Below are positions 1 to 64,000 of a stretch of 64,000 bases of DNA, in pieces. The notes beneath the pieces are model-generated. The model was given only the letters and a program-made list of their open reading frames with translations. It was not told the DNA's origin and did no database searches. A program made the translations under genes and the position numbers. Source of the stretch: a bacterium (GTDB lineage: Bacteria; Patescibacteriota; Minisyncoccia; Phycocordibacterales; Phycocordibacteraceae); the NCBI GenBank assembly GCA_037200965.1, contig JBBCGK010000001.1, positions 672,001-736,000 of the forward strand, in the 5' to 3' direction. Numbering within the stretch: the first letter of the stretch is position 1; every line of letters begins with the position of its first letter.

Positions 1-2
1 TT

Positions 3-89
3 GACGGCGTGGCTGACGCCCCGGCGCGCGACGCGCTCCGGAGGGCCGGCGCGAAGCTTCCCCTGAAGACCACCGTCGTGGCCCGATAA
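3..89 (+). CDS. rplP: 50S ribosomal protein L16, C-terminal fragment; the gene starts upstream of the window
   Basis: Frame 3 reads ...ALRRAGAKLPLKTTVVAR*, matching the conserved L16 C-terminus (KLPIKT motif). It lies directly upstream of rpmC, as in the S10 operon. Confidence 0.6.
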   Translation, partial: DGVADAPARDALRRAGAKLPLKTTVVAR

Positions 90-94
90 ATTTT

Positions 95-301
95 ATGGCA
101 AAGAAAACCAAACCGACATTCAAGGACACCCCGACGGCGGAGCTCACGAAGCTTCGCGGCGAGAAGCGCGAGGAACTGCGCGTGCTCCGCTTTGCCTCCG
201 CGGGATCGCGCCCGAAGGATACCAACGAGCCGAAGGCCGCGCGGAAGGTGATCGCGCGGATCGAGACCGAGCTCTCCAAGCGCCGCATCGCAGCAAAATA
301 A
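95..301 (+). CDS. rpmC: 50S ribosomal protein L29
   Basis: 68 aa, lysine/arginine-rich, ELxxLRxE-type L29 pattern; sits between rplP and rpsQ. Confidence 0.9.
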   Translation: MAKKTKPTFKDTPTAELTKLRGEKREELRVLRFASAGSRPKDTNEPKAARKVIARIETELSKRRIAAK

Positions 302-303
302 TT

Positions 304-579
304 ATGGATACTCCAAACAAAAAGCCCCAGACGTTTAGCGGTACGGTCGTGAAGACCGCCATGAAGGACACCGCGACGGTGGCGGTCAACCGCTACGTCA
401 AGCACCCGAAATACAAGAAGTTCCAGGTGAAGACGACCAAATTCCTCGTCGACGACAAGGGGAACACGGCGAAGGTCGGCGACAAGGTCACGATCGTCGC
501 GACGCGCCCGATCTCGAAGCTGAAGTCGTTCAGGATCGCAAGCATCGACCTCGCGGCCGCTTCGGGCGATACCGAATAA
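304..579 (+). CDS. rpsQ: 30S ribosomal protein S17
   Basis: 91 aa; GxVVSxKMxKTxxVxVxR-like S17 N-terminus; conserved operon position. Confidence 0.9.
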   Translation: MDTPNKKPQTFSGTVVKTAMKDTATVAVNRYVKHPKYKKFQVKTTKFLVDDKGNTAKVGDKVTIVATRPISKLKSFRIASIDLAAASGDTE

Positions 580-583
580 TCCT

Positions 584-961
584 ATGCTTCAGCCGCAGAC
601 CATCGTTACCGTCGCAGACAACTCCGGAGCCAAGGTGGCTCGCATCTTCAAGGTGCTCGGGGGCTCGAAGCGCCGCTATGCCTATATCGGCGACACGGTC
701 GTGGTCGCGATCCAGTCGGCGGAACCCCGCAAGGCGGTCAAGAAGAAGGACGTCTTCAAGGCGATCGTCGTGCGCACCAAGAAGCCGCTGCGCCGCCTCG
801 ACGGCTCGTACGTCTCCTTTGACGACAACGCGGTCGTGCTCATCGAGAAGCAGGGCAAGGAGATGGGTCCCAAGGGGAACCGCATCTTCGGCCCCGTGCC
901 GCGCGAGCTCATAGAAAAGGGCTGGGCGTCGATCGCGTCCGCCGCATCCGAAGTCGTCTAA
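584..961 (+). CDS. rplN: 50S ribosomal protein L14
   Basis: Starts MLQPQTIVTVADNSGAKVARI..., a classic L14 N-terminus; 125 aa. Confidence 0.95.
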   Translation: MLQPQTIVTVADNSGAKVARIFKVLGGSKRRYAYIGDTVVVAIQSAEPRKAVKKKDVFKAIVVRTKKPLRRLDGSYVSFDDNAVVLIEKQGKEMGPKGNRIFGPVPRELIEKGWASIASAASEVV

Positions 962-971
962 CTAGTTACAT

Positions 972-1190
972 ATGAAAATGAAGATAAAAAAGAACGACAA
1001 GGTGCAGGTGATCACGGGAAAGGACAAGGGCAAGACCGGCTCGGTCGTGCGCGTCATCCCCAGGGAAAACCGCGTCGTCGTCGAAGGCGTCGCGGTCGCC
1101 AAGCGCCACCGCAAGGGGCAGGGCGGCCAGTCCGGCCGCATCACCGAGGCTCCGCGCCCGATACACGCGTCGAACGTAAAGAAGGTCTAA
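972..1190 (+). CDS. rplX: 50S ribosomal protein L24; the true start may be the second ATG at 978
   Basis: [22 protein letters not shown] motif typical of L24. Confidence 0.9.
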
Positions 1191-1200
1191 TCCCGCTCCT

Positions 1201-1761
1201 ATGATGCTTTCCAAACAAAAACAGCAGACCTCCTTCGAAGCTCTCTCGGCTGATTTCGGCTATACGAGCCGCATGCAGGCGCCGCGCATCGAGAAGGTCG
1301 TCGTCTCCTCGGGAGTCGGCAAGAAGCGCGACAAGAAGCAGCTCGAACTCATTTCCGAGCGCCTCGCCCGCATCACGGGCCAGAAGGCGGCACCGCGCGC
1401 GGCAAAGCAGTCGATCGCGCAGTTCAAGATGCGCGCGGGCGATACGGTCGGATACCAGACGACGCTCCGCGGGGCGCGCATGTTCGATTTCCTCGACAAG
1501 CTCATTCACATTGCCTTGCCGAGAACCAGGGACTTCCGCGGCCTTCCCGCGACCGCGATCGACGACATGGGCAACCTCACGATCGGCATCCGCGAGAACA
1601 CCATCTTCCCGGAGACTTCCGACGAGGACCTCAAGGACGTGTTCGGGCTTGCCGTGACCATCGTCACGACCGCGAAGTCGAAGAAGGAGGCCGATGCGTT
1701 CTTCCGCCACCTTGGCGTGCCGCTTCGCCCGGCTGAGGAGCAGAAGAAGGGGAAGAAATAA
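1201..1761 (+). CDS. rplE: 50S ribosomal protein L5
   Basis: 186 aa; conserved L5 blocks (FRGL, IGIRE, IFPE). Confidence 0.95.
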   Translation: MMLSKQKQQTSFEALSADFGYTSRMQAPRIEKVVVSSGVGKKRDKKQLELISERLARITGQKAAPRAAKQSIAQFKMRAGDTVGYQTTLRGARMFDFLDKLIHIALPRTRDFRGLPATAIDDMGNLTIGIRENTIFPETSDEDLKDVFGLAVTIVTTAKSKKEADAFFRHLGVPLRPAEEQKKGKK

Positions 1762-1785
1762 AAAAGTTTTAAAATGCAGGGAGCC

Positions 1786-1814
1786 TTGACGGGAGTCAGG
1801 GCTCTTTGTATCAT
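1786..1814 (+). promoter_or_regulatory. sigma70-like promoter: -35 TTGACG (1786-1791), 17-nt spacer, -10 TATCAT (1809-1814)
   Basis: Near-consensus hexamers with optimal spacing, immediately after the rplE stop and ~80 nt upstream of an ORF with a strong SD. Confidence 0.5.
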
Positions 1815-1895
1815 ATATTCGGATACTTCACATTCTCGGATAGTGACGTTAACGGTATCCACGTCGAGCGTCCGATGGCATCAAGGAGATGTGTC

Positions 1896-2309
1896 ATGCG
1901 GTTTGTCTGTGATCTTGAGGATTTGTTCTGGATGAGTAATAGATACGAGCATACTGCCAGCAATGAGATCAGGCAGGCGCTTCTTGCCGGAAAGGATACG
2001 GACGGAACTCCGCGCTGGACGATTCCGGGGGCTGGAATGTTCAATCTTGCCCAAGTCCTCTGGTCGGGCCAAAACTCGGTTGGCCATGAAGAGGACTGCG
2101 CACGAGACCGTATGTTCACCAGTCTCGAGCTCATGCGTCGACTGGGCCACGCCCGTGCACGCTCGCAGGCTGTGTTTTTTCTCGTCATTCTCCGGAGGAT
2201 GGAGCGCGAGAACAGCGACTCCATCGAAATCAATATCCCGTGGACCCGTGCGAAGACGAGGTGCATGTATGTCAAACGGAAACCAAATATCGAATTCGGT
2301 CTGGTATAA
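1896..2309 (+). CDS. hypothetical protein (~137 aa), no recognisable domain
   Basis: ATG at 1896 is preceded by AAGGAGA with 6-7 nt spacing. It lies downstream of the promoter at 1786 and is followed by a GC-rich hairpin at 2317-2344. Confidence 0.45.
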   Translation: MRFVCDLEDLFWMSNRYEHTASNEIRQALLAGKDTDGTPRWTIPGAGMFNLAQVLWSGQNSVGHEEDCARDRMFTSLELMRRLGHARARSQAVFFLVILRRMERENSDSIEINIPWTRAKTRCMYVKRKPNIEFGLV

Positions 2310-2316
2310 CCGGACA

Positions 2317-2344
2317 GGGCGCGGCGGAACTTTCCGCCGCGCCC
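2317..2344 (+). terminator. GC-rich hairpin (13-bp stem GGGCGCGGCGGAA/TTCCGCCGCGCCC); possible terminator without a clear U-tract
   Basis: Perfect inverted repeat directly after the stop at 2309. Confidence 0.35.
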
Positions 2345-2483
2345 ATCGTGTGTATGGGTCACCATTCTATATCAGGTACATACGAGTGAATTTGACGTAC
2401 TAAGTTATACATACCTTTTTTACGAATTAGTCCTGCAAGTGCTAATTTCTGGCAGCAGAATTGTTCCAATATCCTAAAGGAAA

Positions 2484-2511
2484 CCCCGCAAAGCTTGGTT
2501 GCTTTGCGGGG
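2484..2511 (-). terminator. putative intrinsic terminator of the minus-strand two-gene operon (11-bp stem CCCCGCAAAGC/GCTTTGCGGGG, loop TTGGTT)
   Basis: Hairpin ~45 nt downstream (minus-strand sense) of the stop at 2557, followed on the minus strand by UUUCCUUU. Confidence 0.5.
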
Positions 2512-2556
2512 CTCGACCGGAGGTCGATTTTTCAAACAAGGCTTAGTATGTCCGGT

Positions 2557-3348
2557 TCAGGTTTTGGGGTCGATGCTCATCGCGCGCGGTATCGATTTCC
2601 GTTGCCAGTTGTCGATTTTTCGCCTATCAGAACTCCTGCCGATTATGTATAAGACGAGTGAGATGATGCATACGGCCACGCCCGGGCCGAAGGAACCGAT
2701 GTCCAAAGCCTCCCCGGCCCACACACACAGGGCAAGGTATATGAAGCCCGTAGCACCGAGCACGTAGCTGACAGCCGTTAAACCGTTGCTCTCGCTCTCT
2801 TTGCGCCGATACGAGGTTAACAGGGATTCGGCGATCGGGAGTTCGCTTCCCGGTCCTTCATCCCACGCGGCAAGAGGATATACCCGGCCATCGTGAGCTC
2901 GGCCCACGAGCAGGCTCGGCCCGCTCGTGCCGAATGCGCCGGACTCATACTTGGGATACTCGGGAAGAGACTGACTGATCCAGACCTCGATGTCGGCGAA
3001 GCAGTCCAGCCAATTTACCCATTCCAGACCTTCGAGTACTTTGCGGGGGAATTTTTGCCCGTACCATGCTCGATAGGTCGTGCTGTAGGCATAACCATGG
3101 TACGTGTTCACAGTGCGCACTTTGCGGACACACTGCCACCCTTTCTGAGCCGAGAATTTCCCGGGAAGAGAGCATCTCCACTGGCTCAGGGAATTGGGGT
3201 CGAAGGGTTCGAGAAGCGGAACATGCCTACGAATTTCTTCGATCCGGTTAAGCCGAGGCAGCGCCATGAGTGCGTTCCTCGCATCCGCGTTCAGCGTCCG
3301 TCCGTAGGCGGCGACTGCTTCGATTCTTCGGGATTGGTATTCAGCCAT
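2557..3348 (-). CDS. hypothetical protein (~263 aa) with a C-terminal pair of transmembrane helices; no recognisable domain
   Basis: Internal ATG (MAEYQ...) is preceded by AAGGAGGA and overlaps the upstream stop as TGATG, indicating translational coupling. A hydrophobic hairpin (LTAVSYVLGATGFIYLALCVWAG...GVAVCIISLVLYIIG) lies near the C-terminus. Confidence 0.6.
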   Translation of the reverse strand: MAEYQSRRIEAVAAYGRTLNADARNALMALPRLNRIEEIRRHVPLLEPFDPNSLSQWRCSLPGKFSAQKGWQCVRKVRTVNTYHGYAYSTTYRAWYGQKFPRKVLEGLEWVNWLDCFADIEVWISQSLPEYPKYESGAFGTSGPSLLVGRAHDGRVYPLAAWDEGPGSELPIAESLLTSYRRKESESNGLTAVSYVLGATGFIYLALCVWAGEALDIGSFGPGVAVCIISLVLYIIGRSSDRRKIDNWQRKSIPRAMSIDPKT

Positions 3349-3956
3349 CACACGTCCTCCTTGCTCGGAGCCGCGACGAACGCGACCCAGTTGTGCCACG
3401 AGATTTCGGTCGGGACGGAGCCCTGCGAATTCTTGAGGCTGCAGAGGGAGGAATAGAAGTAGTTGATGAGGCCGGCCGGATTGCCGTTGAGCGGTTCCGT
3501 GACGAACGCCACGAAGCTGCCGTCGGGTATGCGCGGGTCGTGCCCGAGATCGTCCGCGAGCCGCGGGCGCTCTGCGAACAATGCGTCTCGATACTCGACC
3601 GGTGCGGGAACGAGGCTGGCCTTCTGGCCGTATTCCTCGATCTGCCCGGGCCTGAGCCGACCGTTTTTGCCCGAATCGCCGAAGCGGACGAGCATGAGGG
3701 TTTTGTCCTCACCGCCGATCGCGATCCTCACCGCGCAGGCCTTGCCGCCTTTCGGCGGGTCGATCCGCGCCGTGGTCGCGATCTCGCTATAGAGCCCGGA
3801 GAGCTCTGCGAGAACACGCTCAAGCCTGCTGCTATGCGCGGGCTTGACCACCGCGGCGAGCAGCTCATTCAGGTCTGCGCCGGTTTGCCCGCGAACGAGC
3901 TCGCCGATCTGACCGAGCGCCCCGAAGAGCACCGTGGCCGTGACAGGTTTTGGCAT
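3348..3956 (-). CDS. hypothetical protein (202 aa), no recognisable domain; first gene of the coupled pair
   Basis: Start ATG is preceded by GAAAGGAAG. Its stop overlaps the start of the downstream gene by 1 nt (ATGA-type overlap). Confidence 0.6.
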   Translation of the reverse strand: MPKPVTATVLFGALGQIGELVRGQTGADLNELLAAVVKPAHSSRLERVLAELSGLYSEIATTARIDPPKGGKACAVRIAIGGEDKTLMLVRFGDSGKNGRLRPGQIEEYGQKASLVPAPVEYRDALFAERPRLADDLGHDPRIPDGSFVAFVTEPLNGNPAGLINYFYSSLCSLKNSQGSVPTEISWHNWVAFVAAPSKEDV

Positions 3957-4191
3957 GACACTTCCTTTCTATGAACCCCTCACTCCTTAGCGAAGCCCCA
4001 GGTTCAACAGCCTTACCTCCACCCGATTGTGGCGGTTTCAGCGCGCAACAGCCCACTTTAGTGAGCCCCTGAGCGCTGAAACCGCCCCTAGCCTTGTTTT
4101 CAAGGGACGTATCTATCTAAGAGTGTATACTATATATCATATCTTGTCAAGTTTTCCGTAATGGTTCAATACCTTGGATGATTCCAGGGTA

Positions 4192-4220
4192 TTGACAGAT
4201 AATACTGTATGTGCTAACGT
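4192..4220 (+). promoter_or_regulatory. sigma70-like promoter: TTGACA, 17-nt spacer, TAACGT; sits in an AT-rich divergent intergenic region
   Basis: Consensus -35 with 17-nt spacing, ~50 nt upstream of the 4273 ORF. The same AT-rich region lies upstream of the minus-strand operon starting at 3956. Confidence 0.4.
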
Positions 4221-4272
4221 TACTTAAGCGTTCGGGCCGCTCTTTTCAGCTCGGAACCAATGGAGGAACATC

Positions 4273-4668
4273 ATGAACAAGATTTATCTGGCTATCATGG
4301 CCGTCATTTCCCTCTCCGGCATCGCCCTGGCCTTCAGCCCCGAGGCGGTGTTCGAGAGCGCTTCCCGGGTTGACCCGGGCGGCACCCTGTCGTTCGCGAA
4401 CTTCTCCTTCTGGACGTGCGTCTGCATCGGGGGCGTCGTTTTCTTCTTCTCCCGTCGCGGATCACAAGGAAAAGAAATCGCGAGGATCGGCTTGCTTCTC
4501 GGAGCCGCGGCCGCGTGCCTTGCGCTCATGTCGCTCACTCACTACTTCGCGTACTGGCATCAGGGCCTCGCGACGATGCTGGGCATCATCTTCTTCGTCT
4601 CCCCGCTGCTCGGCATCGCGATCGCGCTGTCCGACCGACAGCAGACATCGGTTCCGAACGGAGGCTGA
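4273..4668 (+). CDS. small integral membrane protein (131 aa, ~4 TM)
   Basis: GGAGGAACATC-ATG ribosome-binding site; hydrophobic segments throughout. Confidence 0.55.
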   Translation: MNKIYLAIMAVISLSGIALAFSPEAVFESASRVDPGGTLSFANFSFWTCVCIGGVVFFFSRRGSQGKEIARIGLLLGAAAACLALMSLTHYFAYWHQGLATMLGIIFFVSPLLGIAIALSDRQQTSVPNGG

Positions 4669-4779
4669 AGCCTCCGGTCAAGGACTCGGTTCGCACGCAG
4701 GTACGGCCCCACGCAATTCGGCGTGGGGTCTTTTGGATATATTCGACGCCGCCGGATATATATATAGTGTCCTTCCCGT

Positions 4780-5463
4780 TCGAGATATCGGCTGGTACGA
4801 TCAAGGATCCGGCACGTCCTCGGCTTGTGCAATGTCATCAAGCCGTAGTTGCGCTTGAACCAGTCCTCAATCGCAACACCTTCCAAACCCTCGGCGCGGT
4901 GTCTTCCGGCGAAGACACTTGCGAGGCTGGTGATTGAGAAGGCAGGTCACGCGGTCAGCCTGTCGCTGGGACAGCGCTCCGAGTTCCATGTCCTCGGGAA
5001 AGAACCGGCGCAGCTGTTCTCGCATGCACCCCGCTCCCAGGGATGATGGGGACGGGCGAAGTATACCCGGGCATTGGTATCGCGCTCAATGAACTGCCAG
5101 AGCGTGAACCCGGTACCACGATCGTACGTGATGGTATGTGCAGGAAGATCAGGAAGCGCTCCTCGCGCTTCCTGGTGCACCGTGTTCGTTTCGTCGTCAG
5201 ACACGAGCCGCGCCCGCAAGGAACCCGCCTCTTTCGGTCAACACGGGCCAGAAACCTTGCACGGTCGCGTCCGACCGCGGTATGGTCTCGTCGGATATGA
5301 TGCGTCCCTCTTCGGTGATCTGTTCGGGCGGTCAGCGCGCAGAAGCGCGGACAGAAACACCCGCTCGTCGCGTGTCAAGTGATGATGCGTTGAAGGCCCG
5401 AATGATGGATACCATTCGGGCTTGAAGACAGAAGCATTGCGTTTCAAGCTCGGATTTAAGCTA
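4780..5463 (-). pseudogene. decayed IS30-family insertion sequence; the transposase is frameshifted and carries an internal deletion of roughly 300 bp
   Basis: Fragments HHHLTRDERVFLSALLR, ITYDRGTGFTLWQFIERDTNARVYFARPHHPWERG and HKPRTCRILDRTS match the N-terminal, DDE and C-terminal regions of the intact IS30 transposase at 57934-58866, in different frames. The left IR-like sequence GCTTAAATCCGAGCTTGAAACGCAA at 5437-5463 matches the IR of the intact copy. Confidence 0.6.
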
Positions 5464-5616
5464 TGATTTAGCGTTGACGCGGGTTGAACCCCGGGCAAAG
5501 CAGGCGCGGACCTCGTTCTCATCCATTTTCGCGAAGTTCGTGATTTCGGTAAAGTTGTTTAGGCCGTCTGACGAAAGATTATCCCGCTTGGCCGCTCGAC
5601 CAAGCAGGGCTCCTGT

Positions 5617-5645
5617 TTGACGCCCCGTAACCTATTTGATACAGT
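5617..5645 (+). promoter_or_regulatory. sigma70-like promoter: TTGACG, 17-nt spacer, TACAGT; immediately upstream of rpsN
   Basis: Same -35 hexamer and spacing as the promoter at 1786. It is positioned to transcribe rpsN-rpsH-rplF..., which is now separated from rplE by the insertion. Confidence 0.45.
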
Positions 5646-5674
5646 GTCCTGAAGCTCCGCGGAGCTATTTTTGT

Positions 5675-5944
5675 ATGGCTAAAACCTCCCAGCTTGCCCG
5701 GTACGCCAAGAAGGCGAAACTGGTCAAAAAGTACGCCGCCAAGCGCGCGGCTCTTAAGGCTGCCGGTGACTCTGAGGGCCTCCAGAAGCTCCCGCGGAAC
5801 TCCTCCCCGGTTCGTTTGAAGAGCCGCTGCGCCGTTTCCGGCCGCTCCCGCGGGTATCTCCGGGCGTTCGGCCTCTCCCGCATCCAGTTCCGCGAGATGG
5901 CGAGGGAAGGGAAGATTCCGGGCGTAAAGAAGGCGTCGTGGTAA
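5675..5944 (+). CDS. rpsN: 30S ribosomal protein S14 (long, non-zinc form)
   Basis: [20 protein letters not shown]...[51 protein letters not shown] is a canonical S14; the upstream in-frame extension of the ORF is rejected. Confidence 0.9.
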
Positions 5945-5948
5945 GCGT

Positions 5949-6353
5949 ATGATCACGGACCGCGTCGGAGATTTCATCGTGCGACTCAACAATGCCGGAG
6001 CGGTCCGGAAGCCGTCCGTCTCGCTTCCGTATTCGGCGCATCTCGAAGCGATCGCGAAGAAGCTCAAGGCGCTCGGGTACGTCGAAAGCGTGGACGTTAT
6101 CGCAAACGAGAAGACCCCGGCGAAGCGCACGCTCGACGTCGTACTCGCTTATGACGCGCAGGGCGTCTCGAAGATCCACGGCGTGAAGCGCGTATCGAAG
6201 CCCGGCCGCCGCCTCTATGCCGCAGGGAAGGACGCGCACAGCGTCAAAAACGGAGTCGGCGTCCGCGTGCTCTCGACCCCGAAGGGAATCCTTTCGGACC
6301 GCGAGGCGAGGAAGCAGCAGGCCGGAGGAGAAACCCTTTTCGATATCTGGTAA
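5949..6353 (+). CDS. rpsH: 30S ribosomal protein S8
   Basis: MITDRVGDFIVRLNNA... conserved S8 N-terminus; ends ...LFDIW. Confidence 0.95.
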   Translation: MITDRVGDFIVRLNNAGAVRKPSVSLPYSAHLEAIAKKLKALGYVESVDVIANEKTPAKRTLDVVLAYDAQGVSKIHGVKRVSKPGRRLYAAGKDAHSVKNGVGVRVLSTPKGILSDREARKQQAGGETLFDIW

Positions 6354-6368
6354 TTCTTTTATTTTCGT

Positions 6369-6902
6369 ATGTCACGCCTCGCAAAAAAGCCCGTCGTTCT
6401 CGCTTCCTCCACCCAGGTTTCGGTGGCTGACGGCGTGCTGTCGGTCAAAGGCCCCAAGGGAACGCTCACGCGCCCGGTCCATTCCTTCGTTTCGATCGAA
6501 GTGACTCCCGAAGGCGTGCAGGTTTCGCCAAGAAACAACAGCAAGCTCTCCAAGGCGCTCACGGGCACCTTCGTCGCGCATGTGCGCAACATGGCTGCGG
6601 GCGTCGTGACGCCGTTCAGGAAGAGCCTTATCCTTGAAGGCGTGGGCTATAAGGTCGAGCTTGCGGGGAAGGAGCTCGTGCTCTCGGTCGGCTTCTCGCA
6701 TAAGGTGAAGCTTCCGGTTCCCGAAGGCATCACGGCGACCATCGAGAAGAACACGATTCATTTCGACAGTCCCGACAAGGACGCGCTCGGCCAGTTCGCG
6801 GCAGTCGTCCGTGCCGTGAAGCCGCCGGAACCGTATCTTGGCAAGGGCTTCCGCTATTCGGACGAGAAGATCCTCCGGAAGCAGGGGAAGAAGGCAGTCT
6901 AA
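6369..6902 (+). CDS. rplF: 50S ribosomal protein L6
   Basis: MSRLAKKPVVL...; 177 aa with the L6 two-domain pattern. Confidence 0.95.
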   Translation: MSRLAKKPVVLASSTQVSVADGVLSVKGPKGTLTRPVHSFVSIEVTPEGVQVSPRNNSKLSKALTGTFVAHVRNMAAGVVTPFRKSLILEGVGYKVELAGKELVLSVGFSHKVKLPVPEGITATIEKNTIHFDSPDKDALGQFAAVVRAVKPPEPYLGKGFRYSDEKILRKQGKKAV

Positions 6903-6911
6903 TATTTTCGT

Positions 6912-7262
6912 ATGACCAAGATAGCGACAACCAAGAGGACCCAGCGCATGAGCCGCCACAAGCGGGTACGCTCGCGCGTCAAAGGCACCAAGGAGCGCCC
7001 GCGCCTCGCGGTCTTCCGCTCGAACAAGTTCGTCTCCGTGCAGCTCATCGACGACGCGGCGGGAAAGACGATCGCGCAGGCGCACGGCAGGGAATTCCCG
7101 GGCGCGCAGTCGCTCCAGGCCGCGGCTATCGGCAAGGCGATCGCGGAGCGGGCGAAGAAACTCGGCGTTTCGGCCATCGTCTTCGACCGCGGAGGATACG
7201 CGTATGCCGCGCAGGTGAAGAGCCTCGCGGACGCCGCGCGTGCAGGCGGCCTCTCCTTCTGA
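6912..7262 (+). CDS. rplR: 50S ribosomal protein L18
   Basis: 116 aa; [18 protein letters not shown] motif typical of L18. Confidence 0.9.
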
Positions 7263-7268
7263 TACGGT

Positions 7269-7892
7269 ATGGCTGACGACACCATCATGACTCCCGAGAC
7301 CGAAGTACAGGACGCGCCGGTTGAAGCGGCGCCCGAAGCCGCCGTTGAGGCGGAAGCTGCGGCTACGCCCGAGAAGACCGCGGTTCGCGGCCGCGCTCCG
7401 CGCGGGCGCGGAGGCCCCGGGGGCCAGCGCCGCTCGAACCGCCTTCCCCGCGAGCGCGGGGAGTTCGACTCGGTCAATATCGACGTGCGCCGCGTGGCGC
7501 GCGTCATGGCCGGAGGCCGCCGCTTCAACTTCAGCGTCGCGGTCGTAATCGGTGATAAGAAGGGGAGGGTCGGCGTCGGACTCGGGAAGGCCGCGGACAC
7601 CGCGCTCGCGATTGACAAGGCGACGCGCGACGCGAAGAAGCATATGTTCACCGTGCCGCGCACCGACTCGGGCTCCATCCGCCACGAGGTCCAGGCGAAG
7701 TACGCGTCCTCGACGGTGGCGGTCATCCCGTCGAAGGGCCGCGGTCTCGTCGCCGGAAGCGCGATGCGCACCGTGCTCGAGCTCGCGGGCGTCTCCGATG
7801 TCGTCACCAAGATCCTCTCGCGCACCAAGAACAAGCTCACTATCGCCCGCGCGACGGTAGCGGCTTTGAAGAAGCTCCGCACCCGCTCATAA
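7269..7892 (+). CDS. rpsE: 30S ribosomal protein S5 with an Ala/Glu-rich N-terminal extension
   Basis: GRVGVGLGKAADTALAIDKATRDAKKHMFTVP S5 core; it is followed directly by rplO with no rpmD in between. Confidence 0.9.
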   Translation: MADDTIMTPETEVQDAPVEAAPEAAVEAEAAATPEKTAVRGRAPRGRGGPGGQRRSNRLPRERGEFDSVNIDVRRVARVMAGGRRFNFSVAVVIGDKKGRVGVGLGKAADTALAIDKATRDAKKHMFTVPRTDSGSIRHEVQAKYASSTVAVIPSKGRGLVAGSAMRTVLELAGVSDVVTKILSRTKNKLTIARATVAALKKLRTRS

Positions 7893-7899
7893 CATTTCC

Positions 7900-8358
7900 A
7901 TGCAGTTCAACAACCTCAAATCGAATCACTCCCGCCCGAAAAGCACCGTCGTCGGACGCGGCGGCAAGCGCGGCAAGACTTCCGGACGCGGTGGCAAGGG
8001 CCAGACCGCGCGTGCGGGCCACAAGATACGGCCGGAGATGCGCGACATCATCAAGAAGCTCCCGAAGCGCCGCGGATACGGCAGGAACCGCAGCCGCACC
8101 GTCCGTCGCGACCGCGGCGGATACGCGCCGGTCAATCTCGCCGCGCTTGAGGCGACGTTCGCCGCGGGCGACGCCGTCACCCCTTCGATCCTCGTGAAGA
8201 AGGGTCTCGTCCGGGCCCTCTCCGGCCGCGCCCCGCTCGTGAAGATCCTCGGCACCGGGGAGCTCACCAAGGCGCTCTCCATCTCGGGATGCGAAGCGTC
8301 CGCGAGCGCCAGGAAGGCGATAGAGGCTGCGGGCGGCTCGCTCGTATCCCATGCTTAA
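7900..8358 (+). CDS. rplO: 50S ribosomal protein L15
   Basis: MQFNNLKSNHSRPKSTVVGRGGKRGKTSGRGGKGQ glycine/lysine-rich L15 N-terminus. Confidence 0.9.
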   Translation: MQFNNLKSNHSRPKSTVVGRGGKRGKTSGRGGKGQTARAGHKIRPEMRDIIKKLPKRRGYGRNRSRTVRRDRGGYAPVNLAALEATFAAGDAVTPSILVKKGLVRALSGRAPLVKILGTGELTKALSISGCEASASARKAIEAAGGSLVSHA

Positions 8359-9625
8359 CGCCTTTTATCACAAGCTCAAGCTCACCTTCAGCGACGAGGC
8401 GTTGCGCACCCGCATCTTTTTCCTCGTGGCCGCGCTCGCCGCGTTCCGCTTCCTTGCCGCGATTCCGATTCCGGGTGTCAACCACGATGCGCTCACGCAG
8501 TTTTTCGCGAACAACCAGTTCTTCGGCCTTTTGAACGTCTTCTCGGGCGGCGGGCTCTCGCATCTCTCGATCGTGATGCTCGGGGTGGGCCCCTACATCA
8601 CCGCGAGCATCATCATGCAGCTCGGGACCGCGGTCTCCCCGCGCCTCAAGGCCCTCTATTTCGAAGAGGGCGAGGCGGGCCGCGCGAAATTCATCGAGTG
8701 GAGCCGCATCATTACCATCCCGCTCGCGCTCATCCAGGGCGTCGCGTTCCTCTTCCTCCTTCAGAGCCAGGGCATCATCGAGCCGCTCTCTGCCGTGGGG
8801 CTTGTCGCGAACGTGCTTCTGGTCGCCGCGGGCTCCCTCCTTCTTATGTGGCTCGGAGAGCTCGTGACGGAATTCGGTATCGGCAACGGCGTCTCGCTCA
8901 TCATCTTCGCGGGCATCGTCTCGCGCTTCCCGTCCGAGCTTTCCCAGCTCCTCTTCACCGCGACCGCGGCGAACATCCCGGCGTATCTCGGTTTCGGGGC
9001 GCTCGCGCTCGCGGTCGTCTATGCCGTGGTCGTAGTGTCGGAGGCGGAGCGCTCGATCCCGATCGCGTACGCACGGGCGGTCCGCGGCGCGGCGCTCACG
9101 AGCGGCGCGGCGACCTATCTCCCGCTCCGTCTTCTTCAGGCGGGCGTGATCCCGATCATCTTCGCGCTCTCGCTCCTGCTTCTCCCGCAGATGGCGCTTT
9201 CGATACTCGCCGCGGCGAAGATTTCCTTCTTCGTCGGCGCGAACGCCTGGTTCGCCGCCTTCATCGCGAACCCCTGGGCTTATGGCGCCGCGTACTTCGC
9301 GCTCGTCGTCCTCTTCACGTATTTCTATACCTCGATCACCTTCGAGCCTAAACGCGTCGCGGAGAACCTTCAGAAGTCGGGAGCCTTCGTCCCCGGAGTC
9401 CGTCCCGGCCGCGAGACCGAAAACTACATCAGCGCCGTCGTCTCCCGCATCACGCTTCCGGGCGCCGTGTTCCTCGGCCTCGTCGCGGTCGTGCCGTTCA
9501 TCATCCAGGGGCTCACGGGCGTCACGGCCTTCCTCGTCGGCGGTACGGCCCTCCTCATCGCGGTGCAGGTCATTCTCGATCTCGTACGGAAGATCGACGC
9601 GCAGGCATCGCTTCGGGAGTATTAA
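8351..9625 (+). CDS. secY: preprotein translocase subunit SecY
   Basis: 424 aa, 10-TM pattern with conserved SecY blocks; canonical position after rplO. Confidence 0.95.
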   Translation: MLNAFYHKLKLTFSDEALRTRIFFLVAALAAFRFLAAIPIPGVNHDALTQFFANNQFFGLLNVFSGGGLSHLSIVMLGVGPYITASIIMQLGTAVSPRLKALYFEEGEAGRAKFIEWSRIITIPLALIQGVAFLFLLQSQGIIEPLSAVGLVANVLLVAAGSLLLMWLGELVTEFGIGNGVSLIIFAGIVSRFPSELSQLLFTATAANIPAYLGFGALALAVVYAVVVVSEAERSIPIAYARAVRGAALTSGAATYLPLRLLQAGVIPIIFALSLLLLPQMALSILAAAKISFFVGANAWFAAFIANPWAYGAAYFALVVLFTYFYTSITFEPKRVAENLQKSGAFVPGVRPGRETENYISAVVSRITLPGAVFLGLVAVVPFIIQGLTGVTAFLVGGTALLIAVQVILDLVRKIDAQASLREY

Positions 9626-9642
9626 AAACTCTACCTATCGTC

Positions 9643-9670
9643 AAACAGCCGGAGCGTGCTCCGGCTGTTT
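9643..9670 (+). terminator. putative secY terminator hairpin (13-bp perfect stem AAACAGCCGGAGC/GCTCCGGCTGTTT)
   Basis: Perfect inverted repeat 18 nt after the secY stop, ending in UUU. Confidence 0.5.
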
Positions 9671-9695
9671 GACATTGAGAGCGAATCGTTATATT
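9669..9695 (+). promoter_or_regulatory. sigma70-like promoter: TTGACA, 15-nt spacer, TATATT; overlaps the end of the secY terminator
   Basis: Consensus -35 with an AT-rich -10, ~35 nt upstream of the ORF starting at 9728. Confidence 0.4.
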
Positions 9696-9727
9696 TTTGC
9701 CGCAGATACCAAGTTTGCGAGGTTCCC

Positions 9728-10117
9728 ATGCTCTCCCTGCTCCAACTGTTCGGGTTCGGCGCAAGACCGAAAAAGCCCGTACCGTCTCCTTTGCCCCAAC
9801 ATAGCCGGGATGCGGTCTCACTTCCTCGGGTGCTCGAAGAAGCGCGTCGGTCGTGCCTGAACGATGACGGCACGATCAGTGTGAAGAAGCTCCGTTCGAT
9901 ATTTCCCGTGCTCTCGCCTTTTTATATCGTCTTCAACGAAAAAGGAAAGGCACAGGCACAAAGAGAGGGGGTAGTCTACAACCGACCGAACCTGTCGAGT
10001 GTGTTCGCAAGCCCGGATTCGGGCATGCCGGTGGTGTGCGGTTACCTGTGCGTTGTCATTGAACGCACGCCGGATTACATGCTGGTCGACCGCGAATTCA
10101 ATCTCAGGCTGAGATAA
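9728..10117 (+). CDS. hypothetical protein (~129 aa)
   Basis: ORF beginning at the internal Met (MLSLLQLFGFG...), preceded by GAGG. It lies between the promoter at 9669 and the terminator at 10151. Confidence 0.35.
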   Translation: MLSLLQLFGFGARPKKPVPSPLPQHSRDAVSLPRVLEEARRSCLNDDGTISVKKLRSIFPVLSPFYIVFNEKGKAQAQREGVVYNRPNLSSVFASPDSGMPVVCGYLCVVIERTPDYMLVDREFNLRLR

Positions 10118-10150
10118 GCGTTATCGGTTCTCAGGTATCGTTCGAAAGTC

Positions 10151-10187
10151 CGCGGGCCAGCCATTCGGCTGGCCCTTGTTTGTTTTT
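10151..10187 (+). terminator. rho-independent terminator (stem GGGCCAGCC/GGCTGGCCC, loop ATTC, then TTGTTTGTTTTT)
   Basis: Canonical GC hairpin followed by a U-tract, located between convergent genes. Confidence 0.7.
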
Positions 10188-10752
10188 ACGCACTAGCGCT
10201 TTGCCAGCCGCGAAAGGCGCCAAGCACCATAGCGACCACAGTCTCCAGATTATTGTGCGTCGTGTTGATAACCGCGTCGAACTGGGTTGTATCGTACACG
10301 TTCACTCCGTAGAGTGCGGAATAGCGCCGCGTCTCGCTTGCCGTTCTGACTTCCGTATTTTCCCTGATCTCGGCAGCTGAGGATCCTTCCTGGCTCACCC
10401 TCCCTTGATCGCGAATATGGGCATAAATTCTTTCGGCCGCGCTTTGCGGATCGACATAGAGGAACACTTTGAATGATTCGGGAATCCAGTGAAAGGCAAG
10501 CCGGGAGTCTATGACGAGCTTCTCCTTCCCGTTCATGTTTTTCAGGAGTTCGTCCACTCCGTGATCGACATCGTTGCGCTCTTCAAGCGAAAGATTCATC
10601 GCCTCGATGGAAAGGCCGCGCTCCGCGGCTATCTGGCGGAACAGGTCGCCCGAGGAGAAATGTTCGTACCCGAGTGCGGCGGCGACCGCTTTGGCCGTGG
10701 AAGATTTACCGCTACCGATAGAACCCGCGATCGTGATGATTTGAGGCTTCAC
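10186..10752 (-). CDS. cmk: cytidylate kinase
   Basis: MKPQIITIAGSIGSGKSSTAKAVAAALGYEHFSSGDLFR: P-loop plus a CMP-kinase N-terminus. Confidence 0.8.
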   Translation of the reverse strand: MKPQIITIAGSIGSGKSSTAKAVAAALGYEHFSSGDLFRQIAAERGLSIEAMNLSLEERNDVDHGVDELLKNMNGKEKLVIDSRLAFHWIPESFKVFLYVDPQSAAERIYAHIRDQGRVSQEGSSAAEIRENTEVRTASETRRYSALYGVNVYDTTQFDAVINTTHNNLETVVAMVLGAFRGWQSASA

Positions 10753-10800
10753 GTTTCCGTGATTATAGCCGCACCAAGCCTTTTTTGCTACACTCCCCGT

Positions 10801-11388
10801 ATGACAGACTCAGGCGCCCTGGGCGCGGTGCTATTCGTCGGCAGGCCTGGATCCGGCAAGGGTACGCAGGCGCACATGCTTGCCGCACGCCTTGGCTGGC
10901 CGCTTTTTTCCTCGGGCAACCACTTCAAAGACCTTATTTTGAAGGCTACGCCGCTTGGCGAGCGCATACGCGACGACTATAACCGCGGCAAGCTTTCTCC
11001 GGACTGGATCGCCGATTATTTCTTCGAGGAAGCGATTCTTTCGCTTCTCCCCGGGCAGGGGCTCGTTTCCGAGGGCTTCCCCCGGTCGCTTCCGCAGGCG
11101 GAACTCGCGGACGAAGTGCTTGCGTGGCTCGGGCGTCCCTACAAAGTCATACACCTCGCCGTATCCGAAGACTCCGCCCTTACGAGGCAGCTCGGGCGCG
11201 CGAAGACGGAACATCGTCCCGACAGCGATGCTGATGAGAAGATACGGGGCCGGTTCGACGTTTACCGCACCCATACCGAGCCGGTTCTGGATTTCTTCAG
11301 GACGCGAGGCGCGCTCATAGATATCGACGGAGAGAAGGCTCCCGAACAGATCGCATCGGATATCGCGCGCGCCCTGGAACTTTCATGA
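10801..11388 (+). CDS. adk: adenylate kinase (short, lid-less type)
   Basis: VLFVGRPGSGKGTQAHMLAARLGWPLFSSGNHFK...; canonical position before map. The upstream part of the long ORF is rejected because it overlaps cmk. Confidence 0.85.
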   Translation: MTDSGALGAVLFVGRPGSGKGTQAHMLAARLGWPLFSSGNHFKDLILKATPLGERIRDDYNRGKLSPDWIADYFFEEAILSLLPGQGLVSEGFPRSLPQAELADEVLAWLGRPYKVIHLAVSEDSALTRQLGRAKTEHRPDSDADEKIRGRFDVYRTHTEPVLDFFRTRGALIDIDGEKAPEQIASDIARALELS

Positions 11389-12161
11389 TCGTACGTACGC
11401 CGAAACAGCGGGAAGACCTGGTGGAAGGAGGCAGGCGCATAGGCGAAGTGCTTGCCAAGGTCGCGCGTGCGGTCGTGCCGGGAATAACGACCGAAGAGCT
11501 CGATGACCTGGCCGAGAAGCTCATACGCGACCTCGGTGACGAGCCGTCATTTCTCGGCTATCAGCCGGAAGGCGCCCGGCGCCCGTTTCCGGCAACGCTG
11601 TGCGTTTCGATAAACGACGAAGTGGTGCATGGCATTCCAAGTCCTTCGAGGAAACTCAAGACGGGCGATATCGTAAGCCTCGACCTCGGGCTTACTCACC
11701 ACGGCCTCATCCTCGACTCCGCGGTTACGGTACCCGTGGGGAAGGTGAAACCCGAGCTTCTCGAGCTTATCGCCGCGACGGACGCGGCCCTTGAAGCGGG
11801 TATCGCCGCCGCAAGGCCCGGCAACCGCACGGGCGATATCTCCCGTGCGATCGGCGAAGCATACAAAGGTACGGGCTTCGCGATCGTGCGCGTCCTTGGA
11901 GGACACGGGGTAGGCGAGCATGTGCATGAGGAGCCTTTCATCGCGAACTACGGCAAAGGAGGCGACGGCGTCGATATCGTGCCGGGCATGGTGCTCGCGC
12001 TCGAGCCCATCGCGACTCTGGGGAAGGCGTCCGTCGTCCTTTCTCAGGACGGCTACACCTACCGCACCAAGGACGGCTCCGCCGCCGCGCACTCCGAGCA
12101 CACTATTTTGATAGAAGAGAAGGAAACTGTTGTACTTACGAGAAGGCCGGGGGAGGTATAA
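11385..12161 (+). CDS. map: methionine aminopeptidase, type I
   Basis: 258 aa; metal-ligand blocks (VVHGIP, DIVSLDLG, HGVGEHVHEEP, LALEP). Confidence 0.9.
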   Translation: MIVRTPKQREDLVEGGRRIGEVLAKVARAVVPGITTEELDDLAEKLIRDLGDEPSFLGYQPEGARRPFPATLCVSINDEVVHGIPSPSRKLKTGDIVSLDLGLTHHGLILDSAVTVPVGKVKPELLELIAATDAALEAGIAAARPGNRTGDISRAIGEAYKGTGFAIVRVLGGHGVGEHVHEEPFIANYGKGGDGVDIVPGMVLALEPIATLGKASVVLSQDGYTYRTKDGSAAAHSEHTILIEEKETVVLTRRPGEV

Positions 12162-12169
12162 TATTTCGT

Positions 12170-12733
12170 ATGAAACGAGCCGTACTTGTACATGGGTGGG
12201 ATGGAGGACCCGACCAGGATTGGTTCCCTTGGCTTGCAGACGAACTCAAGAGCCGGGGCTACGAAATAGTCGCCCCACAACTCCCGGTGCCAGAAGAGCC
12301 CCGCAAAGAACGTTGGGTACCGGCGCTCGCGGAAGCCGTCGGTACATCTAATACAGAGACATTTTTTGTCGGGCACTCAATGGGATGCCAGACGATACTT
12401 AGATATCTCGAGACGCTCTCGGAGCGCGGTACCGTTGGCGGCGCACTGTTCGTTGCTGGTTTCCTCCACACGATAAGAAATCTAGAAAATGCTCGCGACG
12501 AGGAGATTGGGCGTTCGTGGACCGATGCCCCGCTCAATCTCACGCATGTGCGATCGCTCTTGCCGAAAAGCATCGCGCTCTTCTCCGATAACGACCAGTG
12601 GGTGACGCTTGATAACACGGCTGCTTTCGAAGAAGGACTTGGTTCGGAGATTGTCGTCGAGCATCAGCGCGGACACTTTACGGAAGAAATCGAGCCCTCG
12701 GTACTCGCCGCCGCCCTGCGTCTCCTCGCATAA
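12170..12733 (+). CDS. alpha/beta-fold serine hydrolase (YdeN/RBBP9-like)
   Basis: GHSMGC nucleophile elbow; ~190 aa with a HGWDG start typical of this small esterase family. Confidence 0.65.
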   Translation: MKRAVLVHGWDGGPDQDWFPWLADELKSRGYEIVAPQLPVPEEPRKERWVPALAEAVGTSNTETFFVGHSMGCQTILRYLETLSERGTVGGALFVAGFLHTIRNLENARDEEIGRSWTDAPLNLTHVRSLLPKSIALFSDNDQWVTLDNTAAFEEGLGSEIVVEHQRGHFTEEIEPSVLAAALRLLA

Positions 12734-12791
12734 GCACCTTCATCAATCCTTCAAGCCCATGCTGTAAAGTAGCGAGGTTACTCTCTAACTT

Positions 12792-13043
12792 TTGCACATG
12801 GCAACTATCGTGAACAATCCGGGACCCGAGCGTATCGTCGAAGTGGAGCGTCCTTCAGACTCAAGCGGCTGGGCGGTCGCCGTCATCGTGCTCGTCATTA
12901 TCCTCGCGGTCGGCGCCTTCTACTTCCTGCGGTATCGTCCCGCTCCGGCGCCGCAGCCCCAGGGCGCGAACATCAACGTCACCCTTCCGATACCGGAGGA
13001 GAACGGCGGGAATACTCCCGCGCCGGCACCCGCAAATCCGTAA
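12792..13043 (+). CDS. small membrane-anchored protein with a Pro/Ala-rich tail
   Basis: Single TM (WAVAVIVLVIILAVGAFYFL) followed by low complexity. Confidence 0.35.
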   Translation: MHMATIVNNPGPERIVEVERPSDSSGWAVAVIVLVIILAVGAFYFLRYRPAPAPQPQGANINVTLPIPEENGGNTPAPAPANP

Positions 13044-13138
13044 AGATCGCGCGCGTATCAAAGAGAAGCGCCCGCGCTAGCGCGGGCGCTTCTCTTTCGC
13101 TATACTGCCCGCATACCTTTAATTCATTCGACAGCATC

Positions 13139-13747
13139 ATGGCAACGCATCCGCAATACGAGAGAACCCTTGTAATCGTGAAGCCCGACGGGGTGCAGCG
13201 CTCCCTTGTCGGAGAGATCATCAGCCGCTATGAGCGCATGGGCCTTAAGCTGGTCGGCATCAAGATGCTCGTGCCTTCGGCGGAGCTCGCGGAGAAGCAC
13301 TATCTCGCCGATCCGAACTGGCGCATGACGGTCGGTACCAAGACCATCGCAAGCTATGAGAAGAAAGGCGAAACCCCGCCCTCGACCGATCCGCTCGTCA
13401 TCGGCGGCATTATCCTCGAGTCGGTGAAGAAATACCTCACTGCGGGCCCCGTCATCCCGATGGTGTGGGAGGGCGCGCATGCGGTCGAGGTCGTGAAGAA
13501 GATCACGGGCGGTACGGAGCCACGAACGAGCGACGTGGGCACCATCCGCGGCGACTTCATGCTCGACTCGTACCCGATGGCCGATCTCGACAAGCGCGCG
13601 ATCAGGAACCTCGCGCACATCTCCGGGAATCTCGACGACGCGAAAGTGGAGATCCCGCTCTGGTTTACGCCTGAGGAACTCGTCGAGTACAAGCACATCC
13701 AGGAGCATATCCTCTATAACGAGGATATGGGCGGGGCATTGAAATAA
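13139..13747 (+). CDS. ndk: nucleoside diphosphate kinase-like protein with a ~40-aa insertion
   Basis: ERTLVIVKPDGVQRSLVGEIISRYERMGLKLVGIKM is the NDK N-terminus. It is 202 aa versus the usual ~140, and the catalytic-His region reads NLAHISGN instead of NxxHGSD. Confidence 0.7.
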   Translation: MATHPQYERTLVIVKPDGVQRSLVGEIISRYERMGLKLVGIKMLVPSAELAEKHYLADPNWRMTVGTKTIASYEKKGETPPSTDPLVIGGIILESVKKYLTAGPVIPMVWEGAHAVEVVKKITGGTEPRTSDVGTIRGDFMLDSYPMADLDKRAIRNLAHISGNLDDAKVEIPLWFTPEELVEYKHIQEHILYNEDMGGALK

Positions 13748-13764
13748 AAAGCAAAGGATAGCGG

Positions 13765-13800
13765 AAAGCCGCGCTTCTATCTAAGAGCCGCGGCTTTTTA
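13765..13800 (+). terminator. putative intrinsic terminator (stem AAAGCCGCG/CGCGGCTTT followed by UUUUU)
   Basis: Hairpin plus U-run ~20 nt after the ndk stop. Confidence 0.5.
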
Positions 13801-13807
13801 TCCATGG

Positions 13808-14389
13808 TTATGTCTTGTCGGGGTCGTGCTTATCAATATCGTCTGTTCTCATTCCAAAGTTGTCCAGGCACAGATTACGAAAATAAATCGCACCTACACG
13901 CCTCAAGATACCCATACTGGTGCCCTTTTCGAACGCGAACTTCTTTAATTGGTTGTCAAATTCGGGCGCGAGTACAAGAAGGTCAAAAGCTTTGAAAATA
14001 TGCTTTTGAACTTCATAAGGATTTGTATTTCTTTTTTCTTCACACAGCTTCATCAATTCGTCTTTATGGGCAGCAATATATTCTTTCCACCCACTCTCGA
14101 TGAGCCATTCTTCTCCAAGGGGTTTGAGATTGACAGGCGATCCCTGCCCGAATGCCGGGGCAGGAGCGCTTGCGTTATCAGTGGATACTTGCAAATCGTG
14201 CAAGGCATCTTTCACCCATTGCATGGATGTTTCAAGCGCGGTAAACCGGCCGTTTGAATACCAGGCGATACCCAGGAGCGCTGCCATGAGGCCAAGAAAG
14301 TATTCCCAACCTATGTGAATGGTAACGCCGTCCATATAACCGGCAGTATACACTGTCCCTATATAACGTAGGAATAAAGCCTGAATCAT
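13808..14389 (-). CDS. hypothetical protein with an N-terminal TM helix; lies in an AT-richer patch
   Basis: Coherent ORF from MIQALFLRYIG...; the upstream extension to 14554 lacks support. Composition differs from neighbouring DNA. Confidence 0.45.
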   Translation of the reverse strand: MIQALFLRYIGTVYTAGYMDGVTIHIGWEYFLGLMAALLGIAWYSNGRFTALETSMQWVKDALHDLQVSTDNASAPAPAFGQGSPVNLKPLGEEWLIESGWKEYIAAHKDELMKLCEEKRNTNPYEVQKHIFKAFDLLVLAPEFDNQLKKFAFEKGTSMGILRRVGAIYFRNLCLDNFGMRTDDIDKHDPDKT

Positions 14390-14584
14390 AGAAAAGTGGA
14401 CGTAAGGTTGTCCACAACCTATTTCCTTGGTCGGGCGTATACTGAATCCGGGCCGCCTTAAAACGCAACTGTTTACACATTCGGGAGCCTGACATTCTCC
14501 CCGGCTGGCGAATCCTTTCCGGAATCCGACGCCGCGGGCAGCAAGGGCACCCACCTGGCACTACAGTTGCCTACTGGCGGTCCG

Positions 14585-14618
14585 CGAGAAAATCCCGCAG
14601 AAGTGCGGGATTTTCTCG
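14585..14618. promoter_or_regulatory. 15-bp perfect inverted repeat (CGAGAAAATCCCGCA gaag TGCGGGATTTTCTCG) in a divergent intergenic region
   Basis: Seen directly in the sequence, 16 nt upstream of the ATG at 14634. Candidate operator or 5'-UTR hairpin. Confidence 0.4.
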
Positions 14619-14633
14619 TGCTAGAGTTTCTAC

Positions 14634-16022
14634 ATGCCGTTTCGCATCACTCCCTATGGCGGAGCCGATTCCGTCACCGGTTCGAACTTTCTGATAGAAG
14701 GAAGCGGCGGCGGGAAGATTCTCGTCGACTGCGGCATCGAGCAGGGGAGGGATGTTTCGGAGGCGGATACGTACGCCCCTTTTCCGTACGATGCGTCCCA
14801 GATAGACGCGCTCGTGATAACGCACGCGCATCTCGATCACGTGGGCCGCTGCCCGAAGCTCGCAAAGGAGGGATTCAGGGGCAGGGTATATATGACGCCG
14901 CCGACGCGCGATCTGGCGGAACTTATCCTTCGCGACAGCGCCGGCATCCTCGCGCAGGAAGCGCAGATGCGGCATCTGCCCCTTCTTTATACCGACGAGG
15001 ACGTGACGCGGTTCTTCTCGCTCGTCGAAACGCTCGAATACCACACGGAGAAAGAAATCGCTCCCGGCCTTTCGGTCTGTCTCCGGAACACCGGCCATAT
15101 CCTCGGCTCCGCAAGCGTCCGGATACGGGATGCGTCGGGCTCCTCCCTCGCCCTTACGGGCGACATCGGCAACTCGCCCTCTCCCTTTCTTCCCGACGCC
15201 GAACCGATTCCGGACGCCGGCGCCCTGCTTATGGAAAGCGTGTACGGCGACCGGCTGCATCCGCACCTTGCCGATCGTGTCGCGGAGCTTCGCGATACCC
15301 TGAAGCGGGCGATAGCGCGGGGAGGAACCATTCTCATCCCTTCGTTCTCGATGGAGCGCACGCAGCTCATGCTCTACGAATTCTCGAACCTCATGGCCGC
15401 GGGAGAGATCCCGAAGATTCCCGTATTCCTCGATTCCCCGCTCGCGATCGGCGTCACCGCCGTATACGAGAAATGGGGAAGTACGTATTTCAAGCAGGAG
15501 GCGAAAGAGGAGCTCGAGCGGGAAGGCAGCATTTTCAATTTCCCGTTTCTCAAGATGACATCCTCGCGCGAGCAGTCGGAGGGAATTGCGGCCGCGCCTG
15601 ACCCGAAGATCATCATCGCGGGGGCGGGCATGAGCCACGGAGGGCGCATAGGGGCGCACGAGGCCCGCTATCTGCCGTTTCCGACGACGACCCTCATCAT
15701 GGTCGGATACCAGGCGCCGGGGACTCCCGGGCGGCTCATGCAGGAAGGCGCTCCTTCCGTGCGGCTCGGGGGCCGGGAGGTGCGCATACGGGCCAAGATA
15801 GAGACCCTGTCAGGCTGGTCGGCGCACGCGGACCGCGACGGGCTCATGAAGTTTGTCGAAGCCTGTCTTCCGGGGACGAAGACGTTTTTCGTCGCGATCG
15901 GGGAGCCTTCCGCCGAGCGTTTCCTCGCCCAGCGCATTCATGACACCTTCAGTGTTCGCACTATCGTACCGGAGACGGGGGAGGGGTGGGAGATAGGGAA
16001 AGATTCGATTCATAGGGTATAG
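14634..16022 (+). CDS. MBL-fold beta-CASP RNA-metabolising hydrolase (RNase J / CPSF-like)
   Basis: HAHLDHVG metallo-beta-lactamase motif, a beta-CASP-like C-terminal half and a late His (SAHADRDGL). Confidence 0.75.
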   Translation: MPFRITPYGGADSVTGSNFLIEGSGGGKILVDCGIEQGRDVSEADTYAPFPYDASQIDALVITHAHLDHVGRCPKLAKEGFRGRVYMTPPTRDLAELILRDSAGILAQEAQMRHLPLLYTDEDVTRFFSLVETLEYHTEKEIAPGLSVCLRNTGHILGSASVRIRDASGSSLALTGDIGNSPSPFLPDAEPIPDAGALLMESVYGDRLHPHLADRVAELRDTLKRAIARGGTILIPSFSMERTQLMLYEFSNLMAAGEIPKIPVFLDSPLAIGVTAVYEKWGSTYFKQEAKEELEREGSIFNFPFLKMTSSREQSEGIAAAPDPKIIIAGAGMSHGGRIGAHEARYLPFPTTTLIMVGYQAPGTPGRLMQEGAPSVRLGGREVRIRAKIETLSGWSAHADRDGLMKFVEACLPGTKTFFVAIGEPSAERFLAQRIHDTFSVRTIVPETGEGWEIGKDSIHRV

Positions 16023-16031
16023 TCTTGCTAT

Positions 16032-17813
16032 ATGCCCGATTCTCGCGGCGCGTCCACGCAGCTTTCTCCCGAACGCCACGCTACTCCCTTCGCGTTTTTC
16101 CTCGCGACGAATCGTCAGGAAGTGAAATGGCTTGGCTTGAGCGCGCTTTCTTATAGTTTTGCGGCGGCGGCCATGCTCGCCGCTACCTATGCGCTTGGCC
16201 AGGCGGTGGATTTGCTCCCCCCCCCCCCCCCCTCGCACGGACCAATCCGCCTACTCCTTATCGGCGCGATCCTCGGTTTTGTTTGCTATGAACTTGGGTT
16301 CCGTGTCGGGCACATAATTGAAGTCCTTGCTTCCTCGCGTATACGTGCCAGAACGAAACAGGCGCTCTTTGACCACGTGACGGGACTTTCGTACGGCTAT
16401 TTCGTGGACCGGTTTTCCGGGCAGATCGCGCATAAGATCTCGGCGACGACCGACGCGCTCGAACGGATGACATTGCGCGTCACGAATGATTTTATAGAGG
16501 AGGGCGCGTTGGTATTGATAAGCGCCGCTACACTTTCTCTCATCAGCCCCTACTTCGGGCTGTTCGTGCTTGTCTGGGGGGTGCTGTTGTGCCTTGGCAC
16601 GCTTCCGTATGCGAAGCGGATGAACGCGCGGGCGAACGAATACGCGGACGTGGAATCAAAAACCACCGGCGTCTTCGTCGACTTCTTCGGCAATATAGCG
16701 GCAGTGAAAGTGTACGGAGGTACGCGAAGCCGCACGTCCGTCCATGATCAGATCGAGGAAGAGAAGCGCTCCTTTCGGGCGCTCGGCTTTTGGGCGGTGC
16801 TGTCATACAACTATATGGGTTTGTCGGTCGTCGTTCTCGGCGCGGGGCTCATCGCCATCACTTCGTACTTGTATGCCCACACGCTTATCACCCTGGGGAG
16901 TATCCTGTTCGTGATGGCGACGGGGCTTCGCCTCTCGAACGTCTCGTGGGAACTCGGGAAAAGCGTCATAGATTTCATCCGCGAGCGCGGGGAATGCCAG
17001 CAGAATCTCGAAGACCTCATCGTTGCGCCCGTCGTGACCGATCGGGCGGTCTCTCCTCAACATGCGCATACGCAGGCACGCGTCGAATATCGGGACGTAA
17101 CGTTTTCATACAATACCGGCCGGCCGGTACTCGCCGATTTCTCGCTCTGCGTGTCCGCGGGAGAGAAAGTCGGTATCGTCGGGCGTTCGGGCGCGGGAAA
17201 AACCACGCTTGCGAATCTGCTCCTCCGGTTCTTTGACGCGAACAAAGGGGCGGTGCTGTTAAACGATGTCGATGTCCGCGACTTGTCGCAGCAGTATCTC
17301 CGCTCCCACCTTTCCTATATTTCACAGGATACGTCCTTGTTTCATGCAAGCGTACGGGACAATATCGCGTACGGGGTGCCTGACGCGCCGCAGGAAGACG
17401 TAGAAAGCGCCGCGCGGCTTGCGTATGCTGACGAATTCATACACGCGCTCCCGCAAGGGTACGACAGCGTCGTCGGCGAGCGCGGCGTAAAGCTCTCGGG
17501 CGGCCAGCGCCAGCGCATCGCTATCGCCCGCGCCATCCTTGCGGACCGTCCCCTCTTCCTTCTTGACGAGGCGACGAGCGCGCTCGACAGCGACAGCGAG
17601 TCGAAAATCCAGGTCGGTCTCGCGGCCCTTATGGAAGGGAAGACCGTCATCGCCATCGCGCACCGTCTCTCGACCCTTTCGCGCATGGACCGCATCATTT
17701 ATCTGGAAGAGGGAAGGATTATCGAAGACGGAGCGCACGAAGAACTGCTGGCGCTGAACGGAAGATACGCCGAACTTTGGCGCATGCAGGCGGGCGGGTT
17801 CCTTCCCTCATAA
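16032..17813 (+). CDS. ABC exporter, fused permease plus ATP-binding domain (MsbA/MdlB-like)
   Basis: Six-TM N-terminal half, then Walker A GRSGAGKTT, signature LSGGQRQRIAIARA and Walker B LLLDEATSALD. Confidence 0.85.
   Translation: MPDSRGASTQLSPERHATPFAFFLATNRQEVKWLGLSALSYSFAAAAMLAATYALGQAVDLLPPPPPSHGPIRLLLIGAILGFVCYELGFRVGHIIEVLASSRIRARTKQALFDHVTGLSYGYFVDRFSGQIAHKISATTDALERMTLRVTNDFIEEGALVLISAATLSLISPYFGLFVLVWGVLLCLGTLPYAKRMNARANEYADVESKTTGVFVDFFGNIAAVKVYGGTRSRTSVHDQIEEEKRSFRALGFWAVLSYNYMGLSVVVLGAGLIAITSYLYAHTLITLGSILFVMATGLRLSNVSWELGKSVIDFIRERGECQQNLEDLIVAPVVTDRAVSPQHAHTQARVEYRDVTFSYNTGRPVLADFSLCVSAGEKVGIVGRSGAGKTTLANLLLRFFDANKGAVLLNDVDVRDLSQQYLRSHLSYISQDTSLFHASVRDNIAYGVPDAPQEDVESAARLAYADEFIHALPQGYDSVVGERGVKLSGGQRQRIAIARAILADRPLFLLDEATSALDSDSESKIQVGLAALMEGKTVIAIAHRLSTLSRMDRIIYLEEGRIIEDGAHEELLALNGRYAELWRMQAGGFLPS
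16217..16232 (+). repeat. homopolymeric C16 tract inside the ABC exporter ORF (encodes PPPPP)
   Basis: Counted directly: c at 16217-16232. Confidence 0.9.
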
Positions 17814-17815
17814 GT

Positions 17816-18985
17816 TTAGAGCGCTTTCACGGGTAGCGTCCGTAGTGCAAAGAAGCTCACGCAGAGCAGCGCGAGCGCCGCAACCGCATTCACGGCAAAC
17901 ACCCCTTCGAGTCCGATGAACCGATAGGTAAGCGCGATGAAAAGGGGAGAGGCGAAGTACGCGATATCCCGCACGGTCTCGAGTATGCCGAAGAATTCGC
18001 CGCGTTCCTGCGGGGCGTGGAGGCGCGAGGTGAGGACATCCATGACGAGCCATATGCCAAGCACGCCGATGGCCGCGACGAATATCGAAATGACTTTCAT
18101 CGGGAGCGCGGTACTTAGATAAAACGCGAGAAACGATGCGACGGAGAGCAGGGACGATAGCGTAAAGACCCTCCTTTCTCCGAAGCGGTCGATGAATTTG
18201 CCAAGGACATCGGAAAAGAGGATGGAAGGAACGGAAAATGCCGCGATAATGAGCGCGGAATCCATGAAGGAGTTTTCATAGAAGCCGACGAGCGGCTGCG
18301 TGAACCAGACCGATTCCCAGAAGAACGCCACGAAGAAGGCGGTCGCGACAAGAAAGAGATTGAGCGGCAGGGATCTGCGGAACAGCCGGAGGGTGTCGCG
18401 GTAGGAGAATGGCCTTGCGTGCTCCTCCGCGCGCGTAGCGGGCTTCCTTGCCGCGCCGTAAATAAGGAAGAGGCAGAGTATCGCGACGCCCGCGACCGCA
18501 AGAAACGGCGCGTCGAGGCTCAGGTAGGCGATGAGGAATGCGACGCCGATCGGCGCAAGTCCCTCCCCGATGGCGACGATGCGGAAGAACCTTCCGAAGG
18601 CGGTGCCATGCCCGTCCTTCTCCGCATCGTCGCCTATGAGCGCGAGGAGCGGCGACCAGTTGAGCCCGTAGCTTGCCCCGAAGAGCACGGCGGCGGCGAA
18701 GAACACGAAGACATTGTTCGAGAAATAGAGCGCCACCGCCGCAAGCGCGGCAAGCACCATGGAATAGGCGATGAGCCGCTCCCGGCCTATGCGGTCCGAG
18801 AGCTTTCCGGAGGGGATGTCGAGGAGTCCCGAACAAAGCGATACCAGGGAGAAGAGGACGGCCGTGAGCCCGACGCTCACTCCCGCTTCCGAGAACTTGA
18901 CCGGGAGCAGGAACTCCATCGCCCCGAATATGACGTTGAAAAGAAAAAGGGGCGCGAGCCGGCGCATCCGTACAGTATAATCCAA
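17816..18985 (-). CDS. MFS transporter
   Basis: ~12 TM segments; MFS-like loop motifs (GKLSDRIGRER). Confidence 0.75.
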   Translation of the reverse strand: MDYTVRMRRLAPLFLFNVIFGAMEFLLPVKFSEAGVSVGLTAVLFSLVSLCSGLLDIPSGKLSDRIGRERLIAYSMVLAALAAVALYFSNNVFVFFAAAVLFGASYGLNWSPLLALIGDDAEKDGHGTAFGRFFRIVAIGEGLAPIGVAFLIAYLSLDAPFLAVAGVAILCLFLIYGAARKPATRAEEHARPFSYRDTLRLFRRSLPLNLFLVATAFFVAFFWESVWFTQPLVGFYENSFMDSALIIAAFSVPSILFSDVLGKFIDRFGERRVFTLSSLLSVASFLAFYLSTALPMKVISIFVAAIGVLGIWLVMDVLTSRLHAPQERGEFFGILETVRDIAYFASPLFIALTYRFIGLEGVFAVNAVAALALLCVSFFALRTLPVKAL

Positions 18986-19003
18986 TCATTCCCCGGCTCC
19001 TGC

Positions 19004-19846
19004 ATGTACCTCTTCCCTTTTTTGACGGCGGGCGCTCACGGCCTTGCGATAGCGTTCGACCGGCTCAATCTTACCCGTACCAAGTTCAAACCGCGCGCGC
19101 TTCTCCTGCTCACGTTCCTCGTGATGACCGTAACGGCCGCCGCGTATGTCCTCATCGCGCGTCCGCCGTTTCCCGCGCTCGGGCCCGTCGTCCTCGGGAT
19201 CGTTACCGCCATGGTCCTCCTTTCGTTCGCGCAGAACATATTCGAACTGAAAGGAATCCAGGCGATGCAGCTCCACACCCGCGAACCCGTCACCACCCTG
19301 CAGCCTCTCCTTACGGGCCTTCTCGCGTATCTTCTCTTTCCATCCGAAGGCAATATCCTTTATCTGGCCGCCATCGTCGTCGGCGTGCCGATCGTCCTCT
19401 GGTCAAACGCGAAACGGTATTCGTGGCGCAAGCTCCTCACCCCGGGGAGCGGATACGTGTTCGCCGACATATCCCTTTCGGCGGCTGTCGACAACCTCGC
19501 CAAGCTCGCGCTCCAATTCCTTTCTCCCGCGTATCTCGGGCTGTTCCGGATCGGCGGGGTATTCTTCCTTTGCTGCGCCTTCTTTCGCGGCTCGTGGAAG
19601 GAAGTTCCGCCCGGAGGCCTCTGGCTCGGACTTGTGCCGGGCATGTTTTTCGGCGTTTCCGCGCTCGCGCGGCTCTTCGCGTTCGAATACGTCGGTCTTA
19701 ATTTCACGCTGCTCATCCTGCTTCTTGAGCCCGGGCTCGTCTATCTGCTGAGCCGCGTGCTGCTCAAGGAAAAGCTCGAGTGGCGGCCGATCATCGGCAG
19801 CGGGCTCATTCTGTGCCTCATCATCGCGGTCCGGTGCCTGTCATAA
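19004..19846 (+). CDS. polytopic membrane protein (~280 aa, possibly DMT/EamA-like)
   Basis: ATG at 19004 starts a hydrophobic ~10-TM protein. The long upstream ORF extension overlaps the MFS gene on the opposite strand and is rejected. Confidence 0.5.
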   Translation: MYLFPFLTAGAHGLAIAFDRLNLTRTKFKPRALLLLTFLVMTVTAAAYVLIARPPFPALGPVVLGIVTAMVLLSFAQNIFELKGIQAMQLHTREPVTTLQPLLTGLLAYLLFPSEGNILYLAAIVVGVPIVLWSNAKRYSWRKLLTPGSGYVFADISLSAAVDNLAKLALQFLSPAYLGLFRIGGVFFLCCAFFRGSWKEVPPGGLWLGLVPGMFFGVSALARLFAFEYVGLNFTLLILLLEPGLVYLLSRVLLKEKLEWRPIIGSGLILCLIIAVRCLS

Positions 19847-19916
19847 CTACCCTGCGTTTTCATCGGCAACCTGCTATCTTCCTAAGAGGGTACACAGTTC
19901 TGTCACGGAGGGAAGC

Positions 19917-20318
19917 ATGGAAGAAAAGACTCTCGCGAAAAGATATCCGAATGGTCCATACAAGGGGATACTCTATGAGCAGAGAACCCTCACGGGCCCC
20001 CGCACGTACATTACCCGCGTCTTTCTCCTCACCGAAGGAGAATATCTGGGGGAGGGCATATACCGATTCGTCCTGCCGCTCACTTATGAGCCTTCGGCTG
20101 TCGTCGAAGGAGCGCTGACTCCCAAGGAAGCCGAGTGGCGCGTAGCGCGTCCGCTGCGGGCACTTCTCTTCGGCTATTCGATAGGGTGCTATATGCGTAA
20201 CGTCGAGTATAGGCCTCATGAGGCGATACTCGACGTGTGGATCAAGACCTATAATGCTGAGGTGATAGCTATCACTGTCGAAGGAAGGATAGTCGATAAG
20301 AGCAAGCTCACCCTATAG
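19917..20318 (+). CDS. hypothetical protein (133 aa)
   Basis: GGAGGGAAGC-ATG ribosome-binding site; no recognisable domain. Confidence 0.45.
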   Translation: MEEKTLAKRYPNGPYKGILYEQRTLTGPRTYITRVFLLTEGEYLGEGIYRFVLPLTYEPSAVVEGALTPKEAEWRVARPLRALLFGYSIGCYMRNVEYRPHEAILDVWIKTYNAEVIAITVEGRIVDKSKLTL

Positions 20319-20376
20319 TGATCGAAGAGCCCCCAATACTGCGTCGAGCCGGGATCGCTAGACGATCCCGGCTTTT

Positions 20377-21156
20377 TTGCAAAATCTGTTGGGACTAGCG
20401 GGCTGTATTCCGTCTGATAGAAGGCAGTATACTTTACGTACCATGCCGGACATCCGCGACCTCTACGCCAGGGCCGGGCACTGGCACGGGACGGGGCGGT
20501 ATAAATACGGCGATACCGACGGAGTCGTCGATATTCTGGAAGGGATCATACAAAACAAAGGACTTACCCCGCACCACGATGACTGGGACAGGAAGCGGGG
20601 AGGCATACGATCGATCTCGCTTGGTCGCGCGCGCATGTACGCGCGGCTGTATGCGGGTATGTATATGCCGCAGGGACAGCGGATCGGGAACGAATACGGA
20701 TCGAGGCTTGTATGGGGCCATTGGTTTTTCGACACCGCGTTTCTCGTCGCGCTCGCGGAATACCCGTTCGGGAAGCATATCCTCGATTACCAGCGGAAGC
20801 TAGTGAACTGGACGGGGAAGGTTTCGAAGAAAAAGCACTCCCTAAAAAGCGTTTTTCTCGAAGGCACGGACATCGCGTACAACTACCCGATACTCATCGG
20901 CATACGGCAGGGAGCGATATCGCCGTCGCCCGGTTCGCGGTTCTTCAACCTCCATGAGGACCGGAGCGAATTTCCCATTTCCATCGAAGACTTTACGCAT
21001 GTGGAGGTTCCGGAGACGCGGGTACGTGAAGTTGCCGAAACGTTCCGGGACGCCGGGTTCGAAATCCCCGTGATTCCGATCGAGGACGGGGAGACATACT
21101 GTCGGAGTTTTTCTTTTGCGAAGCTCGTTGGCGGAAAACCGCTTATACGGCCATAG
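20377..21156 (+). CDS. hypothetical protein (~259 aa; the start may instead be Met at 20443)
   Basis: Coherent ORF with no recognisable domain. Confidence 0.45.
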   Translation: MQNLLGLAGCIPSDRRQYTLRTMPDIRDLYARAGHWHGTGRYKYGDTDGVVDILEGIIQNKGLTPHHDDWDRKRGGIRSISLGRARMYARLYAGMYMPQGQRIGNEYGSRLVWGHWFFDTAFLVALAEYPFGKHILDYQRKLVNWTGKVSKKKHSLKSVFLEGTDIAYNYPILIGIRQGAISPSPGSRFFNLHEDRSEFPISIEDFTHVEVPETRVREVAETFRDAGFEIPVIPIEDGETYCRSFSFAKLVGGKPLIRP

Positions 21157-21161
21157 CTCCT

Positions 21162-21734
21162 ATGAACCCCCTCGTCATTTGGCTTCTCGCATACGCGCTT
21201 CCGGCCTTCTTGGCCGGCTGCTATATCAAATTATGTTCGCATCAAGAAGGCGGCTCTCCGAAGAATCTGACTTTCATTCATGTCGTGCTGCTGGTATCCG
21301 CGCTTGCAAGTCAATGCGCGATATACGCTCAGGGAATATCGTTCCCGACGCCGGGGATATGGTTCCTGGTGGTTTTTGCAGCGAGCGTGGCGATCGCGGG
21401 CTTTTTCATCGGCAGGCTTGGCCTTCTCTATGGTGTTTCCGCGCTCCTGCAGCAGGCATGCATGCTCTCCATCGCTTTTCTCCTTTTGCCCGCGTTTCCG
21501 GTCTGGATTGTTGTACTTCTTATCGTGCCGCTTTTCGTGTTCTGCCACCAACTGACCGGCGTGCCGTATTGGCGCACTCGAATCATACTTATCACGCTCT
21601 GGGGCAGCGTTTCCGTCCTCATCTTCGCTTTTATCCCGGATATCCTTCTTGTTTCTTCGCTCCACACGCTCTTCGGGACGATTCTCATCGCGAACGGTAT
21701 ATTGCATATACAATATGAGCGATCCCGATTTTGA
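21162..21734 (+). CDS. integral membrane protein (190 aa, ~5 TM)
   Basis: Hydrophobic throughout; GC typical of the host. Confidence 0.5.
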   Translation: MNPLVIWLLAYALPAFLAGCYIKLCSHQEGGSPKNLTFIHVVLLVSALASQCAIYAQGISFPTPGIWFLVVFAASVAIAGFFIGRLGLLYGVSALLQQACMLSIAFLLLPAFPVWIVVLLIVPLFVFCHQLTGVPYWRTRIILITLWGSVSVLIFAFIPDILLVSSLHTLFGTILIANGILHIQYERSRF

Positions 21735-22242
21735 GCGCCTTTTAGAGAAAGACAAATACCAGGTCTTCTTGTTCGCGTGTCCCGCGGGGATGCCGGCCAG
21801 CTTCGCGACGCATCCGTGGTTCGTCGTGAACCGGACAGGAACCATCTCCCGCTACGGCATCAGCTGGCGAACGGCCGCCCAGGGCGACCGCCCGCCGTTC
21901 GCGCGCCACACCTGCGGAAAATGCGTCGGACACTTGCATAAGGACGCGCTTCCGTCGGCGGTAGGGATAGAGATGTTCTTTTTCATACGGGGATGGATGT
22001 GGGAGAGCCGGCTCCTCGGAAGCGTCACCGGCGGGGAAGGGTCGCTCGCGGCGCGCATGGCCGACGTTATCGAGCGATCTTTGGAAACATATCCATATAT
22101 CGAACGCTATTCCCTGATCGGTCCGAACAGCAACACGTATCCGCAATGGGTAGTGAATCAGTTTCCCGAATCCGGCCTCCGGTTGCCCTGGAACGCGTTC
22201 GGGAAAAGATATGTGATGAGCAGAACATCCGTCAATTCTTGA
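21715..22242 (+). CDS. hypothetical protein (~175 aa)
   Basis: Starts MSDPDFERLLEKDKYQ..., overlapping the previous gene's end by ~20 nt, which is consistent with an operon. Confidence 0.4.
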   Translation: MSDPDFERLLEKDKYQVFLFACPAGMPASFATHPWFVVNRTGTISRYGISWRTAAQGDRPPFARHTCGKCVGHLHKDALPSAVGIEMFFFIRGWMWESRLLGSVTGGEGSLAARMADVIERSLETYPYIERYSLIGPNSNTYPQWVVNQFPESGLRLPWNAFGKRYVMSRTSVNS

Positions 22243-22918
22243 CTACCAGACATTGCGAGAAAGGAAGTTCGATAAATGTATCGGGCCTGGTCTCAAGAAA
22301 TTCGTCGAATGCTTTGCGTACACCCTGGCACTGTGAATAGTCATGGGAAAGGATGATTCCGCCCGGAAGCATCCTAGGATAGAAGAAACTAAGGCAGGCT
22401 TTCGTGCTTTCATATGTGTCGACATCAAGGTGCACGAATGAAAACCTATTTTCCGCGACAGGCGCTGCAGTATCGGGGAAGAACCCCGGATAGATGAAGA
22501 CTTGTGGATATGCAGCGAGACGAGCACGCACCGCAGCTTCGCTTGCCGCAAACATCCCTTTCTTAAAACGGGTGTCTAGGGCGCCGACGCTCGGAAGTCC
22601 TGCGAACGTGTCAAACAGGTGTAATGGGGTGCCCTCTTTTGCTTCGCAGATAGCTTTCGACGAGGCTCCCTGGAACACATCAACTTCCGCATATTCGCCT
22701 CCGTGCTTTCGCTGTGTTCGCGCGAGTGAATAGATCATGAAAAGTTCTTCGGGGTCAAGTAAGACTGGGCCCCGTTCCTCGCGATAAATTTCCCGAACGA
22801 GCCGCACGAGGCCCGCGTCGGCCGCCTTGTAGTAGGAGAACACTTTAAGATCGAACCAGTTCACGAGGCGCTTGGTGACCTTGCCAAAGTATATGTTTGC
22901 TATCTTGTCGGTGTTCAT
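22232..22918 (-). CDS. class I SAM-dependent O-methyltransferase, TylF/MycF (macrocin-O-MTase) family
   Basis: VDVFQGASS, LFDTFAGLP, HLDVDTYEST and GGIILSHDY blocks match the TylF family. Confidence 0.7.
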   Translation of the reverse strand: MNTDKIANIYFGKVTKRLVNWFDLKVFSYYKAADAGLVRLVREIYREERGPVLLDPEELFMIYSLARTQRKHGGEYAEVDVFQGASSKAICEAKEGTPLHLFDTFAGLPSVGALDTRFKKGMFAASEAAVRARLAAYPQVFIYPGFFPDTAAPVAENRFSFVHLDVDTYESTKACLSFFYPRMLPGGIILSHDYSQCQGVRKAFDEFLETRPDTFIELPFSQCLVVKN

Positions 22919-22957
22919 ATACGTTCAGTATAGCAATGGTCTGTTACACTGTAACCG

Positions 22958-24223
22958 ATGTTGCGCGCGGGCTCCCGGCTCTTTAGCAGGCTCTTCTGGA
23001 CGTTCTCCCCGTTCTGGCTTTTCCTCGTCCTCTTCAAGTTCGCCGGCGGACTCCACTATTCCCTCCTTTCGCCCCTTGGCGAGCGGCTCCTGCCGCTCTG
23101 GATCGTCGGATTCATCATGGGAGGAGCCTCGCTCATCCAGCTTCTTCTTGACGTGCCCGCCGGTCAGCTGCTTGACCGTTTCGGATACCGCAGACTGCTC
23201 AAAGTGACGGCGGCGACATTCCTTGTCGCCGCGCTGTGCCTTGCCTTCGAGCTCACGCTCGCGACGTACCTCATCAGCATATTCCTTTCCATCTTCGGGT
23301 GGCTGTTCTTCAGTCCCGGCATAAACGCGTATATCCTTTCTTCCGCCCCCAGGGAATTCGCGGGGAAATTCATGTCGCTCCGGGATGTGTTCGGGTCGGT
23401 CGGCATCGTGATATCGAGCGCCGCGCTCCCGTTCACCCTGCTCCTCGCCCCGTCGTATATCGGGACGGTGCTTGCGGCGGGATTCGCACTTGCGTTCCTG
23501 GCGCTTATCTTCGCGCCCAAGGACCATGCGTCGGTGCACGCGGAGCAGAAAATAGACACGCATCACTACTACATCCGCCGCCAGTTCCTCGCCTCCCTCC
23601 GGACCATACGGAAGCTCAATCCGGCAAGCTCGATGCTTCTCCTCCTCAGCCTCTCAAGCGGCATCTTCTACGGCATCATCTGGTTCGTCGTGCCGCTCAT
23701 TCTCGCGCACGAACTCCACGGTGCGATCCTCGGCGGCATCGGGCTCGGCATCTTCGATTTCTCGGTCGTCGTGCTCGGTTTCGTGCTCGGCACGCTCGCC
23801 GACCGCGCGGACCGGCGCACGCTCGTATTCTTCGGTCTCCTCGTCTTCGCGCTGTTTGGCATGCTCCTTGGACTTGGGTTCGGCATCCTGTTCATACTTT
23901 TCGGTTTCCTCGCGACCGCGGGCGAGGAGATGGCCGGAATATCGCTCTGGTCCTGGCTCCATGCGCTTGACCGGGAACACGCCAAGGACGGTGCGGTAGC
24001 GGGGGTCATAACCCTCTTTGACGATGTCGGGTGGATGATCGGGCCGGCGTGTGCCGGCGTACTCTACGGGCTCGTTGGCCCCTCGTGGGCGGTCATTATC
24101 GGCGCGCTGCCGATACTCGTTACCTGGGCCGTCTACTGGATCGGCTTCCAGAAGCATGTCCTGCCGAATATCAGCTTCCCGTTCGTCCCGGCGAAGCCGC
24201 ACCACAGGCGGCATAAGGCATAG
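22958..24223 (+). CDS. MFS transporter
   Basis: 421 aa, 12 TM; loop motifs GQLLDRFGYRR and LADRADRR. Confidence 0.8.
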   Translation: MLRAGSRLFSRLFWTFSPFWLFLVLFKFAGGLHYSLLSPLGERLLPLWIVGFIMGGASLIQLLLDVPAGQLLDRFGYRRLLKVTAATFLVAALCLAFELTLATYLISIFLSIFGWLFFSPGINAYILSSAPREFAGKFMSLRDVFGSVGIVISSAALPFTLLLAPSYIGTVLAAGFALAFLALIFAPKDHASVHAEQKIDTHHYYIRRQFLASLRTIRKLNPASSMLLLLSLSSGIFYGIIWFVVPLILAHELHGAILGGIGLGIFDFSVVVLGFVLGTLADRADRRTLVFFGLLVFALFGMLLGLGFGILFILFGFLATAGEEMAGISLWSWLHALDREHAKDGAVAGVITLFDDVGWMIGPACAGVLYGLVGPSWAVIIGALPILVTWAVYWIGFQKHVLPNISFPFVPAKPHHRRHKA

Positions 24224-24237
24224 CCGGCGCGGCCTTG

Positions 24238-25062
24238 TTAGGTTCCGGCAACGGCGCGTATCGAGCGGGAGAGATTCTCGAGAAACCTTCCGCGAGTCGT
24301 ATCTGACAGCCTGGTTACGGAAAGAAAGACACCGCCCTGATCGGTGACTTCCGTAAGGAGGAGGTCGCCCGTCTCCGTGCGGCACGCGTCGACGCGTATG
24401 ATGCCCCGCTTTTGCCTGTCCCAGTCGATAAAGACTTTAGCGAACGCGATATCGCGTTCGCTTGGATCGAATTCTTCCAGTTCCCATCGCTTCCGCGTAT
24501 CGGGCGCATACAATACGTACTGCAGCTTCCCGTCGAGATAATAGAAGGATATCTCGTACGTGAAGTCTATGAAGGGCTGGATGAGATAGTGCCTGGGAGC
24601 GAGCGCGAGCAGTTCGTCCCGCGAAAGCCTCCGCGCGTTTATGCCGCTGAAGCCGTTCTTCGGTTTTATGAAATAATCGCCGCCGTTTGGCAGCTGGCCG
24701 ATATCCCCGACGCGGTCGACGGTCGGAATCACCGGAAACCCGTTCCTGGAAAGCCAAAGCAGGTATCCCTTCCACCCGTCGGAGTCGTCCTGCTCATATT
24801 CGCGGACGTACAGGTCGTCATGTATCGGAAGCCATGGCTTCGCGCGCCACCGCCCGTACCACGGCTCCGGCTTCCCATAGTCTTTCGTGTTCCATGTATT
24901 GCGGATGATGATCGCGTCCGCCGCGTCCTCAAACGGTTCGCAGTCGCGCGGGTGCATGAGCGCTACGTCAAAGTCCCGCCGCAGGAAATCTCTTATGAGC
25001 ATGTCTTCTTCTTCCGCGCCGTTCGTAAGGTCGGTGAGGAAGAGGAGCAGGGGCTTAGCCAT
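24238..25062 (-). CDS. hypothetical protein, ATP-grasp-like
   Basis: GGDYFIKPKNGFSGINARR... resembles an ATP-grasp nucleotide-binding segment; this is a tentative call. Confidence 0.45.
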   Translation of the reverse strand: MAKPLLLFLTDLTNGAEEEDMLIRDFLRRDFDVALMHPRDCEPFEDAADAIIIRNTWNTKDYGKPEPWYGRWRAKPWLPIHDDLYVREYEQDDSDGWKGYLLWLSRNGFPVIPTVDRVGDIGQLPNGGDYFIKPKNGFSGINARRLSRDELLALAPRHYLIQPFIDFTYEISFYYLDGKLQYVLYAPDTRKRWELEEFDPSERDIAFAKVFIDWDRQKRGIIRVDACRTETGDLLLTEVTDQGGVFLSVTRLSDTTRGRFLENLSRSIRAVAGT

Positions 25063-25070
25063 GCGGTGAA

Positions 25071-26324
25071 CTATACCGCGCGCTCCGGCGGCGGGGGAGG
25101 GGCAAGCCGGAGATGGCGCAGGCTCGAACGGGCGCCCCGCCGCGTATGGAAGAAGAACACGATCGCGAGGAAGCAGGCGATGGTCGCGAGAAGAGAGGCA
25201 AGAAGCGGGAAGCCCATGAAATCAAGCGCAACGCCAAGCATCACGGGCGCGGCCAGGTCGCTTATGCCGCCGATAACGGAGAATACCGATTCGAGCCGCC
25301 CATAGTGGTCGGGAGGCGTGAGCGCGGTCGCGAGGCTCTTTTGGAGAATGGAAAGGAATTCGACCAGCGTGCCGATAAGGAGGCCGCCCGCGACCGTAAC
25401 CGCGTACGGCAGGGGAAGAGCGAGCGCGGCGAGAACGAGCGCCATGAGGCCGCACAATATTGCCGCAAGCCGCGCCTTCTCGCCGCGGTCGGCAATCTTG
25501 CCGAGAAGGTAGCCGAAGAGGGACGGGATGCCCATCACGACCGTAAAGAGAATCACGAGCGAGAGGTTTCCGGTCGTGAAATAGATATCGATCGGAATGA
25601 AGAACTCGACGAGCACCACGACCACCTCGGTAAACAGAAGGAGCATGGCAAGGAGCCGGAGATCGCTGTTCCAGGTCTTCCATTCATCGATGGCCGAGCG
25701 GTATGCGTGCCGGAGCGGAAGCTTCTTCGCCGCGTTTGCGAGCGCCGGATGGTCCTTCCTGATCCGCAGCACGAACGGAAGCGCGAGGAGCGCGGTCGGG
25801 GCGACGAGGAACAAAAGCGCCTGGATCGAGAAGTATTTTATGAGGAGGATCCCGGCGAGCGCCGCGGCGAGCCACCCGAAATTCGAAAGAGTGTCGAGGA
25901 GCCCGAACGAGGAGGCGATAGTGCTCCCCGGAGCCATGCGGCGGATATAGGTATCGATGCCGGTCGAATCGAGGCCCCAGGCGATGCCGTTGAGCCCCCG
26001 CGCGACGACGACGAACGCCACGAGCCCGGTCATGCCCGCGATGAAATAAAAAAGACCGACGAAAGGATAAATGCACAGTCCGATGATCACGAGCCATTTC
26101 GCGCTCATGCGCTCCGCGAGGAGCCCGAGCACCGGTATCGCGAGGAGAAGCGTCACTTCGTAGCTTGAGCGCACGAGCCCGGCTTCGCCGAAGCTTCCCG
26201 TGAGCTGCATGATGAGGATGGGAATGAGCGATTCGCCGAATCCCCAGCCGACATAGCGTATCGTCCGCGCGTACGCGAGCGAACGCACCCCGGCGAGGGA
26301 ATAAGAAAGACGGCGGCGGAACAT
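25071..26324 (-). CDS. MFS transporter
   Basis: 12-TM hydrophobic profile; start set at MFRRRLSYS. Confidence 0.7.
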   Translation of the reverse strand: MFRRRLSYSLAGVRSLAYARTIRYVGWGFGESLIPILIMQLTGSFGEAGLVRSSYEVTLLLAIPVLGLLAERMSAKWLVIIGLCIYPFVGLFYFIAGMTGLVAFVVVARGLNGIAWGLDSTGIDTYIRRMAPGSTIASSFGLLDTLSNFGWLAAALAGILLIKYFSIQALLFLVAPTALLALPFVLRIRKDHPALANAAKKLPLRHAYRSAIDEWKTWNSDLRLLAMLLLFTEVVVVLVEFFIPIDIYFTTGNLSLVILFTVVMGIPSLFGYLLGKIADRGEKARLAAILCGLMALVLAALALPLPYAVTVAGGLLIGTLVEFLSILQKSLATALTPPDHYGRLESVFSVIGGISDLAAPVMLGVALDFMGFPLLASLLATIACFLAIVFFFHTRRGARSSLRHLRLAPPPPPERAV

Positions 26325-26395
26325 GGGAGAAGTATAGCGTGGACAACACAAAAGCCGTCTCACAGGAGACGGCTTTTGTTGATTCCAGAACCGTA

Positions 26396-26743
26396 TTATG
26401 CGATCTTCTTCGCGATGCGCGCGAATATCTCCGGATGGTCCTTGGCGAAGGTCGAGAGGACCTTGCGGTCGAGCGCGACGCCCTGCTTCTTCAGCTTCCC
26501 GATGAACGTGCTGTACGACTTGTGGCCGTTCTCGCGGAGCGCGGCATTGAGGCGCACGATCCAGAGCTGACGGTAGTCGGTCTTCTTGTCGCGGCGGTGG
26601 TTGAACGCGTACTTGCCCGCGTGCTGGAGCGCCTCGTGCGCGAAACGCTCCTTCTTGCTCCGTGCGTGGCGGTAGCCCTTGGCGCGCTTGAGCACGTTCC
26701 GGCGCCGCTTCGCAGAGATGATTCCTCCTTTTACTCGTGGCAT
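26396..26743 (-). CDS. rplT: 50S ribosomal protein L20
   Basis: MPRVKGGIISAKRRRNVLKRAKGYRHARSKK is a canonical L20 start. Confidence 0.95.
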   Translation of the reverse strand: MPRVKGGIISAKRRRNVLKRAKGYRHARSKKERFAHEALQHAGKYAFNHRRDKKTDYRQLWIVRLNAALRENGHKSYSTFIGKLKKQGVALDRKVLSTFAKDHPEIFARIAKKIA

Positions 26744-26779
26744 ACGTAAATGATTACAATTCTAAGGTTGATAGGGGGG

Positions 26780-26965
26780 CTAGGAGCCCGGGAGAAAGCG
26801 GCGGCGGATCTTGTTGGAGACGGCAAGATTCACCACGCGGCGTTTCCCCATGGTCTTAGAGCCCGATTCCTTCGCGTTGAAATGGTTCTGGCCGGGCTTG
26901 CGGGCAAGGACCTTGCCGGTACGCGTGACGCGCAGGCGCTTCTGGTATGACTTGTTGGTTTTCAT
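26780..26965 (-). CDS. rpmI: 50S ribosomal protein L35
   Basis: 61 aa, [23 protein letters not shown]... Confidence 0.9.
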
Positions 26966-27534
26966 GGTTGTGGGTTTTCCGGTTTCTCTTTCGCGCTTTT
27001 CTCCTGCTTTCCCTGCGCTTCCTTGTCGCGCTCGATGACGCCCGCGAATCCCTTGGGACTTCTCGCGACGGGCTCCGCTATCTTGTACGCGTACGGGATG
27101 AGGAGCAGGAATTTCTCGAGGCGGGCCTTAAGAAAGGCCTCTTCCATTCCTTTATAGCGTCCCTTGAGGAAGAGCTCGGCCCGGACCCGGTGTCCTTCGG
27201 CAAGCCATTCGGCCGCCTTCTTGGCCTTGAGGCGCATGTCGTTGTCCCCGGTCCCGACCTTGATCTGGACCTCCTTGGTTTCCGACACCTTGGCCTTGGC
27301 CCGCGCTTGGCTCTCTTTCTTGCTGCGCTCGTACTCGAATTTACCATAATCCATCACTTTCGCAACGGGCGGGGTCGCGAGGGGCGATATCTCGATGAGG
27401 TCGAGCCCCGCGGCTTCGGCGGCCCGAAGCGCCTCGTCAAGCGTGATGACGCCGAGGTTCTCGCCCTGTGCGCCAATGACGCGCAGCTCGGGTGCGCGTA
27501 TCTCACGGTTGATGCGGGCTCGTTCGGTGCTCAA
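26962..27534 (-). CDS. infC: translation initiation factor IF-3
   Basis: [62 protein letters not shown]: conserved IF3 N and C domains; canonical infC-rpmI-rplT order. Confidence 0.9.
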
Positions 27535-27633
27535 AGCGGTGTTCCACCGACTCTAGCACGAACGAGGCCGTACCTGCAAGGAAATTCAGGCGGCATACCT
27601 TGTTCTTTCCGGATTATGGGTTAAGGTAATCGC

Positions 27634-28761
27634 GTGTCCGATTCCTCCGAACGCGCTGCCAGGAAACTTCTCGCCAAAGCCGATATAGAGATCGGCGGCT
27701 CGCGACCGTGGGATATCCAGGTCCATGACCCGCGCCTCTATGCGCGCGTCTTCCGGTTCGGGAGCCTTGGCCTTGGCGAAGCCTATATGGACGGCTGGTG
27801 GGACGCTCCGGCACCCGACCAGCTCATCGATAAGCTCATATCCGCGCGCCTGCAGGAGACGGTACGGTTTTCCTTCGCGGAACTCCTCGATATCGCGAAA
27901 GGGTATCTGTTCAACCTTCAGTCGCCCTCCCGGGCGCCGGAAGTGGCCGAGAAGCACTACGACCTGGGCAACGACCTGTATAAGGCGATGCTCGACCCGC
28001 GCCTCGTATACACCTCCGGATACTGGAGCGGCACTCCGGCCGCGGGGAACCTGGCCGAAGCGCAGGAAGCCAAGCTCGATCTTATCTGCCGCAAGATCGG
28101 GCTTACAGCGGGCGACCGGGTGCTCGACATCGGGTGCGGCTTCGCGGGATTCGCGAAATACGCCGCCGAGAAGTACGGCGCGCACGTCGTCGGCATCACG
28201 GTTTCCAGGGAACAGCTCGCGCTCGGCAAGGAAATCTGCGAAGGCCTTCCGGTCGAGCTCCGGTTCGAGGACTATCGGGACGTGAACGAGCCGTTCGATC
28301 ATATCGTCTCGATCGAAATGATCGAGGCGGTCGGCGCGAAGAATTTCCGCACGTATATGAAAGTCGTCGAGCGGTGCCTCAAGCCGGGCGGTTTCTTTCT
28401 TCTCCAGGCGATCGGCAATAACGAGTCCGTTATCGCGGGCGACCCGTGGATCACGAAATACATCTTCCCGAACGGCATGCTCCCGTCCGCGGCCCAGCTC
28501 ACGCAAGCGTTCGAGGGGCTTCTCATGATCGAAGACTGGCATAACTTCGGCCCCGACTACGACAAGACGCTCATGGCCTGGTTTACGAACTTCGACAAGG
28601 CCTGGCCGGCGCTTCGCGGGAAGTACGGCGACCGCTTCTATCGTATGTGGAAGTATTATCTCCTTATGTGCGCGGGCCTCTTCCGCGCGCGGCAGACGCA
28701 CGTCTGGCAGATCGTACTGTCGAAGGGAGGAGTCCCGGGCGGATACAAGTCGGTACGATAG
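27634..28761 (+). CDS. cfa: cyclopropane-fatty-acyl-phospholipid synthase family SAM methyltransferase
   Basis: VLDIGCGFAGFAKYAAEKYGAHVVGITVSREQ... with conserved CFA-synthase C-terminal blocks. Confidence 0.8.
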   Translation: MSDSSERAARKLLAKADIEIGGSRPWDIQVHDPRLYARVFRFGSLGLGEAYMDGWWDAPAPDQLIDKLISARLQETVRFSFAELLDIAKGYLFNLQSPSRAPEVAEKHYDLGNDLYKAMLDPRLVYTSGYWSGTPAAGNLAEAQEAKLDLICRKIGLTAGDRVLDIGCGFAGFAKYAAEKYGAHVVGITVSREQLALGKEICEGLPVELRFEDYRDVNEPFDHIVSIEMIEAVGAKNFRTYMKVVERCLKPGGFFLLQAIGNNESVIAGDPWITKYIFPNGMLPSAAQLTQAFEGLLMIEDWHNFGPDYDKTLMAWFTNFDKAWPALRGKYGDRFYRMWKYYLLMCAGLFRARQTHVWQIVLSKGGVPGGYKSVR

Positions 28762-28830
28762 GGATACAAGTGTGGGTATACAAAGAATGCGCGGCCATAC
28801 GCCGCGCATTCTTTAGTATCCGAGCTATTT

Positions 28831-29130
28831 CTATTGCGCTGCCTGCCCGTTCGTTACGGTCGTGGTAGCGGCCGTTTCCACGTTCACGCTGAAGTCGTGA
28901 AGGATGGCGGCGAGATCGGCGAGGTCCTGACTGCAAGCCTCCTTCTTTGCAGGCGTTCCGTCGCAGTCTTCCCTGATCTGGTCGCGCTGGGCGGCGATGT
29001 TGTGCTTGCCGCTTTCAAGCACGGTGGCGAGGTCGTTTCTGGTGCTGATCCAGAAATAAAGCGCCACTACGAGAAGCACGGCGAGAACTCCGGCGACTAT
29101 CCAGGCGGTTGTTGCGTCTTGTCGGTCCAT
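28831..29130 (-). CDS. small membrane-anchored hypothetical protein
   Basis: N-terminal TM (AWIVAGVLAVLLVVALYFWI). Confidence 0.35.
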   Translation of the reverse strand: MDRQDATTAWIVAGVLAVLLVVALYFWISTRNDLATVLESGKHNIAAQRDQIREDCDGTPAKKEACSQDLADLAAILHDFSVNVETAATTTVTNGQAAQ

Positions 29131-29252
29131 ATGAAGGATAAGGTAAGGGTTACTTGGGTCCGGTAATACTCACCAGCCTAGCATGCCGCCCGGCCGGTGA
29201 AGGGTTCATGAAGCGCTGTACAGGCGATCCGGCCGCGTGCTTAACTGGATGC

Positions 29253-29654
29253 ATGCATCTTCGTACGGGCGCGTTTCCCCTCCTTCTCCTTCGCTACACC
29301 TATGTCGCGTTCTTGTCGGTCATGAGCATCGATAAGCTGCTTCACTTCAATGTCGTCGATGCGTGGGAGCGGTTCGCCGGGCCGGTGGTGCATGCGATTC
29401 TTCCGGTAAGCACGGTCGCGATCGTCTCCATCGAGGGAGTCGTCGAGATCGCCATCATCGCCCTCCTCCTTACCAGGTGGTACCGCATCGGCGCGCTCGT
29501 TCTCTTCCTCGCCATCATCCCGGTCTGGATCGATCTCATGATTCTCGGTTTCTACGATCTCGCGCTTCACGATCTCGTCGTTTCCGCGGGCGCCATCGCG
29601 CTCGTCCTCCTTCCTCCTCCGGAGGAGAAGCCTCCGCTTGTTCAGGCGGCATAA
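29253..29654 (+). CDS. small membrane protein (possibly DoxX-like)
   Basis: 3-4 TM helices; the start codon is uncertain. Confidence 0.4.
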   Translation: MHLRTGAFPLLLLRYTYVAFLSVMSIDKLLHFNVVDAWERFAGPVVHAILPVSTVAIVSIEGVVEIAIIALLLTRWYRIGALVLFLAIIPVWIDLMILGFYDLALHDLVVSAGAIALVLLPPPEEKPPLVQAA

Positions 29655-29710
29655 GGTTCACCGTGCGTTCACGGCCGAAGACGCACCATGGGTGGCCTAT
29701 ACTTAGAGCT

Positions 29711-30964
29711 ATGCGAAGAAACTATAGTATCGCGATCGTCATCCTTGCCGTCGTCGTTATCGGCGGTTATTTCACGTACCAATACCTCAAGCAAAAGCCT
29801 CCGGCGTTCCTCATAGAACTCCTCACGAAGACCAGGCCTCCTCCGCCCCTGCCCGCGGGCGACGCCGCGCCCCTGTCGGTATCCGAAGGATTTTCCGCGA
29901 CCATCTTCTCGCGCGCGGTGCCGGGCGCCCGCGTCATGATCCGCGACCCGAAGGGAACAATGCTCGTTTCCGAGACTTCGCAGGGAAGAGTGGTCGCGCT
30001 TCCCGATCCCGATGCCGACGGAAAGGCCGATAAGGTTGTGACCATGCTTGAGCAGCTCGATCAGCCGCACGGCCTCGCGGTTGTCTGTCCGGACACGGGG
30101 AACGCGAGCGCCGACCAGGGCGCGTGCAGGCTGTATGTCGCCGAGACCGGCAGCCTGAAATCCTATGCGTACGACGCCGATACCTATACGGCAAGTGATC
30201 CGGTTTCGGTCGCGGCTTTTCCGACCGGCAGCGGCCACTTCACGCGCACCATCCTTCCGGGTGCCGACGGGAAGAGCCTCTTTGTCTCGGTCGGCTCGTC
30301 CTGCAACGTCTGCATCGAGACGAATCCGCTCCGGGCGACCATCCAGAAGCTCGATCTCGCGACGGGGAAGATGGCGGTATTCGCGAAAGGGCTCCGGAAT
30401 TCCGTCTTCATGGCCCTTAATCCGGTCTCGGGCGAGCTGTGGGCGACCGACAACGGCCGCGACGTGATCGGCGACGACATCCCGCCGGACGACGTGAACA
30501 TCGTGCGCGAAGGCGGCGACTACGGATGGCCCCTCTGCTACGGACAGAATGTCCATGACACCGACTTCGATACCAAGCAATATCTTGTCGATCCGTGCGC
30601 GGGCAAAATCCCGTCGCATATAGAGCTTCCCGCGCATTCTGCAGCGCTTGGTCTCGCGTTCGTGCCGGAAGAAGGATGGCCTGATGGCTGGGGCAACGAT
30701 CTACTTGTCGCATTCCACGGCTCCTGGAACCGCTCGATCCCCACGGGCTACAAGGTTGTCCGCATCGATCTTGATGACAAGGGTAACGAAATCGGTTCTC
30801 TGCAGGATTTCGTCACCGGCTTCCTCCCCGCGAGTTCCCACGATACCGATGATGCTATCGGAAGGCCCGTCGGACTTCTCGCCGAGCCCGGCGGCGTGGT
30901 CTATGTCTCAGACGACCGTGCGGGCGCGGTTTATCGCGTGGCGCGTACGGAAGAGGCGAGATAG
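29711..30964 (+). CDS. PQQ-dependent sugar dehydrogenase (soluble aldose/sorbosone dehydrogenase family), membrane-anchored
   Basis: N-terminal TM followed by beta-propeller blocks (PHGLAV, NGRDVIGDDIPPDDVN, GDYGWPLCYGQ). Confidence 0.7.
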   Translation: MRRNYSIAIVILAVVVIGGYFTYQYLKQKPPAFLIELLTKTRPPPPLPAGDAAPLSVSEGFSATIFSRAVPGARVMIRDPKGTMLVSETSQGRVVALPDPDADGKADKVVTMLEQLDQPHGLAVVCPDTGNASADQGACRLYVAETGSLKSYAYDADTYTASDPVSVAAFPTGSGHFTRTILPGADGKSLFVSVGSSCNVCIETNPLRATIQKLDLATGKMAVFAKGLRNSVFMALNPVSGELWATDNGRDVIGDDIPPDDVNIVREGGDYGWPLCYGQNVHDTDFDTKQYLVDPCAGKIPSHIELPAHSAALGLAFVPEEGWPDGWGNDLLVAFHGSWNRSIPTGYKVVRIDLDDKGNEIGSLQDFVTGFLPASSHDTDDAIGRPVGLLAEPGGVVYVSDDRAGAVYRVARTEEAR

Positions 30965-30974
30965 GATTTCCTTA

Positions 30975-31529
30975 GTGATCGAATATACGCTTCGGGAAAG
31001 CAATCAGGCCCGCGCCGTCCGTATTACCGTCCGCGCGGACGGCAGCGTATCCGTCACCAAGCCGGTACGGGTTTCGCTCAGATTGGCAGAAAAGTTCGTG
31101 GAAGAAAAACAGGAATGGATAGAGAAAACACGGGAACGCTTCGCGAAGAGGAGGGCAAACGGGAAGGACCGTGTGGTACTCCCGAAGCTGCGGCGGGGCA
31201 CGAGCACGCGCCGCGAAGCCGTACGAACCATCCGCACGCTTATCGGAGAGCGCCTCGCGCACTTCAACCGGGAATACGGATACAAGGTCGGCACGATATC
31301 GATACGGGATCAAAAGACGCGCTGGGGAAGCTGCTCGCTAAAAGGGAACTTAAGTTTCAACTATCGCCTCCTGTACCTTCCGCCGACCCACCGCGACTAC
31401 GTCATCGTGCACGAGCTCTGCCACATTAAAGAACACAACCACTCTAAAGCGTTTTGGCTCCTCGTCGGGCGGACGATTCCGGATGCCCGGGCAATTCGCA
31501 GGGAGTTGCGGTCGGGGTATTCGCTCTAG
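30975..31529 (+). CDS. YgjP-like metal-dependent hydrolase (DUF45/M48-like); GTG start
   Basis: HELCHIKEHNHSKAFW motif characteristic of YgjP/SprT-like proteins. Confidence 0.65.
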   Translation: MIEYTLRESNQARAVRITVRADGSVSVTKPVRVSLRLAEKFVEEKQEWIEKTRERFAKRRANGKDRVVLPKLRRGTSTRREAVRTIRTLIGERLAHFNREYGYKVGTISIRDQKTRWGSCSLKGNLSFNYRLLYLPPTHRDYVIVHELCHIKEHNHSKAFWLLVGRTIPDARAIRRELRSGYSL

Positions 31530-31533
31530 GTAC

Positions 31534-31827
31534 TTAGACGAGCTGAACCTTTTTCCCGAACGCTTCGGCGATCCGCCCGAGCGTATCGACCGTGATGCCG
31601 GTCTCGCCGCTTTCGATACGGGCGATGACCGACTGGGGCATGCCTGCTTTCTCGGCGACCGCCTTCTGGGTGAGGCGCTGGCTGCCGCGCAGGGCCGCAA
31701 TCTGTTTTGCGATGCTCAGCCGCACCGCCTCCTCGTTATAGCCGCGGCGGAAGGCCGCTTTCTTCGAGGACTTTCTAAACACGTCGTCGAACGAATAGAG
31801 TTTTATCGTTTTCGGGTTCCTTTTCAT
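31534..31827 (-). CDS. higA: XRE-family HTH antitoxin (HigA-like)
   Basis: LRGSQRLTQKAVAEKAGMPQSVIARIESGE helix-turn-helix; immediately downstream of a Gp49-like toxin gene. Confidence 0.65.
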   Translation of the reverse strand: MKRNPKTIKLYSFDDVFRKSSKKAAFRRGYNEEAVRLSIAKQIAALRGSQRLTQKAVAEKAGMPQSVIARIESGETGITVDTLGRIAEAFGKKVQLV

Positions 31828-31830
31828 ATG

Positions 31831-32139
31831 CTACGGTTTCTTTAGTTGTTTCCAGATTTTTTCCGCATACTCGATTTCCGCTTTCGGGGTCTTGTCGGTC
31901 TTCTTCCTGAATCCCCGTATGAAATAGATGCTGTTCGCGATGAGTACGTACGTAATGCGGTGATGGCCGGAGATAAGTTCGCGTACGGCCCGCCGCAACT
32001 GCTTCGTGTTCGGAATTTGTAGTTCTCCCGCGCGCATCGCGTCGATGTCCGCCGCGATAGCTCCCTGTTCTCCGGCGGCAAGCCCTTCGACATACGTTCT
32101 TGCGGCTTCGAGAAAGTACACGTCGTACCGGTCGCTCAT
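31831..32139 (-). CDS. higB: Gp49-like (DUF891) RelE/HigB-family toxin
   Basis: ITYVLIANSIYFIRGFRKKTDKTPKAEIEYAEKIWKQL resembles Gp49/HigB; a 3-nt gap separates it from the antitoxin. Confidence 0.55.
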   Translation of the reverse strand: MSDRYDVYFLEAARTYVEGLAAGEQGAIAADIDAMRAGELQIPNTKQLRRAVRELISGHHRITYVLIANSIYFIRGFRKKTDKTPKAEIEYAEKIWKQLKKP

Positions 32140-32247
32140 ACGGAACGATTATCTTATAACGGCCTTCGGCAGCCAAGACAAATATAGCAGACTTGCTATA
32201 GTCCCGTCAACCTTGGGGATAGCGGAAAAGAGGCTACCATATTCCGT

Positions 32248-33396
32248 ATGGAAGGCGTTTCATACTGGCTCGACCGGCCCTATAGCCCGCGACCCGCGCT
32301 GTCTTCGGATACCCAGGCCGATGTCGTCGTTATCGGCGGCGGCATCACGGGCGTCTCCGCCGCGTATCACGCGGTTGAGAACGGCTTCAAGACGATTCTC
32401 GTCGAGAAGGATGCAATCGCGTCGGGTTCCGCGGGGAAGAACGGCGGGATGGTGGTCGGAGAGCTGCACCTCGATCTCTGCGAGCTGGCGGATGCCTTTG
32501 GTGAGCCGGAAGCCGTCGAGCTGTGGAAAGCCGCCCGCGGCACCCGCGACTATGTCTTCTCGCTCGTGCGGAAGCACCGTATCGACTGCGACCTGGAACA
32601 ACCCGGGACCCTGTATCTCGGGATAGCTGCCGATAGCCGGAAGAAGTTAGAGCGCGAGCATGCGTACAGGACGCGAAACGGCTTCGACTGTGCGCTTGAA
32701 GAACCCGGTACGCAGTTCAAAGAAAGCGCGATCGGCGAGGTCCTGTATATCCCGGAAGAGGGGACGCTCCATCCGGTGAAGTTCGTTCGGGGACTTGCGG
32801 ATATCGCGGAAGCGCGGGGGCTTCGTATCTTTGAAGGCACGCCCGCGCTCCGTTATGACGCGCATTCCGTCGCGACGCCCCGCGGCACGATCAGCGCGGG
32901 CAAAGTGATTCTCGCCACCGAAAGCGCGCTTCCCGATCTCCGGAAGGAAGAGGGACGGATTATCCGTGAGATAGCGCTCGTGACGGAGCCGCTCTCCGAA
33001 GAGGCGACAGTCCGGATGGACGTGAAGCGCAGGGCGATGTTCTGGGGAACGGACGACGAGATAAACGGCAGGTGGATCGGAGACAGATTGTTCCTCAACG
33101 GGGATACGGCGCTCGAGCCTTCGGCGGATGATTTCGAGCGCGATAAGCGGAAGATACTCGATACGTTTCTCGGATATTTCCCGCAACTCGACAGGAGCGA
33201 GCTTCGCTTCTCGCACGAATGGAGCGGCCTGCTGCTCTATCCGGCCCACTATCACCCGCTCATCCTCGAGCATAATGGCTATTACAAAGTCTTCGGACAG
33301 AACGGCAATGGCCTCACAAACGGCATCATGACCGGAAAAATGATCGCGGACTCGTTCCTCGGGAAGGAGATTCCGGAGGTATACCGGACGCTATAA
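32248..33396 (+). CDS. FAD-dependent oxidoreductase (DAO family)
   Basis: VVVIGGGITGVSAAYHA dinucleotide-binding motif; 382 aa. Confidence 0.8.
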   Translation: MEGVSYWLDRPYSPRPALSSDTQADVVVIGGGITGVSAAYHAVENGFKTILVEKDAIASGSAGKNGGMVVGELHLDLCELADAFGEPEAVELWKAARGTRDYVFSLVRKHRIDCDLEQPGTLYLGIAADSRKKLEREHAYRTRNGFDCALEEPGTQFKESAIGEVLYIPEEGTLHPVKFVRGLADIAEARGLRIFEGTPALRYDAHSVATPRGTISAGKVILATESALPDLRKEEGRIIREIALVTEPLSEEATVRMDVKRRAMFWGTDDEINGRWIGDRLFLNGDTALEPSADDFERDKRKILDTFLGYFPQLDRSELRFSHEWSGLLLYPAHYHPLILEHNGYYKVFGQNGNGLTNGIMTGKMIADSFLGKEIPEVYRTL

Positions 33397-33430
33397 ACGG
33401 GAGACTTATTGCCAGGGTATACTTTCAGCC

Positions 33431-34648
33431 ATGGCTAGCCGGAAAACCAAAGTATTCATTTCCATGCCCTTCACTGGCAAGACGTTTGAGAATTTAAGCA
33501 GGGAGCGCGAGGATTTGCATGCGCTTGCGGCAACCTATGATTTGGAACTTCCGGAGCAGTTCATCGGGTATCAATTCGCAGAAGACTTTAAGACCAAGGA
33601 CTACGATCCGTCATTTGTTCTCGCCAAAGATAAAAAGTACATAAAAGAATCCGATATTGTTGTAGCCGATTTCTCGTCTCCTTCTATCGGCACCGATTGC
33701 GAAACTACTATCGCAAAGGAACTCTATGACAAAAAGATTATCGGCATCGTTCCGGACGTGAATAAGCGGAAGCACGCATGGCTACGCTTTTATTGCGACG
33801 ACTTCGTATCTTCGGTCGAGGAGGCGTTCGAGCTCATACGGGCGAAATACGCGAACCATAATCATCCGGAGCATGTCGACAAGCGCCAGTACGACTCTAT
33901 TGCCGTCGAGTACCAGCTTGTCGAAGCCACGCCTATCCAGAAGTACGTGTACGACCCGAACGCGCGGGAGCTTCTCGGGGAATACGGCACCGGCAAGAAA
34001 GTCGCCGTGTTCCATTGCGCGAGCGGGCATCGGGCGCGTATAGCCAAAGAAGCGGGCGCGAAGGAGGTTATCGGGATCGATACTTCCTTTAGGCAGATAA
34101 GTCTCGCTCGTGAGATAGAGCTTTCTAAGCCGCAGGGCATTGAATATCGGGTCCTGAATGCTTATTCGAAGGATTTCCCCGATGAATTTCCAAAGGAATA
34201 TAATGGAAGTCTTGACGTCGTACTCGGGTTTTTCCTCATAGATCACGCGCAGACGGAAACAGAGCTCCAAAAGCTTGCGGAAAACGTTTACTCGAGCCTT
34301 GCGCCCGGAGGAGTGTTTATAGCCATGCTCGACGACTCGGAGGCGCGTACCCCGACTGACCCGAAGTACGGTGTCGCGATAGAGCCTTTAGAAGGGAAGG
34401 GGGATGCGAGCCAGCGCCGCATAGTCATCTATCAGAACATGAAGGACGGCGAGGATCGGGCCGTACTCCATTTCTTCAATTTCGAATGGACACGAGCCAC
34501 GGTACAGAGGGTATTTTCCGAAGCCGGGTTCGCTGCCGAATTCAAGGACCCGTTCGTGGCACCGGAAGGGAAAGAGCGTCTGGGGGAGGACTTCTGGAGG
34601 AAATACGAGGAAGATCCGGACAACGTGCTGTTTATCTGCAGGAAATAA
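33431..34648 (+). CDS. fusion protein: nucleoside 2-deoxyribosyltransferase-like N-domain plus a class I SAM methyltransferase C-domain
   Basis: N-terminus KVFISMPFTGK...DIVVADFSSPSIGTDCETTIAKELYDKKIIGIV has the NDT-like Rossmannoid pattern. C-terminus KVAVFHCASGHRARIAKEAGAKEVIGIDTS...LDVVLGFFLIDHA...LAPGGVFIAM matches MTase motifs I-IV. AT-richer than the host. Confidence 0.55.
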   Translation: MASRKTKVFISMPFTGKTFENLSREREDLHALAATYDLELPEQFIGYQFAEDFKTKDYDPSFVLAKDKKYIKESDIVVADFSSPSIGTDCETTIAKELYDKKIIGIVPDVNKRKHAWLRFYCDDFVSSVEEAFELIRAKYANHNHPEHVDKRQYDSIAVEYQLVEATPIQKYVYDPNARELLGEYGTGKKVAVFHCASGHRARIAKEAGAKEVIGIDTSFRQISLAREIELSKPQGIEYRVLNAYSKDFPDEFPKEYNGSLDVVLGFFLIDHAQTETELQKLAENVYSSLAPGGVFIAMLDDSEARTPTDPKYGVAIEPLEGKGDASQRRIVIYQNMKDGEDRAVLHFFNFEWTRATVQRVFSEAGFAAEFKDPFVAPEGKERLGEDFWRKYEEDPDNVLFICRK

Positions 34649-34684
34649 TTTCTTCGAGCAGGATTTGAAGTTCTTAAGACAGAT

Positions 34685-35191
34685 TTACTTCAAAATAAAT
34701 TCCTCCCGCAACAGCGCATAGCCGACAGCATCGACGTATTCTCCCGTCTCGCGGTTTTCCCATTCCTTCTTGTGTCGCGCTTCCTGTCGGAAGCCGAGGG
34801 ACTCGAATACTTTTCGCATAGCGGCGTTATCCTCCCTGGTCGTCGCGTATATCCTGCGGATTTTATCGTAGCGGCCGAAGATGTAGGCAATGCCTTCTTT
34901 AAGCAGCTTCGTTCCGACTCCTTTCCCGCGCGCGTCTTTGTCTACGCAGAGAGTAAACGAAGGCGCGTCGCTGCCGGAGTTCTTTATGTTATCGAAATGG
35001 ATGAATCCGAGCAGCTTGCTTTCGTCGTAGCATACGAGCGTCTGAGCCGTCTCGCTTGAGAAATAATTCTCATCCCGGATTGCAAGGCCCCGTTCGTCGA
35101 TTATCGGATCCAGAAAATACTCCCAGCGATTCGAAGTCAGGAGATGATGAATGGCAGGAAGATCTCCGGGTCTGAAAAGATGTATTTCCAT
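34685..35191 (-). CDS. GNAT family N-acetyltransferase
   Basis: CVDKDARGKGVGTKLL acetyl-CoA-binding motif. Confidence 0.8.
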   Translation of the reverse strand: MEIHLFRPGDLPAIHHLLTSNRWEYFLDPIIDERGLAIRDENYFSSETAQTLVCYDESKLLGFIHFDNIKNSGSDAPSFTLCVDKDARGKGVGTKLLKEGIAYIFGRYDKIRRIYATTREDNAAMRKVFESLGFRQEARHKKEWENRETGEYVDAVGYALLREEFILK

Positions 35192-35364
35192 GGAATAAAT
35201 AGTACCACTTCCCGCTTCTAGAAAGCGCTACGCTTTTCTCCCTCGACGATCATTACACTTCTTGTCCATCGTGGACTCTTGGTGGGGAAGGCGTGAATAA
35301 AAACCAATCCCCCTCCTTAAGTGAGAGAGCTTTTCCTAATCTAAAGGCGAGATATACTAGACGC

Positions 35365-35820
35365 ATGACAACGCAACAGTATTCAATCCGCATCAACGCG
35401 CCGAAGGAAAAGGTTTGGAACACAATGCTCGGTCAGGACACGTATCGGGAATGGACGAGCGCCTTTAACGAAGGCGGACGTTTTGAGGGCAGCTGGGACC
35501 AGGGTTCCAAGATTCTTTTCCTTGGACCGGATCCTCTGACCGGAAAGGAGGGGGGTATGGTTTCCCGCATCAGGGAGAACAGACCGTATGAGTTCATCTC
35601 TATCGAGCACCTCGGTATTATGAAAGACGGTGTCGAAGATACGACGAGCGAAGAGGCAAAAAAGTGGGCTCCTGCATACGAAAACTATACTTTCACCGAA
35701 AAGGACGGTGTCACCGAAGTGTCCGTAGATATCGACATCGCTGAGGAGTTTGCCGATATGTTTAAAGAGGCGTGGCCGAAGGGTCTTGCAAAGCTTAAAG
35801 AAATCTCCGAAAAGCCCTAG
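35365..35820 (+). CDS. SRPBCC-fold protein (AHSA1/activator of Hsp90 ATPase-like)
   Basis: ~150 aa; pattern typical of the SRPBCC ligand-binding fold. The start is set at the internal MTTQQYS. Confidence 0.5.
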   Translation: MTTQQYSIRINAPKEKVWNTMLGQDTYREWTSAFNEGGRFEGSWDQGSKILFLGPDPLTGKEGGMVSRIRENRPYEFISIEHLGIMKDGVEDTTSEEAKKWAPAYENYTFTEKDGVTEVSVDIDIAEEFADMFKEAWPKGLAKLKEISEKP

Positions 35821-35838
35821 GTATGTATCTCTAAAAGA

Positions 35839-35864
35839 AAACAGCCCGCTTAGGTGGGCTGTTT
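35839..35864 (+). terminator. intrinsic terminator (AAACAGCCC gcttaggt GGGCTGTTT, then TCT)
   Basis: 9-bp stem followed by a U-run, 20 nt after the stop. Confidence 0.55.
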
Positions 35865-35868
35865 TCTA

Positions 35869-36022
35869 TCTAGCGGGATTGGTTATCCCAGGGTTAGAAC
35901 CTCGCTGATGCAAAGAAACTTCTATATTTCCTAAGTGGTAGGCATAATGAGTACACAAAAGCCAATACGTGCCTACAGGGTACCCAGAATTAGGTCGAGA
36001 GGTTAAAACCTCCTCCTACAGA
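35869..36022. repeat. copy 1 of a ~150-bp repeated structured element
   Basis: Shares with copy 2 (38788-38985) the blocks CTAGCGGG, AGAACCTCGCTGAT, ATATTTCCT, a ~50-nt block AATGAGyAyACAAAAGCCAATACGTGCyTAyAGGGTrCCCArAAyTAGG, and GGTTArAACCTCC. It also contains the internal hairpin GTAGGCA...TGCCTAC. Confidence 0.8.
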
Positions 36023-37309
36023 TTAGGATGCAATTACCTTGTAGATTCGGTTATCAGCCACTGTGTCCGTGTTCTCTAGGTCAACCATTTCAAATACATA
36101 GCCATACTCCTTGAGTGAGTCTTCGAGCAGTGCCAGCGCGTCTTTGTCCTTATTTGAGAAACCGATATAGACCACGCCGTTTGGCGCAAGATATTCCTTT
36201 GTATTCTTAAGAAACTTAACCAGTACGCTATCTTCGTTACTCTGCGTCTTGAATGCATGGGCAAGGCTTGTATCCGTCTTCTTAACCTTCTCATTATGGA
36301 AGGGCGGATTGAAGAAGATGATATCGAAGTGATTTTTATAGATTGAAGGTATTTTTTCGAATAGATTGCTCTCGAAAGCCACCCCCTTATCTTTTTGAGG
36401 AGAATTCTCAAGGTTGTATTTAGCGTTCTGAACGGCAGTTGAATTGATATCGCTCATCACCACTTCTTTTGCGCCTACATCAAGCGCCACGAGGCCCATC
36501 GCTCCATGACCACATGCAATATCGAGAACTTTCTTATCCTTCGATACTCCACGAACAAGCTTCGCGAACAGTTTTGAGGAACGGAATCGATTAGAAGGAT
36601 AGACGCCAGGGAAGACGGTCATTACGAGCTTCTCGAACAGGATTTTATAGTTGCTCGTGTTTTTGAGTACATGCTTATAGATCTCATTCGAGGTGAGAGC
36701 CGGATAGTATATCGGCGGGTAATAGTTTTTCTTTACAAGAGCGTCGAGGTACTTCAGCACGATGGAAGCCGCTTCCTCGCCATCCTTTGCATAGAAGAGG
36801 GGAGTGGAATCAGGATGCATCAAGCCTTCTGCGGCGAATGAGTCTATAAGCGCCTTGTATCGAGTGAAGTAATCACCCACAAGAACAATAGGCTTATTGA
36901 TTTCTCCAAGAATATTCAATATATGGATCTCTAGAATTTCGTGGAATGTACCTACTGCTCCCGGTAGCGCGATGAATGCATCCCCAAGCTCGATAAGTCT
37001 GCGCTGGCGCTCGTAGTGATCCGCATATCCTTCATAATCGGAGAAATAGGGACTTGGCTTAGAATCGCGATTTCCAAGGGCAACGCCAAACAGGTTGCCG
37101 CCTGCTTCCACCGTAGCCTTTGCTACCACGTCCATGAGGCCAGAAGGGCGTCCGCCGTTATTAATGCCGTATCCAGCCTCGCTTATAAGCCGAGCCACGG
37201 CCTTGGCGTCATGAAGATAAGACTCGTTCGTAGTTTCCATGCCGCTGGAGAATATGGTCACGCGAGGCGTATATCCCGCCTCGGTTTTCTTGCTCGGCAT
37301 ATTTGTCAT
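36023..37309 (-). CDS. fusion protein: LOG-family (TIGR00730, lysine-decarboxylase-like) nucleotide-binding N-domain plus an NPPF-motif small-domain SAM methyltransferase (RsmC/HemK-like) C-domain
   Basis: N-terminus TIFSSG...GINNGGRPSGLMDVVAKATVEAGGNLFGVAL...ALPGAVGTFHEILE gives the LOG signature. C-terminus VLDIACGHGAMGL...DIIFFNPPFH carries MTase motifs I and IV (NPPF). AT-rich. Confidence 0.6.
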   Translation of the reverse strand: MTNMPSKKTEAGYTPRVTIFSSGMETTNESYLHDAKAVARLISEAGYGINNGGRPSGLMDVVAKATVEAGGNLFGVALGNRDSKPSPYFSDYEGYADHYERQRRLIELGDAFIALPGAVGTFHEILEIHILNILGEINKPIVLVGDYFTRYKALIDSFAAEGLMHPDSTPLFYAKDGEEAASIVLKYLDALVKKNYYPPIYYPALTSNEIYKHVLKNTSNYKILFEKLVMTVFPGVYPSNRFRSSKLFAKLVRGVSKDKKVLDIACGHGAMGLVALDVGAKEVVMSDINSTAVQNAKYNLENSPQKDKGVAFESNLFEKIPSIYKNHFDIIFFNPPFHNEKVKKTDTSLAHAFKTQSNEDSVLVKFLKNTKEYLAPNGVVYIGFSNKDKDALALLEDSLKEYGYVFEMVDLENTDTVADNRIYKVIAS

Positions 37310-37397
37310 ATGCGAGAAGTATTGTATAAATGCTATTCACTGTCAAGTGATGTCAGACAGTACTTGACAACAAGTCAGGCAGGAATATACTGACCAT

Positions 37398-38159
37398 ATG
37401 GAACTCAACAAATCCCTTGAAGCTTTGGGCTTCTCATCAAAGGAGATTCAGGTTTATTTGGCGGTGATAAAGCTCGGTAAGACTACTCCAGCCGAAGTGG
37501 CGAAGATTACGAAAATCGGCCGCCCCACGGTCTATAATCTTGTTAAGAGTCTTATATCGAAGGGTGTGATAGCGGAGGATAAGGCCGATGCTGTGCTGCA
37601 CATCGTCGCACTGCCTCCCGAAGGCCTCCGAGCTACTATCGAACGGTCCAAGGTCGAGCTTTCAAAGAAAGAAGAACTTGTTGATGCGGCTATCGAAGAG
37701 CTTGGACTCATCCACTCAGGCGAGACCTATCCGGTGCCGCGCCTCCGTTTCGTGGAGGAGAACGAGCTACACGATTACCTTTTTCAGAATGCGGTTAAGT
37801 GGAATGAAAGCGTCCTCTCTAAGGACGGAATCTGGTACGGCTTCCAAGACCATAGTTTCGTAGAGAATTATGGAGATTGGATTGATTGGACGGTAAAGAA
37901 ACTCAAGGGAACGAAGTACAAGGTTCAACTATTCAGCAACGCTTCGAAAATTGAGGAACAGTTAGAAGGGAAGATCCCAGAGCGCTCAATCAAGTTCCTA
38001 AAGAGCTCTCGCTTTACGGCAACTACCTGGGTGGTAGGGGATTACCTCGTGATGATCTCAACCTCGAAGGCCCCGTTCTATTTGGTGGAGATTCACGATG
38101 CTCTTATGGCAGAGAATATGCGCGAAGTGTTTAAGAATATGTGGGAGATAAATAAATAA
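37398..38159 (+). CDS. TrmB-family transcriptional regulator
   Basis: The N-terminus ALGFSSKEIQVYLAVIKLGKTTPAEVAKITKIGRPTVYNLVKSLISKGV is a typical TrmB winged helix. Confidence 0.65.
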   Translation: MELNKSLEALGFSSKEIQVYLAVIKLGKTTPAEVAKITKIGRPTVYNLVKSLISKGVIAEDKADAVLHIVALPPEGLRATIERSKVELSKKEELVDAAIEELGLIHSGETYPVPRLRFVEENELHDYLFQNAVKWNESVLSKDGIWYGFQDHSFVENYGDWIDWTVKKLKGTKYKVQLFSNASKIEEQLEGKIPERSIKFLKSSRFTATTWVVGDYLVMISTSKAPFYLVEIHDALMAENMREVFKNMWEINK

Positions 38160-38164
38160 GAATT

Positions 38165-38725
38165 ATGGATCGATACCTTGATCAGTGGGCGCGAATTAAC
38201 CGCTGGCATAGAAAAGTCAATACTTTTTATGAAGGAGAGAGAAGTGTTCTTGAGGATAATGAAAGATTGGATATGGTCCGAACTTTTTTCATAGAATGCT
38301 TTCATTTAAAGGATTGGATCAAAGCTGACTTTCCGAATCTTTCAGTAGCTACCGAAAGAATATTTGATCGAGTAGAAGGCGAGGAATGTTTCAAAATTTG
38401 TGCAGACCTAGCGAATGCATCGAAACACGTGGATCTTAATAAGGCAGTCAGAAAAGATAAAGAAACTAAAATCGGTACTCAAGGAATTACAATCATGGTT
38501 GATCCTATTAAATGGGATTCAGACCCGAAGGATTATTTGCCGCCCGTGTGTAAATACCGATGGGACATCATAGCGTCAAGGAAGAAGTTTGATGTAAAAG
38601 AGCTAGCCGATGAGTGTATTGAGAGTTGGAAGAAGTTTATGCGCAAGAATGGACTATCTATAGAGATTGTTGCTCGATTGTCCATTCCAATAGATGGAAC
38701 ATCTTTTGATGCCAAAGCGTCTTAG
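38165..38725 (+). CDS. hypothetical protein (186 aa), AT-rich
   Basis: Starts 5 nt after the TrmB stop; no recognisable domain. Confidence 0.45.
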   Translation: MDRYLDQWARINRWHRKVNTFYEGERSVLEDNERLDMVRTFFIECFHLKDWIKADFPNLSVATERIFDRVEGEECFKICADLANASKHVDLNKAVRKDKETKIGTQGITIMVDPIKWDSDPKDYLPPVCKYRWDIIASRKKFDVKELADECIESWKKFMRKNGLSIEIVARLSIPIDGTSFDAKAS

Positions 38726-38787
38726 TACCGAAAGTAACAGTGATACTCCAGTCGTTTAAGAGATTACGGGAGAGGTGGAGGAAAGTT

Positions 38788-38985
38788 CCTAGCGGGTGCT
38801 TTTATGAAACTAGGTGGAATTGGATATCCGAGATAAGAACCTCGCTGATACTAAACAGCTCCTCATATTTCCTTCGTGTAGTGGATGACTGGGTATCAAA
38901 ATGAGCATACAAAAGCCAATACGTGCTTATAGGGTGCCCAAAACTAGGCGGAGGGGTTAGAACCTCCCATATTTTGGTAGTATTA
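38788..38985. repeat. copy 2 of the ~150-bp repeated element
   Basis: See copy 1; ~80 percent identity over the conserved blocks. Confidence 0.8.
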
Positions 38986-38990
38986 TCTAC

Positions 38991-39497
38991 ATGAAGATCG
39001 AATGGCTCGGAAAACGAATAGCAGTGGTTGGAGTAAGCGCATCAGGAAAATCAACTTTTGCGCGCAGACTTGCTACTAAGACTGGTCTGCCCCTGACGCA
39101 CATTGATGCCGTGATGTGGAAGCCGGGATGGGATTATATTGGCGATGAAGAAACAGTCCGCCAGCTCAAAGAAATCAGCAAGCAGGATGAATGGATCATC
39201 GAAGGATTCATCGATAAGAATGCTCTCGAAGCAGTTCTGACTCGTGCCGAATCAATAATCTATCTCGACTATCCGCGATACATACCTGCGTGGAGATACA
39301 TAAAACGATGGTTTAAGCATCGAAAGAATCCGCGCCCAGAATTGGAGGGCAGTCCAGAGAAATTCAGCTTTGAATTTCTGAAGCGGGTATGGGATAAGAA
39401 GGAAGTCTATCGGCTAAACGAATTTATTAAGAAAATGCCTGATACAAGCAAGATTCTGAGGCTCAAGTTGCCGAAGGAAGCAAATACTTTTCTATGA
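38991..39497 (+). CDS. P-loop NTPase/kinase (AAA_33 / topology-modulation-like)
   Basis: IAVVGVSASGKSTFARRLA Walker A; ~170 aa small kinase fold. Confidence 0.55.
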   Translation: MKIEWLGKRIAVVGVSASGKSTFARRLATKTGLPLTHIDAVMWKPGWDYIGDEETVRQLKEISKQDEWIIEGFIDKNALEAVLTRAESIIYLDYPRYIPAWRYIKRWFKHRKNPRPELEGSPEKFSFEFLKRVWDKKEVYRLNEFIKKMPDTSKILRLKLPKEANTFL

Positions 39498-39509
39498 GAG
39501 TAGTTACAT

Positions 39510-40028
39510 ATGGCTAGACTTATTATTCTCAATGGACCTCCTGGTGTAGGCAAATCTACGATTGCTGCACGTCTGCATAAGGATATTTCAAATTCGATAC
39601 TTCTGGATATAGATGAGATTCGTCGCTCCATTCCAAATTATAAAGAGCAACGTAAGGAAAGTCTGATTCTGGCGTATCAGGAGGCAATGCGGACCATAGA
39701 AGACTGTTTAGCTAAAGATCAGACCGTTATTATAGATAAGGTTGTTTCGGACTCAGATACACTCGATTCTTTTGTTGAGGCAGGGAATAAACAGGGTGTC
39801 GTAATAAATGAGATTCTCCTATTTGCAGACAAGGAATCAGTACAGAAGCGAGCAGACGAGCGTGGTTACAAACCAGGAAGTTTACTTACCCGTGAGCGAG
39901 TAGGAGACATGTGGGATCAAGTGAGTGTACTCAGAAGAAGTAGGAATAACGCTGTTGTTATGGATACGACTCATTTAAATCTTGAAGAAGTGTACAAAAA
40001 TGTAAGAGGAATAATCGGGCAAGTATAA
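39510..40028 (+). CDS. P-loop NTPase/kinase (AAA_33 / zeta-toxin-like fold)
   Basis: IILNGPPGVGKSTIAARL Walker A; ~170 aa. Confidence 0.55.
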   Translation: MARLIILNGPPGVGKSTIAARLHKDISNSILLDIDEIRRSIPNYKEQRKESLILAYQEAMRTIEDCLAKDQTVIIDKVVSDSDTLDSFVEAGNKQGVVINEILLFADKESVQKRADERGYKPGSLLTRERVGDMWDQVSVLRRSRNNAVVMDTTHLNLEEVYKNVRGIIGQV

Positions 40029-40154
40029 CCCGCCGGTAGGGGTGGAAGAGAAGTCCGGAATTTCTGAGAAGTTTCTGCAGAAAGTTAGAACCCCCAATCT
40101 GTTAAGACGCGCCAACACGAATGGTTACTTAACTCGGCCTTTCGTGAAATGATG

Positions 40155-40566
40155 TGGAGGTGGGGAGGTTGAACTCCCGTCCGACCTGCGCTTGAGAGCG
40201 AGTCTACGGCGCGTAGTTCCGATTAGGGTTTAAGAGAGGATGCGAGGAAACGGAACGAAACCATTCCCCTCCGATCCCGTTATCTAAGCCGCGGGCCGGG
40301 AGAGCCGCGAACCGATCGCACAGAAGATTCCGCCCGCTGGCCCGGCTGTGCGCACCCGGGACCAGGGACGTCGCTTAGGCGAGGTGAGCCGAAGCTCGAA
40401 CCTTATGCGTAAGCGAACGCGAAGTTCCCTGCGGTAAAGTAAGGAGACTTCACGCCTACAACAGTTTTGTTTGCAGGTAGAGTTTCCCGCCAGATTAAAG
40501 TGATGGGCGGGAGTGCACTGCGCCGCACGTCTCTCAAGGTACAGGCCGTCAAAGCCGGTCACCCCC
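40155..40566 (-). ncRNA. ssrA: tmRNA (ssrA)
   Basis: The minus strand begins GGGGGUGACCGGCUUUGACGG, matching the tmRNA 5' consensus GGGGxUGAxxxGGxUUCGACGG. It ends GGACGGGAGUUCAACCUCCCCACCUCCA, matching E. coli ...GGACGCGGGUUCAACUCCCGCCAGCUCCA. The acceptor stem GGGGGUG/CACCUCC pairs. An internal ORF GCA AAC AAA ... GCA UAA encodes the tag ANKTVVGVKSPYFTAGNFAFAYA. It lies directly downstream of smpB. Confidence 0.7.
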
Positions 40567-40604
40567 GGGGAAGGAGAGACTCGAGTGTCTCGCGCTCTCC
40601 GGGA

Positions 40605-41048
40605 TTACCGATTCTTCAGTATACGTTCGGCGTCGCGTTTCGCGTCCTTTTTCTTGAGATCCTCCCGTTTGTCCTTCTTCCCCTTGCCGCGGACGATCGC
40701 AACGCGCGCCTTGATATACCGCTTACTACTATACACCGAAAGTGGCACTACTGTCAATCCCTTCTTCGATTCGGCATCGGCCAGTTGCGCTAGTTCGGGC
40801 TTCGTCATAAGAAGACGGCGGTTGCGTTCCGGATCGTAGCTCTCCGGAGTGTTCTTGGCCTGATAGGGAGGGATGGTTGCGCCGACCAGATAGGCTTCTC
40901 CGCCGCGGACGAGCACCCGCGCTCCTTCGAGGCTCCCGAGCTTCCCGCGAAGCGCCTTCGCCTCGCCGCCCGAGAGCTCGAGGCCCGCATCGAATGTCTC
41001 AATGATCTCGTATTTGAGGCCCGCTTTTTTGTTTTCGATAAGATTCAT
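40605..41048 (-). CDS. smpB: SsrA-binding protein SmpB
   Basis: 147 aa; KYEIIETFDAGLELSGGEAKALR...GKGKKDKRED; canonical SmpB. Confidence 0.9.
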   Translation of the reverse strand: MNLIENKKAGLKYEIIETFDAGLELSGGEAKALRGKLGSLEGARVLVRGGEAYLVGATIPPYQAKNTPESYDPERNRRLLMTKPELAQLADAESKKGLTVVPLSVYSSKRYIKARVAIVRGKGKKDKREDLKKKDAKRDAERILKNR

Positions 41049-41878
41049 GTCGTGAGAAGGTCGAGAATCTCTTCGCGCCTTGCCATGACGTCATCGTAGC
41101 CCATGTAGAACGCTTCGGCGACCTTATGCGGATCGCGCGTCGTAAGGCCGACGGGAAGCGGCCGCGAGGGCGAGAGGTGAAGTCCCCGCACGCTGTTCGG
41201 GAGAACGGGGGTGTCGATGCGGTCCGTGTAATCGAGAAGCACGCCTTCAAGCGGCTCGCGCTGCCAGTACGCGTAGAGCCGGAAGAGCAGCTTCGCCCAC
41301 CGTTTCTTCGGCGTGAGATTGGTGATGAGCAGAATGCGCGTCGCGCCTTCCGCAACAGCCTTCTCAATGAGGGCCTGGGTGCCAAGCCCGATGCCGCCGT
41401 CCATATATAGATGGCTCCCGAGAGCTATGTGCCGGTGATAAAACAGCGGAATCGCCATCGCGGCGCGGAGCACCTCGTGGGGATCGAGCCAAGTATCGTT
41501 TCCGATAAAGCGCGTCGCCCCGCTTGCCTCGTCGGTCACGGGGACGAAATAACGCGACGGCGAGCGCGCGAGGCGGTCCGTATCGAGCGGAATGTACTGC
41601 TTGATAACCGTGTCGACCAGATAGTCGACATTGAACCTCGGGAAAGGGAAGTAGCGGATAAAGTTAGGGGAAGGAATGAATTTTATCCATGCCCGCTCGC
41701 CCTCATCGTACTGGCCGGAGAGATAGTACATGAGGGATCCCGTGCTTCCCGAGGAAGCGAGCGCTATGTCTGGCGCGCCAAGTCCGAGTTCTTTCCCGAG
41801 TGCGGTCAGTGCGCCCGCGGCATACGCGCACTTCATGCCTCCGCCGGAGGCGATAACCGCGGTTTTCTCCTCGCGCAT
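41045..41878 (-). CDS. patatin-like phospholipase
   Basis: Oxyanion hole GGGMKCAYAAG and GxSxG nucleophile (ASSGSTG); overlaps the smpB start by 4 nt. Confidence 0.75.
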   Translation of the reverse strand: MREEKTAVIASGGGMKCAYAAGALTALGKELGLGAPDIALASSGSTGSLMYYLSGQYDEGERAWIKFIPSPNFIRYFPFPRFNVDYLVDTVIKQYIPLDTDRLARSPSRYFVPVTDEASGATRFIGNDTWLDPHEVLRAAMAIPLFYHRHIALGSHLYMDGGIGLGTQALIEKAVAEGATRILLITNLTPKKRWAKLLFRLYAYWQREPLEGVLLDYTDRIDTPVLPNSVRGLHLSPSRPLPVGLTTRDPHKVAEAFYMGYDDVMARREEILDLLTT

Positions 41879-41918
41879 CCTTTCGAGATTAGCAGATTTT
41901 CGGTATACTGACAGTCTT

Positions 41919-43868
41919 ATGCCGCTTCCGTTTCAAACGCCGGGCAGGAATAAGAAAAACAGGAAACAGAAAACGCCCGTGAAGCGCTCGTATTTCGGCC
42001 TGCCTCCCACCTCCTTCACCGGCAATCTCGTCACGACCGTTCTCATCTTCCTGCTTCTCACGAGTGCGTACTCGCTCTTCGTGGGCCTGAGTTCGAGTCC
42101 CGAGAGCGTATCGCTCTCGCAGGTCGCGAAAGACGTCGAAGCGGGTTCTATAACCGCGATCAAGGTCGCAGGCGACAGCCTGAAGCTCACGTATACCGAC
42201 GAAAGCGAGAAAGTCTCGACCAAGGACCCCGCCGCGGGCCTTCCGGAGACGCTCGCGACCTACGGCGTAACGCCCGAGCAGCTGCGGAGCGTTGCTATTA
42301 CCGTCACGGGACAAAGCGGCTGGCGCTTCTGGCTCCTCACGCTCCTGCCGCTTCTCCTCCCGGTCATCTTCCTCGGGTTCCTGTTCTGGTTCCTTTCACG
42401 GCAGGTGAAAGGCGCGGGCATGCAGGCCTTCACGTTCGGGCAGAGCAAGGCGCGCATGACGGACCCGGCCGACATGAGCCAGCGCGTCACGTTCGCGGAT
42501 GTCGCCGGGGCGAAGGAAGCGAAGGAGGAGCTTATGGAAATCGTGGACTTCCTTAAGAATCCGAAGAAGTTCCTCGACATCGGCGCGAGAATTCCTAAGG
42601 GCATTCTTCTCATGGGCGCGCCGGGTACCGGGAAGACTCTCCTCGCCCGTGCCGTCGCGGGCGAGGCGGGCGTACCGTTCTTCTCGATTTCCGGCTCCGA
42701 GTTCGTCGAGATGTTCGTCGGCGTGGGCGCGTCCCGCGTGCGCGACCTTTTCCAGATGGCGAAGCGCGCGGCGCCCGCGATCATTTTCGTCGACGAGATC
42801 GACGCGGTCGGGCGCGTCCGCGGCACCGGAGTCGGAGGCGGAAATGACGAGCGTGAGCAGACCCTGAACCAGATTCTCGTCGAGATGGACGGTTTTGAGC
42901 CGACGGAAAAGGTGATCGTTATGGCGGCAAGCAACCGCCCCGACGTGCTTGATCCCGCGCTTCTTCGCCCGGGCCGTTTCGACCGACGCGTCACCATCGA
43001 TCTTCCGGACCGCAAGGATCGCGAAGAGATACTTAAGATCCACGCACGCAAGAAGCCGTTCGGTCCTGACGTAACCCTTCCGGTCATCGCCGAGCGCACG
43101 CCGGGCTTCTCCGGCGCCGAGCTCTACAGCCTCATGAACGAGGCGGCCATCCTCGCGGCCCGCGAGAACCGTACCGAAATCACCCAGTACGACCTCATCC
43201 GCTCGATCGAGAAGGTGATGCTCGGTCCCGAGCGCAAGTCCCATATTTTGAGTAACAAAGAAAAGAAGCTTACGGCATACCATGAGGCCGGGCACGCGCT
43301 TGTCTCATCGGTCCTCGAGCACGCCGACCCGGTGCACAAGATTTCCATCATCAGCCGCGGGCGGGCGGCGGGCTATACGCTCAAGCTTCCGTTCGAGGAC
43401 AAGAAGATGTACTCGAAGAAGGCGTTCCTCGACGATATCGCCGCGACCCTTGGCGGCTACGTGGCGGAAGAGATGATCTATGACGACGTGACCACGGGAC
43501 CCTCGAACGATCTCCAGGTTATCACCGCGCTTGCGCGCGACATGGTGTCCCGCTACGGCATGTCCGATTCCATCGGGCCCGTCGCATTCGCGTCCGACCG
43601 CGACATGCAGGGAGACCGGTATTCGCAGGAAATCGCCGCGAAGATAGACGGCGAAGTGTCGCGCATCATCGAGGAAGGGAAAGAGCGCGCGAAGAAAGTA
43701 CTCACCGAACACCGGAAGGCGCTCGACGCCATAACGGATCGCCTGGTCGAAGTCGAGACTATCGAGCGCGAGGAGTTCGAGAAAATACTTATCGCGAGCG
43801 GCATCACGCCGAAGAAGAAGGACGAGGAAGGGGTCGTCATCGCTCCAGTCGCGCCGCGCGTGGACTAG
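41919..43868 (+). CDS. ftsH: ATP-dependent zinc metalloprotease FtsH
   Basis: Walker [12 protein letters not shown] region, HEAGHA zinc motif; N-terminal TM helices. Confidence 0.95.
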
Positions 43869-43920
43869 TGTTTTCATAGGAAAAGGAGAAGTTCCGGGCG
43901 CGCATGCGCGCTGGGCGCAA

Positions 43921-44376
43921 GTGCGCGTGCGTGCGGCGAAGGATATCGGCACGCTGAGCGCTCGGGACATGTTCATCGCGGGGCTGTTCCTGTATTGGGG
44001 AGAAGGCACGAAGACCTCGCCCACCGAGACATCCGTCTCGAACAATGACCCTGCCATGATTCGTTTCTTCATGGAGTGGCTTATCTTAGAAGGAGTGCCA
44101 AAGAACCGTCTGCGCGTCCATCTGCACTTCTATTCGGACATGGACATCAGAAAGGAATTACGCTACTGGTCAAAGCAGCTCGATCTGCCGTTGAGTGCGT
44201 TTCGCAACGCCTTACATCAAGGAAGCGAAACGCAGCGCTCTCTCATACCCGCAACGCTTCACACACGGCACCTGCAACCTCCTCTATCACAATCGCGACG
44301 TATCCGAATACGTCCACCAATCGCTCGATCACCTCCGGTTGAGGTTTGCCGATACCAAAGAGGTATGATTGCATAG
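43921..44376 (+). CDS. hypothetical protein (weak call)
   Basis: ORF lying between ftsH and the tRNA; no RBS and no recognisable domain. Confidence 0.25.
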   Translation: MRVRAAKDIGTLSARDMFIAGLFLYWGEGTKTSPTETSVSNNDPAMIRFFMEWLILEGVPKNRLRVHLHFYSDMDIRKELRYWSKQLDLPLSAFRNALHQGSETQRSLIPATLHTRHLQPPLSQSRRIRIRPPIARSPPVEVCRYQRGMIA

Positions 44377-44383
44377 TCATATA

Positions 44384-44455
44384 CCACCCATAGCTCAATG
44401 GTAGAGCGATCGACTTATATTCGATTGGCTCCAGGTTCGAGTCCTGGTGGGTGGA
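44384..44455 (+). tRNA. tRNA-Ile with anticodon UAU (reads AUA)
   Basis: Manually folded: acceptor CCACCCA/TGGGTGG, D-arm GCTC-AATGGTA-GAGC, anticodon stem ATCGA/TCGAT with loop CTTATAT (U33, anticodon TAT, A37), T-arm CCAGG-TTCGAGT-CCTGG, discriminator A. 72 nt. Confidence 0.6.
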
Positions 44456-45280
44456 CTACCGAGGGAATATATCAACGAGTTCGCCCGAACTATAAAAGTC
44501 CGCGGCAAGACCGCCGAAGCTATACGAAACACCGAGAATATCGATGGCCGCGCCGCCTACCTGCGGATTCGCGTTCGGGGTCGAATGCGCGAAGCCGATG
44601 TTGTAAAGCGTCGAGACGACCGCGGGGTTTCCTTCGATAGGGAAGCCCGCCTTCCTCCACTGCGCTTCCACCTCCTTTATATAGAGTCCCGCATAGAGAT
44701 AGCTCCAATAGTGGTCGTGCTGGTCGGTCATGCGCGCGAAGCGTTCGCTTTCTACGTCGGTCGTCCGGAAGTCGAGCGCGTGCCCGAACTCAGGCCCCGG
44801 ATAGTACGGCGAGGCCGGATCCTTCAGATTATTCTCCACTTGGATCGCCGTGTCTTCTTTCATCCCCATCACGCCCCAGGAAAACTGTGTCTGAGAACCC
44901 AGGATCTTGAGCGGATAGAAGAATTGCTTATAAAACTCCCGTTCCGTGAAGAAAAGCCGCAGCTGTTCGGCGACCAAATTCGCGGCGATGAGCCGCGCGG
45001 GAACGCCCGAGTCGGCAGCCGCCCGGTCGAGCGCCGCGGTATCTTTCCGAAGCGCCGCCTCGAGCACCTGCCATTCTTCGGTCTTCTGCCAGGGCGTGCC
45101 ACGCGGATCGCTAGGCGCGAAGTCGGTCGATGTCGCGGAACCGATGAACGCTTCGCGCTGGAGGTCGACGATGCCGCTCGTGTTGGTGAGTCCGAACCGG
45201 ACCGCGAAGTATCCGACGACGAGGAAGAAGCCGATCGCGGCGAATATATAAATGACGATCGAGACGACTTTCTTAAGCAT
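44456..45280 (-). CDS. hypothetical membrane-anchored protein (274 aa)
   Basis: N-terminal TM (VVSIVIYIFAAIGFFLVVGYFAV) followed by a large soluble domain. Confidence 0.5.
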   Translation of the reverse strand: MLKKVVSIVIYIFAAIGFFLVVGYFAVRFGLTNTSGIVDLQREAFIGSATSTDFAPSDPRGTPWQKTEEWQVLEAALRKDTAALDRAAADSGVPARLIAANLVAEQLRLFFTEREFYKQFFYPLKILGSQTQFSWGVMGMKEDTAIQVENNLKDPASPYYPGPEFGHALDFRTTDVESERFARMTDQHDHYWSYLYAGLYIKEVEAQWRKAGFPIEGNPAVVSTLYNIGFAHSTPNANPQVGGAAIDILGVSYSFGGLAADFYSSGELVDIFPR

Positions 45281-45392
45281 GTACGTGCAGCCTACCGTCC
45301 CCGTTCCGTTGTGTAAATGAAGGGGCGCTTGACAGGAGAGACGGGATGGTATGAGATACGGGCAGATGATTGTTTAAAGGAGGGAATTCGCC

Positions 45393-45785
45393 ATGAACGA
45401 ACACTCGAATCTCTGTGTGTTCTTGGATTGCGTCGAAACGGTCCTCAGGGTTCCGTGTTCGCTTGGACGCCGTTTCACTATCGGCGAAACGGAAACGGGA
45501 TTGAGCGCCAGGCAGGATGTCGAACAGACGACGGGATACCGCGAAGGATGCAGCGTAGCTCTCGTCGGCATCCGGGAGAGGCTGAGCTTTCGCCGGTGGC
45601 CATACCTCACGTGCTTCGTGACGTTCGCCTTGTGGAGCGAAGGCACGTGCTACGCGCTGATCAGCCTCGCTCCGGACGAGGTTTCAAGCAAGGACGGACA
45701 TTCGTATACGCACGCGATCGGCGTATTCCCGCCAGAACGCGGAAACGCCGAACTGTATCTCCTGGTTTCCACGCCCACGTCGTAA
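45393..45785 (+). CDS. hypothetical protein (130 aa)
   Basis: AAGGAGGGAATTCGCC-ATG strong SD; no recognisable domain. Confidence 0.45.
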   Translation: MNEHSNLCVFLDCVETVLRVPCSLGRRFTIGETETGLSARQDVEQTTGYREGCSVALVGIRERLSFRRWPYLTCFVTFALWSEGTCYALISLAPDEVSSKDGHSYTHAIGVFPPERGNAELYLLVSTPTS

Positions 45786-45827
45786 AAGTCCCCGCTCGCG
45801 AACAGGCGCGACGCGGGGCTTGGTATT

Positions 45828-47993
45828 TCATTCCCGATGCACGTCTTCGCCTGCCTGCCTCGCAAGCGCCGCGAGAAGGGGATAGCGCCTGAGTTCGGGA
45901 TCTTTTTGTACCAGGAGCGCCGCTTCCTTTTTCGCGGCTTCGACCAATTTTATATTCTTAAGCGCTTCCATGGCGATGTCGGAGACGCCCCACTGTCTCC
46001 CGCCGATAAGTTCCCCGGCGCCGCGAAGCGCAAGATCGTACTCGGCGAGCTCGAAGCCGTTTTTTGCCGTCACGAGCGCCTTGAGGCGGTCGCGGGTCGC
46101 GGGGCCATAGCGCTCGGGAAGCGCGAAGCAATAGGCCTGATGCGTCGAACGGATCACGCGGCCGCGAAGCTGATGGAGCTGGGCAAGCCCGAAGCGCTCC
46201 GCGCCCTCGATGAGTATCACGGTCGCGTTCGGTACGTTCACGCCCACTTCGACCACGCTCGTCGCGACGAGGATGCCGGTCTCACCCCGCTCGAAGCTCC
46301 CCATCACCGTCTCTTTTTCCTTCGGCGTCATCTTGCTGTGGAGGACGCCGATACTCGCCTCGGGAAACACTTCCTTCTTGAGCCGCTCGGCTTCCGCCTT
46401 GACCGACTTGGCCTGGAGCGCCATTTCTTTTGCCGGATCGGGCTCGTGTATGCGCGGGCATATTACGTACGCTTGGCGGCCTGCCGCGAGTTCCTTTCGT
46501 ACGCGCTCGTATGCCTGCTCGCGCTTCTCGGGCCCGAGCACTTCGGTCGCGACGGGCTTTCTTCCAAGCGGCATCTGGTCAAGAAGCGAAAGGTCGAGGT
46601 CGCCGTATATGGTGAGGGCCAAAGTGCGAGGGATCGGGGTCGCGGTCATCGAAAGGAGATGTGGGGAGAGCCCGTCCTTGCGGGCCAGTCTTTGCCGGTG
46701 CACTTTCCCGAAGCGGTGCTGCTCGTCGATGATCGCGTACGCGAGCGTACTGAACTCAAGGGACTTCTGTATGATCGCGTGCGTGCCGATTACGATCGGT
46801 ATCTCGCCGTTCGCGACCCATTTGCGGAACTGCGCGCGCGAAATCGGCGTCGATTCTTCCTTGCGGATCTTCGAGGGAAACTTGCGGCACTCGCTTCCCG
46901 TCAGAAGCCCGATCGCGATCGGATGGTCTTTAAAGTATGAGATGAACGTGGAGAAATGCTGCTTCGCGAGGATTTCCGTGGGGCACATGTACGCGATCTG
47001 GAGCGTGCCCGCTTTTCTTCCCGGCGGGCGCGACGTCGCGACAAGATACGCGGTCGCCGCGGCGACCGCAGTCTTGCCGCTTCCGACGTCCCCTTCAAGA
47101 AGACGCATCATCGGATGCGGCTTCTCAAAGTCCGAAACGATGGTCTCGATGGCGGCAAGCTGCGCTTTGGTCGGGGGGAAGGGGAAGGAAGATACGAAGC
47201 CCGCGAGTTTTCCGCGGTCGACCGTGACCGGAAGCGCTTTCTCCCTTGAAGCCTCCGCCCTTCGCTTATACATCGCGAGCTGAAGCGCGAAGACTTCCTC
47301 GAAGGCGAAGCGCTTCCGCGCCGCTTCCGCGTTCGCGCGCGTCTTTGGCGCGTGCATCCATACGAGCGCCGTCCCGAGCGTCGGCAGGTTGTATCGCCTG
47401 AGCATCTCCCGCGGCAAGGGGTCTTCGATCGTCTCGTGTATGCCGGTTTCGAATACGCGCTTGAGGGAATGGAAGAACCAGAGCGAAGACACTCCCTTGC
47501 TCTCGGGATAGACGGGATAGAGCTGTTCGCCTTCGGGAAGTGCGCCGTTTGAGAACAGCGTGTCGTGTATTTCATCCGGACTTACGGGCGACCGGTCGAT
47601 GTCCGGATTCGCCACGTACGGCTTCTCATTGGTGCCCGCCGTGCGGCCCGTGACTTTCACGACCATGCCGTCGTGAAGCGTTTTCGCGATATAGGGCTGG
47701 GAAAACCACATGAGCTTGATGCGCCCCGACGCGTCCTCAAGCCACGCCTCCGCGATCGGCCTGCGGCTTTTCCATGTTTTCCGCACGTCGGGCTTCCGGA
47801 TCGTGCCATAGAGCGTAACGTCGGTCCCCGGAGCGACCGCGGTTACGGTGCCGGTCGGGCCCGCGGCTTCATAGCGCTGGGGGAAATGATAGAGCAGGTC
47901 GCGCACCGTGCGGATGCCGAGCTTCCCGAGCGCCTTCTTCTGGTCGGGCTTGAGGCGCGTGAAGTGCTTTTCTAGGGGGTCCTCCGGTGTCAT
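45828..47993 (-). CDS. recG: ATP-dependent DNA helicase RecG
   Basis: 721 aa; wedge domain, then helicase motifs (GDVGSGKT, DEQHRFG, the TATPIPRT arginine-finger region). Confidence 0.9.
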   Translation of the reverse strand: MTPEDPLEKHFTRLKPDQKKALGKLGIRTVRDLLYHFPQRYEAAGPTGTVTAVAPGTDVTLYGTIRKPDVRKTWKSRRPIAEAWLEDASGRIKLMWFSQPYIAKTLHDGMVVKVTGRTAGTNEKPYVANPDIDRSPVSPDEIHDTLFSNGALPEGEQLYPVYPESKGVSSLWFFHSLKRVFETGIHETIEDPLPREMLRRYNLPTLGTALVWMHAPKTRANAEAARKRFAFEEVFALQLAMYKRRAEASREKALPVTVDRGKLAGFVSSFPFPPTKAQLAAIETIVSDFEKPHPMMRLLEGDVGSGKTAVAAATAYLVATSRPPGRKAGTLQIAYMCPTEILAKQHFSTFISYFKDHPIAIGLLTGSECRKFPSKIRKEESTPISRAQFRKWVANGEIPIVIGTHAIIQKSLEFSTLAYAIIDEQHRFGKVHRQRLARKDGLSPHLLSMTATPIPRTLALTIYGDLDLSLLDQMPLGRKPVATEVLGPEKREQAYERVRKELAAGRQAYVICPRIHEPDPAKEMALQAKSVKAEAERLKKEVFPEASIGVLHSKMTPKEKETVMGSFERGETGILVATSVVEVGVNVPNATVILIEGAERFGLAQLHQLRGRVIRSTHQAYCFALPERYGPATRDRLKALVTAKNGFELAEYDLALRGAGELIGGRQWGVSDIAMEALKNIKLVEAAKKEAALLVQKDPELRRYPLLAALARQAGEDVHRE

Positions 47994-48045
47994 GCGTTTC
48001 CCAAGTATAGGTTATACTGCGCGCATTACACACTCATCCATTCCC

Positions 48046-48876
48046 ATGCCTTATTTTCTACGCCCCGTCCTTCTCGCGCTTGCGCTGGGGTTCATGCTGG
48101 CCCCATCGCTTACGCTTGCGGCGGCAAAACCCGCGGTATCGCTCACCGCGCCCCTCAAAGGCGCAAGCTATAGCCGTACCGAGAAGATGCCTGTTAGCTG
48201 GAGCGTTTCGAACGTTTCGCACGATGTCGTCGTCGTGGGTGAGGTGAAGCTCGTAAAGCAGGACAGGTCGGCGCCGTCGGCCGGGCTTGTCGGCGGCGGC
48301 ACGTTCATGCATGTCGTCCATCCTTCGGATACCGGAGGAACGCACGTCTGGGATTGGGGAGCGAACGACAGCATTCCCGGGAAGTATTCGGTGACGCTCC
48401 GCCTCTACGAATGCGCGGCGAAAGGATGCGACTATTTCCCGACGGGGAAAGCGGTATCGAAAAAGACGAAGACCGTTTCCTTCACGGTACTGAATACAGG
48501 CACGGGCGCGCCAGCCGCGTCCGCGACGCATGTCACGATCCTCTCGCCAAACGGCAACGAGCGGTATCAGGCAGGCTCGGGCAAAAAACTCACCATCCGC
48601 TGGACCGCGGACGGTGTTTTGAAAGGGAGCACTGTTTGTACCGAGCTCATCCAGCAGAGCACCCAGCGGTATTTCTCGTTTCCCGGCGATGATTCCTGCA
48701 AGCGCGTAAAGGACGGGAAAGGCTCGGTCGGCGGTCCGCTCATCCGCACTTCCGGCTACGATCTTTCCCCGGGAAAGTACTGGGCAAGCGTCAGGATCCT
48801 CGCCCCGAAGACGAGCGACGGCAAGGATTCGGCGACGCTCGCTTCGGATACGAGCGACGATACGTTTTCGCTCTAG
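48046..48876 (+). CDS. secreted hypothetical protein
   Basis: Signal peptide MPYFLRPVLLALALGFMLAPSLTLAAA; the upstream ORF extension is rejected. Confidence 0.5.
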   Translation: MPYFLRPVLLALALGFMLAPSLTLAAAKPAVSLTAPLKGASYSRTEKMPVSWSVSNVSHDVVVVGEVKLVKQDRSAPSAGLVGGGTFMHVVHPSDTGGTHVWDWGANDSIPGKYSVTLRLYECAAKGCDYFPTGKAVSKKTKTVSFTVLNTGTGAPAASATHVTILSPNGNERYQAGSGKKLTIRWTADGVLKGSTVCTELIQQSTQRYFSFPGDDSCKRVKDGKGSVGGPLIRTSGYDLSPGKYWASVRILAPKTSDGKDSATLASDTSDDTFSL

Positions 48877-48961
48877 CGGGCCGTTCCCCACACCCTCTCT
48901 TGATTTAGGCCCCAAGCGTCGTATTATCAAGGCGTATTACCCGCTTATCCCATTCCATTCC

Positions 48962-49795
48962 ATGCCATCCCTCAAGAAACTCGCGCTCGGAGGCCTCGTG
49001 GCCGCGGTGCTCATCGTGCCTGTCAGCGTTTCCGCGCAATCCGCAAGCGATCTGCAGGCGCAGATAGCGTCGCTCCTTTCGCAGGTGCAGACGCTTCAGG
49101 CGCAGCTCTCCGCCATGCGTGGCGCGGCATCGAGCACGCCCGCATTCCCCGGCAGGCCGTTTCCTCCGTACTGCATTATGCTCAAGAACAGTCTTCGGCT
49201 CGGTGATACCGACGGGACGGCGGGAGGCGAAGTCTCGAAACTTCAACAGGCGCTCGCGGCTTCGGGCTTCTTTTCCGGAACGGTGACAGGGAGGTTTGAT
49301 ACTCTGACTGAGGGCGCGGTGCAGAGATTCCAAGCACAAAACGGCGTCGTCTCTTCAGGATCCGCCATGACGACCGGATACGGCGCGGTCGGTCCCGCGA
49401 CCCGCGCACGGCTCGCCGATTGGTGCAACCGTGTCGAACCGAAGCCGGAGCCGACGGCGACGAGCACTCCTCGCGCGACCAGTACGCCGCGCGTCCCCGC
49501 CATGCCCCAGCGTCCCGCATCGACAACCGAACCGAGTCGTCCGAGACCGGGTTCGAATCCCGTCGTATGCACCCAGGAGGTGAAGCTCTGCCCTGACGGA
49601 AGATATGTCTCGCGCACCGGCCCGAACTGCGAGTTTCGGGAATGCGAGGGATCGGCCGCCTCTTCGACAAGACCGAAGCTTAATCCCCGAAACGATACGT
49701 CCTCGGCAAATACCCTCAGCGCCGCCGCCATCGCTGCGGTACAAGCCGAAGTCGATGCGCTTGCCGCACAGGTCAAAGCATTCCTTGGCCGATAA
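48962..49795 (+). CDS. secreted protein with a peptidoglycan-binding (PG_binding_1-like) domain and a Pro/Thr-rich linker
   Basis: Signal peptide, then GDTDGTAGGEVSKLQQALAASGFFSGTVTGRFDTLTEGAVQRFQAQNGV. Confidence 0.5.
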   Translation: MPSLKKLALGGLVAAVLIVPVSVSAQSASDLQAQIASLLSQVQTLQAQLSAMRGAASSTPAFPGRPFPPYCIMLKNSLRLGDTDGTAGGEVSKLQQALAASGFFSGTVTGRFDTLTEGAVQRFQAQNGVVSSGSAMTTGYGAVGPATRARLADWCNRVEPKPEPTATSTPRATSTPRVPAMPQRPASTTEPSRPRPGSNPVVCTQEVKLCPDGRYVSRTGPNCEFRECEGSAASSTRPKLNPRNDTSSANTLSAAAIAAVQAEVDALAAQVKAFLGR

Positions 49796-49843
49796 CAGAG
49801 AGAGAGCGCGAACGCGCGGCCCGGGAGGGCGGCGCGGTTTGCC

Positions 49844-51001
49844 GTGCGGTATACTGGCCGTCTGATGAAATCGAAAAGCGAAAAGATATTGAAGGCGTAC
49901 GCGAAGCAGGGTGCCCGGATAGAAACGAGGGGGAAAGTGCGCATGAGCGCGAAACAGGATTTCTCACTCTGGTATACGCCGGGAGTCGGCGCGGCTTCAA
50001 TGCATCTTGCCCGAAAGCCTTCCGACGCCCGGAAAATGAGCGTGAAGAAGAACTCGGTCGCGGTCATCTCGGACGGCTCGGCCGTGCTCGGGCTCGGCAA
50101 CATCGGCCCCTATGGCGCGCTTCCGGTGATGGAAGGGAAGGCGCTCATATTCAGGGAGCTCGGCGGCGTCGACGCCTGGCCGATCGTCCTTGATACGCAG
50201 GATCCGGACGAGATCGTGCGCACCGTGCTTAGGGTCGCGCCGGGCTTCGGCGGCATCAATCTCGAGGATATCGCGGCGCCCCAGTGCTTCGATATCGAGA
50301 AGCGGCTGGTCGAAGCGCTCGATATCCCGGTCATGCACGACGACCAGCACGGGACCGCGATCGTCGTGCTTGCGGGCCTCATAAACGCGGCGAAGGTCGT
50401 AAAGAAGGATTTTAAGAAGTTACAGGTTGTTATAAGCGGGGCAGGGGCAGCCGGGACCGGGGTAGCGAGACTGCTTCTTCTGGCGGGGATTCGCGATGTC
50501 ATCGTACTCGACCGCGCGGGAACGATCTACGCCGGACGCGGGGGCCTTACGCCGCACAAGGCGGAGCTCGCCGCGCTTACGAATCCGCGAAAGATCTCGG
50601 GCGATCTTGCCGCCGCGCTTTCCGGCGCGGATGCCTTCATCGGCGTATCGGGGAAGGGGGCGCTTCGTGCGGAGCATGTCCGGAGCATGGCGCCCAAAGC
50701 GATCGTCTTCGCGCTTGCGAATCCCGACCCCGAGATCATGCCGGAGGAGGCCAGGGCGGCCGGAGCCGCGGTCGTCGCGACGGGCCGCTCCGATTTCGAG
50801 AACCAGATAAACAACGCGCTTGTTTTCCCCGGGATTTTCCGGGGCGCGCTTGATAAAGGCGTGCGCAGGATCACCGACGCGACGAAGCTTCGTGCCGCGA
50901 AAGCGCTTGCGGCGCTCGTGCCGCGCCCGACCGCTTCCCGCATCATTCCCGATATTCTTGATAAGCGGGTGATGAAGGCAGTCGCCGGGGCGGTTCGTTA
51001 G
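49844..51001 (+). CDS. maeB: NAD(P)-dependent malic enzyme (short bacterial form)
   Basis: Blocks SLWYTPGV, VISDGSAVLGLGNIG and VISGAGAAG, plus the malic-enzyme C-terminus. Confidence 0.85.
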   Translation: MRYTGRLMKSKSEKILKAYAKQGARIETRGKVRMSAKQDFSLWYTPGVGAASMHLARKPSDARKMSVKKNSVAVISDGSAVLGLGNIGPYGALPVMEGKALIFRELGGVDAWPIVLDTQDPDEIVRTVLRVAPGFGGINLEDIAAPQCFDIEKRLVEALDIPVMHDDQHGTAIVVLAGLINAAKVVKKDFKKLQVVISGAGAAGTGVARLLLLAGIRDVIVLDRAGTIYAGRGGLTPHKAELAALTNPRKISGDLAAALSGADAFIGVSGKGALRAEHVRSMAPKAIVFALANPDPEIMPEEARAAGAAVVATGRSDFENQINNALVFPGIFRGALDKGVRRITDATKLRAAKALAALVPRPTASRIIPDILDKRVMKAVAGAVR

Positions 51002-51738
51002 CCGGTTTTTTCTATAAGGGCGGTAAACGCGCAGTGGTCGCTCAGGCCGCATATCCTTTCCACGTCAGAAACACGGTATGCGTCGGTACTGAAGATACAG
51101 TCAACCATCAGCTCGAGGGGCCCTGCGCGGTGCAGGGTGCCGTCTATGCTCGTTGTGTATTGTTGCGGGATGTTGTCGGTGAAATGGGCGGCGATTCCCG
51201 CGAATATTTCCCCGCCGCGCGGCGCATTCAGATCGCCGCAGAGCACCATGTCCCCGGCGCGCTGAAGGGAGCTCAGAAGCACCGGAAGGTCCCGGCGCTG
51301 GAATTCGTCCGGTCGCCCGTCCGGGCTCCAGGTAAAGTGGGTCGTGCCGATGCGAAACGAAATGTCGTTCTTCTCGATGTCGCAGTAGGAAAGCGCGTAG
51401 CTTTGGGTCTCGTATTTCCTTTGCGCATTTGCGATATCGAACACGCTTTTCGGTACCTCTTTGCATCCTCCGTAGTGCACGACCGTCCGGTTTCGCACGG
51501 GATATTTCGAGAAAATGCCGTTGCCTTCGATATCCGGCCTGCCATCCGTTACTCGGCGCGTTGTCGGAACGAAAAAACACGGTCCCTCGCAGATCTCTTC
51601 CAAGAACGGAACGTTCGATTCGAGAAGTTCCTGAATACAGAGCACGTCGAACGGGTGGCTTGCGAGAAACGGTTTAACGAGATCGAGATGCTTGTCGAGC
51701 TCGATGTTAAGTTGCAGCAGCGCCAACGCTTGTCTCAT
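50998..51738 (-). CDS. endonuclease/exonuclease/phosphatase (EEP) family protein
   Basis: DVLCIQE ... GDLNA ... SDHCAF are the EEP catalytic blocks. Confidence 0.7.
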   Translation of the reverse strand: MRQALALLQLNIELDKHLDLVKPFLASHPFDVLCIQELLESNVPFLEEICEGPCFFVPTTRRVTDGRPDIEGNGIFSKYPVRNRTVVHYGGCKEVPKSVFDIANAQRKYETQSYALSYCDIEKNDISFRIGTTHFTWSPDGRPDEFQRRDLPVLLSSLQRAGDMVLCGDLNAPRGGEIFAGIAAHFTDNIPQQYTTSIDGTLHRAGPLELMVDCIFSTDAYRVSDVERICGLSDHCAFTALIEKTG

Positions 51739-51785
51739 GGCTTGTTGCTACGATAGTACTTCGCCAGGCTGCGGACACGCAACCG

Positions 51786-52157
51786 TCAGTTTCCATCGAC
51801 CCTATTCTCTGTGCTCGGCCACAGCGCGATCGCGAGCGCCGCGGCGGCAATGGAGAGATCGCGGAAGAGCACTTCGAACTGGTTGAGGTTGAATGCAACG
51901 ATCGCAAGCAGCATGAGCGCCGCGAGAATCGCGGGGTACCGCACTTTCCAGCCGGAGATAAGCCAGAGGGCGATAACGACTTCGGCCGCGCCGAAGGCGT
52001 GAAGCAGCAGGGTCGTGTCGACCGGAAGGGCCTGGACGAACTGCGGAAAATAGCCGATCCATGAGAACGGATCGCCTATGGCCGCGAACGGCGGATACAG
52101 GAAGGAGAACGCGACGCCGAGGCGCAGTATGAGGTGTGCTGCCCGCTCGCGATCCAT
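51786..52157 (-). CDS. DoxX family membrane protein
   Basis: 123 aa, 4 TM; DoxX-like LLRLGVAFSFLYP start. Confidence 0.65.
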   Translation of the reverse strand: MDRERAAHLILRLGVAFSFLYPPFAAIGDPFSWIGYFPQFVQALPVDTTLLLHAFGAAEVVIALWLISGWKVRYPAILAALMLLAIVAFNLNQFEVLFRDLSIAAAALAIALWPSTENRVDGN

Positions 52158-52163
52158 GCCGTT

Positions 52164-52733
52164 CTATTGCGCCTGCACTTGTACCTGGACTGTGGTCGCG
52201 GATACCGCCGGGACGACGGTGACCGAGCCGGTATCGTTCGCGCCCGTGTGGTTGTGGTATCCCCAGGTGCCGGTCTTGCCGAAGGTGAAGCTCCAGCTTC
52301 CTCCCTTGCCGATCGCGGTGCATTCGTCGAATACCGAGCTTGAGGACGGCGCGTTGTTCACACAATGGCTCGTGCGGCTCGTATTGTCATAGTCGGTATG
52401 CGACGGGTGCTCGTCGGAGCCGATCCACATCGTGTGGGAGCTGTTGTTGACCCAGGTGACTTTCGTCCCGGCGCCCACCGTCACGGTCTTCGGGGAGAAG
52501 CCGCTGTCGGTATAGGTGACGGTGACCGGCGTGGTCGGGGCGGTGACGTTCGTCGTGGTCGTCGAGGTGGTGGTCGTGACGGTCGTCGGCTGTCCTTGTT
52601 CCCCGCTCGTGTCCTGTACCGTTTCCTGAGCTGGCGCGGGAGCCTGTGTGCTCTTCGGAGCGAAGAGGTACCATGCGCCGCCGATGATAATAATCGCCGC
52701 GATAACGAGTCCTAGGGTCTGGTTGGTGGTCAT
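52164..52733 (-). CDS. membrane-anchored protein with a Thr-rich linker and a cupredoxin-like C-terminal domain (tentative)
   Basis: N-terminal TM, poly-T linker, then beta-rich FSPKTVTVGAGTKVTWVNNSSHTMW...GYHNHTG. Confidence 0.4.
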   Translation of the reverse strand: MTTNQTLGLVIAAIIIIGGAWYLFAPKSTQAPAPAQETVQDTSGEQGQPTTVTTTTSTTTTNVTAPTTPVTVTYTDSGFSPKTVTVGAGTKVTWVNNSSHTMWIGSDEHPSHTDYDNTSRTSHCVNNAPSSSSVFDECTAIGKGGSWSFTFGKTGTWGYHNHTGANDTGSVTVVPAVSATTVQVQVQAQ

Positions 52734-52767
52734 GAGATAGCTGGATAACTGCTTATAAATCCTCCCC

Positions 52768-53205
52768 TCAGTCTACTACACCCTGTCCCCGAAGCACCCG
52801 CACGATCGACATACGCATGCCGAGAAACCGGCCGAAGAGCGCGCCCGCAAGAAGGGCGAGGGTGAACGCTCCGAGCGCGGGCCCGTGAATGAAATGGCCG
52901 AAGATCCAGTTGCGAGAGAGCTCGGCCGCGATATAGAGCGCGATGCCGATGCCGCCCACGACATCGAGTTCCGATACGACGCGCTCCCTGGTCTCGTGCC
53001 AGCGGATCGTGAGAAGGCGGCCGAGGAGAACGCCGATGCCGGTTCCAAGCAGAAGGCCGAGCCCCGCAAGGGGAAGGCCGATATCGCCCTGCCATACGTC
53101 CTTGCCGATGAACGCGAGGATGATAAGGGAGATGAGAAGGAACAATCCGAGACGGATCCTGAGCCCCCGATCCACGAGCGCTCCGCTTAGCTTATGTTCC
53201 GCCAT
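52768..53205 (-). CDS. integral membrane protein, hypothetical
   Basis: 145 aa, 4 TM. Confidence 0.45.
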   Translation of the reverse strand: MAEHKLSGALVDRGLRIRLGLFLLISLIILAFIGKDVWQGDIGLPLAGLGLLLGTGIGVLLGRLLTIRWHETRERVVSELDVVGGIGIALYIAAELSRNWIFGHFIHGPALGAFTLALLAGALFGRFLGMRMSIVRVLRGQGVVD

Positions 53206-53217
53206 CGCACCAGCATA

Positions 53218-53925
53218 CTACGCTGTCTTCCTGAAGGTTTGGTGAGGCCCTCCGTCCTCCACGCGGTATTCGTTCACCGCCTCGTGCGCAAGCCGCGTCG
53301 GTTCCGGGAGGCGGTGCTTTCGGACGCAGTTCCGTACGAGGTCGAGCGATTCCTCGAGCGTGATGAGGTGGCCGGGGGAGATGAACATCGGCTTCACCGC
53401 CCGCTTGGTGCGAAGCGCCGCGCCGATGATCTCGGCCGGGTCAGTCCGGTCGTGAAGGTATGAGACCGAGCCTGCTTCGGTGCCGGGCTCCTCATATACG
53501 CCCGTGAGGACGCTTTTGGCGCAGCCGACCGTGGGGAGGTTGAGCGCAAGGCCGAGGTGTGTCGCGATGCCGAGCCTTCTTGGGTGCGCGATGCCGACGC
53601 CGTCAACGAGTATCACGTCGGGCTTCGTATCCAGTTTCTCCCATGCCTTAAGGAGCATCGGAATCTCACGGAAGGAAAGAAGGCCCGGAATATAGGGGAA
53701 GGGAATCGTGTCCTTCACTACGCTGTGCGCGACCAGCCTTAGGCTCGGGTATTCGAGCACCACAAACCCGGCAAAGCCTTCCTTGGCGAAGCGGTTCATC
53801 GATACGTCGCAGCCGCCGATGAGCTTCACTTCTTTCGTTAAGGGTATAAGCCGCACTTCCTCGCGGAGCTTCTTCTGGAGCGTTATCGCGTCCTTGGGAG
53901 AGAGATTCCAGTCGTGGGCGATCAT
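53218..53925 (-). CDS. nfi: endonuclease V
   Basis: Blocks FAGFVVLEY...GGCDVS...LVDGVGIAHPRRLGIATHLGL typical of Nfi. Confidence 0.8.
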   Translation of the reverse strand: MIAHDWNLSPKDAITLQKKLREEVRLIPLTKEVKLIGGCDVSMNRFAKEGFAGFVVLEYPSLRLVAHSVVKDTIPFPYIPGLLSFREIPMLLKAWEKLDTKPDVILVDGVGIAHPRRLGIATHLGLALNLPTVGCAKSVLTGVYEEPGTEAGSVSYLHDRTDPAEIIGAALRTKRAVKPMFISPGHLITLEESLDLVRNCVRKHRLPEPTRLAHEAVNEYRVEDGGPHQTFRKTA

Positions 53926-54011
53926 GAGGACACTATAGGCCGGGCAGATGGTATTTCAATGAGGGCGCTGTCTTCTGCCTTATAGGGGAATATGCTAAGG
54001 TTCTCCTCAAA

Positions 54012-54101
54012 GGAGACGTGGCTGAGTGGTCGAAAGTACCTCACTGCTAACGAGGCAGGGATTAACGTCCCTCGAGGGTTCGAATCCCTCCGTCTCCGCC
54101 A
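54012..54101 (+). tRNA. tRNA-Ser(GCU), class II with a long variable arm and an encoded CCA
   Basis: GGAGACG acceptor, GCTGAGTGGTCGAAAGT D-arm, anticodon loop CTGCTAA, long variable arm, GGGTTCGAATCCC T-arm, CGTCTCC-G-CCA. Confidence 0.85.
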
Positions 54102-54155
54102 GATGTCCAAATTCGAACCCAAGCAGAATAAGGGTATTTGGACTAAGATAATGAC

Positions 54156-55250
54156 ATGGCAACCAAAACGGCAAATTCAGGTCTTCATCAGGCCAAAACT
54201 GCCAAAAAGGACGAGTTTTATACCCAACTCGTTGATATTGAAAAAGAGCTGAAACACTACAAGGACCAATTTCGTGGCAAGGTGATTTTTCTGAATTGTG
54301 ACGATCCGTACGAAAGCAACTTCTTCAAGTATTTCGCTGGTAATTTCAATGCTCTCGGATTAAAGCAGCTTATTGCCACGAGCTACAAGCGATCGCCTAT
54401 TGCCAACACCCAATTAGGACTCTTTACCGATGGTGAGGTAGTGTCCGCAACTAAAGGCCGCCCAAAAGTGACTGCCAACAAATTCGTTATTAACGAAGTT
54501 GATGACATAAATGGTGACGGTTCTTTTGACTTGCGTGATATTGCGGAGCAGCTTAAAGCTAATAAAAATAACGAATGGACTCCATTAGACGGCGAAGGAG
54601 ATTTTCGGAGTCCGGAGAGCGTAGAACTGCTCAAGCAAGCTGATATTGTGGTGACAAACCCGCCCTTCTCGCTTTTCGGCGAGTATATTGATCAACTTGT
54701 TCAATACCAGAAAAAGTTTCTGATATTAGGAAATCAGAACGCTATTAAATATAAAAATGTCTTCAAGCTTATAAAGGAGAATAGGATGTGGCTAGGCTAT
54801 GACAATGGAGGAACGAAATGGTTCCAGGTGCCGGATGACTATGATATACAAACCGAATCAAGAATCAAAATAGAAAACGGTGTGAAATATTTTAGTATGG
54901 GCAGCATTGTGTGGTTTACAAATCTTGACACAACGAAGCGTCACATAGATTTCACAATGTACAAAAAATACAAACCCGAAGCATATTCAAAGTACGATAA
55001 TTACGACGCGATCGAGGTTTCTAGGGTGGTAGAAATACCAATGGACTATGGCGGCGAAATGGGAGTTCCGATTACCTTTTTAGATAAATATAATCCTGAC
55101 CAATTTGAGATTATTGATCTGCTAAACCGATACACCTTGTTTGACTCTCAGCAAACGAACGAAGATGTCAGACGAAGGCACTCCCACACTTGTAATATCA
55201 ATGGCAAGGCCGTATTTTCTCGAATTTTAATAAAGAACAAGCAAATTTGA
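54156..55250 (+). CDS. N6-adenine DNA methyltransferase of the EcoRI-methylase family
   Basis: N-terminal KKDEFYTQLVDIEKELKHYKDQFRGKVIFLNCDDPYESNFFKYFA is typical of the EcoRI_methylase family; catalytic IVVTNPPFS motif. AT-rich. Confidence 0.65.
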   Translation: MATKTANSGLHQAKTAKKDEFYTQLVDIEKELKHYKDQFRGKVIFLNCDDPYESNFFKYFAGNFNALGLKQLIATSYKRSPIANTQLGLFTDGEVVSATKGRPKVTANKFVINEVDDINGDGSFDLRDIAEQLKANKNNEWTPLDGEGDFRSPESVELLKQADIVVTNPPFSLFGEYIDQLVQYQKKFLILGNQNAIKYKNVFKLIKENRMWLGYDNGGTKWFQVPDDYDIQTESRIKIENGVKYFSMGSIVWFTNLDTTKRHIDFTMYKKYKPEAYSKYDNYDAIEVSRVVEIPMDYGGEMGVPITFLDKYNPDQFEIIDLLNRYTLFDSQQTNEDVRRRHSHTCNINGKAVFSRILIKNKQI

Positions 55251-56362
55251 AAATAATTATGAAAATCGAGCTAAATAAGGTTTCGGTCCGTGAAGTGGTG
55301 GCAGAATATAAAGACAGCGCTGAGGAGGGTGTTGTGGCCTATGACGGTAAGCTCGATGTGCGCCCAAAGTATCAGCGAGAATTCGTATATAAAGACAAAC
55401 AACGCGATGCCGTTATTGATACTGTCAGAAAAGGGTTTCCACTTAACGTGATGTATTGGGTAAAGACCGACGAAGGAAATTTTGAAGTATTGGACGGGCA
55501 GCAGAGAACAATCAGTCTCGGTCAGTATGTAAACGGTGACTTCTCTGTTGATTTCAACGGTCGTCTGGCTATGTTCCACAACCTTACCAAAGAAGAGCAG
55601 GAGCAGATTCTGAACTATGAACTGATGATTTATTTCTGCGAAGGAAACGATAAGGAAAAGCTCGATTGGTTCAAGATCATCAATATTGGCGGTGAGCGTC
55701 TAACCGATCAGGAGTTACGCAATGCTGTCTATACCGGTCCGTGGCTTTCTGATGCCAAGCTCAAATTCAGTAAATCAAACTGTGCGGCATACCTCCTCGC
55801 AAACGATGGCGGTGCGCTGCTCAAGGGCTCTCCAATTCGGCAAGAATACTTGGAAACTGCGATCTCATGGATAAATAACGGGGATGTGGCGGGCTACATG
55901 GCAAAACACCAGCACGATGAGAATGCGGAAGAATTATGGAAGTACTTCCAAAGTGTTATTGAGTGGGTACGCAGGACCTTCCCAAACTACCGCAAAGAAA
56001 TGGCGAGCGTAAATTGGGGGGAACTATATAACGAATACAAAGACAAAAAACTCGACGACACAAAACTAGAAGAGGAAATCGCACGATTGATGCAAGACGA
56101 AGATGTAACGAAGAAATCCGGTATTTACCCTTATGTCCTTACGGGCGAGGAACATCACCTTTCAATCCGTGCGTTTAACGACAATATGAAGCGGGAGGCG
56201 TATGAGCGCCAGAAAGGTATCTGTGTGAAATGCGGGAAGAAGTTTGAGATCGAGGAAATGGAAGCCGACCACATTACACCGTGGCACCAGGGAGGAAAAA
56301 CAAAAGCCGAAAATTGCCAGATGCTATGTAAAGACGATAACCGGAGAAAATCTGGAAAATGA
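55247..56362 (+). CDS. DUF262 (ParB/Srx-like, DGQQR motif) N-domain fused to a C-terminal HNH endonuclease
   Basis: VLDGQQRTISL is the DUF262 hallmark. C-terminal CVKCGKKFEIEEMEADHITPWHQGGKTKAENCQMLCKDDNRRK is an HNH/zinc-finger nuclease motif. Its start overlaps the MTase stop (ATGA). Confidence 0.7.
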   Translation: MKIIMKIELNKVSVREVVAEYKDSAEEGVVAYDGKLDVRPKYQREFVYKDKQRDAVIDTVRKGFPLNVMYWVKTDEGNFEVLDGQQRTISLGQYVNGDFSVDFNGRLAMFHNLTKEEQEQILNYELMIYFCEGNDKEKLDWFKIINIGGERLTDQELRNAVYTGPWLSDAKLKFSKSNCAAYLLANDGGALLKGSPIRQEYLETAISWINNGDVAGYMAKHQHDENAEELWKYFQSVIEWVRRTFPNYRKEMASVNWGELYNEYKDKKLDDTKLEEEIARLMQDEDVTKKSGIYPYVLTGEEHHLSIRAFNDNMKREAYERQKGICVKCGKKFEIEEMEADHITPWHQGGKTKAENCQMLCKDDNRRKSGK

Positions 56363-56997
56363 TAATGAAACAAGGAGATCTCCATATCTGGGTAAGAAAA
56401 TTACTCCAACAGCTTCGTACCCAAACCGATTCAAAAGAAGATTTATATACAAATATTCTTCTCTGGGCACACGATAAGCAAGAGTCTGGATTCTCATGGG
56501 AGGAAATGAGATCAAAGTTCTCACTGAATGCAGAACAAGAACATTGGGTTAGGAATATTTTCCTAACTACTTCAGATGGAGATAGGAAATTCTTTGAACA
56601 TTTACGGAACGATGATTCCGTATCACCGAATATTTATTACTACGCTTTAAATGAAAAAGGGATCACAGCGGCAATAAACTACAAGGGCTTGCGACATGCT
56701 GAAAAGAGCAGCACCCAAGCGTTATGGGTCGCAAGTATATCTATTTTTCTGGCAGCTATCGGTTTGTTTTTTACAGTTAAACAAACGAATTTGGCCGAGA
56801 CCCAAAGTATCTCGGAAAGGATAAATCAAGCAAGGAGTATACAATCAGCGCTTGAATTCTGTCAGCAGAATCCTGATTCTCAAGATTCTGGTCTCTATGA
56901 GATCTCGACTGGTAAATCTGCTTCATGTCCTCAAGTAGTGCGTAACTATTCCTCTACCTCCTCACTGTTGGATAGAATCAAAAGTCTGTTTAAGTAA
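56359..56997 (+). CDS. hypothetical protein with one central TM helix; third gene of the operon
   Basis: Its start overlaps the previous stop (ATGA), and the AT-rich composition matches the two upstream genes. Confidence 0.4.
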   Translation: MIMKQGDLHIWVRKLLQQLRTQTDSKEDLYTNILLWAHDKQESGFSWEEMRSKFSLNAEQEHWVRNIFLTTSDGDRKFFEHLRNDDSVSPNIYYYALNEKGITAAINYKGLRHAEKSSTQALWVASISIFLAAIGLFFTVKQTNLAETQSISERINQARSIQSALEFCQQNPDSQDSGLYEISTGKSASCPQVVRNYSSTSSLLDRIKSLFK

Positions 56998-57260
56998 CTG
57001 GAGAATTCGGATTTATTCTATTGAATAATCGATCGCACTCTTTCTTTTAGACGATTTAGGCTGTGGCACCTCAAACCACTCCGGATGAGCTTTATATATA
57101 GCCCTCAATTCCTGTATACTTTTATCAAGTTTCCCGAAGGTAAGCCGTGTTTTTGGTTCGAATTTCGGGACACCGCCTCCGCATCTAACAGCTAGCACCA
57201 GGAACCTCGGGTCTAGCTGGTGTCTAAAAACATCCGGTACTTTCTCTTACTTGTTCAATA

Positions 57261-57296
57261 TAAAAAGGACGGGCCGGAACTGTAGAAGTTCCGGCC
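57261..57296 (-). terminator. intrinsic terminator on the minus strand (GGGCCGGAAC tgtagaa GTTCCGGCCC; the A-run on plus gives a U-run on minus)
   Basis: 10-bp perfect stem with a flanking A5. Confidence 0.45.
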
Positions 57297-57883
57297 CATG
57301 TACTGTGTTCCCGTATTGAGTTTTGTATATTGCTTGATCAGGTGGTCCTACCTGTTGCAGGCGTGAGGAGAGACTTACTCTCCTCACGTTTATAACCTGC
57401 AGGACTTATAGGTCGTCCATACACCATGCGCACATCGACACATGGCTCAACGCTTCAGTCAGGCGTCCGACGGAAGGGGCATGAAACTCATAGGGAGTCA
57501 TATGCACGTCCTTCCATTGAAGTTTCGACGCTATTCCAAAACATTGGTAGCCGTCGCTTTCGCGGTCTGGGTCTTCGAGGTTCTGAACTTCAGAATCCCA
57601 ACTCTGGAAGCCGAGAGCTCCCGCGTCTTTATCTCTAAGATTGTCATCGACAACCTTAAAAATGCCCGCGGATAATTCTTCCACGAGTAGCCACGACCTT
57701 TGTGACAACCGTACGCCCGCAAGGGCGTTTATACGGCCTCCGAGAGAGGACGCATGGTCGGCATGGACGTATATCCGGTGCCGACGGACAAATAGCAATC
57801 TGAACAACTGCTCAACTCCTCTGTTAGATTTTCAGGGAACACAGCGCCTAAAGTGTAACAGTGTACATAACATATGTCAATAC

Positions 57884-58876
57884 CCGGGCTTGAATCCGCT
57901 CCTGAAACGCAACACCTGACGTAGGCTCGGTGGATGAGCCATCACCACCTTTCGCGCGGCGAGCGGGTCGCGCTTGCTGCGTTTCTCCGGACAGGAAAGA
58001 GCCGGGCCGAATGCGCCCGTCTTCTTGGCGTCCACCGCTCGACCATCTCGCGGGAACTGCGGCGCGGCGGTACCGAATACAAGGCGGTCGCCGCAGACAA
58101 GGAAGCCGCACGGCTGCGGAGAGAATCAAAACAACGAGCGCGGAAGATCGAGAACGACCATTCACTCGAACGAGAAATCGTTCGACTCCTGAAGAAGGGA
58201 CACTCTCCCGAACAGGTATCAGAAGAGGTGCGGTTCGTCTCGGACGACGCCATATACGATTGGATTGAACGTTCCCGAAAAGATCTCGCGGTACTCCTGC
58301 CCCAGCGCGGCAAGGTGCGCCGCCGGTACGGGAAGAATACGGGCGCGGTCCAAGGATGGACGAAATCCGTACGCAGTATCGCAGAGCGACCGAAGGCGGC
58401 GAACGACCGCTCCCGCATCGGCGACTGGGAAGGAGATACGGTCGCCGGACGGGATCGCGCCCGTCTGCTCGTGCATGTCGACCGGAAGAGCCGGTTCATC
58501 CTGGCCACGATCACGGCAAACGGGACTGCCGATACGATCCATGCCGCTGCGGGAGCCTCGTTCAAGGGACTTCCCGTTCGAACCATCACGTATGACCGCG
58601 GCAGCGAGTTCGCTCTCTGGCGCATGATTGAGCGCGATACCGGCGCAACCGTGTACTTCGCGAACGCGCATCATCCGTGGGAACGGGGCACGAGCGAGAA
58701 CTCGAACGGCCTCCTGCGGCGGTTCTTTCCGAAAGGAACGCCGATCGGCGAGAAGCTCCAGCGGGACGTTGACCGGGCCGTGCGGCTCATCAATCATCGG
58801 CCGAGGAAATGTCTCGGCTGGAAGACGCCCTGCCGCGTGTTTGGCCGCTGTTGCGTTTCAGGCTAGGATTCAAGCC
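57884..58876 (+). mobile_element. intact IS30-family insertion sequence (~990 bp) with ~30-bp imperfect terminal inverted repeats
   Basis: Left IR GGGCTTGAATCCGCTCCTGAAACGCAACAC at 57886-57915; right IR (reverse complement TGGCTTGAATCCTAGCCTGAAACGCAACAG) at 58845-58874. A single transposase ORF lies between them, and its stop falls inside the right IR. Confidence 0.75.
57934..58866 (+). CDS. IS30-family DDE transposase
   Basis: 310 aa; N-terminal HTH (LGVHRSTISRELRRG) and DDE region (GDWEGDTV ... TITYDRGSEF ... HPWERGTSENSNGLLRRFFPKGT). Confidence 0.85.
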   Translation: MSHHHLSRGERVALAAFLRTGKSRAECARLLGVHRSTISRELRRGGTEYKAVAADKEAARLRRESKQRARKIENDHSLEREIVRLLKKGHSPEQVSEEVRFVSDDAIYDWIERSRKDLAVLLPQRGKVRRRYGKNTGAVQGWTKSVRSIAERPKAANDRSRIGDWEGDTVAGRDRARLLVHVDRKSRFILATITANGTADTIHAAAGASFKGLPVRTITYDRGSEFALWRMIERDTGATVYFANAHHPWERGTSENSNGLLRRFFPKGTPIGEKLQRDVDRAVRLINHRPRKCLGWKTPCRVFGRCCVSG

Positions 58877-58943
58877 ACCCTGTCGTGCGTTTGAGCTTCC
58901 AGTCCCATCTCTCCTAGAGAGACCGGGACGAGGAAGCCTCGCT

Positions 58944-59597
58944 TCAACGAACAGGTACGGAGTTTGGAACCGTAATGGAAGGAAGCCCGTGCGCGGCGAG
59001 CCGGGCATTTTCGAGTTCGAGGAGTTTCGCTCCAAAAGCTGTCGATCGCGCTGAAAGGATAACGTGATAACGGCGACCGCCGTTACGGAGGTCGGCTTTG
59101 GCGCCTTGCCCGGTTCCTATGTACGCATCGAATATTTTATGGGCAATTTTCTCCTGCTCGGGGACAGGAAGCGCGGCTATACGCGCAAGGGATTCGGACG
59201 GCAATACGCCGTTATGCTTTGGTGACTCAAACTCGAGAACGATGGCATGTTCGACTACCGCAAGCTCACCGAGCTTTGCGAGTTCCTGAGAGAAAAGGGT
59301 ATGTTCAACGGCTTTTTGGAAAGCCGCGCCATTGGCACGACTGAAGAAACCTCCCGAGACCGGATAGAATTTATGCGCAAGCAGGAACTGCGCGTCTGTG
59401 TCCAAATCGGCAATTCGATCCGCAAGCTTTTGTATCTCGGACTCAGATACGATTGCGTGACTATGCAGCATCTCAAGCAATCCTGGCACGACATCTAATC
59501 CCTCACCAAAGGAGGGGCGATGGGGAGTCTTTTCAGAAGCCGTAACCGCGCCATGACGACCTGCTCCGGCAGGGAAAATTTCTTCAGGATGTCTCAT
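58944..59597 (-). CDS. hypothetical protein (weak call)
   Basis: 217-aa ORF between the IS30 copy and a solo IS30 IR; no recognisable domain. Confidence 0.3.
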   Translation of the reverse strand: MRHPEEIFPAGAGRHGAVTASEKTPHRPSFGEGLDVVPGLLEMLHSHAIVSESEIQKLADRIADLDTDAQFLLAHKFYPVSGGFFSRANGAAFQKAVEHTLFSQELAKLGELAVVEHAIVLEFESPKHNGVLPSESLARIAALPVPEQEKIAHKIFDAYIGTGQGAKADLRNGGRRYHVILSARSTAFGAKLLELENARLAAHGLPSITVPNSVPVR

Positions 59598-59890
59598 GAA
59601 GTCATGATATCACCATCTTGAATGAAGACCAATGCCAGGCCGGAGGAGTTGCGTAATCCTCCTTGAACTATTAATTCGGGGAGGATGCATTATGCAACAC
59701 AGGGCAAGAGCACGCAACTACGAATCTTGAATTAGACCCCGAAGTGCACCACTGACCCCAAATGACCTCCTCCCCGGGCTCCGCTTCGCTGCGCCCGGGG
59801 TTTCCTTTTGCGGCGCTTGCGCGTGACCGCTCCGCATTCATCCCCGCGCTTGCGGGGATGAGGGATATGCGCGGGGTTTCCTGCGAACAC

Positions 59891-59924
59891 AAAAAAGCAC
59901 ATACCCGGCCGGGTATGTGCTTTT
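59891..59924. terminator. bidirectional intrinsic terminator (AAAAAA GCACATACCCGG/CCGGGTATGTGC TTTT)
   Basis: 12-bp perfect palindromic stem flanked by an A-run and a T-run. Confidence 0.7.
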
Positions 59925-59942
59925 CAAGAAGTCAGTTGTTGC

Positions 59943-59972
59943 GTTTCAGGCTCGAATTTAAGGGGAATAGTC
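59943..59972. repeat. solo IS30 terminal-inverted-repeat-like sequence (GTTGTTGCGTTTCAGGCTCGAATTTAAGG)
   Basis: Closely matches the right IR of the intact IS30 copy (GCTGTTGCGTTTCAGGCTAGGATTCAAGCC); no transposase adjacent. Confidence 0.45.
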
Positions 59973-60091
59973 GTCTGTCCGCCATCGTTTCGCCCAATCC
60001 CGAATTCGAGAGTAAATAATCGGTACTTAAGGAGGTTTTCACCGTCCAACTCAAAGTCCCACCCCCTCCTCAAACACGCTAGAATGCTCCC

Positions 60092-61021
60092 ATGCTCAAT
60101 AACGCCTTCATTCTCATCGTCGCCCTCTATCTGCTCGGGAAGGGCTCGACCATGGCGACCGCGTACGCCGGAAGGCTTGCGGAGAGCTTCCGTCTCTCGA
60201 GGTACACCGTCGGCTTCCTCGTTGTCGCCGTCATCTCGATACTTCCGGAGACGTTCGTTTCCATAAACGCGGCCATAAGCGGGATACCGTCGTTCGGCCT
60301 CGGCGTCCTGTTCGGCTCGAATATCGCCGACCTCACGCTCATCTTCGCGATCCTCATCTTTTGCGCGGGGAGAAGCCTTAAGGTCGAGAGCAAGATCCTG
60401 AAAAACCAGGCCGCATATCCGTTTCTCCTGCTGTTTCCGCTCATCCTCGGCCTTGACGGATATTTCTCGCGGCTCGAGGGAGCCGCCCTCATCGTCGCCG
60501 GTGCGGCGTTCTATTACCTCGTCTTGCGGGAAGGAATGGACAAGGCCGCGCCGGCGGCTAGCGATACCGGCCGCTACGCGAGTCTCGGGATGCTGCTTCT
60601 TGGCATGGCGGTGCTGCTTATCGGCGCGCACTTCGCCGTCACGTCGGCCGCGGCCCTTGCCGGCGGCCTGGGAATAAGCCCGATACTTGTCGGCATGCTT
60701 ATCGTGGGCCTCGGGACGACCATGCCCGAACTGTTCTTCTCGTTGCGCGCGGTCAGGAAGAAGGACGACCCGCTCGCGATCGGCGATCTGCTCGGGACGG
60801 TGCTCGCCGACGCCACGATCGTGGTCGGCATTCTCGCGCTTGCAAGCCCGTTCGCGTTCCCGCAGAAGATCATCTATATAACCGGCGCGTTCATGGTGGC
60901 CGCGGCATTCACGCTGTTCTATTTCATGCGCTCGGGGCGCTCTCTTACCCGGCGGGAAGCGTGCGTCCTTGTGGCTTTTTGGGTAACGTTCGTCGCGGTC
61001 GAGTTCTTCGCGAATACGTAG
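60092..61021 (+). CDS. CaCA-family cation/Ca2+ antiporter (YrbG-like)
   Basis: 309 aa, two internal repeats each with alpha-repeat motifs (GSNIADLTLIFAI, GTTMPELFFSL). Confidence 0.75.
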   Translation: MLNNAFILIVALYLLGKGSTMATAYAGRLAESFRLSRYTVGFLVVAVISILPETFVSINAAISGIPSFGLGVLFGSNIADLTLIFAILIFCAGRSLKVESKILKNQAAYPFLLLFPLILGLDGYFSRLEGAALIVAGAAFYYLVLREGMDKAAPAASDTGRYASLGMLLLGMAVLLIGAHFAVTSAAALAGGLGISPILVGMLIVGLGTTMPELFFSLRAVRKKDDPLAIGDLLGTVLADATIVVGILALASPFAFPQKIIYITGAFMVAAAFTLFYFMRSGRSLTRREACVLVAFWVTFVAVEFFANT

Positions 61022-61206
61022 GCCTGCTGGCACCAGGCGCGAAAATCGTTCCGGCGGCGCGTCATCTACTCCTTGGCTCGTACCTGTCCTAGCGGGGTAC
61101 GTGGCGTAAGCCGCGCGCGTAAAAACCAGGGGTATTTCCACGCTTTTTAAGCGTGGTACTCTGGTCACAATCCGGGCCGCACCGCATGAGCGTGGCCACT
61201 TAATTT

Positions 61207-62991
61207 ATGAGCAACGCTCCACGTCAAAAGAAAGAAGAATCACCGTCGACCGTCACGGTGTTCCGCTTCGTGGCCGGCTATTGGAAGCGGCAGCCGAAGA
61301 AGCTGGCGCTCATCCTGTTCCTCTTCGTTACCGCGACCTTTCTCGAAGCGAAGCTCCCCGACGCGCTTTCGTCGTTCCTCGAATCGATCCGCGTCTACGA
61401 CCACGACCCCGCTCCGATACTGTGGTACTTGGGACTGTTCCTCGGCACCTATTTTTCGTACGTCATCCTCCGGAACGTGGCGTCCTTCGTCTATAACTCG
61501 TTTGAGACGCGCATCTTCACCGAACTCGTCAACGACATATTCGTGCACGTGCAGTACTTATCGGAGCGCTTCTTCGTGAACACGTTCGCCGGAAGCATTA
61601 TCACGAAGGTCAAGCGCGGGAGGGATCGGATCGAGACGTTCGAGGATCAACTCATACTCCGCCTCCTTCCGACCGCGGTCATCCTCACGAGCAGCGCCGT
61701 CCTTTTGTATTTCCGGTTTCCGACCCTTGCCATCGCGCTCGCCGCGTATCTGGTTATCGTGATCGTCGTAAGCGTGGTGATGGTCTTGCGGTTCGCGGGG
61801 CCAGCCCAGGGGCTCTATGCGAGCACGGAAGACGTATTCGGCGCTCATCTGGCGGACAGTATTGCCAGCATCGCGACGACGAAGGCGTACGCCCAGGAAC
61901 GGAAGGAGATCGGCAGGTTTTTTTCCGTCACGGAACTGTTGCGCGCGAGAAACCTGAGCGCCTACTACCGCGGGAACGCCACCGGCTTCCTTCAGCAGGC
62001 CATGCTCGGAGGAATGCTCGCGCTCCTTCTTGGGGGAGGCACGTGGTATTTCCTCCATGGCCAGGCAAGTATCGAAGACATGGCCTATCTTGCGTTCGCC
62101 TATAACATCATGCAGTCATACGTGCGGGAGGTCGGCGAGAATATCAAAAACCTCCTCACGTCGTCGTACGACCTGCACGCGGTCGTCGAACTCATGCAGG
62201 AAGTCCCGCATGTGCGGGATGCCCCGAACGCTCCCGCGCTTAACGTAGCCGGCGGCGCGATAGCGTGGAACGACGTCAGCTTTACCTATCCCGGGAAAAA
62301 GACTCCTATCTTCGAGCATTTTTCCCTTTCGATACGGGCTGGCGAGCGCGTCGCGCTTGTGGGGCACTCCGGAAGCGGCAAGACGACCTTCGTGCGGCTC
62401 CTCCAGCGCCTCTATGACGTGCAGGGCGGCGATATTCACATAGACGGACAGAATCTCAAGGAGATCGCGCAAAGCTCGCTTCGTAACGCGATCGCGCTTG
62501 TTCCCCAGGATCCCGTCCTCTTCCACCGGAGCCTCAAGGATAATATCGCGTACGCGACCCCGAACGCGACGCTCGACGACGTCAGGAGTGCCGCTACAAA
62601 AGCCCATATCGACGAGTTCATCATGCAGCTCCCCGAGCAGTACGAGACCCTGGTCGGCGAACGGGGCATCAAGTTATCGGGCGGAGAGCGTCAGCGCGTC
62701 GCTATCGCGCGCGCCATTCTCTCTGACCGGCCCATACTCATACTCGACGAGGCTACGAGCTCCCTGGACTCCGCGAGCGAACGGGCCATACAGGACGCGC
62801 TGCAGGCGCTCACCCACGGGCGCACGTCCATCATGGTGGCCCACCGCCTCTCGACCATCCAAGACGCCGATCGGATACTCGTCTTTGACGGCGGGCGCAT
62901 AATCGAGGAGGGAACCCATGCCGAGCTCGTCAAAAGGGAAAACGGAGCATACGCGCAGTTCTTCAAGCTCCAGTCGGGAGGATATGTTTGA
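61207..62991 (+). CDS. ABC exporter, fused permease plus ATP-binding domain
   Basis: Six-TM half, then Walker A GHSGSGKTT, LSGGERQRVAIARA and ILILDEATSSLD. Confidence 0.85.
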   Translation: MSNAPRQKKEESPSTVTVFRFVAGYWKRQPKKLALILFLFVTATFLEAKLPDALSSFLESIRVYDHDPAPILWYLGLFLGTYFSYVILRNVASFVYNSFETRIFTELVNDIFVHVQYLSERFFVNTFAGSIITKVKRGRDRIETFEDQLILRLLPTAVILTSSAVLLYFRFPTLAIALAAYLVIVIVVSVVMVLRFAGPAQGLYASTEDVFGAHLADSIASIATTKAYAQERKEIGRFFSVTELLRARNLSAYYRGNATGFLQQAMLGGMLALLLGGGTWYFLHGQASIEDMAYLAFAYNIMQSYVREVGENIKNLLTSSYDLHAVVELMQEVPHVRDAPNAPALNVAGGAIAWNDVSFTYPGKKTPIFEHFSLSIRAGERVALVGHSGSGKTTFVRLLQRLYDVQGGDIHIDGQNLKEIAQSSLRNAIALVPQDPVLFHRSLKDNIAYATPNATLDDVRSAATKAHIDEFIMQLPEQYETLVGERGIKLSGGERQRVAIARAILSDRPILILDEATSSLDSASERAIQDALQALTHGRTSIMVAHRLSTIQDADRILVFDGGRIIEEGTHAELVKRENGAYAQFFKLQSGGYV

Positions 62992-63142
62992 GTGCGCGTA
63001 ATAGCGCCTGTCTCAATCAGTAGAGCTTTAACGCTCGGTATATCGTCGATTTAATCTGCGCTGCTTCAAAACAGGTCTCAATAAGCTCCGACGCAGTCAA
63101 GCAGCGGAACCGCCCGAGAGCGTGCCGTGCTAGAGTTTCCGG

Positions 63143-63880
63143 ATGTTTTCGACCGAACACCTTCTCGTTTACGGAGTGCTGGGCGTTACTACGTTCGTCA
63201 ATATCGTGGTGCCCATATCGGGCTCCGCGGTCGTAACTCCTCTTCTCGCGCTTTTCACCGACCCGCATCAGGCTATCGGGATTGCTTCGGCATTTTTCGT
63301 CATAAACGGCGTCGTCCGCGCGTTTATCTTCCGCGCCAGTATTCAATGGTCGGAGGTTCGCGTCCTGCTTCTTCCGTCGGTCATCGCCGCTGCCATCGGT
63401 GCGCTTGCGCTCGTCGCCGTTCCCGAAGCGTGGTTGTTGGTTATCATTTTCTTTTTCTCGCTATACTTTCTCCTTAAGAAGCTGCGGATCAGTCCCAAGC
63501 GCGGAAAGCCGTCCCCGATCCTAAATCATTCCGTTGGAGCGTTTTCGGGTTTCCTGCAAGGAACAGGGCTGGCGGGCAGCGACCTGCGCAATCAATACTT
63601 GTATGCGCAGAATCTGAACATCGCCGAAGTCCATGGCACGACATCGCTTGTCGGCGCAGCGAATTTCTTTGTAGCAACCGCTATCCGGTTGTATACGGGC
63701 CAGCTCACGTTGCCGACAATCGAGCCGCTCGTATATCTGCTTCCCATCGTTATTCTGGCGATATGGCTTGGAAAGCGCGCGCTCTACCACATCCCCCCAA
63801 AAGTCTCAGATCGTATTGTGCTTGGCATCATGGTCATCGTCGTACTTTCCCTCGGGTATGAAATCCTGACAAGATTCTAG
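63143..63880 (+). CDS. TSUP (TauE/SafE) family membrane transporter
   Basis: 245 aa, ~7-8 TM with an internal repeat and glycine-rich helices. Confidence 0.7.
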   Translation: MFSTEHLLVYGVLGVTTFVNIVVPISGSAVVTPLLALFTDPHQAIGIASAFFVINGVVRAFIFRASIQWSEVRVLLLPSVIAAAIGALALVAVPEAWLLVIIFFFSLYFLLKKLRISPKRGKPSPILNHSVGAFSGFLQGTGLAGSDLRNQYLYAQNLNIAEVHGTTSLVGAANFFVATAIRLYTGQLTLPTIEPLVYLLPIVILAIWLGKRALYHIPPKVSDRIVLGIMVIVVLSLGYEILTRF

Positions 63881-64000
63881 CGATCAATATATTTATACAA
63901 TTCGTGTTCCCCTAAGCGTCCCAGTCCCGTGGTACCGTAAGCATATGAAAGCCCGCGAACAGGGAGAACACTTCTTCTATACATTGCTCGGGCTCGTGGC

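What the first reader, a model, noticed from the sequence alone, without database searches (positions are those of the whole stretch)
16217..16232. C16 homopolymer inside the ABC exporter ORF: candidate slipped-strand phase-variation switch, or an assembly error
Sixteen consecutive C residues encode LPPPPPS, in frame, in the first periplasmic loop of the ABC exporter. Tracts this long are hypermutable by slipped-strand mispairing, and a +/-1 change would truncate the protein after ~70 residues. This matches the classic contingency-locus architecture, usually poly-G/C in surface or transport genes. It could equally be a sequencing-coverage artefact.
Basis: seen in the sequence. Interest (0 to 1): 0.6.

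Follow-up and report, generated by a model that had tools for sequence, protein, structure and literature searches.

The report
Slippage-prone poly-C run in exporter gene
A real run of about 16 cytosines sits in frame near the start of an ABC exporter gene of an uncultured Patescibacterium from deadwood; four assemblies of the same population report four different lengths, so it is a plausible on/off mutational switch, but real variation cannot yet be told from sequencing error.

Summary
Positions 16217-16232 are 16 consecutive C, the only homopolymer longer than 7 in the 64 kb window. They lie in frame (CTC CCCx5 TCG = L-PPPPP-S) in a 593-aa ABCB-type exporter. An AlphaFold model places them in the short loop between transmembrane helices 1 and 2.

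The window comes from an unpolished PacBio HiFi/hifiasm-meta co-assembly of deadwood metagenomes (JBBCBH010010897.1, a 960-kb Patescibacteria contig).

The tract is not an assembly invention. The same locus was recovered from a separate assembly of one HiFi run and from two Illumina assemblies. Its length differs in each:
- 16 in the window.
- 17 in the HiFi run (the only difference in 4,453 nt).
- 15 in an Illumina MAG, followed by error-ridden sequence.
- At least 20 at an Illumina contig end.

Only n = 3k+1 gives the full protein. Other lengths stop after 86 or 94 aa.

Eight orthologues (63-67% identical) encode S-P-T-P with mixed codons and carry no repeat, so the tract is lineage-specific.

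Verdict: a real hypermutable tract that very probably causes frameshift switching. Genuine population heterogeneity and adaptive value are unproven, because homopolymer length is the main HiFi error mode. It is a new member of a known kind, of moderate interest.

The parts
16217..16232 (+). Poly(C) tract, 16 C in this record (G16 on the template strand). Other assemblies of the same population give 15, 17 and at least 20.
   Evidence: sequence and statistics; other assemblies.
16032..17813 (+). ABCB-type (type IV fold) half-transporter gene, 593 aa, transmembrane domain plus nucleotide-binding domain. All family-invariant motif residues are intact.
   Evidence: PF00664 residues 38-293, PF00005 residues 368-516; PDB hits to ABCB1, MsbA, TM287/288; Walker A, LSGGQ, Walker B and H-loop columns are invariant and present in the query; AlphaFold2 pLDDT 88.7.
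16212..16238 (+). Codons 61-69 (L L P P P P P S H), the coil between TM helix 1 and TM helix 2. It is 2 codons longer than in the closest orthologues (L-S-P-T-P-H-G).
   Evidence: orthologue alignment and codons; coil 61-69, lower pLDDT in that block.
16289..16291 (+). TGA that ends the 86-aa product when the tract length is n = 3k+2 (for example C17).
   Evidence: and direct reading.
16315..16317 (+). TAA that ends the 94-aa product when the tract length is n = 3k (for example C15).
   Evidence: and direct reading.
16189..16191 (+). Out-of-frame ATG. When n = 3k+2 it opens a frame that reads through the tract into the ABC frame, giving a product without TM1. It has no obvious ribosome-binding site and is probably incidental. 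A gene caller used it on the C17 contig.
14634..16022 (+). Upstream beta-CASP metallo-beta-lactamase-fold gene, ending 9 nt before the ABC start codon (ABC ATG at 16032). It is a probable co-transcription partner, and it served as the handle to find the locus in other assemblies. The same adjacency occurs in one relative (L042).

Best explanation
The poly(C) tract is real and lineage-specific, nominally 16 nt and about 15-17 or more. It lies in the codons for the first extracytoplasmic loop of an ABCB-type exporter of a deadwood Patescibacterium.

Origin (inferred). The ancestral loop coding sequence was C-rich, S-P-T-P (TCN CCN ACN CCN). It became a pure C run by substitution and then grew by replication slippage, so it is now 6 nt longer than in the orthologues.

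Consequence (inferred from the length and from the general behaviour of long homopolymers). The run gains and loses bases at high frequency during replication. Lengths of 3k+1 (13, 16, 19) give the full 6-helix exporter with a Pro4-6 loop. Lengths of 3k+2 stop after 86 aa, and lengths of 3k stop after 94 aa. A population would therefore hold a shifting mixture of exporter-ON and exporter-OFF cells, which is a de facto phase-variable gene.

Shown here: the tract, its frame, its position in the loop, the outcome of each length, its absence from orthologues, its presence on two sequencing platforms, and disagreement on its length between assemblies.

Inferred, not shown: that the disagreement is at least partly biological, that switching occurs in vivo, and that it has any adaptive value.
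For: - The tract is a unique outlier, and it is in frame.
- It is seen independently in a Logan assembly of HiFi run SRR28211700, in a Logan assembly of Illumina run SRR10968228, and in Illumina MAG contig JAATEX010000078.1.
- The HiFi-run contig is identical to the window over 4,453 nt except for one extra C in the tract. The mutable site is therefore the only site that differs.
- The frame outcomes are 593 aa, 86 aa and 94 aa.
- The host loop varies in length among 70+ orthologues, so +/-3 nt changes should be tolerated.
- Other poly-Pro runs in the window use mixed codons (PPPPP = CCT CCC CCG CCG CCG; PPPP = CCT CCT CCG CCC). CCC makes up only 34% of Pro codons, so five CCC in a row has p of about 0.005. 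This points to a DNA-level slippage origin rather than selection for prolines.
- All invariant catalytic residues are intact, so the gene is not a decayed pseudogene.
- An N-terminal position is the pattern reported for switch-type repeats (PMC2831843; PMC3315296).
- Homopolymers longer than 10 are rare in bacteria (PMC9262707).
Against: - The only platform-credible length difference is 16 versus 17 in HiFi data. That is a single-base homopolymer miscount, the primary HiFi error mode.
- The Illumina lengths are unreliable. In L049 the 72 nt beyond the tract carry 12 differences from the window, against 2 in the other 4.7 kb, and L047 simply ends in a C run.
- No orthologue has a repeat at this position. 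No closer relative exists in the databases searched, so conservation of the tract could not be tested.
- No other long homopolymer occurs in the 64 kb window, so there is no sign of a genome-wide contingency-locus strategy.
- No read-level, expression or phenotype data were available.
Confidence: 0.55

Rival explanations
1. The tract is stable and the noise is purely technical. The organism carries one fixed in-frame tract length that encodes a Pro5 loop. All differences between assemblies are homopolymer sequencing or assembly errors, and the exporter is made constitutively.
For: Homopolymer length is the main HiFi error, and the error rate rises with length. The Illumina contigs show clear post-homopolymer error signatures. 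The deposited length is in frame, and the protein is otherwise intact.
Against: Homopolymeric tracts are established indel and frameshift hotspots (abstracts of PMC2831843 and PMC3315296), and variability rises steeply with repeat length (PMC3315296). From general knowledge, no studied bacterial poly-G/C tract of this length is genetically stable. The C17 path was the one retained in a separate k-mer assembly of one HiFi run. From how such assemblers work, this suggests C17 was not a rare read error there. Pure CCC codon use is unlike the other Pro runs in the window.
Confidence: 0.2
2. The tract is a neutral or deleterious accident on the way to gene loss. It is real and slips, but it is a recent mutational by-product in a dispensable exporter, since at least one paralogue exists. 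It is not a selected switch, and OFF variants are simply the first step of pseudogenisation.
For: The tract is absent from all orthologues. A second ABCB exporter lies in the same window. No other contingency-type tract occurs in 64 kb. Reduced-genome symbionts commonly lose genes (general knowledge).
Against: Apart from the tract, the gene shows no defect, and every invariant motif residue is kept. The deposited allele is in frame, although by chance alone that has probability 1/3.
Confidence: 0.2
3. The tract acts at the RNA or structural level rather than through DNA length change. RNA polymerase slippage on the 16-nt run would produce mixed-length transcripts, or the template-strand G16 could form a G-quadruplex. 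Either would throttle or buffer expression whatever the DNA length.
For: The run is longer than the roughly 9-bp RNA-DNA hybrid, so realignment costs no mismatch. Rescue of frameshifted genes by transcriptional slippage at long poly(A) tracts is known in insect endosymbionts. Both points rest on general knowledge and were not tested here.
Against: No transcript data were examined. Documented slippage mostly concerns A/T runs. This effect would add to DNA-level slippage rather than replace it.
Confidence: 0.05
4. The tract is a pure artefact, and no long C run exists in the organism.
For: A single unpolished long-read assembly could in principle contain such an error.
Against: The tract was found with identical flanks in four assemblies from two chemistries. 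Both flanks align continuously with the orthologues.
Confidence: 0.02

Closest known systems
Poly-G/C contingency loci of Campylobacter jejuni, Helicobacter pylori, Neisseria and Haemophilus (intragenic homopolymer frameshift switches)
   Same: An intragenic G/C homopolymer near the 5' end of a membrane or surface-related gene, where +/-1 nt gives an early stop. At 16 nt, the length lies at the upper end of what those organisms carry (general knowledge).
   Different: Those loci are conserved across strains and occur as sets of tens per genome, with measured switching rates and phenotypes. Here only one tract is seen in 64 kb, it is absent from all orthologues available, and no rate or phenotype is known. 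The host is an environmental Patescibacterium, not a host-adapted pathogen.
Mycobacterium tuberculosis homopolymer-tract phase variation (for example the 7C tract in glpK; PMC10334774, listed)
   Same: A reversible frameshift in a poly-C run inside a metabolic or transport gene of a high-GC organism that is not classically seen as phase-variable.
   Different: The Mtb tracts are short (about 7-9 nt) and were validated across thousands of isolates and by experiment. Here the tract is 16 nt and no isolates exist.
Listeria monocytogenes inlA 5' poly(A) tract (PMC2831843)
   Same: A homopolymer near the 5' end of the gene that yields a truncated product. It is lineage-restricted rather than species-wide.
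   Different: That case is poly(A), with truncation after 8 aa and a measured frameshift frequency about 1000 times the point-mutation frequency.
Mycoplasma fermentans P78 ABC-transporter lipoprotein, poly(A) frameshift phase variation (recalled from general knowledge, not checked here)
   Same: A homopolymer frameshift switch acting on an ABC transport system in a reduced-genome bacterium.
   Different: That switch affects the substrate-binding lipoprotein of an importer. Here it affects the fused TMD-NBD exporter itself.

Membership tests
Slipped-strand (simple-sequence-repeat) contingency locus | A repeat long enough to be hypermutable (homopolymer of about 8 nt or more) within an ORF or promoter | tested here: met
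   C16 at 16217-16232 inside ORF 16032..17813
Slipped-strand (simple-sequence-repeat) contingency locus | Length changes of the repeat switch the product between full-length and truncated | tested here: met
   In silico, n = 10, 13, 16 or 19 gives 591-594 aa. The other lengths give 83-96 aa.
Slipped-strand (simple-sequence-repeat) contingency locus | Repeat-length polymorphism within a population or between strains, beyond technical error | tested here: inconclusive
   Four assemblies of the same deadwood population give 15, 16, 17 and at least 20. The HiFi difference is a single base in HiFi's main error mode, and the Illumina contigs show post-homopolymer errors.
Slipped-strand (simple-sequence-repeat) contingency locus | The repeat is maintained in relatives or strains (evidence of selection for mutability) | tested here: not met
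   Eight orthologues (63-67% aa identity) encode S-P-T-P or variants with mixed codons, and their longest homopolymer is 6 or less. No closer relative was found, so same-species strains could not be examined.
Slipped-strand (simple-sequence-repeat) contingency locus | Reversible ON/OFF expression with a phenotype | not testable with these tools
   The organism is uncultured, and no read or transcript data are accessible here.
ABCB-type (type IV fold) ABC exporter half-transporter | An N-terminal ABC_membrane domain fused to a C-terminal ABC_tran ATPase | tested here: met
   PF00664 (E 2.6e-17) and PF00005 (E 6.9e-31). PDB sequence hits to ABCB1, MsbA and TM_0288.
ABCB-type (type IV fold) ABC exporter half-transporter | Intact Walker A, signature LSGGQ, Walker B D-E and H-loop | tested here: met
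   G384..K390 T392, L488 S489 G490 G491 Q492, D512 E513 and H544 are invariant columns in the 56-sequence alignment and are present in the query.
ABCB-type (type IV fold) ABC exporter half-transporter | Six long transmembrane helices, with the TM1-TM2 connection on the outer face | tested here: met
   The AlphaFold2 model has helices 19-60, 70-117, 129-171, 173-225, 231-282 and 288-329, with coil 61-69. That this coil faces outward is inferred from the known topology of the fold.
Sequencing or assembly artefact | The feature is absent from independent data or a second chemistry | tested here: not met
   The tract is present with identical flanks in HiFi-only and Illumina-only assemblies.

The most novel reading that the evidence does not exclude
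This would be the first documented contingency locus in the Candidate Phyla Radiation (Patescibacteria). On this reading, a selected hypermutable poly(C) switch lets an ultra-small, probably host-dependent bacterium toggle an envelope exporter stochastically, for example to vary what it secretes or exposes to a host or to phage. It would be testable at once with the existing HiFi reads and metatranscriptomes. Full-text searches found no paper linking Patescibacteria or CPR bacteria with homopolymer phase variation.
Probability: 0.25. Interest if true: 0.55.

Novelty: new member of a known kind. Interest (0 to 1): 0.35.

Why it matters
If the length variation is biological, slipped-strand phase variation would extend to an uncultured, reduced-genome lineage where it has not been described. 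Until now it has been studied almost only in host-adapted pathogens. It would also single out one exporter as worth following.

There is a practical point whatever the biology. The ON or OFF state of this gene in the public record is not trustworthy. The deposited Illumina MAG contig (JAATEX010000078.1) carries error-laden sequence next to the tract. Tracts like this break short-read assemblies and frameshift gene calls: the same gene is called as 593 aa in one assembly and from an out-of-frame ATG in another.

Tried and rejected
- A scan of JGI metagenome contigs with the two flanks and a variable gap gave 0 hits, so no strain variants are there.
- The search for related loci on genome contigs returned only distant ABC paralogues (25-59% identity in the best aligned segment) and not the source genome. 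It was useless for the loop comparison.
- The protein cluster of the exporter has one member, and no hit exceeds 67% identity at full length. No close relatives or in-frame length variants are therefore on record.
- I looked up ten hypothetical products for C13-C20 by exact sequence: full, alternative-start and N-terminal fragments. None was found. The positive control, the 444-aa product actually called on L046, was also not found, so this test is uninformative.
- The contig from GCA_015689235.1, which should also cross the tract, could not be read because its file is too large.
- I considered and rejected the idea that the tract marks a chimeric join or a misplaced start codon. Both flanks align continuously with the orthologues, and helix 1 lies upstream of the tract.
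- I considered and rejected selection for a polyproline loop as the reason for the run. Other poly-Pro runs use mixed codons.
- The shared contig break at about 17492-17519 in the Logan assemblies is probably a k-mer collision in the conserved LSGGQRQRI-coding region (inferred, not tested). It is not related to the tract.

Full report
**Observation**

Window positions 16217-16232 are 16 consecutive C. This is the only homopolymer above 7 nt in the 64 kb window, and the next longest C run is 6. The expected number of C runs of 16 or more is 7e-6 to 8e-5, depending on the background model. Tandem Repeats Finder reports no other microsatellite-type array of note.

The run is in frame in ORF 16032..17813 (+), 593 aa. 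It reads TTG CTC CCCx5 TCG = L L P P P P P S at residues 61-68.

**What the gene is**

The ORF has ABC_membrane (PF00664, residues 38-293) and ABC_tran (PF00005, residues 368-516). Its best solved relatives by sequence are ABCB1/ABCB4/ABCB19, MsbA and TM_0288. In a 56-sequence alignment, the Walker A, LSGGQ, Walker B and H-loop residues are invariant and are present in the query.

An AlphaFold2 model built on that alignment has mean pLDDT 88.7. It shows six long helices, with helix 19-60, coil 61-69 and helix 70-117. The tract therefore encodes the TM1-TM2 loop, which faces outward in this fold (inferred from known family topology). 'Extracytoplasmic' is the safer word than 'periplasmic'.

**Provenance**

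The exact protein is encoded once in the public collection, on NCBI JBBCBH010010897.1. That contig is 960,259 bp, and the window is contig 191302-255301.

JBBCBH is the hifiasm-meta co-assembly of PacBio Sequel II HiFi reads from four deadwood samples in the Czech Republic. No short-read polishing is described for it (PMC11613949). Homologues are annotated as Parcubacteria, Paceibacterota or Patescibacteria.

The window is ordinary core chromosome, with SecY, adenylate kinase, MetAP, NDK, FtsH, RecG and tmRNA. Long ORFs cover about 88% of it, so the assembly is not riddled with frameshifts.

**Relatives**

The nearest homologues are only 62-67% identical. In an alignment of more than 70 orthologues, the closest ones have D-L-L-S-P-T-P-H-G-D where the window has D-L-L-P-P-P-P-P-S-H-G-P. 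The window loop is two residues longer, and loop length varies across the family.

I fetched the DNA of eight orthologues. All encode the loop with mixed codons, for example TCC CCA ACG CCA and TCG CCC ACC CCA. None has a homopolymer above 6 in the gene or above 7 anywhere in the 47 kb fetched. The tract is therefore lineage-specific.

Within the window, other poly-Pro runs are written with mixed codons (PPPPP = CCT CCC CCG CCG CCG). CCC makes up 34% of Pro codons, so five CCC in a row has p of about 0.005. This points to a DNA-level origin rather than selection for prolines: a C-rich S-P-T-P stretch converted to a pure C run and then lengthened by slippage.

**Consequences of length change**

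Lengths 10, 13, 16 and 19 give the full protein. Length 3k+2 (for example 17) stops at TGA 16289-16291 after 86 aa. Length 3k (for example 15) stops at TAA 16315-16317 after 94 aa.

With 3k+2, an out-of-frame ATG at 16189 also opens a frame that reads through the tract into the ABC frame, giving a product without TM1. It has no evident ribosome-binding site and is probably incidental.

**Is the tract real, and is its length constant?**

This was the key test. An exact look-up of the upstream beta-CASP protein and of the downstream MFS protein recovered the same organism in other assemblies of the same site.

| Source | Platform | Tract | Comment |
|---|---|---|---|
| Window (hifiasm-meta co-assembly) | PacBio HiFi | C16 | in frame |
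| L046, Logan assembly of SRR28211700 | PacBio HiFi | C17 | only difference from the window in 4,453 nt; the gene caller then started the ABC ORF at the out-of-frame ATG |
| L047, Logan assembly of SRR10968228 | Illumina HiSeq | at least C20 | identical to the window for 1,890 nt, then the contig ends in the C run |
| L049, Illumina MAG contig JAATEX010000078.1 | Illumina | 15 | 12 differences in the 72 nt beyond the tract, mostly towards the homopolymer base, against 2 in the remaining 4.7 kb |

The L049 pattern is the signature of reads degrading after a long homopolymer. The existence of the tract is therefore confirmed on two chemistries, and it is not an assembly invention.

Its length, however, is different in every assembly. 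The Illumina values are not credible as lengths. [quoted passage not shown] The error rate rises with homopolymer length (PMC9713900), and homopolymers above 10 bp hold residual assembly errors (PMC12212083).

These tools cannot separate biological from technical heterogeneity.

**Mechanism**

Homopolymeric tracts are established frameshift hotspots, and their variability rises steeply with length (PMC2831843 and PMC3315296). Homopolymers above 10 are rare in bacterial genomes (PMC9262707).

A 15-17 nt C run is thus expected to gain and lose bases frequently, giving a population mix of exporter-ON and exporter-OFF cells. I rate this de facto phase-variable behaviour at about 0.55.

The main rivals are:
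- One fixed in-frame length, with all differences technical (0.2).
- A non-adaptive accident in a dispensable gene on its way to loss (0.2). A 33%-identical paralogous exporter lies at 61207..62991.

RNA-level slippage or G-quadruplex effects may add to either, but they were not tested.

**Comparison with known systems**

The locus works like the intragenic poly-G/C contingency loci of Campylobacter, Helicobacter, Neisseria and Haemophilus, like the poly-C switches of M. tuberculosis, and like the inlA poly(A) tract.

Membership of the contingency-locus class is not established:
- The repeat and the frame logic are met.
- Population polymorphism is inconclusive.
- Conservation in relatives is not met.
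- Reversible expression could not be tested.

Full-text searches found no report of homopolymer phase variation in Patescibacteria or CPR bacteria. If real, it would be a new member of a known kind in a new lineage.

**Verdict**

The tract is real, and its length in the record is uncertain by at least +/-1, so the ON state of the deposited gene is uncertain too. The switch hypothesis is plausible but unproven. Interest is moderate (0.35). The decisive analysis is a per-read tract-length tally in SRR28211698-SRR28211701, calibrated against other long G/C homopolymers in the same runs.

Noticed in passing
window 54012-57000: tRNA-Ser(gct) at 54012-54101 is followed by a low-GC block (43-46%, against about 59% elsewhere). 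The block carries an EcoRI-type adenine methyltransferase (54156-55250) and a GmrSD_N+HNH endonuclease (55247-56362). It looks like a small integrated restriction or defence islet at a tRNA.
   Followed up: partly
window 38000-40566: A low-GC block (42-47%) abuts the tmRNA gene (40154-40566, minus strand). It encodes zeta-toxin/AAA_33-like kinases (38991-39497, 39510-40028) and a Pfam-less ORF, and may be an island inserted at tmRNA.
   Followed up: partly
window 44384-44456: A tRNA-Ile with anticodon TAT. This is uncommon in bacteria, most of which decode AUA with a modified CAU tRNA (the rarity rests on general knowledge).
   Followed up: no
window 61207-62991: A second ABCB-type half-transporter, 594 aa and 33% identical to the focal one, with no homopolymer. 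It is a possible functional backup or heterodimer partner.
   Followed up: partly
L049 4725-4797 (JAATEX010000078.1), equivalent to window 16144-16216: The public Illumina MAG contig has 12 differences in the 72 nt beyond the tract, against 2 in the other 4.7 kb. Post-homopolymer read errors appear to be frozen into a deposited sequence.
   Followed up: yes
window 17492-17519: Logan contigs from both the HiFi run and the Illumina run break at the same place, inside the stretch coding for LSGGQRQRI. The likely cause is k-mers shared with other ABC genes in the metagenome, not biology.
   Followed up: partly
window 14634-16022 and L042 1-1004: A beta-CASP/MBL-fold nuclease-like gene sits immediately upstream of the exporter: the intergenic gap is 9 nt here (stop codon ends at 16022, ABC ATG at 16032), and the genes overlap by 4 nt in a 64%-identical relative. 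The reason for this conserved pairing is unknown.
   Followed up: no
window 25071-26363 (minus strand) and 29363-30964: Other poly-proline runs (PPPPP in an MFS transporter, PPPP in a GSDH-like protein) are encoded with mixed Pro codons, so they avoid homopolymers.
   Followed up: yes

Follow-up and report, generated by a model that had tools for sequence, protein, structure and literature searches.

The region 3' of the tmRNA gene (ssrA) in the window, the whole 64,000-nucleotide stretch analysed here, of this CPR (Paceibacterota) bacterium with a tiny genome, does form a low-GC mosaic of accessory cassettes stacked in a row, which contains no integrase and in which two kinds of conserved non-coding boundary element, Rep and Trl, separate the cassettes. 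The key new result is another Trl copy, with an internal deletion, immediately after Rep2. Eight accessory genes are encoded in the low-GC block, which adjoins the 3' end of ssrA as an earlier note on this DNA had described, the tmRNA being encoded on the minus strand with its 3' end (...CACCTCCAC) pointing into the block. The features are the following:

33431-34648, plus strand: MT1, an alpha/beta N-terminal domain with a ToxA-like small-molecule N-methyltransferase C-terminal domain
34685-35191, minus strand: GNAT acetyltransferase (PF00583, E = 1.4e-15)
35365-35820, plus strand: AHSA1/SRPBCC-fold protein (PF08327, marginal match; 151-aa gene call)
35844-35873: hairpin and T-run 3' of Rep1, in the flank compared with the L024 Trl
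35874-36015, minus strand: Rep1, lying 10 nt past the SLOG-MT stop codon, inside the block common to L024
36023-37309, minus strand: SLOG-MT, a fusion of a SLOG/LOG-like domain and an MTS (NPPF-type) methyltransferase (PF03641, PF18306, PF05175)
37310-37397: divergent promoter-like region of SLOG-MT and TrmB (sigma-70-like consensus matches only)
37398-38159, plus strand: TrmB-family HTH regulator (PF01978), divergent from SLOG-MT
38165-38725, plus strand: hyp186, an orphan of 186 aa
38760-38814, minus strand: dTrl2, second trailer copy, internally deleted, directly past the Rep2 end
38815-38969, minus strand: Rep2, a copy of a ~155-nt conserved non-coding element
38991-39497, plus strand: kin1, P-loop kinase-like, of the "DNA topology modulation"/FlaR-like family (NCBIfam NF005994)
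39510-40028, plus strand: kin2, AAA_33/zeta-toxin-like P-loop kinase (Pfam)
40029-40151, minus strand: Trl1, the ~120-nt conserved ssrA trailer
40152/40154-40566, minus strand: ssrA (Rfam RF00023, 95.3 bits, full-length match; also ARAGORN)
40605-41048, minus strand: smpB (PF01668), the conserved anchor upstream of ssrA

The AT-richness that the earlier note ascribed to the DNA from 33.4 kb to the tmRNA gene was borne out. GC content is 46.7% in 33431-40151 vs. 59.4% in the remainder of the window, and the 1-kb windows of 33001-40000 show GC fractions of 0.41-0.53, with z values of -2.2 to -5.9 relative to the other 53 1-kb windows (mean GC 0.594 +/- 0.031). The dinucleotide signature of the island lies at a distance (delta*) of 95 from that of the remaining DNA; random 6.7-kb chunks gave 32 +/- 7, with a maximum of 48. 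These results support that the cargo is compositionally foreign. From the distal end towards ssrA, GC3 is 0.62 in MT1, 0.61 in GNAT, 0.57 in SRPBCC, 0.52 in SLOG-MT, 0.575 in TrmB, 0.36 in hyp186, 0.47 in kin1 and 0.32 in kin2, the minimum of the block, vs. 0.67-0.80 in flanking host genes; this drop fits the newest DNA lying nearest ssrA. The earlier note saw no integrase; none of the eight genes is a recombinase (Pfam), nor is any of 20 further ORFs of the window, and the sole transposase found, an IS30-like gene, lies 18 kb from the island. The low-GC part does start at 33431, but the syntenically variable interval runs further left, to 27553, and includes genes of host-like GC that extend towards the next conserved anchor:

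26402-27552: infC, rpmI and rplT, the next conserved anchor
27643-33396: rest of the ssrA-infC variable interval, of host-like GC, with the five genes below
27643-28758: Cfa
29711-30964: GSDH
30975-31529: YgjP-like
31534-32139: HigA/HigB
32248-33396: DAO oxidoreductase

The domain matches agree with the non-housekeeping gene content proposed from the sequence alone. The "Rossmannoid" label given to both methyltransferase fusions holds for the SLOG fusion; for the MT1 N-terminus, which has no Pfam match, it is only plausible, an AlphaFold model showing alternating strand-helix elements at residues 6-139 (block pLDDT about 59-94). Within the low-GC block, MT1 would be the oldest component. SLOG-MT has PDB matches to LOG enzymes, its full-length fusion family comprises 24 cluster representatives (41-89% identity), and it is paired with TrmB in all loci fetched; the region between both genes holds sigma-70-like sites at 37364-37391 (plus strand, 11/12 positions) and 37346-37318 (minus strand, 10/12 positions). 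No match to hyp186 was found in Pfam, NCBIfam, PADLOC or PDB. The match of kin1 to its family (E = 1.7e-35) is under the curated cutoff, and the best non-self homologs of kin2, at 63% identity, are in Paceibacterota. The cargo would represent ordinary CPR accessory metabolism: enzymes for modification of the nucleobase/nucleotide type, controlled by a TrmB regulator, along with small kinases.

The earlier note had proposed inspecting the ssrA site of relatives. The frame smpB-ssrA-infC-rpmI-rplT, which FtsH precedes in the arrangement common to relatives, is kept in L001, L004, L006, L007, L014, L024 and the window, with a variable interval of 0.7-12.6 kb after ssrA, which supports a clade-wide variable locus in the DNA 3' of this gene. 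None of the eight island proteins is encoded in L001-L023. The TrmB/SLOG-MT/Rep cassette is also found 0.7-2 kb 3' of ssrA in L024 and L029, both otherwise collinear with the window and lacking the Trl1-kin2-kin1-Rep2 module; removal of 38815-40151 leaves ssrA-Trl-gene-TrmB-SLOG-MT-Rep, collinear with L029 and L024. The block 35860-38158, common to L024, shows 80.6% nucleotide identity, vs. about 64-69% over aligned codons (66-72% by BLASTN) for housekeeping genes, and protein identity is 88-94% for the shared cassette (94.5% for TrmB and its L024 ortholog) vs. 68-79% for housekeeping proteins. In L033 the same cassette is flanked by tRNA-Ser(tga) and tRNA-Arg(gcg), and in L030 and L034 it adjoins tRNA genes; L037 carries Rep-X-kin2-Trl in the low-GC slot bounded by that tRNA pair. 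The same cassettes occur also in tRNA-bounded low-GC blocks of other lineages. Also counted in favour of the cassette model given below, partial copies of the ssrA 3' end lie just 3' of ssrA in L039 (one direct, 21/27, and one inverted and exact over 13 nt, which 3 of 100 shuffles equal), and seemingly similar inverted and direct copies were noted by eye in L014.

Arrival of the island as a single recent event is not supported, being contradicted by the cargo common to L039, L024 and L029. It could instead be the case that this is an ancestral, vertically inherited accessory region subject to lineage-specific loss, with a low GC that is gene-specific (weak selection, low expression). In L039 the corresponding interval holds MT1 and GSDH in unchanged order, L024 and L029 have TrmB/SLOG-MT/Rep at the position seen here, and MT1 has a GC3 about 0.16 below its hosts in both genomes (0.62 vs. 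0.78 here; 0.39 vs. 0.55 in L039), so that it has tracked its host. Moreover, synonymous sites of the TrmB/SLOG-MT cassette are strongly diverged, its four-fold sites being only 44-49% identical between genomes; together with the equidistance of the Rep copies described below, this old divergence means that part of the array could be ancestral and not inserted. Against this stand the GC3 of kin2 and hyp186 (0.32-0.36 vs. 0.67-0.80 for the genome), a GC3 shift of only 0.04-0.11 in SLOG-MT and TrmB though the hosts differ by about 0.25, the presence of the same cassettes at unrelated tRNA-linked loci of other lineages, the absence of all eight genes from L001-L023, and the bracketing of the kinase module by a duplicated junction and trailer. 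Purely vertical inheritance seems to us quite improbable. Relatives with the same genes at the same place and host-like composition would, according to the earlier note, refute an island; the place is indeed shared, but recurring cargo is always below host GC.

The two ~150-bp repeats previously reported are real, 35851-36013 and 38790-38967 being about 75-83% identical and the only two copies in the window. In ssrA orientation, Rep2 begins GGGAGGTTCTAACC and finishes ..CCAATTCCAC. Six distinct Rep copies were found in four genomes (nhmmer E = 1e-47 to 1e-59), pairwise 67-80% identical and equidistant from one another. Duplications of the ssrA 3' end at module boundaries, a search suggested by the earlier note, were not found, with no ssrA fragment beyond chance in 27553-40151; the idea of Rep as such a duplication was discarded. 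A coding nature of Rep2 was also rejected. It is possible that Rep is mainly functional, as a small RNA, 3' UTR, leader or tiny peptide gene serving its neighbours, and not a boundary marker. Conserved blocks are present in 6/6 copies, a hairpin and T-run follows 4/6 (Rep1, L024, L029A and L029B; ssrA orientation), in L029B without a co-directional upstream gene, three copies immediately precede a gene (kin1 here, one of 520 aa in L029 and one of 175 aa in L037), and Rep1, Rep2 and L029A keep a 19-codon ORF (MSTQKPIRAYRVP...) uninterrupted. However, a 1-nt deletion shortens this ORF to 9 codons in L024 and L029B, Rep has no Rfam match, for Rep2 even at E <= 10, fold z-scores are -2.5 to +0.3, RNAalifold gave no covariation support on either strand, a promoter-like site is absent from Rep, and Rep keeps no fixed placement with respect to genes (3' flank three times, 5' flank three times), so that a mainly functional Rep is unlikely.

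Trl1 has homologs directly 3' of ssrA in both L024 and L029, and in L037 after the kin2 homolog (z vs. shuffles 8.5-11.8), with an nhmmer E value of 1e-29 for a model that includes the Trl1 copy. Trl homology across the window, L024, L029 and L037 reaches z values of 8.5-47, and the Kaiserbacteria loci L002, L013 and L014 have a partial Trl box (E = 6e-4) 3' of their ssrA. The motif GTTAGAACC that the earlier note placed between the last kinase and ssrA is present (40084-40092), but it sits in Trl1 and not in a Rep; this third site was rejected as a Rep copy, since 83 of 500 shuffles score equally. With at most one mismatch, GGTTAGAACC occurs at four sites, all intergenic in the island block and on the same strand; taken as a plain number, this does not exceed chance (expectation 2.5; 4 attained in 25 of 100 shuffles). 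As for dTrl2, its best local block in comparisons with the L024, L029 and L037 trailers was equalled in 1, 3 and 1 of 1000 shuffles, respectively, and its two collinear blocks in 0-3 of 500. The end of Rep2 and its flank match the end of ssrA and Trl in the junction alignment, and a sharp common boundary, ..TCCAC|, is seen at five junctions. With this second Trl after Rep2, a unit "..TCCAC|Trl" brackets the kinase module. The hairpin next to Rep1 may perhaps be a remnant of a Trl start; 1 of 200 shuffles scores equally when that flank is compared with the L024 Trl.

Taken together, the block is probably the product of integrase-less Trl-cargo-Rep cassettes accreted at the ssrA/trailer junction, the newest nearest ssrA, and would be that part of a long-lived variable ssrA-infC locus of this Paceibacterota clade which adjoins ssrA and has ameliorated least. 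In ssrA orientation, the array would read ssrA|Trl1 - kin2, kin1 - Rep2|dTrl2 - hyp186, TrmB, SLOG-MT - Rep1, and beyond it (Trl-start remnant) - SRPBCC, GNAT, MT1. The entry point would be the junction of the ssrA 3' end and the trailer, with a core of about YTCCAC|MTNNTTTCA, and older cassettes would be displaced outward by new ones, which would account for the doubled junction and trailer as well as for the GC3 gradient. The substrate may be a molecule, circular or exchanged, with the end of Rep fused to the start of Trl, a joint that would mimic the ssrA-end/Trl junction, and the recombinase would act in trans, since none is encoded here. Several observations were counted against this model, among them the lack of an encoded recombinase and the old divergence noted above: the nearest available relatives are also distant (SmpB identity 45-72% to Paceibacterota relatives, at most 72%), dTrl2 is nearer to the L024, L029 and L037 trailers than to Trl1, attL-like and attR-like cores within the window match at only about 16 of 24 bases, and no clear Trl follows the Rep copies of L024, L029A, L029B and L037. 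Moreover, neither an excised form nor an empty site within the species nor polymorphism was seen, the three other contigs of the population (99.95-100% identical) all carrying the array. Homologous recombination would dispense with a site-specific enzyme, uptake from related CPR cells replacing or extending the interval through crossovers in smpB-ssrA-Trl and in Rep or infC-rplT, so that Rep and Trl would be portable homology only. In its favour are the lack of a recombinase, the 67-83% identity of Rep and Trl between genomes over 113-180 nt, the unrelated 175-aa gene in the kin1 slot of L037, and the different Trl-adjoining genes of the window, L024 and L029. A tandem duplication of junction and trailer is, however, not expected from simple replacement, the sharp boundary looks site-specific, and 67-80% identity over less than 200 nt is a poor substrate for RecA-type recombination; we consider this route doubtful. 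The reading of the earlier note, successive insertions at the ssrA site, is partly supported, namely by the variable locus, the foreign composition of the cargo, the GC3 gradient and the bracketed kinase module; the repeats do not duplicate ssrA, and the island did not arrive recently in one step.

Among the closest parallels are the ssrA-GIs of Dehalococcoides, tandem low-GC islands directly 3' of a single-copy ssrA whose integration module of six genes includes the serine recombinase DsiB, some units lacking integration genes and being seemingly fixed or cis-mobilizable (McMurdie et al. 2011, PMC3146451). Both systems share a streamlined genome, tandem low-GC islands that break synteny relative to other strains, boundary repeats all in ssrA orientation, and units without integration genes. 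They differ in that here no ssrA fragment is detectable, the duplication comprising the trailer and the terminal 5-7 nt of ssrA, that the 1.3-3 kb units have Rep (~155 nt) and Trl (~120 nt) as their ends, and that there is neither integration module nor recombinase. Other integrations on the 3' side of ssrA are alike in foreign composition, accessory cargo and reuse of the site, but here there is no adjoining integrase and there are no phage or conjugation genes, the 3' segment of ssrA is not directly repeated, the units are very small and old, and cassettes are also found at tRNA-linked sites in other lineages. CIMEs, att-like-bounded units without recombination or transfer genes that are stacked by successive site-specific insertion, take their definition from a parental ICE or IME that is known together with its integrase (PMC5704250); the array would resemble them in its att-like ends, its lack of recombination and transfer genes and its putative side-by-side accretion, but has no known parental element or enzyme. 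Integron cassette arrays likewise have units of 1-3 genes split by a recurrent imperfect non-coding element (~60-180 nt), and the same cassettes turn up in different arrays; here, however, there is no IntI, attI or Pc promoter, Rep lacks an attC-like conserved hairpin, gene orientation is mixed within units, and the anchor is ssrA. The array is best read as an addition to the known ssrA island arrays.

The window has a mean GC of 57%, and the 53 one-kb windows outside its two low-GC blocks have a GC of 0.594 +/- 0.031, against which the seven covering 33001-40000 lie at 0.41-0.53 (z = -2.2 to -5.9). By symmetrised dinucleotide signature, 33431-40151 stands at a delta* of 95 from the rest, compared with 32 +/- 7 (maximum 48) for random 6.7-kb chunks of the rest. 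The tmRNA gene ssrA, identified as full-length by ARAGORN and Rfam, is encoded on the minus strand and therefore its 3' end faces this block, which terminates there, at 40152-40155. These results bear out the earlier note, which had described a low-GC block with accessory genes abutting the 3' end of ssrA and lacking an integrase.

Features of the low-GC block and its ssrA border
33431-34648, MT1, alpha/beta N-terminal domain plus ToxA-like methyltransferase, GC3 0.62
34685-35191, GNAT acetyltransferase, GC3 0.61
35365-35820, SRPBCC, AHSA1/SRPBCC fold, GC3 0.57
36023-37309, SLOG-MT, SLOG/LOG domain plus MTS methyltransferase, GC3 0.52
37398-38159, TrmB, TrmB-type HTH regulator, GC3 0.575
38165-38725, hyp186, orphan without matches, GC3 0.36
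38991-39497, kin1, P-loop kinase-like, GC3 0.47
39510-40028, kin2, AAA_33/zeta-like P-loop kinase, GC3 0.32
40152/40154-40566, minus strand, ssrA (tmRNA)
40605-41048, smpB, immediately upstream of ssrA

Genes flanking the block on both sides have a GC3 of 0.67-0.80, and the order of GC3 values from the distal to the ssrA-proximal end fits the most recent DNA adjoining ssrA. No tyrosine or serine recombinase is encoded among the eight ORFs, seven of which carry other domains and one no domain (intergenic gaps of at most 265 nt), and none was found among 20 further ORFs of the window. The sole transposase in the window is an IS30-like gene located in the second low-GC block (54012-58866; GC 0.41-0.50, delta* of 129 versus the rest), which lies directly past the 3' end of a tRNA-Ser(gct) gene, also contains a gene for a 212-aa orphan, and has the appearance of a defence islet beside a tRNA gene, parallel to the ssrA block.

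Features of the second low-GC block
54012-54101, tRNA-Ser(gct)
54156-55250, EcoRI-type adenine methyltransferase
55247-56362, GmrSD_N plus HNH nuclease
57934-58866, IS30-like transposase (HTH_38 plus rve)

Loci of other genomes and metagenomes anchored on SmpB (designated L001, L024 and so on) place the organism in Candidatus Paceibacterota (CPR/Patescibacteria), with nearest relatives at 64-72% SmpB identity and none above 72% in the genome and metagenome scans. Three further contigs with an identical SmpB match the window at 99.95-100% identity and contain the block in full, so that no within-species empty site is found among them. The order FtsH-smpB-ssrA-(variable interval)-infC-rpmI-rplT is conserved across relatives, and the distance from ssrA to infC varies widely.

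Distance between ssrA and infC
L007, 0.7 kb
L001, 1.95 kb
L006, 4.4 kb
L014, 4.7 kb
L004, about 8 kb
L024, 11.2 kb
Window (27553-40151), 12.6 kb

The window gene at 27643-28758 encodes a cyclopropane-fatty-acyl-phospholipid synthase (Cfa, above the NCBIfam cutoff) and lies 11.4 kb from ssrA, while its homolog in L014, a Kaiserbacteria locus, is found 0.46 kb past ssrA. Because of this and of the varying distances, the variable interval exceeds the 33431-40155 delimited in the earlier note, and the block is the ssrA-proximal, low-GC portion of a larger variable interval. L001-L023 encode none of the eight island proteins, and also lack genes for DAO, HigBA, YgjP and GSDH. The part of the interval with host-like GC includes a HigB(Gp49)/HigA(HTH_3) toxin-antitoxin pair (31534-32139, minus strand) and a gene for a YgjP-like metallopeptidase; in L024 a HigB-like 101-aa gene (by eye) and an HTH_3-M78 gene lie directly past the ssrA trailer. 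On the other side of ssrA, a patatin-like phospholipase gene is located between smpB and FtsH in the window (41045-41878, minus strand) and in L039 (10727-11569), the proteins being just 35% identical, and is missing from that position in L001 and L024. A tRNA-Ile gene with anticodon TAT (UAU), an unusual means of reading AUA codons, keeps its position upstream of FtsH in the window (44384-44456), L001, L014, L024 and L039. The tag peptide GPAGGIFCAIGSRLSRPAA that ARAGORN assigns to the window tmRNA (40403-40474, minus strand) looks like a miscall; the frame starting from GCA at 40474 gives ANKTVVGVKSPYFTAGNFAFAYA*, in agreement with the tags of relatives such as ANKSVTSVKSPYSNVLGLAFATA in L039.

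The two repeats of about 150 bp announced in the earlier note do exist, 35851-36013 aligning to 38790-38967 with 75-83% identity and no third copy in the window; the element copies in these stretches are Rep1 and Rep2, respectively. A profile search with nhmmer detected this element, Rep, at six distinct sites (E = 1e-47 to 1e-59): Rep1 and Rep2, one in L024, two in L029 located 2.3 kb apart, and one in L037. The copies are pairwise 67-80% identical with no clearly closest pair; all of them, in ssrA orientation (from the ssrA 3' end outward toward infC), start with GGRGGTTCTAAY and end with ..CCAATTCCAC or a close variant, and a hairpin with a T-run follows four of the six. Rep1 and the L024 and L029A copies are positioned 10 nt past the stop codon of SLOG-MT, and Rep2 (before kin1), L029B and the L037 copy immediately 5' of a gene. 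The 10-mer GGTTAGAACC, allowing at most one mismatch, occurs four times in the window, always inside the block, a bare count that is not significant.

Several identities were considered for Rep and discarded. It is not coding, given stops in all frames and indels that are not multiples of three, with the exception of a possible 19-codon ORF. This ORF is present in the window at 35947-36006 and 38901-38960 (plus strand) and in L029 RepA (MSTQKPIRAYRVPRIRSRG*, MSIQKPIRAYRVPKTRRRG* and MSTRKPMRAYEVPKTRSGD*); its stop codon falls in the GGTTAGAACC box, third codon positions account for about half of the Rep1/Rep2 differences, and a 1-nt deletion shortens it to 9 codons in L024 and L029B. A structured RNA was rejected on single-sequence fold z values of -2.5 to +0.3 and an RNAalifold covariation term that was positive (penalising) on both strands. 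Neither Rep nor the ssrA trailer element, Trl, matched an Rfam family, whether at the gathering threshold or with cutoffs relaxed to E <= 1 and E <= 10, and pattern scans of viral contigs gave 0 matches to Rep. Its start, GGAGGTTCTAAC.., and its end, ..TTCCAC, resemble a T-arm and acceptor end by eye alone, and derivation from a tmRNA or tRNA fragment was dropped because it had no statistical support and no acceptor-stem partner.

The DNA between kin2 and ssrA is of a different kind. The earlier note had placed there a further site of the motif shared by the repeats; 40029-40151 is not Rep-like beyond chance (83 of 500 shuffles score equally as a degenerate Rep) and belongs to Trl. These 123 nt are homologous to the approximately 113-120 nt past ssrA in L024 and L029, and also to a stretch past the kin2 homolog of L037 that has no adjacent ssrA. 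Pairwise z values against shuffles are 8.5-11.8 for the window copy and 24-47 among the L024, L029 and L037 copies, and nhmmer E values, with a model made from those four copies themselves, range from 1e-29 to 3e-33. A partial Trl box is found downstream of ssrA in Kaiserbacteria loci (E = 6e-4). A second, internally deleted Trl (dTrl2) is present at 38760-38814, just past the end of Rep2. Of 1000 dinucleotide shuffles, 1, 3 and 1 equalled its best local block in comparison with the L024, L029 and L037 Trl; of 500 shuffles, 3, 1, 0 and 0 equalled its two collinear blocks against the window, L024, L029 and L037 trailers.

Junctions at the start of Trl (a slash marks the junction)
Window ssrA and Trl1, ..CCTCCAC / ATCATTTCACGAAAGG
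L024 and L029 ssrA and Trl, ..CCTCCAC / ATGGTTTCATTAAAAGG
L037 and Trl, ..GCTCCAC / CTGGTTTCACAATTAG
Window Rep2 and dTrl2, ..ATTCCAC / CTAGTTTCATAAAAGC

The hairpin past Rep1 is weakly similar to the start of Trl (1 of 200 shuffles). Junctions of this type, with Trl or a remnant of it, lie in ssrA orientation at 40152, 38814 and 35873, the third being weak. The array reads ssrA/Trl1 - kin2, kin1 - Rep2/dTrl2 - hyp186, TrmB, SLOG-MT - Rep1/remnant - SRPBCC, GNAT, MT1. The kinase module, module C (38815-40151), encodes the two kinases only and is flanked by ..CCTCCAC/Trl1 and ..ATTCCAC/dTrl2. Subtracting it from the window leaves ssrA-Trl-(one gene)-TrmB-SLOG-MT-Rep; the order in L029 is ssrA-Trl-108 aa-TrmB-SLOG-MT-RepA, and in L024 ssrA-Trl-101 aa-M78-TrmB-SLOG-MT-Rep. 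We infer that these two loci would represent the empty site for the kinase module.

The partial duplications of the ssrA 3' end that the earlier note had proposed to look for at module boundaries were not found: in 27553-40151 nothing matches the terminal 25-45 nt of ssrA beyond chance, and only ..TCCAC and the trailer are duplicated there. The search combined a 25-mer with at most three mismatches, blastn at word size 7, and Smith-Waterman alignment of the last 45 nt to the 12.6 kb with shuffles; no partial copies beyond chance appeared in the window, L024, L029 or L001, L039 being the sole positive. In L039, within the 300 nt that follow ssrA (about 9530-9830), an exact 13-nt inverted and a direct (21/27) partial copy of the ssrA 3' end occur, either score being reached by 3 of 100 shuffles; judged from these matches, ssrA-directed events appear to have left scars there. 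A similar inverted and direct pair is seen by eye alone in L014 (11074-11330), where copies of the Trl box flank the Cfa homolog on both sides. The L039 and L014 copies could represent old att scars, or else a small RNA that has gone unrecognised.

Parts of the array recur at the same place in other genomes. The TrmB/SLOG-MT pair also lies between ssrA and infC in L024, with TrmB 94.5% and SLOG-MT 88% identical to the window proteins, versus 69% for SmpB, 75% for FtsH and 79% for infC. At the nucleotide level, window 35860-38158, including Rep1, is 80.6% identical to L024, as compared with about 64-69% over aligned codons (66-72% in BLASTN alignments) for housekeeping genes. In L029 a 5'-truncated ssrA stands at the start of the locus, and the same pair and Rep follow 0.7 kb on. 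Between the window and L024 the pair has just 44-49% identity at four-fold degenerate sites (31-41% in housekeeping genes), so the sharing of this cassette is old; recent transfer of the SLOG-MT cassette is ruled out by these figures, and the high protein identity reflects mainly constraint. An MT1 ortholog in L039 (83% identity; FtsH 79%, SmpB 67%) is located 2.1 kb from ssrA, with GSDH farther out as in the window, and is GC-poor (GC3 of 0.39 versus about 0.55 in host genes). Finding the same genes at the same place with host-like composition in relatives was, in the earlier note, what would speak against insertion. The outcome is mixed, because MT1 in L039 and TrmB/SLOG-MT in L024 and L029 are indeed co-located, but nowhere at host-like composition. 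Partial vertical inheritance of the array, for which these shared positions speak, is a viable alternative.

Cassettes are also found away from ssrA. In genomes more distant from the window, the TrmB/SLOG-MT pair immediately adjoins tRNA genes (L030 and L034) or, as in L033, stands between tRNA-Ser(tga) and tRNA-Arg(gcg). The slot bounded by these two tRNA genes contains MOSC, TrmB, SLOG-MT and two small genes in L033 (6456-10929), and ABM, Trl, a kin2 homolog, a 175-aa gene and Rep in L037 (4087-7059); these are related genomes, with one hotspot and different cassettes. The arrangement Rep-(gene)-kin2-Trl is common to the window and L037 with a different middle gene, the gene at that L037 position being unrelated to kin1, which is thereby ruled out as part of the conserved module.

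The most economical reading would be that Trl-cargo-Rep cassettes accrete at the junction of ssrA with its trailer, which would recombine with a look-alike junction, a Rep end joined to a Trl start, on incoming DNA. It is possible, although we regard it as doubtful, that Paceibacterota (CPR) have a family of integrase-less cassettes, not described before, with Rep at one end and Trl at the other, whose free form would join the Rep end to the Trl start, mimicking the tmRNA gene/trailer junction, and that a recombinase acting in trans would move the cassettes, of 1-3 kb, among hotspots linked to ssrA and to tRNA genes across lineages. Homologous recombination, with Trl and Rep serving as portable homology, is likewise viable.

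With regard to the cargo, the SLOG domain of SLOG-MT is matched by nucleotide phosphoribohydrolases of the LOG type (PDB 5its among others), and its methyltransferase half, which contains an NPPF motif on direct reading of the sequence, resembles RsmC/RsmD/PrmC-type enzymes. The C-terminal half of MT1 is similar to ToxA and other heterocycle N-methyltransferases. The earlier note had counted two Rossmannoid-methyltransferase fusions; for MT1, the Rossmannoid part reduces to an N-terminus (140 residues) whose predicted alternation of strands and helices would be compatible with such a fold. Fusions of SLOG with a methyltransferase form a conserved family (24 full-length cluster representatives, 41-89% identity), paired divergently with a TrmB regulator in every locus fetched; the MT1 family comprises about 50 two-domain proteins, and kin2 homologs, of at most 63% identity, occur in Paceibacterota in varied contexts. 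Strong promoter-like sites in both directions are present between SLOG-MT and TrmB. In L027 (9116-14981), from a CPR genome of 36% GC, a distance of 1.6 kb separates the TrmB/SLOG-MT pair from an MT1 homolog (48% identity) and a second TrmB gene, a proximity that hints at the two methyltransferase fusions acting together rather than being unrelated cargo. A defence system was discarded, since the PADLOC matches were confined to generic methyltransferase and P-loop domains. From domain content, we infer a role in small-molecule modification of the nucleobase/nucleotide type, presumably under TrmB control.

The gain and exchange of accessory genes is poorly documented in CPR/Patescibacteria, whose genomes are about 1 Mb in size and contain few mobile elements that can be recognised, and in the literature on these bacteria and islands at tRNA or tmRNA genes no title or abstract describing such islands was found. 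This locus offers sequence handles (a pair of conserved boundary elements, the duplicated junction and a putative empty-site configuration) that make the question testable. Were the cassette family real, it would constitute an integron-like or CIME-like route for ultra-small genomes to trade accessory genes, and the SLOG-methyltransferase/TrmB pair and the MT1 family may point to an uncharacterised nucleobase/nucleotide-modifying function widespread in CPR bacteria.

ssrA is a classic island target (Williams 2003, as cited in PMC9580842). The block resembles a classical t(m)RNA island in lying directly at the 3' side of ssrA, but has no recombinase gene and no distal direct repeat copying the 3' segment of ssrA. 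Its composition is clearly atypical, and its eight genes are missing in L001-L023, but MT1 and TrmB/SLOG-MT hold the same place in L039 and in L024 and L029, respectively, the relatives compared not being close. Dehalococcoides, with a streamlined genome, carries tandem low-GC ssrA islands whose units are defined by 20-bp ssrA repeats and a DsiB serine-recombinase module, some of them without integration genes (PMC3146451). The window likewise has several tandem units downstream of ssrA, with repeats in ssrA orientation as their limits, but without the 20-bp ssrA direct repeat and the DsiB integration module. CIMEs are integrase-less att-flanked units stacked by accretion (PMC5704250), and module C, as far as its sequence goes, is like them in having att-like sites on both sides and no recombination or transfer genes. 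Unlike integrons, the window has no IntI among the ORFs examined, and Rep has no conserved hairpin (attC has paired R/L boxes). The array shares its logic with these known systems, but departs from the defining sequence features in having neither an ssrA repeat nor an integrase. Its boundary elements Rep and Trl are, as far as can be told, undescribed, and, unlike known ssrA arrays, cassettes of this type also occupy tRNA-linked slots in other CPR lineages.

What the first reader, a model, noticed from the sequence alone, without database searches (positions are those of the whole stretch)
35869..38985. Novel ~150-bp structured repeat present twice, bracketing the LOG-MTase/TrmB module
Copies at 35869-36022 and 38788-38985 share several long identical blocks, including a ~50-nt core (AATGAGyAyACAAAAGCCAATACGTGCyTAyAGGGTrCCCArAAyTAGG). 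Each has two internal copies of a GGTTArAACCTC mini-hairpin and a longer hairpin (GTAGGCA...TGCCTAC in copy 1). Both lie in intergenic DNA right after terminators. I tested them as tRNAs and found no proper cloverleaf. The terminal GGGGTTAGAACCTCCC resembles the T-arm of the adjacent tmRNA 3' end (GGGGAGGTTGAACTCCC on the same strand), so they may be decayed att duplications. Alternatively they are a family of small RNAs or MITE-like elements.
Basis: seen in the sequence. Interest (0 to 1): 0.6.

Follow-up and report, generated by a model that had tools for sequence, protein, structure and literature searches.

The report
Attachment-site scars of tmRNA-targeting gene cassettes
The two ~190-bp repeats are most likely recombination-site arms left where small gene cassettes were inserted one after another into the end of the tmRNA gene; they show no sign of being structured RNAs, small-protein genes or transposon-like repeats.

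Summary
The repeat is real. There are two copies (35869-36015 and 38812-38970), 77-78% identical, and only these two occur in the window. No Rfam family matches. No secondary structure is conserved, and no reading frame shows a coding signature. Relatives found through neighbouring proteins gave eight more copies. Wherever enough context exists (window, L067, L071), the copies lie in a low-GC array directly downstream of the tmRNA gene. All are in one orientation, and each sits at the tmRNA-distal end of a gene module. The distal edge of the element carries TTCCAC(A/C)T, which matches the last bases of the tmRNA gene (CCTCCACAT). In L061, homology to the tmRNA locus of two other genomes starts exactly at that heptamer: 87-88% over 91 nt, E 5e-27, against 51-55% (random) on the other side. 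Window copy 2 keeps a degraded version of the same flank. Copy 1 has lost the core through a 22-nt deletion. A GGTTCTAAC box occurs twice in the element and once in the flank after the true tmRNA, always in the same orientation. Best reading (0.62): these are attR-type junctions, made of an island-side arm plus a crossover core, from integrase-less cassettes accreted in tandem at ssrA. The sRNA and MITE ideas are not supported. No integrase was found.

The parts
35836..35867 (.). Bidirectional intrinsic terminator hairpin at the tmRNA-distal side of copy 1.
   Evidence: Perfect 12-nt inverted repeat with an A-run on one side and a T-run on the other. Nearly every copy in other genomes is also bounded distally by a terminator hairpin.
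35869..36015 (-). Copy 1 (w1): the element body (island-side arm) at the distal end of the 186aa/TrmB/LOG-MTase module. Strand is given in tmRNA sense. Its crossover core has been deleted.
   Evidence: 77% identical to copy 2. Orthologous copies sit in the same place, ~5-10 nt after the LOG-MTase stop and convergent with it, in L067 (11291-11476) and L071 (3239-3417). CTAGCGGG (35871-35878) abuts ATTGG directly, whereas copy 2 has 22 nt between them that include the core.
35894..35903 (-). Box A of copy 1 (TTAGAACCTC; GAGGTTCTAA in tmRNA sense). Candidate recombinase arm-type site.
   Evidence: Conserved in 7 of the 9 aligned copies.
36003..36012 (-). Box B of copy 1 (TTAAAACCTC). It marks the proximal edge of the element, 10 nt from the LOG-MTase stop codon.
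36023..38725 (.). Cargo of the second cassette: LOG/SLOG-methyltransferase fusion (36023-37309, -), TrmB-like regulator (37398-38159, +) and an ORFan of 186 aa (38165-38725, +).
   Evidence: Pfam and NCBIfam hits. The same TrmB/LOG-MTase pair lies next to the tmRNA in L067 and L071.
38769..38781 (-). GGAGAGGTGGAGG (CCTCCACCTCTCC in tmRNA sense). Remnant of the tmRNA downstream flank (P' arm) distal to copy 2.
   Evidence: 13/13 match to the flank downstream of the L071 tmRNA, and collinear with the core. Also present in L061.
38789..38811 (-). Degraded tmRNA-flank remnant (CTAGCGGGTGCTTTTATGAAACT; AGTTTCATAAAAGCACCCGCTAG in tmRNA sense).
   Evidence: TCCACCTAGTTTCAT-AAAAG aligns with the tmRNA end plus flank TCCACATGGTTTCATTAAAAG of L067 and L071 at 18/21.
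38812..38818 (-). Crossover core of copy 2 (AGGTGGA on +; TCCACCT in tmRNA sense). It matches 6 of 7 bases of the tmRNA 3' terminus TCCACAT.
   Evidence: The aligned position reads TTCCAC in 5 of 7 full-length copies.
38819..38970 (-). Copy 2 (w2): the element body (island-side arm) at the distal end of the two-kinase cassette. Box A is at 38834-38843 and box B at 38957-38966.
   Evidence: Homologous copies lie upstream of kinase orthologues in L061, L063, L064 and L057.
38975..38993 (+). The kinase's own extended -10 promoter (TGGTAGTAT), then 7 nt, then the ATG. The geometry is that of a leaderless mRNA, so the element body lies upstream of the kinase transcript.
   Evidence: The same [TG]GnTAnnnT-N6-8-ATG layout is found at 16 or more of 54 long ORFs in the window, while Shine-Dalgarno motifs are rare at 7/54. 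This is inferred from consensus matching only.
38991..40028 (+). Cargo of the tmRNA-proximal cassette: FlaR-like 'topology modulation' kinase (38991-39497) and an AAA_33/zeta-toxin-like kinase (39510-40028).
   Evidence: This cassette is absent between the tmRNA and the TrmB/LOG-MTase module in L067 and L071.
40030..40151 (-). Flank immediately downstream of the tmRNA (proposed P' arm). It contains box 0 (40085-40094; GGGGTTCTAA in tmRNA sense).
   Evidence: Homologous to the tmRNA flanks of L067 and L071 and to the distal flank of the L061 element. Box 0 has the same orientation as boxes A and B.
40152..40566 (-). Intact tmRNA gene (ssrA). Its last 7 nt (40152-40158, TCCACAT) form the proposed crossover core.
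   Evidence: Rfam RF00023 at 95.3 bits over the full length, and ARAGORN. The sequence is shown.

Best explanation
Each copy is the island-side arm of a site-specific recombination junction (attR type). These junctions were left by small cargo cassettes that integrated into the extreme 3' end of the tmRNA gene.

Proposed mechanism. A circular cassette carries an attP made of three parts. The first is a ~150-190-bp P arm, which is the repeated element and holds two GGTTCTAAC boxes. The second is a 7-nt core, TCCACAT, identical to the tmRNA 3' terminus. The third is a ~120-bp P' arm with a terminator-like segment and a third box. Recombination with the tmRNA end regenerates the gene and places the P' arm behind it. 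The P arm plus the displaced core ends up at the far end of the cargo.

Repeated rounds stack cassettes, with the newest next to ssrA. The window therefore reads: tmRNA | P' arm, kinase 2, kinase 1, copy 2 + core | flank remnant, 186aa, TrmB, LOG-MTase, copy 1 (core deleted) | older low-GC genes. The 'bracketing' of the LOG-MTase/TrmB module is simply two successive cassette boundaries.

Shown: the location, the orientation, the homology breakpoint at the core, the box repeats, and the absence of RNA or coding signatures.

Inferred: that a tyrosine or serine recombinase acting in trans does the job, that the boxes are its arm-type binding sites, and that the arm's conservation reflects that function.
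For: (1) In every case where the surrounding locus is long enough to see (window, L067, L071), the copies lie 1.3-5.3 kb downstream of an intact tmRNA gene. All are in one orientation relative to it, and each is at the distal end of a gene module.

(2) The region 33.4-40.15 kb has 41-53% GC, against 55-68% around it.

(3) The distal edge of the element reads CA(A/C)(T/C)TCCAC(A/C)T, compared with the tmRNA end CACCTCCACAT.

(4) In L061, the sequence beyond that heptamer is 87-88% identical over 91 nt to the DNA that follows the tmRNA in L071 and L067 (E 5e-27 and 2e-25). The 90 nt on the other side are 51-55% identical, against 49+-3% for shuffles. Two different left arms are joined to one right arm at a short common core.

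(5) Window copy 2 has the same layout in degraded form: TCCACCT-AGTTTCAT-AAAAG at 18/21, then CCTCCACCTCTCC at 13/13.

(6) L067 and L071 have tmRNA-flank-TrmB-LOG-MTase-element without the kinase cassette, so they act as an unoccupied comparison.

(7) Five GRGGTTCTAAC-type boxes lie on one strand within 4.3 kb of the tmRNA: two per element and one in the tmRNA flank. Only one other match (1 mismatch, 57577, - strand) occurs in the remaining 60 kb, and 2.8 matches per 64 kb over both strands are expected by chance. Box 0 is conserved in the flanks of four genomes.

(8) There is no conserved RNA structure, no Rfam family and no coding signature in six frames. This fits a DNA-level site.

(9) The element is 76-84% identical between genomes whose kinase and LOG-MTase third codon positions are 46-67% identical. 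Its halves occur in mosaic combinations across different cargos, as expected for sites that recombine.

(10) Precedent exists. attP is ~250 bp and contains a fragment of the target tDNA, and the tmRNA gene is the most enriched target (PMC4383910). Dehalococcoides has tandem ssrA islands bounded by short repeats of the ssrA 3' end, including integrase-less 'cis-mobilizable' ones (PMC3146451).
Against: No integrase or recombinase gene was found in the cassettes, in the ORFs scanned from the 64-kb window, or in the ~34 kb of L067 and L071. Not every ORF in the window was scanned.

The tmRNA-identical core is only 5-7 nt. In copy 1 it is absent, and in L067c it is mutated.

The distal flanks of copy 1, L067c, L071a and L071b are not homologous to the tmRNA flank.

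The genomic position of the copies on short contigs (L057, L062, L063, L064) relative to a tmRNA gene is unknown.

The sharp proximal boundary at box B, shared by cassettes with unrelated cargo, is not required by a simple attP-arm model.

The strong conservation of the ACAAAAGCCAATACGTGC block has no assigned role. In L057 that block is deleted.

No excision product or empty site from the same species was observed.
Confidence: 0.62

Rival explanations
1. An independent small-RNA gene family, unstructured and acting by base-pairing. Transcription would start just after the conserved YAYATT block and end at the box B hairpin. The invariant ACAAAAGCCAAUACGUGCC would serve as the seed. Copies convergent with LOG-MTase would act as cis-antisense RNAs.
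For: The element evolves about 2.7 times more slowly than neighbouring synonymous sites. It starts right after upstream terminators. It contains an invariant ATTTCC block with a -10-like YAYRTT. In kinase-linked copies box B is followed by CAUAUUUUG, which the scan flags as terminator-like. Multi-copy sRNA families with conserved single-stranded seeds do exist (general knowledge).
Against: There is no Rfam match and no stable or conserved fold. The -10-like block lacks the [TG]Gn extension seen at this genome's other promoter-like sites and has no -35 box. The box B hairpin is far weaker than the genome's real terminators and has no U-run in LOG-linked copies. The 'seed' is deleted in L057. 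This model does not explain the tmRNA-end junction, the uniform orientation relative to ssrA or the third box in the tmRNA flank.
Confidence: 0.13
2. A portable upstream regulatory module, meaning an array of transcription-factor binding sites placed just in front of leaderless promoters. It would put the kinase, a 178-aa gene, a cytochrome-d1-like gene and an antisense promoter facing LOG-MTase under one regulator.
For: In kinase-, 178-aa- and 520-aa-linked copies an extended -10 box (TGGTAGTAT, TGATATAGT, TGCTATACT) and the ATG follow box B within about 30 nt. L067c keeps TGCTATTAT facing LOG-MTase. Conservation is at the level of primary sequence without structure or coding. The direct-repeat boxes are about 110-124 bp apart.
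Against: The spacing between box B and the -10 box varies (15, 11 and 6 nt), so box B is not an integral promoter element. LOG-linked copies have no gene downstream yet are equally conserved. No regulator is shared by all contexts. This reading is compatible with, and does not replace, the att-junction evidence.
Confidence: 0.12
3. A tiny two-ORF operon or regulatory leader peptide. ORF-A (~30 codons, ...RTSL..SSSYFLRVVDEWVSP*) would end in an ATGA overlap with sORF-B (19 codons, MSTQKPIRAY[RG]VP..., loosely reminiscent of SecM/RAPP arrest motifs). The sORF-B stop codon sits in the box B loop.
For: sORF-B is open with the same stop position in 7 of 10 copies. This holds despite an in-frame 18-nt deletion (L057) and a 4-nt indel that is compensated by a new ATG (L062). 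ORF-A is open in 7 of 9 copies with an ATGA overlap, and codons L-R-V show three-way wobble. pN/pS is 0.61 in frame against 0.93 and 1.10 out of frame.
Against: Substitutions fall 8/12/9 by codon position in sORF-B and 15/12/21 in ORF-A, and the permutation test gives p=0.12. No frame stands out over the whole body. sORF-B is cut to 9 codons in L067c and L071b, and ORF-A is broken in w1 and L062 and lacks a start codon in several copies. Synonymous sites are far more conserved than in the adjacent genes. The kinase has its own leaderless-type promoter downstream of the element, so the ORFs cannot be its leader. Only two ORF-tail hits turned up among 1.84 billion proteins. The resemblance to the arrest motif is recalled from the literature (PMC10951233, PMC7897499) and was not tested.
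Confidence: 0.06
4. A MITE-like or IS200/IS605-type non-autonomous transposable element whose two similar sub-terminal boxes are recognised by a transposase in trans.
For: Two similar boxes lie in direct orientation near the two ends of a ~190-bp unit with sharp boundaries. The unit is found next to unrelated genes, and its halves are mosaic.
Against: There are no terminal inverted repeats and no target-site duplication. The boxes do not form conserved hairpins. Only two copies occur in 64 kb, at 77% identity. No Y1/HUH or other matching transposase was seen, and the one IS30-type gene in the window is unrelated. Copies occupy orthologous positions in three lineages. All copies with known context are confined to the ssrA array in one orientation.
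Confidence: 0.04

Closest known systems
Tandem ssrA-specific genomic islands of Dehalococcoides (ssrA-GIs, including integrase-less 'cis-mobilizable' members; PMC3146451)
   Same: Several islands are stacked directly downstream of the single tmRNA gene. [quoted passage not shown] GC content is low, cargo varies from strain to strain, and some members lack an integration module.
   Different: Here the tmRNA-derived repeat is only 5-7 nt at the very 3' terminus (20 bp within the T-loop region there). The conserved island-side arm is long (~150-190 bp) and is the dominant feature. Cassettes are tiny (1.3-3 kb, 2-3 genes). No integrase (DsiB-like or otherwise) is seen in any cassette or in the sequence examined. 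The host appears to be a ~1-Mb Parcubacteria-like genome.
Generic tDNA-targeting integrative islands and their attP/attL/attR sites (Islander principle, PMC4383910; lambda-type attP with arm-type sites is general knowledge)
   Same: The target gene is regenerated and a displaced fragment in the same orientation marks the far end. attP is about 250 bp. Repeated short boxes lie on both arms. The tmRNA gene is a favoured target.
   Different: The Islander filters would reject these cassettes, because they have no integrase gene and the displaced fragment is very short. Arm-type binding by a recombinase is inferred, not shown.
Integron gene cassettes with attC sites
   Same: Small promoter-proximal cassettes of unrelated function are separated by a conserved recombination-site module next to a fixed anchor site. 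They lack their own recombinase and their order can be shuffled.
   Different: The element has no RYYYAAC/GTTRRRY boxes, does not fold into the attC bottom-strand hairpin, and is longer than attC (57-141 bp). The anchor is ssrA rather than attI, and no IntI is present.
Multi-copy bacterial sRNA families / Rfam intergenic motifs
   Same: Short, conserved intergenic units that follow terminators and occur in a few copies per genome.
   Different: There is no fold, no covariation, no Rfam hit, no canonical promoter and no strong terminator.

Membership tests
tRNA/tmRNA-targeting integrative island (att junction) | Lies downstream of an intact target tDNA, in a fixed orientation relative to it | tested here: met
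   The tmRNA scores 95.3 bits over its full length. Five copies in three genomes lie 1.3-5.3 kb downstream of a tmRNA gene, all in reverse-complement orientation to it.
tRNA/tmRNA-targeting integrative island (att junction) | A displaced fragment of the tDNA 3' end sits at the distal boundary, in the same orientation as the gene | tested here: met
   TCCACAT (L061, 7/7), TCCACCT (window copy 2, 6/7), and TTCCAC in 5 of 7 full copies. The fragment is very short. It is deleted in window copy 1 and mutated in L067c.
tRNA/tmRNA-targeting integrative island (att junction) | The homology breakpoint falls exactly at the core when occupied and unoccupied sites are compared | tested here: met
   Comparing L061 with the L071 and L067 tmRNA loci, the right side is 82-88% identical (E 5e-27) and the left side 51-55% (random 49%). 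L067 and L071 lack the kinase cassette. The comparison is between species, not within one.
tRNA/tmRNA-targeting integrative island (att junction) | An integrase or recombinase gene is present in the island | tested here: not met
   No Phage_integrase, Resolvase or Recombinase hit was found in the cassette genes, in about 35 further window ORFs, or in the L067 and L071 neighbours. Several ORFs have no Pfam hit at all, and not every ORF was scanned.
tRNA/tmRNA-targeting integrative island (att junction) | Atypical base composition and variable gene content | tested here: met
   GC is 41-53% against 55-68% in the surroundings. Cargo differs between genomes.
Cis-mobilizable element (CIME) / accretion array | Modules are flanked by att sites and encode neither integration nor transfer functions | tested here: met
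   Kinase and LOG-MTase modules are bounded by a core or element on both sides and contain no recombinase.
Cis-mobilizable element (CIME) / accretion array | Mobilised in trans by a cognate integrase | not testable with these tools
   This needs excision or integration assays, or read-level evidence of circles.
Structured non-coding RNA / sRNA family | A conserved secondary structure supported by covariation | tested here: not met
alifold gives -16.5, -6, -2.5 and -5.3 kcal/mol with a covariation term of about -0.25. An all-pairs scan finds no helix with more than one covarying pair.
Structured non-coding RNA / sRNA family | Folds more stably than shuffled sequence; matches a known family | tested here: not met
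   z-scores are -0.73, -0.89, -0.94 and -0.13. No Rfam hit covers the element even at E<=10, and none was found in the relatives at Rfam's gathering scores.
Structured non-coding RNA / sRNA family | A discrete transcript with its own promoter and terminator | tested here: inconclusive
   Only a weak -10-like YAYRTT and a weak box B hairpin are present. Expression cannot be tested here.
MITE / non-autonomous transposon | Terminal inverted repeats, target-site duplication, many near-identical copies | tested here: not met
Integron attC site | R''/R' boxes (RYYYAAC...GTTRRRY), a hairpin-forming imperfect palindrome, and IntI nearby | tested here: not met
   The boxes read TTAGAAC and GTTAGAA, which do not fit the consensus (sequence). 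There is no overall palindrome and no integrase. The consensus was recalled from general knowledge.
Leader peptide / attenuator of the downstream kinase | The uORF is conserved as coding sequence and lies on the same mRNA as the regulated gene | tested here: not met
   There is no codon-position signature. The ORF is truncated in 2 copies. A leaderless-type promoter sits between the element and the kinase ATG. That promoter is inferred from consensus matching only.

The most novel reading that the evidence does not exclude
These Parcubacteria-like genomes may run an integron-like cassette system anchored at ssrA. Promoter-bearing mini-cassettes of 1-3 genes (kinases, SLOG-methyltransferase/TrmB, cytochrome-d1-like and others) would each end in a ~190-bp conserved recombination module. 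A dedicated recombinase encoded elsewhere in the genome, or on a phage or symbiont partner, would capture, stack and reshuffle them at the tmRNA 3' end. The conserved module may also supply regulatory input to the adjacent leaderless promoter.
Probability: 0.2. Interest if true: 0.7.

Novelty: new variant of a known kind. Interest (0 to 1): 0.4.

Why it matters
If correct, it shows that very small (~1 Mb) Candidate-Phyla-Radiation-type genomes still acquire and stack accessory genes at ssrA, as miniature integrase-less cassettes with an unusually long, conserved att arm. That would give a concrete sequence signature for finding their flexible gene pool and the recombinase that serves it: element + TCCACAT + flank with GGTTCTAAC boxes. 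It also removes a false lead, because this conserved intergenic repeat should not be annotated as a novel structured RNA. A practical by-product is that the window's genes appear to be largely leaderless, which matters for gene-start and regulatory annotation in this lineage.

Tried and rejected
(1) Rfam, with gathering thresholds on the whole window and E<=10 on 35700-39200, gave nothing on the element.

(2) The exact 18-mer core was searched in GTDB genomes, the exact 18-mer core in JGI metagenomes, and a 15-mer sub-core plus a degenerate 25-mer in IMG/VR. Only chance hits came back.

(3) Smith-Waterman alignment of both copies against the tmRNA gene alone was not significant. That test missed the real signal, which lies in the 7-nt terminus plus the downstream flank.

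(4) The 186-aa ORF is an ORFan, so it gave no context.

(5) The uORF/attenuator idea for the kinase, including the SecM/RAPP-like 'IRAY(R/G)VP' motif, was abandoned. The codon-position counts, the truncated copies and the leaderless kinase promoter all argue against it.

(6) ORF-A, a frame-2 ORF and a long antisense open frame were each examined. The signals are weak or start codons are missing.

All were negative.

(8) I asked whether the tail of copy 1 is a decayed kinase start. The similarity is not significant.

(9) A phmmer search with the 54-aa ORF that reads into copy 2 returned two ORF tails from other element copies and two repeat-protein artefacts.

(10) A possible box at 57577 near the tRNA-Ser island looks like chance and lies inside a likely coding region.

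(11) A search for an integrase in the window and in L067 and L071 found none.

(12) sigma-54, ECF, LexA, DnaA-box, parS and TGM readings of individual blocks were considered from memory. Each was dropped as a single-hexamer coincidence.

Full report
**Observation.** The two copies are real. The repeat finder reports a 71-nt block (35943-36013 and 38897-38967) at 83% identity. MAFFT gives 78% identity over the whole unit. The 18-mer ACAAAAGCCAATACGTGC occurs exactly twice, against 0.03 expected by chance. nhmmer profiles built from the copies find no third copy in the 64 kb. The same locus, with identical elements, is present in three other assemblies of the same organism (L007-L009). The source is a 960-kb contig labelled only 'bacterium'. 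The closest named relatives of its kinase are Kaiserbacteria, Parcubacteria and Taylorbacteria.

**Setting.** The copies lie in a low-GC stretch (33.4-40.15 kb, 41-53% GC against 55-68% around it). This stretch abuts the 3' end of an intact tmRNA gene (40152-40566, minus strand, 95.3 bits). The gene order on the plus strand is:
- a 405-aa methyltransferase, a GNAT acetyltransferase (on the minus strand) and an SRPBCC-like gene
- a terminator
- copy 1
- the LOG/SLOG-methyltransferase fusion (on the minus strand)
- a TrmB-like regulator
- a 186-aa ORFan
- copy 2
- a FlaR-like kinase
- an AAA_33/zeta-like kinase
- the tmRNA (on the minus strand).

**Is it an RNA?** No Rfam family matches the element, even at E<=10. 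The same holds in relatives, searched at Rfam's gathering scores. Single-sequence folds are no better than shuffles, with z-scores of -0.73, -0.89, -0.94 and -0.13 for the two copies on both strands. To gain comparative power I looked for homologues. Exact-core scans of GTDB genomes, JGI metagenomes and IMG/VR returned only chance hits. Protein neighbours worked better.

Kinase orthologues at 82% amino-acid identity or more carry the element upstream in L061, L063, L064 and L057/L058. The L057/L058 copy has only the 3' half and an 18-nt deletion. In L062 the element sits at the head of an operon that contains the kinase. Kinase homologues at 74-77% identity lack it. LOG-MTase orthologues at 88% identity carry it ~5-10 nt after their stop codon, convergent with the gene, exactly like window copy 1 (L067-L070 and L071). 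L071 has a second copy in front of a cytochrome-d1-like gene.

With nine copies aligned (A5), RNAalifold gives -2.5 and -5.3 kcal/mol. An exhaustive search for stacked compatible pairs finds no helix with more than one covarying pair. The long stem exists only in copy 1. The element is therefore not a structured RNA.

**Is it coding?** tblastx between the two window copies revealed a 19-codon ORF (MSTQKPIRAYRVPRIRSRG* and MSIQKPIRAYRVPKTRRRG*) whose stop codon sits in box B. It stays open in most copies, even across indels. However, substitutions fall 8/12/9 on codon positions 1/2/3 and pN/pS is 0.77. The ORF is cut to 9 codons in L067c and L071b.

A second ORF of about 30 codons ends in an ATGA overlap with the first and is open in 7 of 9 copies. 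Its signal is weak: substitutions fall 15/12/21, pN/pS is 0.61 against 0.93 and 1.10 out of frame, and the permutation test gives p=0.12. A long antisense frame is open but has no conserved start codon. No frame stands out across the element. A full phmmer search of 1.84 billion representative proteins with the 54-aa ORF that reads into copy 2 found only two ORF tails from further copies of the element and two repeat artefacts.

Constraint acts on all codon positions alike. The element is 76-84% identical between genomes whose kinase and LOG-MTase third positions are 46-67% identical.

**Is it the kinase leader?** No. Across the window, at least 16 of 54 long ORFs have a [TG]GnTAnnnT box ending 6-8 nt before the ATG, and only 7 have a Shine-Dalgarno-like motif. 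The TrmB and LOG-MTase promoters found by the consensus scan have the same leaderless geometry. The kinase has TGGTAGTAT, then 7 nt, then its ATG, immediately after box B. The genes downstream of the L062 and L071b copies have TGATATAGT and TGCTATACT in the same position. On this evidence the element body lies upstream of the transcription start of its neighbour. These promoters are inferred from consensus matching, not from mapped transcript ends.

**The decisive evidence.** Rfam finds the tmRNA gene next to the TrmB/LOG-MTase module in L067 (7101-7517) and in L071 (1-394) as well. Read in tmRNA sense, all five copies with known context are reverse-complemented, and each sits at the far end of a gene module. 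They lie 1.3-5.3 kb from the tmRNA.

In that sense the element ends with CA(A/C)(T/C)TCCAC(A/C)T, while the tmRNA gene ends with CACCTCCACAT. blastn of the distal flanks against the tmRNA loci shows a match for L061. From TCCACAT outward, 91 nt of L061 are 87-88% identical to the DNA that follows the tmRNA in L071 and L067 (E 5e-27 and 2e-25). The matched stretch contains a terminator, TATACGCGTC, a third GGAGGTTCTA box and CCTCCACCTCTC. The 90 nt on the other side of the heptamer are 51-55% identical, against 49+-3% for shuffles. Two different left arms, the tmRNA body and the element body, are thus joined to the same right arm at a 7-nt common core. That pattern is the signature of site-specific recombination.

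Window copy 2 has the same architecture in degraded form. TCCACCT-AGTTTCAT-AAAAG matches at 18/21, and after a deletion CCTCCACCTCTCC matches at 13/13. Window copy 1 retains CTAGCGGG from that flank but lacks the 22 nt that include the core. The true tmRNA of the window is followed by a homologous ~120-nt flank with its own box (40085-40094). Five boxes of the type GRGGTTCTAAC lie on one strand within 4.3 kb of the tmRNA. Only one other match (1 mismatch, 57577, - strand) occurs in the remaining 60 kb, where 2.8 per 64 kb on both strands would be expected by chance.

L067 and L071 have tmRNA, flank, one or two small genes, TrmB, LOG-MTase and the element, with no kinase cassette. The window looks like the same array with one more cassette inserted at the tmRNA end.

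**Model.** The element is the island-side (P) arm of an attP. TCCACAT is the crossover core, shared with the last bases of ssrA. The ~120-nt flank is the P' arm. Integration regenerates the tmRNA gene with the P' arm behind it and leaves P arm + core at the distal end of the cargo (attR). Successive integrations stack cassettes, which is why the LOG-MTase/TrmB module is 'bracketed'.

This matches the general description of tDNA islands: attP is about 250 bp and contains a fragment of the target, tandem arrays occur, and the tmRNA gene is the most enriched target (PMC4383910). It closely parallels the tandem ssrA islands of Dehalococcoides, some of which lack an integration module and were interpreted as cis-mobilizable elements that spread by accretion (PMC3146451).

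The model also accounts for several smaller observations:
- The T-arm-like look of the boxes.
- The star-like identity matrix and the mosaic 5' and 3' halves shared across unrelated cargos.
- Sequence-level conservation without RNA fold or coding signature.

**Weak points.** No recombinase gene was found in any cassette, in the ORFs scanned from the window, or in L067 and L071. Not every ORF was scanned. Action in trans has to be assumed. The tmRNA-identical core is short, and it is missing from copy 1. Four copies have distal flanks unrelated to the tmRNA flank. The context of the short contigs is unknown. The occupied/unoccupied comparison is between species. The role of the boxes as arm-type sites, and of the invariant ACAAAAGCCAATACGTGC block (deleted in L057), is inferred or unknown. 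I therefore put 0.62 on the att-junction reading. The rest is divided among an sRNA gene, an upstream regulatory module, small ORFs and a MITE. The regulatory-module reading could coexist with the att reading.

Of the three interpretations, 'att duplications related to ssrA' is right in essence, but it was argued from the wrong end of the element and 'decayed' does not fit. 'Structured small RNA' and 'MITE' are not supported.

**Novelty.** This is a new variant of a known kind: tandem integrase-less mini-cassettes at ssrA with an unusually long conserved arm, in a CPR-type genome. Interest is moderate (0.4).

Noticed in passing
whole window; e.g. 37364-37400, 38975-38993, 33410-33433, 12150-12172: Most first genes look leaderless. 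A [TG]GnTAnnnT (-10) box ends 6-8 nt before the ATG at 16 or more of 54 long ORFs, while Shine-Dalgarno-like motifs precede only 7 of 54.
   Followed up: partly
window 54012-58866: A second low-GC island (54.1-57.5 kb, 41-50% GC) starts right after tRNA-Ser(GCT). It carries an EcoRI-type adenine methyltransferase, a GmrSD_N+HNH nuclease and a 212-aa unknown protein, followed by an IS30-like (HTH_38+rve) transposase. No element copy or displaced tRNA fragment was identified.
   Followed up: partly
window 44384-44456; L067 3677-3752: A tRNA-Ile with a genomically encoded TAT anticodon, which is unusual in bacteria, is conserved in the related genome.
   Followed up: no
window about 37335-37352: The divergent LOG-MTase/TrmB promoter region contains a palindrome, TTCAC-N6-GTGAT, that overlaps both -35 boxes. 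It is a candidate operator for the TrmB-like regulator. This rests on sequence reading only.
   Followed up: no
window 40224-40283 (tmRNA coding part): ARAGORN predicts an odd tag peptide (GPAGGIFCAIGSRLSRPAA*), and the Rfam alignment has a long insertion in the tag region. The true resume codon and tag may differ from the prediction.
   Followed up: no
L007 11918-13867 vs window 41730-43868: FtsH is a single 712-aa ORF in the window but is called as two genes (281 + 327 aa) in GCA_015655515.1. This is probably an assembly frameshift in that MAG.
   Followed up: no
L067 13041-17266: Distal to the element in the related genome lies a YcaO gene with a 76-aa neighbour, two unknown proteins (482 aa, directly distal to the element, and 231 aa) and a weak radical-SAM/B12-binding-like protein. 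This may be a RiPP cluster inside the ssrA array.
   Followed up: no
L057 2457-3680: In one relative the kinase with its partial element is followed by a Shedu-type SduA_C protein. This suggests that the cassettes sit among defence genes.
   Followed up: no
window 31500-32150 (L007 1533-2138): A Gp49/HTH_3 pair (HigB/HigA-like toxin-antitoxin) lies ~1.3 kb outside the low-GC stretch (which starts at ~33.4 kb), with the 60%-GC FAD-oxidoreductase gene in between.
   Followed up: no
P0155, P0157: Two very long 'proteins' made of 59-aa and ~90-aa tandem repeats weakly match the ORF that reads into copy 2. They look like translated satellite DNA, and the match is probably spurious.
   Followed up: partly
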